Below, piece by piece: positions 1-30,637 of a stretch of 30,637 bases of DNA; the stretch's first letter is position 1; each line of letters begins with the position of its first letter. The stretch spans positions 1 through 30,637 of the forward strand of contig JBJHCF010000052.1 in assembly GCA_050506795.1 (NCBI GenBank), written 5' to 3'. The translations under genes were made by a program, and so were the position numbers. The notes under the pieces were generated by a model. That model did not search any database and had not been told where the DNA came from. It worked only from the letters and a program-made list of their open reading frames with translations. Source of the stretch: Opitutia bacterium (GTDB taxonomy: Bacteria; Verrucomicrobiota; Verrucomicrobiia; Opitutales; T3Sed10-336).

Positions 1-46
1 TCCGGCGGGTCTCTTCGTCCAATTTAATTTCGGTTGCACGTCTCAT
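1..46 (-). CDS. N-terminal fragment of a putative IS630-family transposase (partial)
   Basis: ATG at 46 gives MRRATEIKLDEETRR, open to the window edge. It resembles the 'MRxAxxIxLxxEER' starts of IS630 transposases as recalled. Only 15 aa are visible. Confidence 0.55.
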   Translation of the reverse strand, partial: MRRATEIKLDEETRR

Positions 47-104
47 AGGGAATATGAAACCAGAACGGCCTATATGTTCCATTATTTATGGCGGTCTACA
101 CTAG
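1..104 (-). mobile_element. Probable left end of an IS630-family insertion sequence (continues beyond the window edge)
   Basis: Minus strand reads CTAG-TGTAGACCGCCATAAATAATGGAAC...ATG. This AT-rich end begins at a CTAG/TA site, the known IS630-family target, and is followed by an ORF whose N-terminus resembles IS630 transposases. Confidence 0.6.
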
Positions 105-2680
105 GGATTGTCCGATGCCAAATTCGTTTCGCCGGCTTCAAGTCCCTGGGCTTCGGCACGGACGGTTACTGGGTCCGTCGTGCCCGCCGGAATTCGGACG
201 ATGGCGAGGAGCAGTCCGTTGAAGGTGTCCCGTTCGGGGGCTGAGAATGGCACGTGACTGGTGGGGTCGCCGTTGTCGGTGGCGATCAGTTCGGCGGGGC
301 CGGATACGGCAAACGTCACCGGAACCTTTGCCTGCGGGACAAGATTTCCGGAGGCGTCGACCACGGTGGCGGTCACGAATACCAGTTCGTCCTGTGCATG
401 GGCATCCTTTCTTCTCGGCCGTTCGACGCTCAGCCGAAGCGCCGCCGCGGGGCCGGCGGTACGTTGTGCGTTCTCCGCCCAGGGCTTGCCGTCTTTATAG
501 GCGACGACCTTCAGTTCGCCCGGTTCGTAAACCACGTCGTCCCAGCGCAGCCGATACGTGAACGGTTCCTTTTTTCGGCGACCCAGGGAGCGGCCGTTTA
601 GGAACAGTTCGGCTTCATCGCCCGACGTGTAAACGTGTACCGGCGTGACCTCGCCCTCCCTTCCGGGCCAGGTCCAGTGCGGGACGATGTGTGCCATCGG
701 ATGATCCGGCCGCCAGCGAGCCTGGTAGAGGTAAAACCGGTCCTTTTTGAAGCCGGCCAGGTCGATGATGCCGAAGTAGGAACTGCGGGAGGGGAAGGTT
801 TTGAGCCCCATTTCCGCGAGTTCTTTCTCCGCCCGTGCCTTCTGCTCCGGATCGGAAAAGTTCAGCAGATTGGTGCTGTCGGAGTTGTAGGGTGTGGGTT
901 CCCCCAGGTAGTCGAATCCGGTCCAGACGAATTCCCCCAGCGACGTCGGATTGTGGTCCTGGGCGGCGAATTCCACATCGGGCGGGGTGGCCCAGCCGGC
1001 GGCGTAGAGGTCGTAGGAACTCACCTGGAAGTTAGCGCGCCCGTCGGCTTTGTCGTCCGATACCGGGAAAACGTACTCGCCGCGCGAACTCACGGTGGAG
1101 GCGGTTTCGCTGCCGTAAAAGGGAATCTCCGGGTGACGCCGTGCGAAGTCTTCGTACTCGTGGGGTTTGTAGTTGAAGCCGTACACATCCATGGTGTGCT
1201 GGAAGCCATTGCGACAGGATTCGGGAATGTGACAGCCGACGGTTACCAGGCGGGTGGGGTCTTCCGATTTTACAATGGCGGCCAGGCGCCGGGAGGTTTC
1301 CGCGCCTTCCGGTTTGGCCTGCTCGGCGATCTCATTTCCCGTGCTCCAAAGGATCACGCAGGGGTGATTGCGATCGCGGCGGACCAGGGCGCGCAGATCG
1401 GCTTCGTGCCAGTCGGGGAAAAGCCGGTGGTAGTCGTTCGGCTTTTTGGAATAGGCCCAGGTGTCGAAGGCTTCGTCGATCACCAGGAGCCCGCGCCGGT
1501 CGCAGGAGGCGAGCAGTTCGGGGGCGGGCGGGTTGTGGGTGGTGCGGATGGCGTTGACACCCATTTCCTGCAGGAGGTCGAGCTGACGTTCCATTGCGTC
1601 CAGGTGGAGCGCGCTGCCCAGTGCCCCAAGGTCGTGGTGTTGGCAGACACCGTTCAGACGCAGCGGTTCGCCGTTCAGTAGAAATCCTTTGGCCGGATCA
1701 ACGGCGACCGTGCGGATTCCGAAAAGCGTTTCGCAACGGTCCAGCGCGATACCCTCGCGTTCGATGGTGGTGATGGCACAATACAGGTTGGGAGAATCCG
1801 TGCTCCAGAGCGCGGGCTGCGAAACCGCCGCGGTAGCGGTTTGAACCGCGCGTTCGCCGGCTTTGATGCCGACCGTTTCCGGGCCGGTCACCGCGACCGG
1901 CTTACTCCCGGGACGACCGTCCGCGTCGAGGGCGAAGATCTCCGTCCGCACGTTTACGGTGACGTCACTGTTCTCGGTGTTGCGTACGGTGGTTGCGATT
2001 TTGATACGGGCCTTTTCCACACTCACTTCCGGGGTGGTGATGGCGACGCCCCATTGATCGATGTGGACCGGTCCGTTCCGGACCAGCCAGACGTTGCGGT
2101 AGATCCCGCCGCCCGGATACCAACGGGAGGAATCCGGGGGGTTGTCCAACCGGATGGCGATGACGTTGCGGCCGGTGCGATTGAGGTGAGGGGTCAGGTC
2201 GATGCGAAACGAGGCGTAGCCGTAGGGCCACCCGCCGGCGAACCGACCGTTGACCCACGCCAGGGCGTGGGACATGGCGCCGTCGATGTCGAGGAACCAG
2301 CGATCGTTATCCGCTCGGGCAGGGAGTTCGAAATGCTTGCGGTACCAGGCGACCCCCCACCATTGAAGTTTGCCGGTTTCGCCTGGATATTCCTGACGGA
2401 AAGGGCCTTCCACACCCCAGTCGTGCGGCAGCGAAAGCTCCCGCCAGGTGCAATCGTCGTATTCGGCATGTGCGCGGACGGGTGAGGGCGGGGGTGCCTC
2501 CGGCGGAACGGTTGAAGGTTTCCCAACGAGGTCGGCGGTGGGAAGGAGATGCCGGCGCATCGTGTTGTAAGCCAGGTCGACGGCGTCCGCGACGGACTCA
2601 TGTTCCAGGCCGAAGCGCCAATTGTGGTTGAACGAAAGTCGATCTCGGGGATGCACGGGATTGGGATTGCTGTTGGTCAT
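101..2680 (-). CDS. Glycoside hydrolase family 2 beta-galactosidase with C-terminal Ig-like domains
   Basis: LPHDW, SSRWYPGGGIYRNVWL, GVCQHHDLGALG, NAIRTTHNP, WSTGNE (acid/base), GSETAS (nucleophile), FVWTGFDYLGEPTP, SSYFGIID. No obvious signal peptide. Confidence 0.93.
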   Translation of the reverse strand: MTNSNPNPVHPRDRLSFNHNWRFGLEHESVADAVDLAYNTMRRHLLPTADLVGKPSTVPPEAPPPSPVRAHAEYDDCTWRELSLPHDWGVEGPFRQEYPGETGKLQWWGVAWYRKHFELPARADNDRWFLDIDGAMSHALAWVNGRFAGGWPYGYASFRIDLTPHLNRTGRNVIAIRLDNPPDSSRWYPGGGIYRNVWLVRNGPVHIDQWGVAITTPEVSVEKARIKIATTVRNTENSDVTVNVRTEIFALDADGRPGSKPVAVTGPETVGIKAGERAVQTATAAVSQPALWSTDSPNLYCAITTIEREGIALDRCETLFGIRTVAVDPAKGFLLNGEPLRLNGVCQHHDLGALGSALHLDAMERQLDLLQEMGVNAIRTTHNPPAPELLASCDRRGLLVIDEAFDTWAYSKKPNDYHRLFPDWHEADLRALVRRDRNHPCVILWSTGNEIAEQAKPEGAETSRRLAAIVKSEDPTRLVTVGCHIPESCRNGFQHTMDVYGFNYKPHEYEDFARRHPEIPFYGSETASTVSSRGEYVFPVSDDKADGRANFQVSSYDLYAAGWATPPDVEFAAQDHNPTSLGEFVWTGFDYLGEPTPYNSDSTNLLNFSDPEQKARAEKELAEMGLKTFPSRSSYFGIIDLAGFKKDRFYLYQARWRPDHPMAHIVPHWTWPGREGEVTPVHVYTSGDEAELFLNGRSLGRRKKEPFTYRLRWDDVVYEPGELKVVAYKDGKPWAENAQRTAGPAAALRLSVERPRRKDAHAQDELVFVTATVVDASGNLVPQAKVPVTFAVSGPAELIATDNGDPTSHVPFSAPERDTFNGLLLAIVRIPAGTTDPVTVRAEAQGLEAGETNLASDNP

Positions 2681-2692
2681 GGCAGGTGGGAC

Positions 2693-2708
2693 GTAAACCG
2701 CTCACAAT
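2693..2708. promoter_or_regulatory. LacI-family operator-like site upstream of the GH2 gene
   Basis: Minus strand ATTGTGAGCGGTTTAC, close to lacO1 ATTGTGAGCGGATAAC. It lies just downstream of a TTGACC -35-like hexamer (2724-2719) and 12 nt before the GH2 ATG. Confidence 0.5.
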
Positions 2709-2905
2709 AATAAATGGGGGTCAATCTGAAATCAGGGCCGCTGAAGGGAAAGACCGTTGCACTTATGAGTGCTATGAGCGATTCTGTCAATCTTCGGTCC
2801 GCTGGCTTCGGTTGCCAAACCGGGCGTTCGGGGCTTACGTTTCACAGGTAAAGCAAGGGTCGGTGTCGCGCTGAACCCAAAACCCAACTTCCAGACAGGC
2901 CAGAC

Positions 2906-3661
2906 ATGACGAAACGACCGATGAAACAACGGTTGCCAATGTTCCGTGCAGGCGGCTTCACGTTGATTGAACTCCTTACTGTTATAGCCATCATCGGAAT
3001 CCTCGCGTCGATCCTGATACCCGTTGTGTCGCGGGTTCGCGAGTCCGCCCGGAACTCCGAGTGTGTCTCCAATGTGCGGCATTGGGGTCAGGCATTGCTT
3101 CTGTATGCTGAGGAAAACAATGGCGTTTATCACATTCGCAAACAGTGGGATGCCCGGCCCGAGACGGACGGCGGCTTGGGTGAAGGACCGGACGGTACCG
3201 CCGGATTCGGGGTGGCGTCCTGGCTGTCGGCCACCAGCGACTACAATAAGTATTACCTCACCCTTGGCCGAGGAGCGATCGATTATCGAAATTGTCCGCT
3301 GGAGGAGCCGGGCTCCATTTCCTACGGGATAATTTGGCCCACGATCAATGGTGTTGAGCCGACGCTGGCCAGAGGAGTGCCGGTGGCCTCCGCCGTGGAT
3401 CCCAGCGGTTTGATGATGTTGGTGGATACCACGCGATGGGGAAATGACAACACCTTCGCCATCCGCGGCATGGGGGGCACCCGTGCGGCAACACCGGTCG
3501 CCAATATGAACCGCGGTGAATATCTCGAGCGCCGCCACCGGGGAAACATGAATGCGGTTTTTGCCGACGGACATGTGAAAATGGTTTACTGGGATGAACG
3601 AGAGCCCAACGACGGCCAATCGTTTGTCGCTCAATGGGATCGTTGGACCAGAATCCGGTAG
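2906..3661 (+). CDS. Prepilin-type N-terminal cleavage/methylation domain protein with H-X9-DG motif (DUF1559-like)
   Basis: G/FTLIELLTVIAIIGILASILIP prepilin motif, CVSNVRHWG, and C-terminal H-RGNMNAVFA-DG. Start codon uncertain. Confidence 0.9.
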   Translation: MTKRPMKQRLPMFRAGGFTLIELLTVIAIIGILASILIPVVSRVRESARNSECVSNVRHWGQALLLYAEENNGVYHIRKQWDARPETDGGLGEGPDGTAGFGVASWLSATSDYNKYYLTLGRGAIDYRNCPLEEPGSISYGIIWPTINGVEPTLARGVPVASAVDPSGLMMLVDTTRWGNDNTFAIRGMGGTRAATPVANMNRGEYLERRHRGNMNAVFADGHVKMVYWDEREPNDGQSFVAQWDRWTRIR

Positions 3662-3721
3662 ATCGATATTGAATTTTCCTCCGCCGGTTCCCTCCGGTCG
3701 GAGTCAGGGTGTGGTAACAGA

Positions 3722-3756
3722 GAAAGCCGCGACAATCCGAAGTTGTCGCGGCTTTC
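3722..3756. terminator. Bidirectional rho-independent terminator
   Basis: Perfect 14-bp stem GAAAGCCGCGACAA / TTGTCGCGGCTTTC with a 7-nt loop, between convergent genes. Confidence 0.8.
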
Positions 3757-3786
3757 CAATTGGCGCCGATGAAGAAATAATCGGAT

Positions 3787-4818
3787 TTATTCTTCGTCAG
3801 GAACCGGCGGTTCGGCCAGCGGTTCGCCGGCGGCGAACCAGCCGTCTTCGTCCCAGGTCAGCGGGCGGATCTGGAGGGTGGGGATTCCGTTGTTTCGCGC
3901 ATCGTAGAAGTGATGCACGAGGTAGGTTCGGTCGCCGTCGATCAGGACCGAGTTGTGTCCCGGACCGCGTATCCGGTCGCCGTCTCCCTCGATAACGAGG
4001 GTCGCGTACCCTTCCAGCATTGGGTTGCCCTCGCGGTCGACATAGGGGCCCTCCACCGATTCGGCGCGGCCCACACGGATGTTGTAGGTGCTGTCGACTC
4101 CCCGGCAGCAGTGGTCGTAGGAAACAAACAGGTAGAAGTGATCCCGGTGATTGATCAGGTAGGGAGCTTCGATCGAACGTTGGACCGGACGACGGGCGAT
4201 TGACCGTTCCTCGGCGCCCTCTTTCGGCTTGCCGGTTTCATAATCCAGGGGTAGCAGCATGATGCCGGCCGGTTCGCGGTTCCCCCAATGGAAGGAACCC
4301 CAGGTCAGCCAGGGCTGGCCTTTGTCGTCGAGCACCACGGCCGCGTCGATGGCGTTGTATCCGGTCTGCCCCCGGTGCGATTCAACCACTTTGCCGTGAT
4401 CGGTCCAACCGTAGTCCGAACTATCCGGGTCGAGAGTCTTCGAGGTAGCTAATCCGATCACGGACCGTTGGCTTCCGAAAGTGGATACGCTGTAGTAGAG
4501 GTGAAAACGTTCGTTGAAATAGGCCACGCCCGGAGCCCAGGGGAAAACCGCCCCTTGAATTTCCTCGGCCGCCCAGGACGGGACATCCTCCTCGAAAACG
4601 CGTCCGCTTAATTCCCAGTTGACCAGGTCCCGGGAAGTCCGGATGGGGACTCCGTGACCGGTGGAGAAAATATAATAAGTATCGCCCTCTTTGACGATTT
4701 CCGGGTCGTGCACGTGGATGATGTCGCCCTGTTGGGCGGACACGGACGACAACGCCAGGCAGCCGGACGCGGCGGATGCCAGGAGGAGGGATTTTTTGCT
4801 GGAGCGTGGTTTAGCCAT
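3787..4818 (-). CDS. GH43 arabinan endo-1,5-alpha-L-arabinanase, secreted
   Basis: Signal peptide (…SSVSA/QQ), VHDPEI, WAPGV, YYSVSTFGSQRSVIGLA, YNAIDA, IEAPYL, YDHCCRG, GPGHNSV. Confidence 0.9.
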   Translation of the reverse strand: MAKPRSSKKSLLLASAASGCLALSSVSAQQGDIIHVHDPEIVKEGDTYYIFSTGHGVPIRTSRDLVNWELSGRVFEEDVPSWAAEEIQGAVFPWAPGVAYFNERFHLYYSVSTFGSQRSVIGLATSKTLDPDSSDYGWTDHGKVVESHRGQTGYNAIDAAVVLDDKGQPWLTWGSFHWGNREPAGIMLLPLDYETGKPKEGAEERSIARRPVQRSIEAPYLINHRDHFYLFVSYDHCCRGVDSTYNIRVGRAESVEGPYVDREGNPMLEGYATLVIEGDGDRIRGPGHNSVLIDGDRTYLVHHFYDARNNGIPTLQIRPLTWDEDGWFAAGEPLAEPPVPDEE

Positions 4819-4935
4819 AGCGATGATTTCTGGTGGTTTGGGTTGATTGGATTAGGCGACGTTTGAAAGGTATAACGGGTGGTGGCGAAGGCAAGCAGCG
4901 CTGCACCATTGGTTCTCGGTATGGGCAACCGATTT

Positions 4936-4956
4936 CTCTGACAGTCAGAGTGTCAA
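4936..4956. promoter_or_regulatory. Palindromic operator-like site abutting a -35 box in the divergent arabinanase/PL26 promoter region
   Basis: CTCTGAC-A-GTCAGAG (4936-4950) lies next to minus-strand TTGACA (4956-4951). A LacI-like GGCAACCGATTTC is adjacent at 4924-4936. Confidence 0.4.
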
Positions 4957-5035
4957 CCCGTGGTCTTGCCACCGCACCATGGTCGGGGATAATAGGTACC
5001 GTCGTGTTCACTCGTTTACATCCAGCCCTTGAGTC

Positions 5036-7807
5036 ATGAAATCCTCCCGTTTTAGCCGCCGTGAATTTGTCAAGGCCGGGGCTCTTGCCGCCGCCGGATT
5101 CCATTTGTCCGGCCTTTCCGCATCCATGGGATCGAGAGCCGAATCGCCGGTCGCTTCCTCCATCGAACCGGCGCGTGGTCCCGTGGCTCCCGATCAGGCC
5201 CGGCTTCGATGGTTGGAGGGGGGAATTCCGGTGATCCGTCCGGGTACCACCTGGGGCGTTCCCTGGCCCCGAGGCGCCCATCGGCCCGGCACGCCGTTTG
5301 CCGTAAAGGGTGAGAACGGCGAGGCGGTACCCTCGCAAACCTGGCCCCTGGGGTACTGGCCGGATGGTTCCTTGAAATGGACGGCTCACGCGGTGGCCGC
5401 CGGGGCTGGCGGTTCGGAGCAATTGACGGTGGGTGCGGGAGAGGCACCCGCGCAGCCGCGCAATCCAGTGCGGGTGACCGAGGCGGAGAGCTTTTTTGAG
5501 GTGGATACCGGTGCGGTAGTGGCCCGTATCCCCAAAAGCGGCCGGTCGATTGTGGAGTCCATCACCCGCAGCGGGCAGGTCGTGGCCCGCGATGGGGAGT
5601 TGGTCGCCCTGCGGCAGGGAGATCCGGACGAGTTGGAGGAAACTCGGGTGGAACGATTCACCGGGGAAATTTCGTCCGTGACCATGGAGCAGGACGGCCC
5701 CGTGCGTGCGGTGGTCAAAATCGCCGGTTCCCACCGGTTGGCCGGGGGAGAGCATTCCTGGCTTCCGTTTGTCCTGCGATTGTATTTCTACGCCGGAGGC
5801 GATTCCGTCCGGATGATCCATTCGTTTATTTTCGACGGTGACGAAAATCAGGATTTTATCCGGGGCCTCGGCCTCAGGTTTAAGACCCCTCTACGTGATG
5901 AACTTCACAATCGGCATGTTCGTCTGGTTGGGGACGGCCACGGGCTTTTCGCGGAGGCCGTGCGCGGTCTTACCGGCCTGCGTCGCGATCCCGGCGGGCA
6001 GGTCAGGGCCGCCCAGGTGGCGGGACGTCCCACCGGTCCGGCGGACGATTTTGCCCCGACGGTGTCCGGACGACTCGATCTCATACCGGCATGGGGAGAC
6101 TTTACGCTATCCCAGCTCTCGGCCGACGGTTACCAAATCCGCAAGCGCACTCGCGCGGGACACGGTTGGATTCCCGCCGGGGCGGGGCGTCGTGCCGGCG
6201 GGTTGGCTTGTCTGGGCGGGGTTTCCGGCGGTCTCGGCCTGGGAATGCGTGATTTCTGGCAGAAACATCCGACCCAGATCGACATTCGCCATGCCGATAC
6301 GGATACGGGTGAGATCACGATCTGGCTTTGGTCGCCCGATGCCCCGGCAATGGATATCCGTTTTTACCACGACGGTATGGGCATGGAGACCCACCAGCAG
6401 GAACTCGAGGGACTGCAGATTACCTATGAAGATTACGAGGAGGGTTTTGGGACACCTCATGGCAAGGCGAGAACAACCGAACTCATGCTCTGGGCTTACG
6501 CCGCCACGCCGCCCGCCGGGGACATTGTCGGGATGGCGGACGCGGTGCGCAATCCGCCACTGATCGTCGCGGCGCCGGAGCATATGCTGGCGGCCGGTGT
6601 TTTTGGTCCCTGGAGCCTTCCCGACCGTACACAGCCGCTCAAGCGCGACGTCGAGCTGATGCACGACAGGATGCTGGCGTCCTGGATGGAAAAGGTGGAA
6701 CAGCATCGCTGGTACGGGTTTTGGGATTACGGGGATTTCATGCACAGCTACGATCCGGATCGTCATTGCTGGCGCTACGATGTCGGAGGCTTCGCCTGGG
6801 CCAACTCGGAACTATCCCCTGATCTTTGGCTCTGGTATGCCTTCCTCCGATCCGGAAGGGCGGATGTGTTTCGGTTGGCCGAAGCGATGACCCGTCACAC
6901 CGGGGAGACCGACGTTTATCACCTGGGACGATTCAAGGGGCTGGGCACCCGGCACAACGTGCAGCACTGGGGGTGCAGCGCCAAACAGGTGCGCATCAGC
7001 ACCGCGGCGTACCGAAGAATCTATTACTTCCTCACCGCCGACGAGCGGGTCGGCGACCTGATGCGCGATCTCGTCGATTCGGACCGGGCGTTCACCATCC
7101 TGGATCCGATTCGAAAGATCCGGCAGGGACCACCGCCTTCCACTGATCTCGAGGAGTTGAGCATTGGCCTGGGAACGGACTGGGGATCGCTGGCGGCCGC
7201 CTGGCTGACCGAGTGGGAGCGAACCGGTGACACCGGGATCCGGGACAAACTGGTCAACTCCATGCGAACCCTTGGTGAGCTGCAGCACGGTTTCTTCACC
7301 TCGAATGCAACCTTTAACTCCCTGACCGGAGAATTCACTCCTCCCGAGCGTCCCGGTCACGGAGTGTCCCATTTGAGCGCGGTTTTCGGATTGGTGGAGA
7401 TCGCGGCGGAACTCATCGACTTGTTCGATGAGCCCGCGTTCGAAAGCGCCTGGCTTCAGTATTGTGAGATGTTCAATGCGACCGCCGAGGAGCAGACAGA
7501 GGAGCTCGGGTTTACGCTTGGTCGTCTGAATCTGGGCCAGGCCCACAGCCGTCTTACCGCGTACGTCGGCAGAAAGCGGAACGATTCGCGGCTGCTCGAC
7601 CGCGCCTGGCGCGAGTTTCTCGGAGGCGCCGCGGGGTTGCGCCTGATGCACGATCGCGAGTTCCGTGGGGTTGAACCACCCGATGCCCTCAATCCGATTA
7701 CGGAGACGCCGTGGATGTCCACCAACGCATCCTCGCAATGGGGGCTTGCGGCGATCCAGGTGCTAGCGCTCGCGGGAGATCACGCTCCCGAATCCGATCC
7801 TACGTGA
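5036..7807 (+). CDS. Tat-exported exo-rhamnogalacturonan lyase-like protein (PL26 / B. subtilis YetA-like)
   Basis: Twin-arginine motif SRREFVK; TWGVPWPRG, YWPDGSLKWTAH, RWYGFWDYGDFMHSYD, WRYDVGGFAWANSE, LGTRHNVQHWGC. Confidence 0.8.
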   Translation: MKSSRFSRREFVKAGALAAAGFHLSGLSASMGSRAESPVASSIEPARGPVAPDQARLRWLEGGIPVIRPGTTWGVPWPRGAHRPGTPFAVKGENGEAVPSQTWPLGYWPDGSLKWTAHAVAAGAGGSEQLTVGAGEAPAQPRNPVRVTEAESFFEVDTGAVVARIPKSGRSIVESITRSGQVVARDGELVALRQGDPDELEETRVERFTGEISSVTMEQDGPVRAVVKIAGSHRLAGGEHSWLPFVLRLYFYAGGDSVRMIHSFIFDGDENQDFIRGLGLRFKTPLRDELHNRHVRLVGDGHGLFAEAVRGLTGLRRDPGGQVRAAQVAGRPTGPADDFAPTVSGRLDLIPAWGDFTLSQLSADGYQIRKRTRAGHGWIPAGAGRRAGGLACLGGVSGGLGLGMRDFWQKHPTQIDIRHADTDTGEITIWLWSPDAPAMDIRFYHDGMGMETHQQELEGLQITYEDYEEGFGTPHGKARTTELMLWAYAATPPAGDIVGMADAVRNPPLIVAAPEHMLAAGVFGPWSLPDRTQPLKRDVELMHDRMLASWMEKVEQHRWYGFWDYGDFMHSYDPDRHCWRYDVGGFAWANSELSPDLWLWYAFLRSGRADVFRLAEAMTRHTGETDVYHLGRFKGLGTRHNVQHWGCSAKQVRISTAAYRRIYYFLTADERVGDLMRDLVDSDRAFTILDPIRKIRQGPPPSTDLEELSIGLGTDWGSLAAAWLTEWERTGDTGIRDKLVNSMRTLGELQHGFFTSNATFNSLTGEFTPPERPGHGVSHLSAVFGLVEIAAELIDLFDEPAFESAWLQYCEMFNATAEEQTEELGFTLGRLNLGQAHSRLTAYVGRKRNDSRLLDRAWREFLGGAAGLRLMHDREFRGVEPPDALNPITETPWMSTNASSQWGLAAIQVLALAGDHAPESDPT

Positions 7808-7857
7808 ACTCCTCGGTCGGCGCTCCCGGCCGATCGGATTCAAGAACTTTACCAAAC

Positions 7858-10368
7858 ATGAACATCCTCATGCGATATATCCGCCAATTGATCCTCCTTG
7901 TTTCTTTCTTGCTCCCCGCACTTTGGGTGTCGGCCGAGGAGGAAATCCGGCGTTTCGAGTTTCACGACCAACCGGCTCTTCCCGTCGAAATCCGGGATTT
8001 CTTTCTCGGGGTCCACAACGACACCCTGATTGTGGTCGGTGGCACGGAGATGGACGGCTCGTTCAGCGAGCATGCGTACATCCTCGAAGCGGAGGCCGAG
8101 GAATGGGTCCGTATCGATACGATCCATACGTTGCAACCGGTGGAGGATGATCCGGAGGCGATGGAGTGGAGACCCTCGGAGGCTTTTCTCCCGGGCCGTT
8201 CGGGAGGATCCGTCGCGATATCCGGCGACGGAGTGTTGCTCCTCGGCGGGGTGACGGAGGAGGGGACCACGGACGAAGTGCTCCTTCTTGCGTTCGAGGA
8301 GGAGCAGTTGCGCATGGAGGCGCGGCCGGCATTGCCGTTTCCCGTCGCCCGGCCGGCCACGACGGCGCGGGACGGTTTGGTCTACGTGGCGGGGCGGGCG
8401 CCGGGCTCAACGACAACCGAGGTTTTCGTCCTCGAACGAGACAATCTGGATTCGGGCTGGAGGGTGGTTCCCGAACCTCCGGTGGAAGTCGGCGAAAACC
8501 CCGTGCTCGCGTCGCTGTCACATTGGATCTACCTGCTCGGCCCGGAAGGCTCGGCAAGCTACATCCCGCGAGACGGTTGGCGGTCGTTGCCGGTCCCTCC
8601 CTGGTGGCCCGTTGATCCGGGTGCGTCTTCGTTCGGCGTCGGGCACGTTTTTGTGCTCGGAACCCCTCCGGACGGGGATCCGGGGATGCTCCTTTACCAC
8701 ACTCATACCGGTACCTGGGTCCAGACGCGCGAAGCACCCTGGCGGTATGATTCTCCTCGTGTGGTTGTTCGAGATGGTGATATTACAATTGTCGATCAGA
8801 CTGCGACCGCCTCGGTGGAGGTCCTGTCCGTCAGCCCGGGTATCGGGATCCTGGACAGTCTGATGATCGCCATCTACCTCTGCGGCATGGTGGCGATGGG
8901 ATTCTACTTCATCCGTCGCGGTCGCAACGCGGCCGGCTACTTTCGTGGGGGAAACCGTATCCCGTGGTGGGCGGTGGGCATGAGTCTTTTCGCGACCGGG
9001 GCGAGTGCGATCAGCCTGATGTCGATGCCATGGAAGGGGTATTCGGAGAATTTGACCTATCTGGGAATCAGCCTCTACGCGCTCATTGCGCTCCCTCTTG
9101 CTATCTTTATTATCGCCCCGCTCGTCCGTCGCCTGGCGATCGTCACTCCAGGCCACTACATGGAGCGCCGCTTTGGGCTCGGGGCGCGGATGATCGCGGC
9201 CAGCATTTTCTGTTTTACGCAAATTGGCGCGCGCATGGGAGCGATCCTGCTCCTGCCGTCGATCGCCATTTCCGCCGTAACGGGAATTCCGATCCACTAC
9301 TGCATCATTGTCATGGGCATCGTCACCACGGTTTACACCTACGTCGGTGGTCTGGGTGCGGTGGTCTGGACCGACACCGTGCAGGGATTTGTGATGGTGG
9401 CCGCGGTGATCGGATGCCTTGTTCTGGCAATCGTCCGTATCGACACTCCCCCGGCGGACGCCTGGGAGGCGATCGTTGCGTTCGAACGCCACATCATGTT
9501 CGACTTCCGGTGGGACCTCACCTACCCGACCGCGTACCTGCTTTTTATTACCACGGTGGTGGGCACCCTGATGGGGATCAGTGACCAGAATTTCGTCCAG
9601 CGGGTTCAGGCGACACCGAACCTGAAACAGACGCGAATCGCCGTCGCAACCCAGCTCGGAGTCGCGATCCCGATCAACATCCTGCTCTTTAGTCTCGGAC
9701 TCGTGCTTTTCCTCTTTTACCGCGAACGCCCCGAACAGCTCGACCCGACCATGGCTACGGACGGGATCTTTCCATTCTTCGTCGCCCAGGAGTTTCCCGT
9801 CGGATTGTCGGGCCTGGTTATCGCGGCCCTGATGGCCGCGACGATGTCGACGATTTCCAGCAGTATCTGCGCGACGGCGAACGTGGCGACGGAGGACTTT
9901 TTTCGGCGATTCAAACCCGGAATGAGCGAGCGCCAGACGGTGGTGCTTGGTCGGTTCCTGACGGCTATCGTTGGTATTTCAGGCACCCTGATCGCGCTTT
10001 ACCTCTCACAGGTGGACGTCGGATCGATTTGGGATCTGGCGCAAATGGTCATCAACGTGATCGCGAACGGGATCGTCGGTTTGTTCGCTCTCGCCCTGTT
10101 GACCCGCCGTGCTCACCAGGTCGGCGCGATCCTCGGGGTTGTCTGCGGCTACGTGACGATCTATCTTTTCAGCGCCCATACCGACATTTCCTTCTGGGCC
10201 TACTCCTTTATAGGTACGATCGTGACGTTCGTCAGCGGGTATTTCCTGAGTGTTGTCATTCCCGCGAAAACCAAGGACACTACGGGGTTGACGGTGTACT
10301 CGCTCGGCGAGGCGCGCCCGGAAAGCGAGGAGGCCGCCCAGCATGTGGGCCTCAAGAAGGTCGATTGA
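7858..10368 (+). CDS. Sodium:solute symporter fused to an N-terminal Kelch-type beta-propeller
   Basis: Signal peptide, then GG-containing Kelch-like repeats (LIVVGGT, LLLGGV, VYVAGR), then the SSS domain (YFRGGNRIPWWAVGMSLFAT, YTYVGGLGAVVWTD, DQNFVQR, AATMSTISS). Start placed at ATG 7858. Confidence 0.88.
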   Translation: MNILMRYIRQLILLVSFLLPALWVSAEEEIRRFEFHDQPALPVEIRDFFLGVHNDTLIVVGGTEMDGSFSEHAYILEAEAEEWVRIDTIHTLQPVEDDPEAMEWRPSEAFLPGRSGGSVAISGDGVLLLGGVTEEGTTDEVLLLAFEEEQLRMEARPALPFPVARPATTARDGLVYVAGRAPGSTTTEVFVLERDNLDSGWRVVPEPPVEVGENPVLASLSHWIYLLGPEGSASYIPRDGWRSLPVPPWWPVDPGASSFGVGHVFVLGTPPDGDPGMLLYHTHTGTWVQTREAPWRYDSPRVVVRDGDITIVDQTATASVEVLSVSPGIGILDSLMIAIYLCGMVAMGFYFIRRGRNAAGYFRGGNRIPWWAVGMSLFATGASAISLMSMPWKGYSENLTYLGISLYALIALPLAIFIIAPLVRRLAIVTPGHYMERRFGLGARMIAASIFCFTQIGARMGAILLLPSIAISAVTGIPIHYCIIVMGIVTTVYTYVGGLGAVVWTDTVQGFVMVAAVIGCLVLAIVRIDTPPADAWEAIVAFERHIMFDFRWDLTYPTAYLLFITTVVGTLMGISDQNFVQRVQATPNLKQTRIAVATQLGVAIPINILLFSLGLVLFLFYRERPEQLDPTMATDGIFPFFVAQEFPVGLSGLVIAALMAATMSTISSSICATANVATEDFFRRFKPGMSERQTVVLGRFLTAIVGISGTLIALYLSQVDVGSIWDLAQMVINVIANGIVGLFALALLTRRAHQVGAILGVVCGYVTIYLFSAHTDISFWAYSFIGTIVTFVSGYFLSVVIPAKTKDTTGLTVYSLGEARPESEEAAQHVGLKKVD

Positions 10369-10407
10369 GCTGTCGAGGCTTTCGCCGAAATGGAGTTTGG
10401 CAATGAT

Positions 10408-11241
10408 CTAATCATGCCGCCTGGGATTGTGGCGGTAGACGAGGTGGTACACCAGGGTTACCATGAACGTGCCTCCGACGATATTGCCCAGCGTCACCAC
10501 GAGGAGATTTGCCAGGAAGGCTCCAATGGTGATTGCTTCGGTTCCGGGAATATCGATTTCGGGATACACAAGCATCGTCACCATGGCCCGTGGCAGGAAG
10601 TAGAGGGTCGCGAGTACGTGCTCCAACTCGAGCGCGCCGAGAGCGGAAAGCGGCAGGATCATGGATATCACCTTGTCCGAGACGCTCTTTCCTGCCATGG
10701 CGATCCAGACTGATATGCAGACGAAAAGGTTGCCGAGTATCGCCAGGAAAAATACCTGGGTAAGAGGTAGAGAAATTTTTTTCACGGCGATTTCCAGCGC
10801 CGCTTTCCCCAATAATTGATCGTAATGGACGGGGAGTCCGGAAAAGACGAAAAGCAGGATTAAGCCCAGGGCGCCGATTCCGTTGGCCATAAGAATCAGG
10901 TTCCAGTGACGCAGGAGCTGCCAGGTGGAAATTTTTCTGGCGGCCCAGGTCATCGCCAGCAGGTTGTTGCTGGTGAAAACCTCCGCTCCAGAGAGAATCG
11001 CCACCACGTATCCGATCGCGAAAGCGAACCCAGCCAGGATACGGACCGCGGCAAAGGACATTTCCGAGTCCGCAAGTACCATGGTGGAGTAGAGCCCGCC
11101 GAGGCCGACAAACCCTCCGGCAAGGATGCCCAGCATAAGGCTTTCGATAAAAGGAGCCGTGGCTTTGGCGACACCAATGTTCTCCACTCTTCGTGCCACT
11201 TCCCGGGGGGAATAAGCCTCGGAACCGTAAATATATGCCAT
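10408..11241 (-). CDS. Formate/nitrite transporter (FNT) family channel
   Basis: GILAGGFVGLG, GAEVFTSN, ILGNLFVCISVW, EH, LGNIVGG motifs. ATG at 11241 preferred over the longer ORF. Confidence 0.85.
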   Translation of the reverse strand: MAYIYGSEAYSPREVARRVENIGVAKATAPFIESLMLGILAGGFVGLGGLYSTMVLADSEMSFAAVRILAGFAFAIGYVVAILSGAEVFTSNNLLAMTWAARKISTWQLLRHWNLILMANGIGALGLILLFVFSGLPVHYDQLLGKAALEIAVKKISLPLTQVFFLAILGNLFVCISVWIAMAGKSVSDKVISMILPLSALGALELEHVLATLYFLPRAMVTMLVYPEIDIPGTEAITIGAFLANLLVVTLGNIVGGTFMVTLVYHLVYRHNPRRHD

Positions 11242-11441
11242 GGGTTCTAGTATAACAAAAACGCTCTCGCCGGCGAGGAAATTACCCAATGTCATTAGGT
11301 ATGGCTTGAGGTGCGACGCCCGCTTCAAGCCGAAGCCGGAAATTCACAACATCGTTTGGACGGGCTGTTGCCGGGTTGACCTTTCCCGGCGGGAACGGAT
11401 TATATCCGGGTTGTCGGCAATTCAGGAAATTTACCAGTTTG

Positions 11442-12458
11442 GTGTTGAAGGGCTTTATCCATAGGAACGGTTTTTTAATAGGTTTGGTTTTGGCCGTGGG
11501 GGCCGCCTGGCTTTGGCCGGAGGTTGCGTCGGATGAAGGCCCCGTGGGGGGAGTCTGGATACGTTCGACGGGAGTGTTTGTAATTTTTTTCCTCCAGGGC
11601 CTCGGCCTGTCGGTTCAGGCGTTGTATCGAGGGGTTTTCGATTTCCGTCTTCATATCTGTTCGCAGCTCTCCATTTTTGTGCTGAGCCCGTTCTTGATGC
11701 TCTTGTTGCTGACCCTGGGAGCCTCGGTGCTCACTGACCCGGCGCTTCGGACCGGCTTCATTTACCTGGCTGTGCTTCCCACGACCGTGGCCACGGCAGC
11801 GGCGCTCACTTCCCTGGCCGGAGGAAATGTGATCGGCGCCCTGTTTAACGCGACCTTATCCAACGTGGCCGGGGTGTTTCTGGTTCCGCTCGTGGTGTTC
11901 GCCTTCTTGATCGTGGGTAACGGGACTTCGCTCTCATTCATTCAGGGTTTATCCGGAGTGGTCCAGCTCATCCTGTTGCCGTTGTTCTGTGGCGTGTTTC
12001 TCAGGCGTTGGTTTGGAGACTGGGCCTTGCGAAGAAAGGTCGCTTTGCGGCGCGCCACTTCGGGTATCATTCTATTTCTGGTCTACGCCGCGTTTTGTCA
12101 GAGTTTTTTGGATGCGGTTTGGGCGGAGGTGTCGCGGGGGGAACTGACGACGGCCCTGGCGGGCACGGCTCTTTTTCTGGGGATCCTCACCTGCGGCACC
12201 TGGGGTTTGGGCAGGGCTTTCCGGCTGCCGCCGGATTCCCAGGTGAGTGCTTTGTTTTGCGGATCGCAAAAAACTCTGGTGGCCGGCCTTCCTATGGCGG
12301 TGTCGCTCTTCGGGGCTTCGGGCGCGGGTTCCCCGGAACTGAGTCTGATCCTGATTCCGCTTCTGTGTTATCACACGCTCCAATTACTGCTGGCCGGTTG
12401 GCTCGTTCCCCGGATGGACACCTGGCGCCGCCGGGAGGCGAGCGTTCAGCGGCGTTGA
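11442..12458 (+). CDS. Bile acid:sodium symporter family protein (YfeH/SBF-like)
   Basis: IFFLQGL, LPTTVATA, AGGNVIGALFNATLSN, FCGSQKTLVAGLPMA, PLLCYHTLQL. Start uncertain (GTG 11442 or TTG 11445). Confidence 0.88.
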   Translation: MLKGFIHRNGFLIGLVLAVGAAWLWPEVASDEGPVGGVWIRSTGVFVIFFLQGLGLSVQALYRGVFDFRLHICSQLSIFVLSPFLMLLLLTLGASVLTDPALRTGFIYLAVLPTTVATAAALTSLAGGNVIGALFNATLSNVAGVFLVPLVVFAFLIVGNGTSLSFIQGLSGVVQLILLPLFCGVFLRRWFGDWALRRKVALRRATSGIILFLVYAAFCQSFLDAVWAEVSRGELTTALAGTALFLGILTCGTWGLGRAFRLPPDSQVSALFCGSQKTLVAGLPMAVSLFGASGAGSPELSLILIPLLCYHTLQLLLAGWLVPRMDTWRRREASVQRR

Positions 12459-12463
12459 TTTTG

Positions 12464-12487
12464 GGCGTTCGCAAAGAACGTTTTTTT
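12464..12487 (+). terminator. Rho-independent terminator
   Basis: Short hairpin CGTTC-GCAAA-GAACG followed by T7, just after the symporter stop codon. Confidence 0.55.
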
Positions 12488-12509
12488 GAATGACTCGACG
12501 AAATCTAGA

Positions 12510-12542
12510 TTGACTCAGGCGAGATTGAGACCTAGTCTTAAT
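12510..12542 (+). promoter_or_regulatory. Sigma70 promoter with an overlapping Fur-box-like inverted repeat
   Basis: TTGACT (12510-15), 17-nt spacer, TAGTCT (12533-38). The 19-bp palindrome ATTGAGAC-CTA-GTCTTAAT (12524-12542, one mismatch) covers the -10, directly upstream of an iron ABC operon. Confidence 0.72.
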
Positions 12543-12569
12543 AACTTACTTTTTCCGGGAGACTATTTC

Positions 12570-13595
12570 ATGAGACTAGGAATTCAATTATCGGGTTCGG
12601 TTTGGCGGGGAATTGGAACGGCACTGTTGTCGTTCTTCGCATTTACGGTTGTGGTGCAGGCGCAGCCGCTGACGATTTATTCAGGCCGTTCCAATGCCTT
12701 GATTGATCCGTTGGTGCGCACGTTCCAGGAGGAGACGGGGATCGAAGTCGTGGTACGCTACGGTGGATCGGCGCAGCTGGCATTGGCGCTTCGACAGGAA
12801 GGCGCCCGCACTCGGGCCGATCTTTTCTGGGCTCAGGATTCCGGGGCATTGAGCGCGGTGGATAGCAGGGGGTTGTTTGCGACCCTGCCGGAGGACATTC
12901 TTGGGGGCCTGGACAACGCTTTCCGCAACTCCGCGGGCACCTGGGTGGGAACCAGCGCCCGAGCTCGCGTTCTGGCTTACGCACCGGATCGCGTCAACGA
13001 GGCGGACCTTCCTTCGGCGTTGGATGATCTCACGGCGGAACGCTGGCGCGGCCGGGTGGGGTGGGCGCCGACCAACGGTTCCTTTCAGACTTTTTTGACC
13101 GCCTTGCGCTCCTTGCGTGGGGAAGAGGAGACGACGGCTTGGCTGCGCGCCATGAGAACCAATCGGGCTCAGAATTATCCCAACAACTCGGCTCTGGTGC
13201 AGGCCATCGCTGCCGGCGAAATCGACCTCGCACTGACCAACCATTATTACTTGCTCCGTTTCAAGCAGCGCGATCCGCGGTTCCCGGTCGCCCAGACTTC
13301 GTTTGCCGATGGCGACCCGGGAAACCTGTTGATTGTGTCCGGTATTGGTGTCATGGAAGCCAGTTCCCGCAAAGCTGACGCGCACCGTTTCATTGAGTTC
13401 CTGCTTTCGGAAACCGCCCAGCGGTATTTTGTGGAGGAAACCTTTGAGGTTCCGGTGCTGGCTCACGAATCCGATGCGGCCGGTCATGATTGGCAAGCGG
13501 ACCGAGCCTCCGAGCGCGGACCGGAATTGGGCCGTGACGCATTGGAGGATCTGGAGGGGACTTTGACCATACTCCGGCGGCTCGACCTCCTTTGA
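12570..13595 (+). CDS. fbpA: Fe3+ ABC transporter substrate-binding protein (FbpA/FutA/SfuA family)
   Basis: Signal peptide, LTIYSGR, ADLFWAQD, GWAPTNGSFQ, NHYY iron-ligand tyrosines. Confidence 0.88.
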   Translation: MRLGIQLSGSVWRGIGTALLSFFAFTVVVQAQPLTIYSGRSNALIDPLVRTFQEETGIEVVVRYGGSAQLALALRQEGARTRADLFWAQDSGALSAVDSRGLFATLPEDILGGLDNAFRNSAGTWVGTSARARVLAYAPDRVNEADLPSALDDLTAERWRGRVGWAPTNGSFQTFLTALRSLRGEEETTAWLRAMRTNRAQNYPNNSALVQAIAAGEIDLALTNHYYLLRFKQRDPRFPVAQTSFADGDPGNLLIVSGIGVMEASSRKADAHRFIEFLLSETAQRYFVEETFEVPVLAHESDAAGHDWQADRASERGPELGRDALEDLEGTLTILRRLDLL

Positions 13596-15172
13596 TGGCG
13601 GTTTGGCTGAAATCGTGGCGTGAGCGACGGGCGCCATGGATGTTTGTTTTTCCCGCCGGACTGGTCGCGCTGGCGACGTTGGTGCCGCTCGCGTATTTGA
13701 TTCTCCAGGCACTTGATGCGGAGGGTCAGGCGTTGCGGGAAATCCTCTGGCGGCGGCGGAACCTGGTTCTTTTTTGGAACACATTGCGGCTGGTGGGGGG
13801 AGTCCTTCTGGTGGCGGCGGTGATCGCGTTCCCTTTGGCCTGGTTGACCGCGCGCACCCGTTTGCCCGGGCGTTGGCTGGTGACGATGGTGGGAGTTCTG
13901 CCGCTGGCTATTCCCGGTTACGTGATGGCCTACGCGCTTCTCGGATTGGGAGGAAATTACGGGGCACTGGCGCAATGGACCGGTTGGGCGCCGCCGCGGC
14001 TTTCGGGTTACTGGGGCGCTGTCTTTAGCATTGGGCTTTACACGTTTCCCTACCTCTTTCTCAACCTCCGGACGGCTCTCATGGGCATGGACCCGGCGCA
14101 GGAGGATGCCGCGCGCTGTCTCGGCGCCGGATCTTTGGAAACCTTTTTCCGGGTGACCCTTCCCCAACTGCGGCCGGCTATTCTGGCCGGGAGTCTGATT
14201 ATCGGGCTTTATGTGTTGGGAGACTTCGGTGCGGTGGCGCTGATGCGTTTCGAAACCTTCAGCCAGGCGATTTATACCCAGTACGCCCTGGCCTATGACG
14301 CGGTTTACGCTTCCTGGCTGGCGCTCCTGTTGCTGGTGTTTACCGGGGCGGTGCTCGTGATGGAGGCCCGCCTGCTGCGACGCACCCTTCTTCACAAGGT
14401 GGGAAGCGGCAACCGGGGGAAACTCGGGCTTCTGCGTCTCGGCTGGTGGGTGGTTCCGGCATGGCTTTTTATCGGATGCGTTTTCCTTGCGTCGGTGCTG
14501 GTGCCGGTGGCCACCATCGTGTCGTGGCTCTTCCAGTACCCGGAGGGCGTGCGCTGGGGCGATGCCTGGAGTGCTTTGGGAGGGTCGTTGTCGGCGTCGT
14601 TGCCGGCGGCGTTTATCTCAGGCGCCCTGGCATTGCCCATCGCCTATTTGGGGGTACGTTACCCCGCGCGAAGCACGCGGGTGCTGGAGCGATCCGCTTA
14701 CCTGGCCTACGCGACGCCGCCATTGGCGCTGGCGCTGGCCTTTACCCTCTTTACCTACCGCTTTTTGCCCGGGATCTACCAGACCCTCCCGCTGTTGATC
14801 GGCGTGTGTGCGCTGCGTTATATGGCGGAATCGGTCGGCCCCATCCGCAGCGCCTTGTACCAGGCTTCCCCGCGAATGGAGGAAGCCGCGCGGACTCTGG
14901 GATGCACTCCCCTGGCCGCTTTTTTTCGGGTGATTTTCCCCCTGGTGGTGAAAGGACTCGGGGTAGGGACCGCATTGGTTTTCCTGTCGGTGATGAAAGA
15001 ATTGCCGCTGACGTTTTTGTTGTCACCCCTGGGATTCGAAACGCTGGCCCTGAATGTCTGGAATTTTGCCAACGAAGCGATGTATGCCGAGGCGGCCCCA
15101 TACGCCTTGATGTTGCTCGTCATTTCGCTTTTATTCGTAGGCCTGTTACTGTTTCGTGAGAGATCGACATGA
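13595..15172 (+). CDS. fbpB: Fe3+ ABC transporter permease
   Basis: Two permease modules with EAA loops (QEDAARCLG, MEEAARTLG), PLAIPGYV, MKELPLT. Start overlaps the upstream stop (TGATG). Confidence 0.9.
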   Translation: MAVWLKSWRERRAPWMFVFPAGLVALATLVPLAYLILQALDAEGQALREILWRRRNLVLFWNTLRLVGGVLLVAAVIAFPLAWLTARTRLPGRWLVTMVGVLPLAIPGYVMAYALLGLGGNYGALAQWTGWAPPRLSGYWGAVFSIGLYTFPYLFLNLRTALMGMDPAQEDAARCLGAGSLETFFRVTLPQLRPAILAGSLIIGLYVLGDFGAVALMRFETFSQAIYTQYALAYDAVYASWLALLLLVFTGAVLVMEARLLRRTLLHKVGSGNRGKLGLLRLGWWVVPAWLFIGCVFLASVLVPVATIVSWLFQYPEGVRWGDAWSALGGSLSASLPAAFISGALALPIAYLGVRYPARSTRVLERSAYLAYATPPLALALAFTLFTYRFLPGIYQTLPLLIGVCALRYMAESVGPIRSALYQASPRMEEAARTLGCTPLAAFFRVIFPLVVKGLGVGTALVFLSVMKELPLTFLLSPLGFETLALNVWNFANEAMYAEAAPYALMLLVISLLFVGLLLFRERST

Positions 15173-16272
15173 TGGCGCCGCTTCTGGAAGTAAATAATTT
15201 GACCAAACGTTTCGACCGCCGCTTACCGCCGGTGGTAAACGACGTCAGTTTTGCGATTGAGCCGGGAGAAATATTTGCTCTGCTCGGTCCCAGCGGCTGC
15301 GGCAAGACGACTTCTCTGCGCATGGTTGCGGGATTGGAAACCGTGGATTCGGGTCGCATCCGCATGGGCGGAGTATTGCTGGAGGGGAATGGCAAACCGG
15401 TTCCGGCGGAAAACCGGGGGATCGGGTTTGTCTTTCAGGACTACGCGCTTTTTCCCCATATGACGGTCAATCGCAACGTGGGCTTCGGCCTGCGGCGTCT
15501 GCCGCGAGACGAGCGCCGTCGCAAGGTTCGGCGGGCCCTGGATCTGGTGGGCCTTAAGGCATCCGCCGAAGCTATGCCATTCGAGCTCTCCGGTGGTCAA
15601 CAGCAGCGGGTCGCACTCGCAAGGGCCCTGGTGGCCGAGCCGAAACTGATTCTCCTCGACGAACCTTTTTCCAACCTTGACGCCGTTCTCCGGGAATCGA
15701 CCCGGGTGGAGGTCCGCAATCTACTCAAGTCCACCGGAATGACCACGCTCCTGGTCACCCACGACCAGGAGGAGGCCTTGTCGTTCGCCGACCGGTTGGT
15801 GGTGATGAACGAAGGCCGAATCGAGCAGACCGGCACCCCGGAAGAGGTCTACAATCGCCCGCGCACCGCTTTTGTTTCCCGGTTTCTCGGCCGCACCAAC
15901 CTGATCGACGGCGAGGCCAAGGGTTGTATGGCGGAAACCGTGCTCGGGCGTATTCGGCTCGATCGAACGATCTGGGGACGGGTCCTGGTGTCCTTGCGAC
16001 CGGAACACCTGACCCTGCGCCCGTGGGACGAGCGGGCCAACCGGCCCCCGGGGGTGATCGTGGGGCGCGCCTTCAAAGGCCACGACATCACCTACCGCAT
16101 CCGCTTTCCGGACCGGGAATGGCTGGTGCACACCGACAACCGAACGCAGTTCCAAACGGGAGATCGCGCCCTCCTCGCCGCCCTGGAGCCGGGAGTGGTG
16201 CTGGATGACGCTCCTGATTCGGTGGCGCTGTACGCTTCTCCGGAACCAGCCGAAATCGCCGCCGGCGCCTGA
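15169..16272 (+). CDS. fbpC: Fe3+ ABC transporter ATP-binding protein
   Basis: Walker A GPSGCGKT, LSGGQQQR, LLDEPFSNLD, VTHDQEEA, TOBE-like C-terminus. Confidence 0.92.
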   Translation: MMAPLLEVNNLTKRFDRRLPPVVNDVSFAIEPGEIFALLGPSGCGKTTSLRMVAGLETVDSGRIRMGGVLLEGNGKPVPAENRGIGFVFQDYALFPHMTVNRNVGFGLRRLPRDERRRKVRRALDLVGLKASAEAMPFELSGGQQQRVALARALVAEPKLILLDEPFSNLDAVLRESTRVEVRNLLKSTGMTTLLVTHDQEEALSFADRLVVMNEGRIEQTGTPEEVYNRPRTAFVSRFLGRTNLIDGEAKGCMAETVLGRIRLDRTIWGRVLVSLRPEHLTLRPWDERANRPPGVIVGRAFKGHDITYRIRFPDREWLVHTDNRTQFQTGDRALLAALEPGVVLDDAPDSVALYASPEPAEIAAGA

Positions 16273-16340
16273 ACGCCACCAGCCGCCCCTTGCGGCAGCA
16301 GAGCATAGGGACTGAATCGCTGCTGTGCTTGAATCGATGT

Positions 16341-16378
16341 TATTTTGCCAGGCAAAATATAATTGACAGATTTGGTGT
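16341..16378 (+). repeat. Palindromic repeat copy 1
   Basis: TATTTTGCC-A-GGCAAAATA (16341-16359) followed by TAATTGACAGATTTGGTGT. Core is identical to the copies at 23939 and 29962. Confidence 0.9.
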
Positions 16379-16483
16379 TCCCGGGCGTCGTTTCAATCCG
16401 GCTTGGGTCGGAACTGCATTAACGAATTTGAGGCCTGACAGCCGCATAGCGGTCGGGATTAAGTGCCATTTCGGCACAATGGC

Positions 16484-17026
16484 TTATTCCGCGTGGCGGG
16501 CCAGCAACCAAAGGAGATCGGAAACCCGGTTGATGTATTGTCCGTGCAACGGAGGCGGGGCCATGCCGTGGTCTCGAAGATCCAGCAGCCGGCGCTCGGC
16601 CCGCCGCGCGGTGGTTCGTGCCAGGTCGAGGGCGGCGGCGGGGCGGTTGGCGCCGGGGAGCGCCCAGCCGGTGAATTTTAGGCCGCGCGCTTCCAGGCGT
16701 TCGATTGCAGCATCGACGCGATCCAGGGCGTTGATTTCGAGGCAGGGAAAACGCTCGCGATAACGGGCGCGGTCCGCCGGCTCGCAGGCGATTTCTCCCA
16801 TCAGGCCGATCAAATCCTCCTGAATTCGGGTCATGGTCCCCCGCACCCCTTCATCCTCCGAGCAAGCCTTGGCCCAACCCAGCACCGCATTGAGTTCGTC
16901 AATCGCTCCCACCGCTTCCAGTCGCGGGTCGTTTTTCGCCACCCGCGGTCCAAAAAGGAGGTCCGTGGTTCCGTCGTCTCCGCGGCGGGTGGTGATGGAA
17001 GGTGTGCTGCGCTTTTCTTCGGACAT
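16484..17026 (-). CDS. pduO: ATP:cob(I)alamin adenosyltransferase, PduO type
   Basis: ITTRRGDDGTTDL, GAIDELNAVLG, ARTTARRAER, YINRVSDLLWLLAR. ATG at 17026 gives 180 aa. Confidence 0.92.
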   Translation of the reverse strand: MSEEKRSTPSITTRRGDDGTTDLLFGPRVAKNDPRLEAVGAIDELNAVLGWAKACSEDEGVRGTMTRIQEDLIGLMGEIACEPADRARYRERFPCLEINALDRVDAAIERLEARGLKFTGWALPGANRPAAALDLARTTARRAERRLLDLRDHGMAPPPLHGQYINRVSDLLWLLARHAE

Positions 17027-17088
17027 ACAACGGTCACGATGCACCCGCGGGTGTCTGCTTGTCGAGCGCTTACACCCGGCCGATCGTT

Positions 17089-17856
17089 CTACCGGTAGAG
17101 CTTGGGAAAGATTCGCATCCAGCCAATCGGACAGAGAAGGGCGGTGAGCAGCAGGAGAAAGGGGCCGTGGAGCAAGAGGGCCGCGCCGAACCCGTCGTTC
17201 CAAAGGGCGGCTTGGCCTATCCGCACCCCGTGATAAAGAGGAGAGGCGAAACAAATCACCTGGATGACACGGGGAACCTGGTCGAGGGGAAAGAAGATCC
17301 CGGAGAAAAAGAAGAGGGGGTTGATCAGGATCGCGTAGACGGTTTGAAACTGGTTGATGTTGCGGACAAAGGAACTGGCGATCAGGCCGATGGCGCCACA
17401 GGACAGCGCGACCACGAATCCGATCAGGGGAATCGTCCAGGCGAAAAGGGGATCGCCCAGCCGAAAGACGAGCAAAACGATGGTGACTCCCAGCGACATG
17501 CCCGCGCCTTTGAGGCCCACCCAGAGGTACTCACCCAGAATGATCTCTCTCGGACCGATGGGGGTGGTCATCATGGCCTGGTAAACGTGCTCGTAGGTGT
17601 GACGGATAAAGAATCCGTAGCTGGTCTCGAAAAAAGCCGACCACAACGCGGTGGAGATCGCCAGGCCGGGAGCCAGGAATACCAGGTAGCTGCGTCCGTC
17701 GATATCGGTGATATAAGCTCCCAGCCCGATTCCGAGCGCCAGAATGATAAAGAGCGGGTCGGAAAGGGTGGGGGAGATGTTCGCCACGAAATTCTGGCGG
17801 TAGACATCCCAGTGGCGCATGGTGACCCGCCAGGCCAATGAAAAGGTCTCACGCAT
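17089..17856 (-). CDS. ABC-2 type exporter permease (NodJ-like)
   Basis: Hydrophobic ABC-2 permease: FLAPGL, PIGPREIILGE, PLFFFSGIFFP, SPLYHG. Start 17856 overlaps the stop of the ATPase gene. Confidence 0.85.
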   Translation of the reverse strand: MRETFSLAWRVTMRHWDVYRQNFVANISPTLSDPLFIILALGIGLGAYITDIDGRSYLVFLAPGLAISTALWSAFFETSYGFFIRHTYEHVYQAMMTTPIGPREIILGEYLWVGLKGAGMSLGVTIVLLVFRLGDPLFAWTIPLIGFVVALSCGAIGLIASSFVRNINQFQTVYAILINPLFFFSGIFFPLDQVPRVIQVICFASPLYHGVRIGQAALWNDGFGAALLLHGPFLLLLTALLCPIGWMRIFPKLYR

Positions 17857-18817
17857 CGCCGCCCAGCTCCCTTCCGGTGATTTCAAGAAATACGTCTTCC
17901 AGCGTACTCGGCCGGATAATACGCGGTATCATTCCGTGGTGTCCCAGGAAACTTTCCACCGCCGCCAGACCGGGGCCTCGCACGTTGATCCCCGCCCGGT
18001 CCTCGAACCACGAGAAGTCGGGGTTTTCAGCGGCGGCCGTCACCAGCCGTTCGCGCAGTCCGGCCTCCTTGGGGAATACCGCCACCGTGCCCGGGCAGTG
18101 GCGGTCGATCAGTTCCCGGGGCGCTCCTTCCGCCTTGATTTCGCCCTCGTTCATGATCACCAGCCGGTCGCAGAGACGCTCGGCTTCGTCCATGTAGTGG
18201 GTGGTCAGGAGAACGGTGGTTCCGGTGTCCTTCAGCGCACGCACGCGTTCCCACATGTGCAGGCGGACGGCCGGGTCGAGACCGGTGGTGGGTTCGTCGA
18301 GCACCAGCAGACCGGGTTGACGCAGAAGCGCCCGCACAAAAACCAGCCGCCGCTGCATTCCGCCCGAAAGGTTGCGAATACGCGCATTGGCGCGGTGGTC
18401 CAGCGACATGGCGCGCAAGAGTTCGTCGACACGTTTTCCGCGGTCGGCTCGGGGCAGCCCGACGCAGCGGGCGTACATCATCATGTTGGCCCGCACGCCC
18501 ATGTCTTCGTCCAGAGCGTTTTCCTGCGTCACCACCCCCAGCCGTTTCTTTATTTCCCGGGCTTCCCGTGCCGGATCCAAGCCGAACACCGTGAGCGACC
18601 CGCCCGACCGGGAGGTGGCGCCGTAGAGGATCCGGATAGCGGTGGATTTCCCCGCGCCGTTGGGACCGAGCAAACCGAAACACTCGCCCCGGGCGATGCT
18701 GAAGGACGCGCCGCGCACGGCCTGGACGGAGCCGAAATTCTTTCGCAGATCCCTCGCTTCCACCACCGGTGAGTCGGATGCGTCATTGGAAAGGGAATTC
18801 ATCTCGGTCGCTTTCAT
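17849..18817 (-). CDS. ABC exporter ATP-binding protein (NodI/DrrA-like)
   Basis: GECFGLLGPNGAGKST, LSGGMQRR, LDEPTTGLDP, TTHYMDEAERLCDR, TLEDVFLEITGR. Confidence 0.9.
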   Translation of the reverse strand: MKATEMNSLSNDASDSPVVEARDLRKNFGSVQAVRGASFSIARGECFGLLGPNGAGKSTAIRILYGATSRSGGSLTVFGLDPAREAREIKKRLGVVTQENALDEDMGVRANMMMYARCVGLPRADRGKRVDELLRAMSLDHRANARIRNLSGGMQRRLVFVRALLRQPGLLVLDEPTTGLDPAVRLHMWERVRALKDTGTTVLLTTHYMDEAERLCDRLVIMNEGEIKAEGAPRELIDRHCPGTVAVFPKEAGLRERLVTAAAENPDFSWFEDRAGINVRGPGLAAVESFLGHHGMIPRIIRPSTLEDVFLEITGRELGGDA

Positions 18818-19075
18818 GGCCGGTTATCTGCCGTCGAATACCAACGCGGAAGCGATCTTTAAGGCAAGCGTCGTTTTTTGGGCGCTTATCGAACGTATTA
18901 CGGAACATGGAAACAAGCGCTTGCGTCCGGGTTTGGCTTGCGGGAAACATCGAGACGAATCGATAGTGTTTGGGCCGGACACCGGTCCGGAACGTCCGGT
19001 TACGTTTGCCTTCGATTCGACACCGGGGCGCCCGGGTCCGTGTGTCCTTCGCGTCGTGTCCGATCCATCCGCGCC

Positions 19076-20719
19076 ATGAAAAAAATCCTGTTTCCCATGT
19101 TCACCTTTCTAGCGGCCTTTTCCGGCGTTATGGGGCTCGCCCGGGCCGATTCCGCCATGAACCCGATTATCCACGCGGACGTACCCGACATGTCGATGAT
19201 TCGTGTCGGCGATACCTACTACATGAGCAGCACGACCATGCATATGAGTCCCGGTCTGCCCATCATGAAATCGACCGATCTGGTGAATTGGGAGCTGGTG
19301 AGTTATTGTTACGACACCCTGGCCGATGTCGACGCGCTGAACCTCGATAACGGACGCAGCGCCTACGGCGCCGGGTCGTGGGCGAGCAGCATCCGTTATC
19401 ACAACGACACCTACTACGTTTCGACCTTCGCCGGCACCACCAACCGGACCTATATCTATTCCACCGTCGATATCGAAAACGGACCCTGGGAGGTGCGGAG
19501 CTTCGCGCCGGCTTATCACGACCACACCCTCTATTTCGACGATGACGGACGGATTTATATGATCTGGGGGGTCGGGCGGCTTGAAATCATCGAACTCGAA
19601 CCCGACCTGTCGGGAGTGAAGCCAGGCACCCGGCGTGTCCTGATCGAAGACGCCAGCGCTCCCGCCGGCGACAACATGATGCTCGGCTCCGAGGGCTCCC
19701 AGTTGTTCAAAGTGGATGGGGAATATTACCTCTTCAATATCTGCTGGCCCCGGGGAGGAATGAGAACCGTGGTCATTCACCGCGCCGACGAGATCACCGG
19801 CCCCTACGAAGGCAGGCTCGCTTTGCAGGACCGGGGGATAGCGCAAGGGGGCCTGATCGACACGCCTGAGGGTGACTGGTACGCCTACCTTTTTCGCGAT
19901 TACGGTGCGGTGGGAAGAATTCCGTATTTGGTTCCGGTGACCTGGGAGGATGGCTGGCCGGTGTTGGGAACCGACGGAACCGTACCGGACCAACTCGATT
20001 TGCCCGCCAGCACGGGTCTGGAGCCGGGGATCGTGGCGTCCGACGATTTTCGGCGTGACGACGGCGAACCCGCTCTGCCGCTGGTCTGGCAGTGGAATCA
20101 CAATCCGGATAATTCCCTCTGGTCGCTTACCGAGCGCGAAGGGTTTTTGCGTTTGAAGACCGGCCGGGTGGACGATCATTTTCTGGAGGCCAGAAACACG
20201 CTGACCCAGCGCACCATCGGCCCGGTGAGCACCGGGGCCACAAGGGTGGATGTTTCGAATATGAAGGAAGGGGATTTTGCCGGTTTGGCCCTGCTGCAAC
20301 GGCGCTACGGATTGGTAGGCGTGAAATACCAGGACGGAGAAAAAGCGGTGGTGATGGTGGGTGTCGAATCCGATTCCCCAGTCGAGGTGGAACGGGTGGT
20401 GATCGAGAAGGATTGGATTTACCTGAGAGCCGAATGCGACTTCCGGGATCGGGCCGACACCGGGGGGTTTCATTTCGGGTTGGACGACAGTGAATCGGGC
20501 ACCAACGCCGACGAATACCTGACCGACACCGGCTATTTTTACTACAGTCTCGACGGCGACAATTGGATCCGTATCGGTTCGCCGCTGCGAATGGTTTACA
20601 CCCTGCCGCACTTCATGGGCTACCGTTTCGGCCTGTTCAACTTCGCCACCCAAACACCCGGCGGTTACGTCGATTTCGATTATTTCCACATCAGCGACCG
20701 GATCTCCGATACGCAGTGA
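19076..20719 (+). CDS. GH43 beta-xylosidase/arabinofuranosidase with C-terminal beta-sandwich, secreted
   Basis: Signal peptide MKKILFP…ARA; NPIIHADVPDMSMIR, SSTTMHMSPG, WASSIRYH, SEGSQ, AQGGLID, WQWNHNP, FMGYRFGLFNFAT. Confidence 0.9.
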   Translation: MKKILFPMFTFLAAFSGVMGLARADSAMNPIIHADVPDMSMIRVGDTYYMSSTTMHMSPGLPIMKSTDLVNWELVSYCYDTLADVDALNLDNGRSAYGAGSWASSIRYHNDTYYVSTFAGTTNRTYIYSTVDIENGPWEVRSFAPAYHDHTLYFDDDGRIYMIWGVGRLEIIELEPDLSGVKPGTRRVLIEDASAPAGDNMMLGSEGSQLFKVDGEYYLFNICWPRGGMRTVVIHRADEITGPYEGRLALQDRGIAQGGLIDTPEGDWYAYLFRDYGAVGRIPYLVPVTWEDGWPVLGTDGTVPDQLDLPASTGLEPGIVASDDFRRDDGEPALPLVWQWNHNPDNSLWSLTEREGFLRLKTGRVDDHFLEARNTLTQRTIGPVSTGATRVDVSNMKEGDFAGLALLQRRYGLVGVKYQDGEKAVVMVGVESDSPVEVERVVIEKDWIYLRAECDFRDRADTGGFHFGLDDSESGTNADEYLTDTGYFYYSLDGDNWIRIGSPLRMVYTLPHFMGYRFGLFNFATQTPGGYVDFDYFHISDRISDTQ

Positions 20720-20795
20720 CGGCACCTGTTTTCGCCGCCGACAGACTCCCGTGGCGAAAGGGGATGGCACTCGACTCGGGTGTATCACGGAATTC

Positions 20796-20874
20796 TTGAC
20801 CACAGATTGCAGGATAACACAGATTCGAAGGCAGACGTTTCGTATCTGTGCCCATCCGGGAAATTTGTGGTTAA
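20796..20874. repeat. Long imperfect inverted repeat with CACAGAT / ATCTGTG units (REP-like)
   Basis: Left arm TTGACCACAGATTGCAGGATAACACAGAT versus reverse complement of the right arm TTAACCACAAATTTCCCGGATGGGCACAGAT. Confidence 0.75.
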
Positions 20875-20920
20875 GGAAGTTGATCGAAAGAGCTTAACCG
20901 AATCGCACCGGCAATTCCCT

Positions 20921-20944
20921 GGAGGGCCATGCTCCCGCATGGCC
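20921..20944 (+). repeat. REP-like hairpin with GGAG foot
   Basis: GGAG + GGCCATGC-TCCC-GCATGGCC (perfect 8-bp stem). A related degenerate unit lies at 23902. Confidence 0.6.
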
Positions 20945-20960
20945 GCAAGCGTTCCGGACG

Positions 20961-20996
20961 GTAGTGGCGGTCCGTTCCCGTCGCAACGGCCGCCAC
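20961..20996 (+). repeat. REP-like hairpin with GTAG foot
   Basis: GTAG + TGGCGG-T-CCGTT-(8-nt loop)-AACGG-CCGCCA, a bulged stem. Confidence 0.55.
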
Positions 20997-21068
20997 CTGG
21001 CCGAACCCTGACTTGGCCACACAGGATTCGGTTTCTTACTATATGAGCGCCCTTTTGCCTGGAGGGAA

Positions 21069-23393
21069 TCAAAAGATACGTTGTTGCAGGTAAATCACGT
21101 CGCCATTCTTGATTTCCCAGACGTTGGCGCCATCACCGCGAAGCATCGCGTCAACGTCCACAGTATAACGCTGCCCGTCACGCTGGACCACCGTTTGGTT
21201 TAGTCTGGCGCGGTCGGCCCACCCTCCCGCGTATCCCAGCGCTTGGAGGATGGTCGAGCCGGGATCGAGTTCATAGACTCCGGGCTGGTTCACTTCACCT
21301 AACACCGTGACGCGGAGCATCGTCTGTTCTTCGACGACCGGCTCGGAAAGACCGTCGGACGTTTCGGCGCTACGGGTCGCTTCTTCCGAATGGCTTGGCG
21401 ACGGTTCGCCGACGAGCGGAACCGGCGGGCTGAAGAGGGATCGTCGTGCTCCCTCAGCGCGAGCGCCGCCGGCAAAGGGATCCTCAGCGGCGTGGGTCGC
21501 CGCTTTCCAGGCCTCGAAATCCTCCCGCAGGGCGTTGCCGATAGGCCGGATGGCGTTCGAAAAATCCTGGTGTTCGTAGGGCTCATCGTTGACGACTCTT
21601 TCGTTAAATCGCGCGATGGTATCCACGAGCCGCCGTGTTCGTTCGGTCGGCAGAATACCATCCGCCGCGATGTGAAGCGCCTTTGCATGTTCCAGGAGGG
21701 GGGCAACGCGTGCCGTGTAGTCAGGAGGGCGAAGCCGAAGCGGCTGCGACATTATGCGCCCGATTTCTTGCAGAAGCCATTCAACGCGCTCCCCATAGGC
21801 GAGGAATTTGGGGGTGAGAATCAGCGACACGATCCTTCCTTCGCCGTCTTCCCCGAGTTCGATAGTTTGTTCTCCTCCTAACGGCGAGAGAGTGGCGCTG
21901 AAAGGCCGGTCCAGTCGAAGAAACGAGCCAGGATCGTTGGCTCGAAAACCTCCCCCCTGGTGCACTTCAACGTTTCCGGAAAGTTCGATCGATCCGTCGA
22001 CCAGCTCTCCTTCCAGGTAGAACAAAGAGGAAGATCCCCTGTCGTAGGCGACAGACAGACTGCCGGATTGTCCGGAAAGGAAGGTGATTTCGGCTATCGG
22101 GGTTTCGTGGAGAAGGTTTCCGTGTGTTTCATGACGAATCTCCAGGCGTCCGGAAAAGCGGATGACAGGGGCTTCGTCGTAGGCTGAGGCTTGATCCGGA
22201 GTTTCCGCGCTTTCGGGAGGGGTTTCGGAGGCGGTCATTCGGACGGAGGCGATTGTGATCGCCGCGGCGGCGCAGGCGATCAGCCCGAAGGTGAGCGCGG
22301 CGCGACTCGGTGAGTTGCGGTTGAGTTGTGTGTCCATGATTGCGAGCAGTCTTGTTTCGAGGGAGGATTTTCGTGCCATCGCCAGGGCGATGAATGGAGC
22401 CCCGATCCGGGATTTCCGGGACAAAGCGAAGGAAAGGAGGGTTTCGCCGTAGTGGGTGGAGGGAACGCCGGCGTTGAGAACGAGATCGTCACACGCCTTT
22501 TCCCGCGTGACGCGCAGTCGCCGGTTCAGCAACCACACGAGGGGATGAAACCAGTAGACGGCCAGGCAGGTTTGGGCCAGGAGCTGCGTCAGGCAGTCCC
22601 TTCGCTTGACGTGGGCGAGTTCGTGGAGGAGTACCGTTGGCACCCGGTCGGCGGTCCAGTGCTCGGCCTCCTCGGGGAGGACGATGGTCGCGCGCCAAAG
22701 GCCGCAGGTGAAAGGCACGTGGCTTCGGGTCGTCAGACGCAACTCCACCGTCCGTTTCACGCCGAGCGTTTGTGACGCGCGGGCCAGCTGTTGTGCGAGA
22801 GGGTGTTGGTCGGGCAGCCGCCGCGCCCGCCGGATCAGGTGTGCCGCGCGGAGGTGACCGCAGAGGAGCGCCGCCAGGAAAAGGCCGGCGCCCGCCAACC
22901 AAACAGCGACGACACCGGAACGCCAATCGAGACTTGTCGAAACGGGCGACTGACTTTCCCGTGGAAGGGGGGACACCGCGGGGATTGGAGCGGTCCGGCC
23001 GGGGTCGGTCGTTGGCGCGGTCCGGGGAGCGGAATCAAACGTCGCGGCAACGGGTGGCGGCGTTTCCGGAGTGAATGTTGCCGACAACGATTCGGCGGCC
23101 GGCCTGCCGGTTTCCGCCGGCGCGTCCGGGGTGTTGATCGCGGCGCCGGGTGAAGTTGCGGTCACGGACGGCAGGACCGCGAGCCGGAATTCCGGTGAAA
23201 CGGTCGTCAGGAGCGGAAGCAGCAGAAGGGCGCCCACGGTCAGGGCGCACACCGCGTGACGGGTGGCGGCGGACCGCCGGTGCAGGAGAATGCCGACGAC
23301 TCCCGCGAGGAGCAGCAGGAATGTCGCTTTGACGACGAGGTCGGCGAAAAAGTCGAAGGAGGCGGGGGTGATGACGGGGAGTAGAGCGTTCAT
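21069..23393 (-). CDS. BlaR1-like M56 metallopeptidase / anti-repressor with C-terminal SLBB domain
   Basis: N-terminal TM helices, HELAHVKRRD zinc motif, YWFHPLVW, REKACDD, LETRLLAI. C-terminal VTVLGEVNQPGVY…QALGYAGG…GDVIY is SLBB/Wza-like. Confidence 0.88.
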   Translation of the reverse strand: MNALLPVITPASFDFFADLVVKATFLLLLAGVVGILLHRRSAATRHAVCALTVGALLLLPLLTTVSPEFRLAVLPSVTATSPGAAINTPDAPAETGRPAAESLSATFTPETPPPVAATFDSAPRTAPTTDPGRTAPIPAVSPLPRESQSPVSTSLDWRSGVVAVWLAGAGLFLAALLCGHLRAAHLIRRARRLPDQHPLAQQLARASQTLGVKRTVELRLTTRSHVPFTCGLWRATIVLPEEAEHWTADRVPTVLLHELAHVKRRDCLTQLLAQTCLAVYWFHPLVWLLNRRLRVTREKACDDLVLNAGVPSTHYGETLLSFALSRKSRIGAPFIALAMARKSSLETRLLAIMDTQLNRNSPSRAALTFGLIACAAAAITIASVRMTASETPPESAETPDQASAYDEAPVIRFSGRLEIRHETHGNLLHETPIAEITFLSGQSGSLSVAYDRGSSSLFYLEGELVDGSIELSGNVEVHQGGGFRANDPGSFLRLDRPFSATLSPLGGEQTIELGEDGEGRIVSLILTPKFLAYGERVEWLLQEIGRIMSQPLRLRPPDYTARVAPLLEHAKALHIAADGILPTERTRRLVDTIARFNERVVNDEPYEHQDFSNAIRPIGNALREDFEAWKAATHAAEDPFAGGARAEGARRSLFSPPVPLVGEPSPSHSEEATRSAETSDGLSEPVVEEQTMLRVTVLGEVNQPGVYELDPGSTILQALGYAGGWADRARLNQTVVQRDGQRYTVDVDAMLRGDGANVWEIKNGDVIYLQQRIF

Positions 23394-23414
23394 AGGAAGG
23401 GATGATGTTGGGAG

Positions 23415-23819
23415 TTATTGGCCGTTGTGGTTGCCGGATCGGTTTTCCGGGCCGCGGATGATTTTTGTCAGGCGGTCGATTTCCTCCTGATCGAGCACGG
23501 TGTCGGACGATTCCAGGAGTCCGGCGACCGCCGACGACAGGGAGCCGTTGTAGAACGTGTTCAAGACGCCAGCCAAAGCGGAGGCTCCGGCATGTTTTTT
23601 GGGTTCCCGGGGACGGTAGATGTATTTGTTACCTTCCGCGGAGTACTTGACGTGCCCCTTGTTGACCAGGATTCCCAGCAGAGCACGGGTGGCGGAATAA
23701 CTCGGCGGGTCAGGTAACTCCTTGCGCACCTCCGCCGCCGAGGCCCGTTCCAGACGGAAAAGTATGTCCATGATCTGGCGCTCACGCTTCGAAAGAACAA
23801 TGGGCTTCGTTTTGCTCAT
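23415..23819 (-). CDS. BlaI/MecI/CopY family transcriptional repressor
   Basis: LSKRERQIMDILF, LPDPPSYSATRALLGILVNKGHV, YIYRP, TFYNGS. Directly upstream of the M56 gene. Confidence 0.92.
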   Translation of the reverse strand: MSKTKPIVLSKRERQIMDILFRLERASAAEVRKELPDPPSYSATRALLGILVNKGHVKYSAEGNKYIYRPREPKKHAGASALAGVLNTFYNGSLSSAVAGLLESSDTVLDQEEIDRLTKIIRGPENRSGNHNGQ

Positions 23820-23820
23820 A

Positions 23821-23880
23821 GTGCTAAATTATTAACACCGACCCGAGCTGGTCAAGGATTTTATTGCTAAATTTTTAACA
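23821..23880 (-). promoter_or_regulatory. blaI promoter with two operator palindromes; probably a leaderless transcript
   Basis: TGCTAA-ATTA-TTAACA (23822-37) and TGCTAA-ATTT-TTAACA (23865-80) flank minus-strand TTGACC (23855-50). TAATTT lies 18 nt downstream of it and ends 6 nt before the ATG. Confidence 0.8.
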
Positions 23881-23901
23881 GGGGGTGCCGGCCTCTATTC
23901 G

Positions 23902-23926
23902 GGAGGGCGCGCATCCCGGCCCGTCT
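23902..23926 (+). repeat. Degenerate GGAG-foot REP-like hairpin
   Basis: GGAG-GGCGCGC-ATCCCG-GCCCGTC has the same GGAGGG…TCCCG frame as the unit at 20921. Confidence 0.35.
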
Positions 23927-23938
23927 CTCGCGGGGGGA

Positions 23939-23966
23939 TTATTTTGCCAGGCAAAATAAAATTGAT
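23939..23966 (+). repeat. Palindromic repeat copy 2
   Basis: Perfect TTATTTTGCC-A-GGCAAAATAA (23939-23959) followed by AATTGAT. Confidence 0.9.
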
Positions 23967-23984
23967 AGACAATTGCCTGCTCCG

Positions 23985-24072
23985 ACTGGCGGGCGCGAGA
24001 ACAATACTCGGCGGTGTCGTCGTCGCCCCGCCGGGTGGAGATGGGAGATTTCCTGCTGGTCTGGTCTGACAT
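23985..24072 (-). pseudogene. 5' remnant of a second pduO
   Basis: MSDQTSRKSPISTRRGDDDTAE versus intact MSEEKRSTPSITTRRGDDGTTD. After a 1-nt frameshift it continues (L)LFSR versus LLFGPR. The 3' boundary is approximate. Confidence 0.75.
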
Positions 24073-24286
24073 GAGACTGTCAGGATCCGCCGGGAACGGA
24101 TGAGCTATCGGGTGCGCGTATTCTGGAAGGGCGTCGCTGGCAGCGGTTGTTTTCCTGAAACTCGCGGCTGCCGTGCGGATTTCCAAGAATTTGAGGGACA
24201 AATCGAGCGACAGTCTTCAAGCTCCTCGTTTTCGCGCCACTGGTTTTCCCGTGGACCGTCCTGCCAACGCACAGACTTGAGTTAAA

Positions 24287-24550
24287 ATGAAAAGCTTTGA
24301 AGAACTCTTCGCCGAATTGCAGCAAAAGGCCGCTTCGGGCGATCCGGCTTCGGGGACGGTGCGCGCCCTGGAGAAAGGGAAACATGCCATCGGCAAGAAA
24401 ATCATCGAGGAGGCCGGGGAGGTCTGGATGGCGGCGGAATATGAGGGGAAGGAAAAGACCGCCGAGGAGATTTCGCAACTCCTGTATCACTTGCAGGTGA
24501 TGATGCTGGCCTGCGACCTTGAGTTGGAGGACGTGTACCGTCACCTTTGA
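24287..24550 (+). CDS. hisE: Phosphoribosyl-ATP pyrophosphatase
   Basis: [11 protein letters not shown]…[18 protein letters not shown]…[14 protein letters not shown]…DVYRHL; 87 aa, monofunctional. Confidence 0.95.
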
Positions 24551-24557
24551 AAGAATC

Positions 24558-25424
24558 ATGACTGAATCCGCAGCAACATTACGCGTCGCCATTCCCAACA
24601 AGGGAGCCTTGTCGGAAGAGGCCGTGCAACTGGTCAAAGACGCCGGCTACCGGTGTCGCCGGGATGATCGCGAGCTGTTCGCTCTCGACCGCGAGCACGA
24701 TTTGGAATTCGTTTTCCTCCGTCCGCGGGATATCGCGGTTTACGTCGGCAACGGAACGGTCGACCTGGGAATTACCGGTCGTGACCTGGCGCGTGACAGT
24801 GGGGCCGAAGTGACCGAATTGCTGCCGCTGGGATTCGGCCGGTCGGCTTTTCACTACGCGGCGCCGAACGAGGCGGAGGTATTGCGTGACACGCTCGGCG
24901 GATTGCGGATCGCCACCTCCTACCCGCACATCGTGCGCGAGGATCTGGCGGAACGTGGGCTGGAAGCCAGGGTGGTGCGGCTCGACGGCGCGGTGGAGAT
25001 TTCCATTCGTCTCGGGGTGGCCGACGTGATCGCCGATGTGGTGCAGTCGGGAAAAACGCTGCAACAGGCGGGCTTGAGAATACTGGGGGAACCCGTGCTT
25101 CGTTCGGAAGCCATCCTGATCGGACGAAACCGGATGGTGGCGCGACAGGAGGCGGTCCGTATCCTTATGGAACGTTTTCAGGGTATTCTGGTGGCGCGCG
25201 AATACGCGGTCATCGAATACGACCTCCCCAAGAATCTGCTGGAAAAGGCGAGCGAAATCACACCCGGAGTGGAGGCTCCCACCGTGGCGCCGTTAAGCAA
25301 ACCCGATTGGGTCGCGGTCAAGGCCATGACCTTGCGCAAGGACATCAATCGCACGATGGATGAACTCAAGCGGCTGGGCGCCAGTGGCATTATTGTGACC
25401 GAGATTCGTTCCTGCCGGCTGTAG
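24558..25424 (+). CDS. hisG: ATP phosphoribosyltransferase (long form)
   Basis: LRVAIPNKGALSE, LRPRDIAVYV, GITGRD, RIATSYP, DGAVEISIRLGVADVIADVVQSG, TPGVEAPTVAPL. Confidence 0.95.
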   Translation: MTESAATLRVAIPNKGALSEEAVQLVKDAGYRCRRDDRELFALDREHDLEFVFLRPRDIAVYVGNGTVDLGITGRDLARDSGAEVTELLPLGFGRSAFHYAAPNEAEVLRDTLGGLRIATSYPHIVREDLAERGLEARVVRLDGAVEISIRLGVADVIADVVQSGKTLQQAGLRILGEPVLRSEAILIGRNRMVARQEAVRILMERFQGILVAREYAVIEYDLPKNLLEKASEITPGVEAPTVAPLSKPDWVAVKAMTLRKDINRTMDELKRLGASGIIVTEIRSCRL

Positions 25425-25498
25425 CCCGTTCGGTTCACCGCGGAATAGTTGCAGGGCTTTGGCTTGCCTGATGGAGGCAAGTCGGCTTGGATGGCCGC

Positions 25499-25918
25499 AT
25501 GGGAGTGCATATCGGTACCTTGCGAATCTCAACCCGGGGCAAGGGCATGACGGAAATCACGGGCGAGGTTGCGGAAGAACTGCGCCGGAGCGGATTCACG
25601 GAGGGAGTTGCGACAGTTTTTTGCCGGCATACCAGTTGCAGTCTGGTGATTATGGAAAATGCCGACCCCACCGCGCGGCGCGATCTGGAGGTGTATTTCG
25701 AAAAATTGGTGCCCGAAAATGATCCGGACTTTCAGCACACCATGGAGGGACCGGACGATATGCCCAGTCACATTAAGATGGCCCTGACGCGCACCTCGGA
25801 AGCAATCCCCTTTTCCGGCGGCAGCCTTTTGCTGGGAACCTGGCAGGGGATTTACCTTTGGGAGCACCGCAATATGCCCCACGGTCGTACGGTGCTGGTT
25901 GCCGTTCAAGGGAACTGA
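25499..25918 (+). CDS. yjbQ: YjbQ/UPF0047 family protein (secondary thiamine-phosphate synthase)
   Basis: HTSCSLVIMENADP, HTMEGPDDMPSHIK, LGTWQGIYLWEHR. Confidence 0.92.
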   Translation: MGVHIGTLRISTRGKGMTEITGEVAEELRRSGFTEGVATVFCRHTSCSLVIMENADPTARRDLEVYFEKLVPENDPDFQHTMEGPDDMPSHIKMALTRTSEAIPFSGGSLLLGTWQGIYLWEHRNMPHGRTVLVAVQGN

Positions 25919-26056
25919 ATGGGGCGAATGAAGTCCGAAGTATCGGCCGATTTCTGGCAATTCATGATCGAACCCCTTTTCGATTAAGATCCTAATGCAA
26001 TAGGCGTTGCGCAGGCGAGGAAAGCGATCTAAGTTTCAGAGAACGTGACTAAAGCT

Positions 26057-27592
26057 ATGTTACCGCGTCTTAGAAAAATATTGGCCATAGTGTTGGTCCT
26101 GGGCGGAAGCGTCGCGCTCTGGGCAACTGGTCCCGGCGATTGGGGCGAAACAGCGGAGCCTTCCGCCGGGAATGGAGCGGAAGCACTGTCGGCCGAGGAA
26201 CCAGGCGAACCCGGGGCGGGTGAAAGACTGAAGACGGTTTACATCCTGCCGGTGAAGGACCAGATCGGCCGTCCGATTCACTACATACTTCGGCGTGGAA
26301 TGAAGGAGGCAGCGGCTCAGGGTATCGACCTGGTGGTCTTGGATATGGACACCCCAGGCGGCAGGCTCAACGTGACCCTGGACATCATGGAAATGATGGC
26401 GCGTTTCGAGGGAGACACGGCGACCTTTGTGAACCCGGACGCCATTTCCGCCGGAGCGTTCATCGCCGCCTCGACCAAGAATATTTATTTTTCGCCCCGC
26501 GGCGTGATGGGGGCGGCGGCGCCAGTAACCGCTACCGGGGACGACATTCCGACCGCCATGAAACAGAAGCTATTGAGCTTCCTGACTGCGCGGATTCGTT
26601 CCTTTACCGAGGAGGTTCCTTACCGCACTGAGGTCCTGACGGCGATGGTGGACGCCGATTTTGAGCTGATTATCGATGACGAGGTGATTTCCCCAGAAGG
26701 ATCCCTGCTGAGTCTCACCGCCAGTGAGGCAGTGCGGGAATTCGGAGATCCGCCACATCCGTTGCTGGCCCAGGGGATTTACCCTGACATCCAGTCTCTG
26801 CTGGACGCCCGGTTCGGAGTCGGAAATTACGAGATAAAAGAGTTTCATGTGACCTGGTCCGAACACGTGACCCAGTACTTGTCCGCCATCGCTCCCATTT
26901 TGATCGCGCTGGGACTTATCATGCTGTACATGGAAGCGCAGAGCCCGGGATTCGGGGTTTTCGGCATGATCGGGGTTGCCGCATTGGGGCTCGTTTTCCT
27001 CGGGAATTATGCCGCCGGACTGGCAGGTTACGAACCGGTGCTGTTCTTCCTTCTCGGACTCATCCTGATTGCCGTCGAAGTATTCTTTTTTCCCGGGACT
27101 TTCGTTTTTGCCATTTCCGGCGTTCTGCTGGTCATTGGCTCACTGATATACGGCATGGCCGATATATGGCCGGATGAAGGTTTTTCTTTTTCTCCCGATG
27201 TCCTGGTAGGCCCAGCCTTGAATGTTTTCGCCGGGATCATACTCGCGGTGGTGTTGGGGATTCTGTTTGCCCGTTTCATGCCCAGGGCATGGTTTCTCGA
27301 CCGTCTGATCCTCAGCTCGGCCGTGACCGGTTCTTCTCAGTCAGGTGGTGCGTTTTTTCCGATGGGTGAACCGGCTGTGGATGACGCGAGCCGTTCGCCG
27401 TCGGTGCCTGCCGGAAAACCGGAGGTCGGCGCGCGGGGTCGCGCCACCAGCGATTTGTACCCCGGTGGGGAAGTGGAGATTGACGGCAAGCGCTACCAGG
27501 CCCGGGCCGAGATCGGTATGGTCAAAAGCGGCCGGGACGTCGAGGTGACCGGATATGGGGATTTTCTGTTAATCGTAAGGGAGATCTCCTGA
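26057..27592 (+). CDS. nfeD: Long NfeD family protein (ClpP-like serine protease + TM + OB-fold; YqeZ-like)
   Basis: MDTPGG, AISAGAFIA (catalytic Ser), TM region with SPGFGVFG and FFPG, C-terminal SDLYPGGEVEIDGKRYQA. Start is GTG 26045 or ATG 26057. Confidence 0.88.
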   Translation: MLPRLRKILAIVLVLGGSVALWATGPGDWGETAEPSAGNGAEALSAEEPGEPGAGERLKTVYILPVKDQIGRPIHYILRRGMKEAAAQGIDLVVLDMDTPGGRLNVTLDIMEMMARFEGDTATFVNPDAISAGAFIAASTKNIYFSPRGVMGAAAPVTATGDDIPTAMKQKLLSFLTARIRSFTEEVPYRTEVLTAMVDADFELIIDDEVISPEGSLLSLTASEAVREFGDPPHPLLAQGIYPDIQSLLDARFGVGNYEIKEFHVTWSEHVTQYLSAIAPILIALGLIMLYMEAQSPGFGVFGMIGVAALGLVFLGNYAAGLAGYEPVLFFLLGLILIAVEVFFFPGTFVFAISGVLLVIGSLIYGMADIWPDEGFSFSPDVLVGPALNVFAGIILAVVLGILFARFMPRAWFLDRLILSSAVTGSSQSGGAFFPMGEPAVDDASRSPSVPAGKPEVGARGRATSDLYPGGEVEIDGKRYQARAEIGMVKSGRDVEVTGYGDFLLIVREIS

Positions 27593-27660
27593 GTGAAATC
27601 ATTTCCGCAAAATAAAGAAAACAATGGCTCGCGACGGGACTGCCGTAATAGAAGATTGCC

Positions 27661-28128
27661 ATGCTGACTGTCATCATAGGCCTGTTTGCGCTGGGGGTGG
27701 TTTTGATTTTTTTTGAGTTGCTGGTTCCGGGAGGGATCCTGGGTATGCTTGGAGCCTTGGCTATGCTGGGAGGCTGTGTCTTGGCGTTTATTGAATACGG
27801 AGTTGGGGGTGGGTTGCTGGCGTTTCTCCTGTTTTCCGTCCTTGGGGCTGCCTGTTTGGCGATTGAGCTCAAATGGCTGCCCCGTACTCGCATCGGTGGG
27901 AAGTTTTTCCTCCAGGGTGCGGTTCGCGGCACCAGTCATCAACCTCCGGCGCCCGACACTTTGATCGGCAAGGAGTGTGAAGCCTTGACGACCCTCTCGC
28001 CCACGGGTTTAGTCAAGGTGGAAGGCAAACAATATGAAGCCTTTTCCCAAAGCGGCCTGATCAATCGGGGAGCCCGTATGAAGGTCGTGGCAGTGGATAA
28101 TTTTCGAGTAACAGTCACCAAGTTATGA
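27661..28128 (+). CDS. Short NfeD family protein (TM + OB-fold)
   Basis: [13 protein letters not shown] segments; [29 protein letters not shown]. Confidence 0.85.
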
Positions 28129-29162
28129 ATCCTCAAATCGTAGTTTTAATCGTCCTCGGCGTCATCATCCTGGTGGCAGCCGGGATTTTTTTCTCATTCC
28201 TGAGCGTGTGGTTGCGCGCTTGGCTGGCCGGCGCCTACGTCAGTATCGCCAATCTGATCGCTATGCGGCTTCGCCAGGTACCCTATGGACTGGTGGTAGA
28301 CGCCCGCATTACGGCGAAGAAAGCCGGTATCGAATTGACCACTGACGAACTGGAAGCGCATTTTTTGGCCGGCGGGAATTTGATTCCGACCGTACAGGCT
28401 CTGGTGGCCGCCATGAAGGCCGGCATTACCCTGGATTTCAGCCGGGCTTGCGCCATCGACCTCGCTACCCGTGGTAGCGGCAAGTCTGTGACCGAGGCGG
28501 TTCGAACTTCGGTGGATCCGAAGGTGATTGACTGTCCCAACCCGCAGCAGGGACGTGCCACCATCGACGGGGTGGCCAAGGATGGAATCCAGGTCAAGGT
28601 AAGGGCTCGGGTAACGGTGCGGACCAATCTCGACCGATTTGTCGGTGGAGCCAAGGAAGAGACCATCATCGCCCGAGTCGGTGAGGGTATCGTTACCACG
28701 ATTGGTTCGGCCGACACCTATAAGACCGTTCTTGAAAGCCCGGATGCTATTTCCAAGGTAGTCCTGCAGCGCGGCTTAGATGTCGGCACGGCCTTTGAAA
28801 TCCTATCCATCGACATTGCCGACGTCGACGTTGGCGAGAATGTTGGCGCTCAATTGCAGGAGGCCCAGGCCGAAGCGAACAAGAACATGGCGCAGGCTCA
28901 GGCGGAAATTCGCCGTGCTGCCGCCGTGGCTCTGGAACAGGAGAACAAGGCCAAGGTGCAGGAAATGCAGGCCAAAGTGGTCGAGGCTCAGGCCCAGGTT
29001 CCGCTGGCCATGGCCGAAGCGTTCCGCAAGGGGAATCTTGGCGTGATGGATTATCAGCGCTTTATGAATATTCAGTCCGACACCGACATGCGTAAGTCGA
29101 TCGCGAAGCCCGAGGACGGGGGGACATCCTCCACCCAGGCGGGCGGACCCGGAGGAAAATGA
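28125..29162 (+). CDS. floA: Flotillin-like protein FloA (YqfA/UPF0365)
   Basis: [76 protein letters not shown]. Confidence 0.94.
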
Positions 29163-29225
29163 TCTTAAGGTCACCAGAATCGTTTTACGAAGGGGTTCGC
29201 GCGGACTTTTTCAACCGGAGGTATC

Positions 29226-29909
29226 GTGGATAGCTGGTTCGAACTTCTGATCCCGATCATCGTCGTCGTCCTGTATCTAATGAATCGGATGCGGGGAGGC
29301 GGCGATGAGTTCGAAGGCCCGCCACGTGACGAGTCCGAAGCGGATGCTGAGGCTCGGCGGATCCAGGAGGAGATTAGGCGCAAAATCGTGGCCCGTCAGC
29401 AGGGACGGGCAATTGACGAGACGGGTCAACCAGAGATCGAAGGTCCGGTCTATACGCCTCGTGAGGCCGAGCCACAACGCTTCGAGCGATACGATTCCTT
29501 TTCTGAGCTGAGGGAACCGGTGTCTGAAAGCTTTCAGTCCCGGTCGGAAGTGGTGACCCCGGCGGCGCCGGCTGCTTTTGGAGGAGGCGCGGATCGAGAT
29601 TATCAGGCTGAGTTGCGGAAGCAACTGGAGCGAGTTCAGGAAGCCAAGAAGGCCCGTCAGCAGGCAACCCGTATGGCTCGGGAAAGGGCTGGCGGCCAAT
29701 CGGCCACCAGCGGTTTGGGAGGAACCGGGTTTCGTCATGCCGCCGGGCAAGTTCAGCGCCGTTACCGTAATTACCCCGTGAGCCAGGTACAGCAGGAGCT
29801 CTTTAACCGGAACGGATTGCAGAAAGCGTTCGTGTTGAAAGAAGTTCTTGGACCTCCCTTGAGCCTGCGCCCCCCCGGCGACAGTCACGCCGAACTCTCC
29901 CGCAGCTGA
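29226..29909 (+). CDS. Hypothetical membrane-anchored protein, positional equivalent of YqfB
   Basis: GGAGG RBS, N-terminal TM helix, charged/coiled middle, C-terminal LQKAFVLKEVLGPPLSLR; directly after floA. Confidence 0.75.
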   Translation: MDSWFELLIPIIVVVLYLMNRMRGGGDEFEGPPRDESEADAEARRIQEEIRRKIVARQQGRAIDETGQPEIEGPVYTPREAEPQRFERYDSFSELREPVSESFQSRSEVVTPAAPAAFGGGADRDYQAELRKQLERVQEAKKARQQATRMARERAGGQSATSGLGGTGFRHAAGQVQRRYRNYPVSQVQQELFNRNGLQKAFVLKEVLGPPLSLRPPGDSHAELSRS

Positions 29910-29961
29910 TACCGACTCGACCTCCCTATTAACCGTTCTGTTTGTGTTCTGGTCGCCAAGA

Positions 29962-30001
29962 TTATTTTGCCAGGCAAAATGTAGGTTGACGGCTTTGGTT
30001 T
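29962..30001 (+). repeat. Palindromic repeat copy 3, upstream of the RAYT gene
   Basis: TTATTTTGCC-A-GGCAAAAT (29962-29980), then GTAGGTTGACGGCTTTGGTTT. The palindrome ends 41 nt before the transposase ATG. Confidence 0.9.
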
Positions 30002-30021
30002 TGTGGGATTGGGTATGGGGC

Positions 30022-30637
30022 ATGAGATTGAATCGGAGGCGACTGAAGGTTTTGGGGGAGGTGAGCGGGGTGTACCACTGCATGACCCGGGTGGTGGCCG
30101 GGGAGCGTTTGCTTATGAGGCGGGAGAAGGAGGTGTTGCGTAAACAACTCCACCGTCAGGCGGAGTTTTGCGGCGTGCAGGTGCTCACTTACTGCATCAT
30201 GAGCAATCACTTCCACGTCCTGGTACGGGTGCCTCCCGAGAGCGAGACGCGCGGGGTGGAGCTCGAGGAGTTGGTGCGGCGGGTGGGGGTGCTGTATCCG
30301 CGTGAGAAGGCCCTGGCGTGGGAGGCGCGTTTGCGTGGAGATGACGGCGAGGCGGCGCGGGAGCGTTTGCTGGCACGCATGGGTGATGTGTCGCAGTTCA
30401 TGCGTGAGCTCAAGCACCGCTTTTCATTGTGGTACAACCGCAGCCGGGGGCGTTACGGAACGTTGTGGGCGGAGCGTTTCAAGAGTGTGTTGGTGTCGCC
30501 GGATCGCGGGGCGCTCCTGGCGGTGTCGTGTTACATCGACCTGAACGCGGTGCGTGCGGGGCTATGCACGGACCCGAAGGACTACCGCTGGTGCGGCTAC
30601 GCGGAGGCGTGCGGGGGAGGCCTGCCCTCGCGTGCGG
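30022..30637 (+). CDS. HUH/Y1 tyrosine transposase, REP-associated (RAYT-like), truncated by the window edge
   Basis: Hand translation: MRLNRRRLKVLGEVSGVYHCMTRVV…YCIMSNHFHVLV (HUH)…MGDVSQFMRELK…WYN…GTLWAERFKSVLV…YIDLNAVRAG…PKDYRWCGY. No stop codon inside the window, so it is missing from the ORF track. Confidence 0.93.
   Translation, partial: MRLNRRRLKVLGEVSGVYHCMTRVVAGERLLMRREKEVLRKQLHRQAEFCGVQVLTYCIMSNHFHVLVRVPPESETRGVELEELVRRVGVLYPREKALAWEARLRGDDGEAARERLLARMGDVSQFMRELKHRFSLWYNRSRGRYGTLWAERFKSVLVSPDRGALLAVSCYIDLNAVRAGLCTDPKDYRWCGYAEACGGGLPSRA

Follow-up and report, generated by a model that had tools for sequence, protein, structure and literature searches.

A palindromic motif as the candidate left-end recognition and promoter site of a Y1 HUH gene lineage in Verrucomicrobiota

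The window analyzed in this study is a stretch of 30,637 nucleotides from an Opitutia bacterium (Verrucomicrobiota), and it carries three intergenic copies of a palindrome followed by TTGAC or TTGAT. Comparison of sequences suggests, as the best reading, that an HUH lineage of Verrucomicrobiota uses this motif, at its left end, as recognition and promoter site. With moderate confidence, the motif may be described as forming the upstream end of a Y1 HUH gene present in several copies, likely serving both as recognition site and as the -35 box of a leaderless promoter, and likely nicked at or just 5' of the motif. A binding and nicking role is likely because host genes beside lone copies show a local strand-biased composition, as cutting would be expected to leave.

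The motif in the window and in its genome

The 19-mer TTATTTTGCCAGGCAAAAT was identical at positions 16340, 23939 and 29962 in a search of the window, each time intergenic and on the plus strand, as the first-pass annotation had reported. The start coordinate given there for the whole observation, 16341, lies one base within the first copy. The chance level was estimated from 100 shuffles, which gave a mean of 0.03 matches even with three mismatches permitted. Solo copy 1 (16340..16367, +) consists of the palindrome (16342-16358), 4 nt and TTGAC (16363-16367), and it lies, as also noted earlier, in a convergent gene pair formed by an ABC ATPase gene (15169-16272, +) and a cobalamin adenosyltransferase gene (16484-17254, -). 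Solo copy 2 (23939..23966, +) consists of the palindrome, 4 nt and TTGAT (23962-23966), and is flanked by a blaI-like gene (-) and hisE (+); immediately 5' of it is a degenerate GGAG-type REP (23901..23930, +), which belongs to a separate repeat family. The earlier statement that copy 2 has no plus-strand gene to drive was incorrect, since hisE (PRA-PH) begins on that strand at 24287, about 320 nt downstream. Gene-linked copy 3 (29962..29990, +) consists of the palindrome, 5 nt and TTGAC (29986-29990), which is likely the gene's -35 box. It is 36 nt upstream of the ATG at 30022 of a Y1_Tnp gene truncated by the contig end, and the 31-nt G/T-rich leader between them (29991..30021, +) is homogenised among copies within one genome. 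The spacing of 4-5 nt from core to TTGAC/TTGAT and the position of copy 3 just upstream of an HUH transposase had both been described correctly. A full sigma-70 promoter upstream of the gene was considered and rejected; there is no consensus -10, and by eye the solos have no -10 at 17 nt.

Counted across the whole genome (G000), as the first-pass annotation had advised, the motif occurs 22-24 times, with 11 gene-linked and 11-13 solo copies. It precedes 11 of the 11 gene starts found for one family of Y1 HUH (RAYT-like) proteins of ~320 aa, and in a reversed-genome control the scores fell below those of all copies, gene-linked and solo. Motif subtypes are locally clustered (three alike on contig C52, three alike on contig C5). 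Across the genomes compared, tandem copies and copies past the stop codon exist, and TTGAC is kept in solos and in these post-stop copies, where a -35 role for the gene is impossible.

The first-pass annotation had offered two options for the motif: an end or promoter module of the transposase family, with solos, or an operator of an unknown regulator. The first is supported by the 11 gene starts, by the homolog variants and by the filled/empty pair described below. The second fared poorly. The solos adjoin ispF, ispD, dinG, aroB, acpS, hisE, ankyrin and FGE-sulfatase genes, among others, and 8 of 13 face an opposite-strand gene while 5 of 13 face a same-strand gene; because these neighbours are unrelated and occur in both orientations, no regulon is indicated. 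An ordinary host transcription factor whose operator also controls the transposase could explain why the dyad stands just before a -35 box, as activator sites do, and why some solos face a same-strand gene. However, orthologous genes in relatives have the site missing or inverted, and the motif is multi-copy solely in the two genera that have close relatives of the gene, in 5 of 5 genomes. A related genus (g4) carries another palindrome at equal spacing, with its own gene subfamily and often directly repeated past the gene. Such an operator is thus extremely improbable.

The Y1 HUH gene, its homologs and the form of its ends

The window holds the 5' part of the Y1 HUH gene (205 of 324 codons; 30022..30637, +), with His63-Phe-His65 at 30208-30216 and Tyr171 at 30532-30534. 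The 3' part is very likely contig C24, where rpmH adjoins the gene end; in three sister-genus genomes the upstream gene directly abuts rpmH. The full protein has 324 aa, and its spacing from His63/65 to Tyr171 fits the distance of about 110 typical of subclass 2.3. It matches PF01797 above the cut-off, while NF047646 (56.6 bits against a cut-off of 80) and NF033573 (15.5 bits against 55) remain below theirs. Residues H63, H65, Y171 and N175 are invariant in 52 aligned homologs, so HuH and Tyr are intact, and the window copy has Ala at the Pro position of the YxxxN(P) motif. A structure model places helices at 73-117, i.e. in a long beta3-alphaC insertion, and a fold search with this model gave E. 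coli TnpA-REP (4er8) as the best structural match (Z 14.6, rmsd 3.3, 160 aligned). No Pfam HTH tail was matched at E<=1, and the C-terminal 130 residues had no named match in Pfam, NCBIfam or whole-protein fold searches, the last of which barely probed this part. There are 11 genes in G000 and 41-45 matches in genomes G005 and G008. Copies are 92-97% identical, at old shared loci, and the changes are mostly synonymous (39 vs 3).

Upstream regions of homologous genes carry motif variants at the equivalent position, as would be looked for under the first option. The usual layout is an asymmetric GGGACAGG, ~10 nt, and TTGAC at -35/-36 from the ATG. This non-palindromic GGGACAGG was present in 38 of 104 homolog loci (54 allowing one mismatch), and a GCCWGGC centre in just 13 of the 104; TTGAC was at -35/-36 in 27 of 69 upstream occurrences. 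The variant of the site goes with the protein subfamily, and its distance from TTGAC stays constant; symmetry arose more than once, and the variant in the window is a palindrome diverged from GGGACAGG. The tree used was a quick version with the reference sequences on long branches, and no root is drawn from it.

These homologs bear on whether the motif is a classical REP-like hairpin, i.e. a single-stranded stem-loop with a 5' guide tetranucleotide. All three window copies can form a hairpin with an 8-9 bp stem and a 3-nt loop, the closest structure is TnpA-REP, and the strand-composition footprint described below is that of REPs. However, most homologs are asymmetric, and the folding z of the motif is only -0.45 to -2.58, so the REP-type hairpin raised by the first-pass annotation did not hold up. 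In addition, the left arm is mismatched in several copies, the copy number is low, no GTAG foot or conserved 5' tetranucleotide was seen among the aligned copies, and the GTAG REPs of this genome have their own RAYT. The hairpin reading is very improbable. Two related candidates were also rejected: a structured RNA (no Rfam match in the window; weak hairpin) and a guide of the IS608 type, since the letters 5' of the palindrome are not conserved.

An inverted right end was also sought and rejected; it was exact in 2 of 104 loci, in 99 loci the best inverted match was <=14/18, and the gene ends in G000 had none. Direct right-hand copies are a feature of g4, where, of the 46 distinct sites in the loci fetched, 27 are direct copies to the right of the gene, 11 lie to its left and 8 are solo; this direct-repeat form had not been foreseen by the first-pass annotation. 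These counts would suit a site-specific recombination site, at which a gene circle inserts into a solo copy and becomes flanked by two direct repeats, the solo being restored on excision, like a solo LTR. Tandem solos and the shared orientation of the three window copies also agree with it, as does the resemblance of TTGAC/TTGAT to the IS605-family cleavage sequence. However, the right-hand copy was absent at all 10 gene ends available in G000 and present in only 3 of 99 homolog loci outside the g4 subfamily. Empty sites lack the motif, and no clean filled-vs-solo pair between close genomes was found for the five G008 elements tested. Site-specific recombination of this kind is thus quite unlikely.

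Locus comparisons and strand bias

All eight motif ends tested occupy the same loci in a sister species. Copy 1, in the fbpC/pduO gap, is kept at the orthologous site of the same-genus genome G001, with its 5' flank replaced and its 3' flank retained. At 12459..12510 the window has neither gene nor motif, and in G001 the corresponding gap between an SBF-like gene and a solute-binding gene holds a paralog with its own motif variant. Thus, the motif is missing where the gene is missing, in keeping with the earlier expectation of filled and empty sites; motif and gene go together at copy 3 as well. No copy was seen upstream of hisE in G002. Only two polymorphic gene sites were seen, the SBF site (G001 vs G000) and G008:C52 vs G005. 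Recent IS-like transposition was therefore rejected, and, with positions shared with a sister species, units that are currently mobile are not supported.

Between species, solos are 95-100% conserved from core to TTGAC while their flanks turn over. Indels of 3-70 nt, <=80 nt 5' of the core, were present in 8 of 8 orthologous pairs, and 7 of the 8 had a 5' indel >=11 nt, which was the case in 25% of 198 control windows. The 30 nt preceding the motif had an identity of 0.37-0.87, and those preceding other conserved TTGAC boxes 0-0.93 (n=16); because these ranges overlap, part of the 5' turnover may be shared with promoters. Concerted evolution was evident within genomes. For example, 16 of 83 codons differ between the gene on contig C36 and its ortholog in G001, but just 1 between that gene and its paralog on contig C29, and the spacers and leaders in G001 are G001-specific. 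At dinG, a full element in one genome is a solo in another of its genus, in the same orientation. No excess of older TTGAC remnants was found upstream of motifs (upstream equals downstream), and no excision joints at any motif were found in the sole DNA run containing the window, possibly the run from which the window derives.

In host genes, G+T at fourfold sites flips across solo copies in a manner resembling a replication origin. The switch was 0.202 for 12 solos against a matched null of 0.047 +/- 0.047 at 150 nt, and 0.199 (p 0.013) for the 7 solos away from REPs; 81 ordinary hairpin controls gave 0.050, and at 300 nt the signal weakens to p 0.056. Classical GTAG and GGAG REPs of this genome show the same kind of local skew switch, and no GGAG REP was within 200 nt of the 11 G000 left ends (0/11). 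The left ends in G008 gave 0.14-0.19 within 200 nt vs 0.58-0.60, and on their 3' side, in same-strand genes, the switch was absent (0.49, n=41). In 10 of 11 G000 genes the G-rich strand is the coding one (baseline 54.7%, p 0.013), as it is in 20 of the 22 G008 copies examined. The 63 distant homolog loci showed no family-wide strand bias (28 and 34 of 63) and only a weak upstream dip (0.45). Comparison of motif-bearing with motif-free orthologs gave 144:108 pooled in the predicted direction and 48:45 with one comparator per gene; because the latter gives no link to motif arrival, the site may have chosen pre-skewed DNA. A literature search found no paper on such a skew switch, which leaves prior publication possible. 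Neither the switch nor concerted evolution had been anticipated in the first-pass annotation.

One explanation of the switch is that domesticated HUH proteins use the motif and REPs as nick-primed points of short two-way synthesis, as mini origins or fork-restart points, leaving an oriC-like G/T switch. This appears rather unlikely. A further reading, itself unlikely, is that the site is an autoregulatory binding site plus -35 box, the genes being old domesticated paralogs homogenised by host recombination and the solos inert relics. Positions fixed between species, TTGAC at -35/-36 and a symmetric form that arose repeatedly, as expected of a dimer operator, agree with it, as do the dinG pair and the 48:45 result, at which skew causation by the motif is unsupported. 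However, inert relics fit poorly with solos conserved from core to TTGAC amid changing flanks, with tandem and post-stop copies and with a skew switch shared with REPs, and the invariant HuH/Tyr and mostly synonymous changes also oppose this reading.

Under the preferred reading of a nicked left end, the nick would be made on single-stranded DNA, chiefly the lagging-strand template, and the strand would be displaced 3'-ward from it for some hundred bases. In most cases the displaced tract would be repaired where it is or would overwrite a sister copy. This would make the copies alike from the palindrome almost to the stop codon, with indels left at the 5' junction; rarely, the tract would settle elsewhere, often not far away. 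A right end to match would not be required, so the stop codon would close the unit, or else a further direct motif copy where one follows. Solos would be short copies or remnants after gene loss. If they remain substrates, the palindrome and TTGAC would be kept, and neighbouring host genes would gain G+T on the strand that runs away from the site. Homogenisation of 1-kb repeats can also come from ordinary RecA conversion, and copies of a repeat near contig ends can be blurred in short-read assemblies; both count against this reading.

Comparison with known systems

These results matter for several reasons. First, a mini-origin role, rather unlikely as it is, would, if true, supply the cellular function long looked for in RAYTs, and the present family would be a form that rewrites its own copies in place, with a single end. 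Secondly, a candidate substrate of 25-28 nt is now defined for a large family, for which 7,999 candidates were scored and at least 7,903 reached E<=0.001, partly from other lineages, and its natural specificity variants suit swap tests. Third, the skew switch could provide a sequence-only readout of activity, applicable to any REP family.

The HuH and YxxxN(P) of the Y1 core assign the family to TnpA-Y1 class 2. TIRYT/TIRtron elements correspond to TnpA-Y1 subclass 2.1 and Bertels RAYT group 1, and for some TIRYTs, solo TIR copies scattered over the genome and clustered ones have been reported (Di Nocera et al. 2013, PMC3733652). Both have a class 2 Y1 HUH gene and an end motif that is not a REP, and the layout of core, 10 nt and TTGAY is that of TIRYT elements of this genome, in which both inverted ends keep TTGAC. 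The family core GGGACAGG resembles the GGGGWSAS consensus, while the window's variant has diverged to a palindrome. However, the present family almost always lacks the inverted right end, and its right copies, where found, are direct. Its protein carries the long beta3-alphaC insertion and gave no Pfam match to an HTH tail (Bac_DnaA_C, HTH_23/28) at E<=1, and TIRYT proteins are on a separate long branch.

For subclass 2.3, Quentin et al. (2018, PMC6006769) found no flanking DNA structure. The present family resembles it in size (~325 aa), HuH-to-Tyr distance (~108), beta3-alphaC insertion and several copies per genome without REP. The family profile matches three gammaproteobacterial 2.3-type proteins (Shewanella, Vibrio, Photobacterium) at E 1e-33 to 1e-35. 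However, for these three references the match covers only positions 1-193 (ends 185-193 of 328) and the C-terminal part is another; they also have a 10-aa beta1-alphaA insertion and a proximal TS motif, both absent in P0002 and the consensus. The hosts are Verrucomicrobiota rather than Chromatiales/Alteromonadales.

REP/RAYT systems (PMC8266576, PMC5581495) share the best structural match, a vertically kept gene with dispersed intergenic partner sites, and the skew switch common to the motif and this genome's GTAG/GGAG REPs. However, REPtrons have a GC-rich hairpin with a GT[AG]G foot, on either side of the gene and in high copy number, and all of these features are lacking here; the motif is AT-rich, orientation-specific with TTGAC, on one side only and in about 23 copies, and the gene itself is multi-copy. 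IS200/IS605 TnpA (IS608, ISDra2) has the same fold, and the preference for the lagging-strand template stated in PMC6006769 fits the position of the coding strand on the G-rich strand here. In contrast, the present family has YxxxN (class 2) instead of YxxxQ and no two guided subterminal hairpins, and its 92-97% identical copies at old shared loci differ from near-identical, strain-specific ones. The end layout, one end or two direct ends, is thus unlike that of REPtrons, TIRtrons and IS200/IS605. Lastly, one-ended rolling-circle elements of the IS91/ISCR type have one conserved end, HUH chemistry and an undefined other end, but they belong to another protein family; no sign of recent spread or cargo was seen in the present family, and its conserved end is upstream of the gene and includes the promoter.

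The motif and its gene family in the G000 genome

The first-pass annotation described three identical, co-oriented intergenic 19-mers followed 4-5 nt later by TTGAC or TTGAT, and this description holds. The 19-mer occurs on the + strand of the window at 16340, 23939 and 29962, each time between genes and with TTGAC at 4 nt, TTGAT at 4 nt and TTGAC at 5 nt on its 3' side, respectively; 0.03 matches are expected by chance. As had also been reported, copy 3 lies just 5' of an HUH transposase gene, whose Y1_Tnp frame starts at the ATG at 30022 (+ strand) and is truncated by the contig end. The proposed tie to a transposase family, with dispersal as solo copies, was supported across the assembly of G000 (4.94 Mb, 59% GC), in which the motif precedes 11 of 11 family gene starts located by tblastn. 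The genome-wide count that had been advised used a weight matrix. Its training set was the 11 gene-linked sites, so its recovery of those sites is circular, although plain patterns had found all 11 earlier. The matrix gave these 11 and 11 solos at scores of at least 34. A further two solos scored lower, 27 and 24; no score in the reversed genome exceeded 21.5.

Eight of the 11 gene copies are near-identical (DNA 92-97%, protein about 99%): one is intact on contig C20 and seven are split between contigs, giving 7 left and 7 right ends. The other three are paralogs at 55-62% with motif arms TAGCC/GGCTA or GACAGG. The read depth of one gene contig, 89 compared with 13 genome-wide, fits about seven collapsed gene copies. 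Similarity between copies starts within the left arm of the palindrome and stops at the stop codon, and no right-end motif was found at the gene ends in G000. Long inverted repeats whose stems take in the last bases of the gene lie just past the stop codon on C4 and C45, the latter also present in G001, a genome of the same genus.

The alternative offered earlier, an operator of a regulator with a coherent regulon, did not survive. The solos adjoin genes unrelated to one another and 8 of 13 face a gene on the opposite strand, so a regulon is ruled out. A host operator has a close to negligible probability.

Several other features were noted near motif copies. A GGAG REP is found no more than 200 nt away from 5 of 12 solos (C5, C25, C35 and C52, the window's contig), compared with 103 of 1,615 control regions; the five include two adjacent solos on C25. 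At C21:40061-42341 a same-subtype solo lies inverted 1.3 kb 3' of a family gene, enclosing pdxJ-like and acpS genes, an arrangement absent from three sister-genus genomes. The motif occupies the same intergenic region of two genera in opposite orientations at ispF (G000:C5:91758 and G006:C64) and at dinG (G000:C5:139067 and G009:C19). In the window, a 19-bp dyad at 12524-12542, 5' of an ABC transporter solute-binding gene and kept in G001, has similar dyads on G000:C64 5' of a TonB-dependent receptor; it resembles an iron-regulator box. Two similar imperfect dyads at 23821-23881, immediately 5' of the blaI-like gene, are probably that gene's own operator. A second blaI/blaR-like pair lies 3' of the family gene end on C32.

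The site in homologs and relatives

Among the 80 best homolog loci, nearly all that have a name come from Verrucomicrobiota. The suggested comparison of upstream regions covered 104 homolog loci with enough upstream DNA. GGGACAGG was exact in 38 of these and present with at most one mismatch in 54, a GCCWGGC centre occurred in 13, and an inverted core was found 3' of the gene in two. Of 69 upstream occurrences of TTGAC, 27 lie 35 or 36 nt 5' of the ATG and 46 within 33-41 nt, and the core-to-TTG distance is 10-12 nt in 35 of 44 measurable cases. In some homologs TTGAC is followed 16-17 nt later by a hexamer, TAnnnT or CAnnnT, which copy 3 lacks. The distance to the ATG and these hexamers would place TTGAC as the -35 box of a leaderless transcript.

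The palindrome is read as a symmetric derivative of an asymmetric site: the genes that carry it group in a single 11-row clade (support 97 in a quick tree) which also has a GGGACAGG member, and further symmetric forms occur elsewhere in that tree. The strict palindromic pattern matches 8 of 41 genomes, among them all five relatives of genera g1 and g5 (the sister genus), and is absent from the reversed control; two of the other matching genomes have a single, apparently intragenic match each. One gene subfamily of genus g4 has a palindrome of different sequence but equal spacing from centre to TTGAC; two genomes gave 43 and 35 matches to it and the controls 0. Its 46 distinct sites in fetched loci comprise 11 left sites, 27 direct copies past the stop codon and 8 solos. 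Integration and excision between direct repeats, a layout seen in g4 and in 3 of 99 homolog loci outside that subfamily, is a decidedly unlikely explanation.

History of the loci

Filled and empty sites, which it had been advised to look for, were found. G001 (about 88-90% DNA identity to G000, 67% complete) has a paralog with motif where window 12459-12510 has neither; for the near-identical family, all eight G001 ends are at the same loci as in G000. Copy 3 and contig C24 sit between two genes which, in three g5 genomes, adjoin each other and lack the motif. At dinG, G011 has a full element and G009 a same-orientation solo. Four of five G008 elements tested are also in G005. Between core and TTGAC, three solos (copy 1, aroB, acpS) retain 95-100% identity in G001; the ispF solo is missing there. 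Gain or loss of the family gene or motif is rare.

Gene copies are closer to their genome-mates than to their orthologs. For example, over 83 codons the C36 copy has 14 synonymous and 2 other differences from its G001 ortholog and 1 from its paralog on C29. Leaders and spacers are genome-specific and the last codons locus-specific; the leaders lie within one read length of unique DNA, which limits assembly blurring without excluding it. In all eight pairs of orthologous motifs, indels occur within the 80 nt that precede the core, and 5' indels of at least 11 nt occur in 7 of 8 pairs compared with 25% of 198 control windows (p 0.0006). Plain identity 5' of the motif was not clearly below that 5' of other conserved TTGAC boxes. 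An inert operator with host gene conversion, which would also make genome-mates alike, is an unlikely reading that keeps some weight.

Composition, mechanism and known systems

The base composition of host genes unexpectedly switches at the motif. Across G000 solos, G+T at fourfold sites on the motif strand goes from 0.43 to 0.64-0.70 in genes of either orientation. Within 150 nt the difference is 0.202, compared with 0.047 +/- 0.047 in orientation-matched intergenic regions (0 of 1,000 draws); at 300 nt, p is 0.056. G000 left ends have low G+T on the 5' side (0.41 vs 0.53, p 0.014). In G008, where gene calls were based on amino-acid usage, G+T is 0.14-0.19 within 200 nt of left ends (n=21 and 16) and 0.87 in opposite-strand genes at right ends (n=178), compared with 0.55-0.62 in controls, and the signal fades over 0.5-1.5 kb; no such rise was seen in same-strand genes 3' of right ends (0.49, n=41). 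The switch has the same polarity as a replication origin, and G/T enrichment is what deamination produces where single strands are exposed. Counting against this, 63 distant loci show only a weak upstream dip, to 0.45. Pooled, the comparison of orthologs with and without the motif came to 144:108 near and 200:200 far, but with one comparator per gene it was 48:45; thus the skew may stem either from the motif or from target choice.

REPs of G000 switch as well (58 GTAG and 106 GGAG loci at 150 nt, 0.12 vs 0.05, p<=0.001), and a mutational footprint common to motif and REPs is possible. No switch was found in 81 hairpin control regions (0.050), and the seven solos away from REPs keep theirs (p 0.013). 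That the motif is a REP-type hairpin is very improbable; chance, regulon and REP are each set aside.

For 10 of 11 G000 genes, the coding strand is the G-rich one, which is the lagging-strand template (one gene is at zero; the G000 baseline is 54.7%, p 0.013), and the same is true of 20 of 22 G008 copies examined. Solos are on it in 9 of 13 cases in G000, which is not significant, and the 63 distant loci had no strand bias. IS200/IS605 elements prefer this template, according to PMC6006769.

The site belongs to the gene family: the two vary together and are gained and lost together, the site persists as solos, and it stands at a local skew switch. The HUH protein probably binds the motif and nicks single-stranded DNA there, within the motif or immediately 5' of it; the displaced strand would be repaired in place, overwrite a sister copy or, rarely, land nearby. 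The chemistry that this requires, HUH cleavage to a 5'-phosphotyrosine and a 3'-OH able to prime synthesis, is described in PMC8266576. Among the papers searched, with few subscription titles, none dealt with the site of the Verrucomicrobiota family, with RAYT-like copies evolving in concert, or with skew switches at REP loci.

The family protein of G000 has 324 aa, with His63, His65, Tyr171 and Asn175 invariant in 52 aligned sequences; the closest structural match of its model, which has pLDDT 89, is E. coli TnpA-REP, followed by IS608/ISDra2 TnpA. Length, HuH-Tyr distance and copy number agree with TnpA-Y1 subclass 2.3, for which PMC6006769 reports that no flanking DNA structure was found. 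However, three gammaproteobacterial proteins of 2.3 type match the family profile over positions 1-193 only, and the family lacks the insertion and the TS motif that they carry. The family is a 2.3-like lineage and at most a candidate member of that subclass.

Two other Y1 genes (G000:C27:309-551 and C36:50038-50379), one amid about 20 GTAG-REP matches and one near GGAG-REP matches, are likely RAYTs of these repeats. TIRYT elements with true inverted ends lie at G000:C35:37875-38900 and 43245-44262, and lone TIR copies on C5, C10 and C35. The TIRYT elements have GGGGTCAGG, 10 nt and TTGAY at both inverted ends, and the motif is arranged like a TIRYT left end. The motif is best described as a putative site of recognition and promoter function, with one end (or with direct repeats), in an HUH lineage of the TIRYT/RAYT kind that was until now without a partner site.
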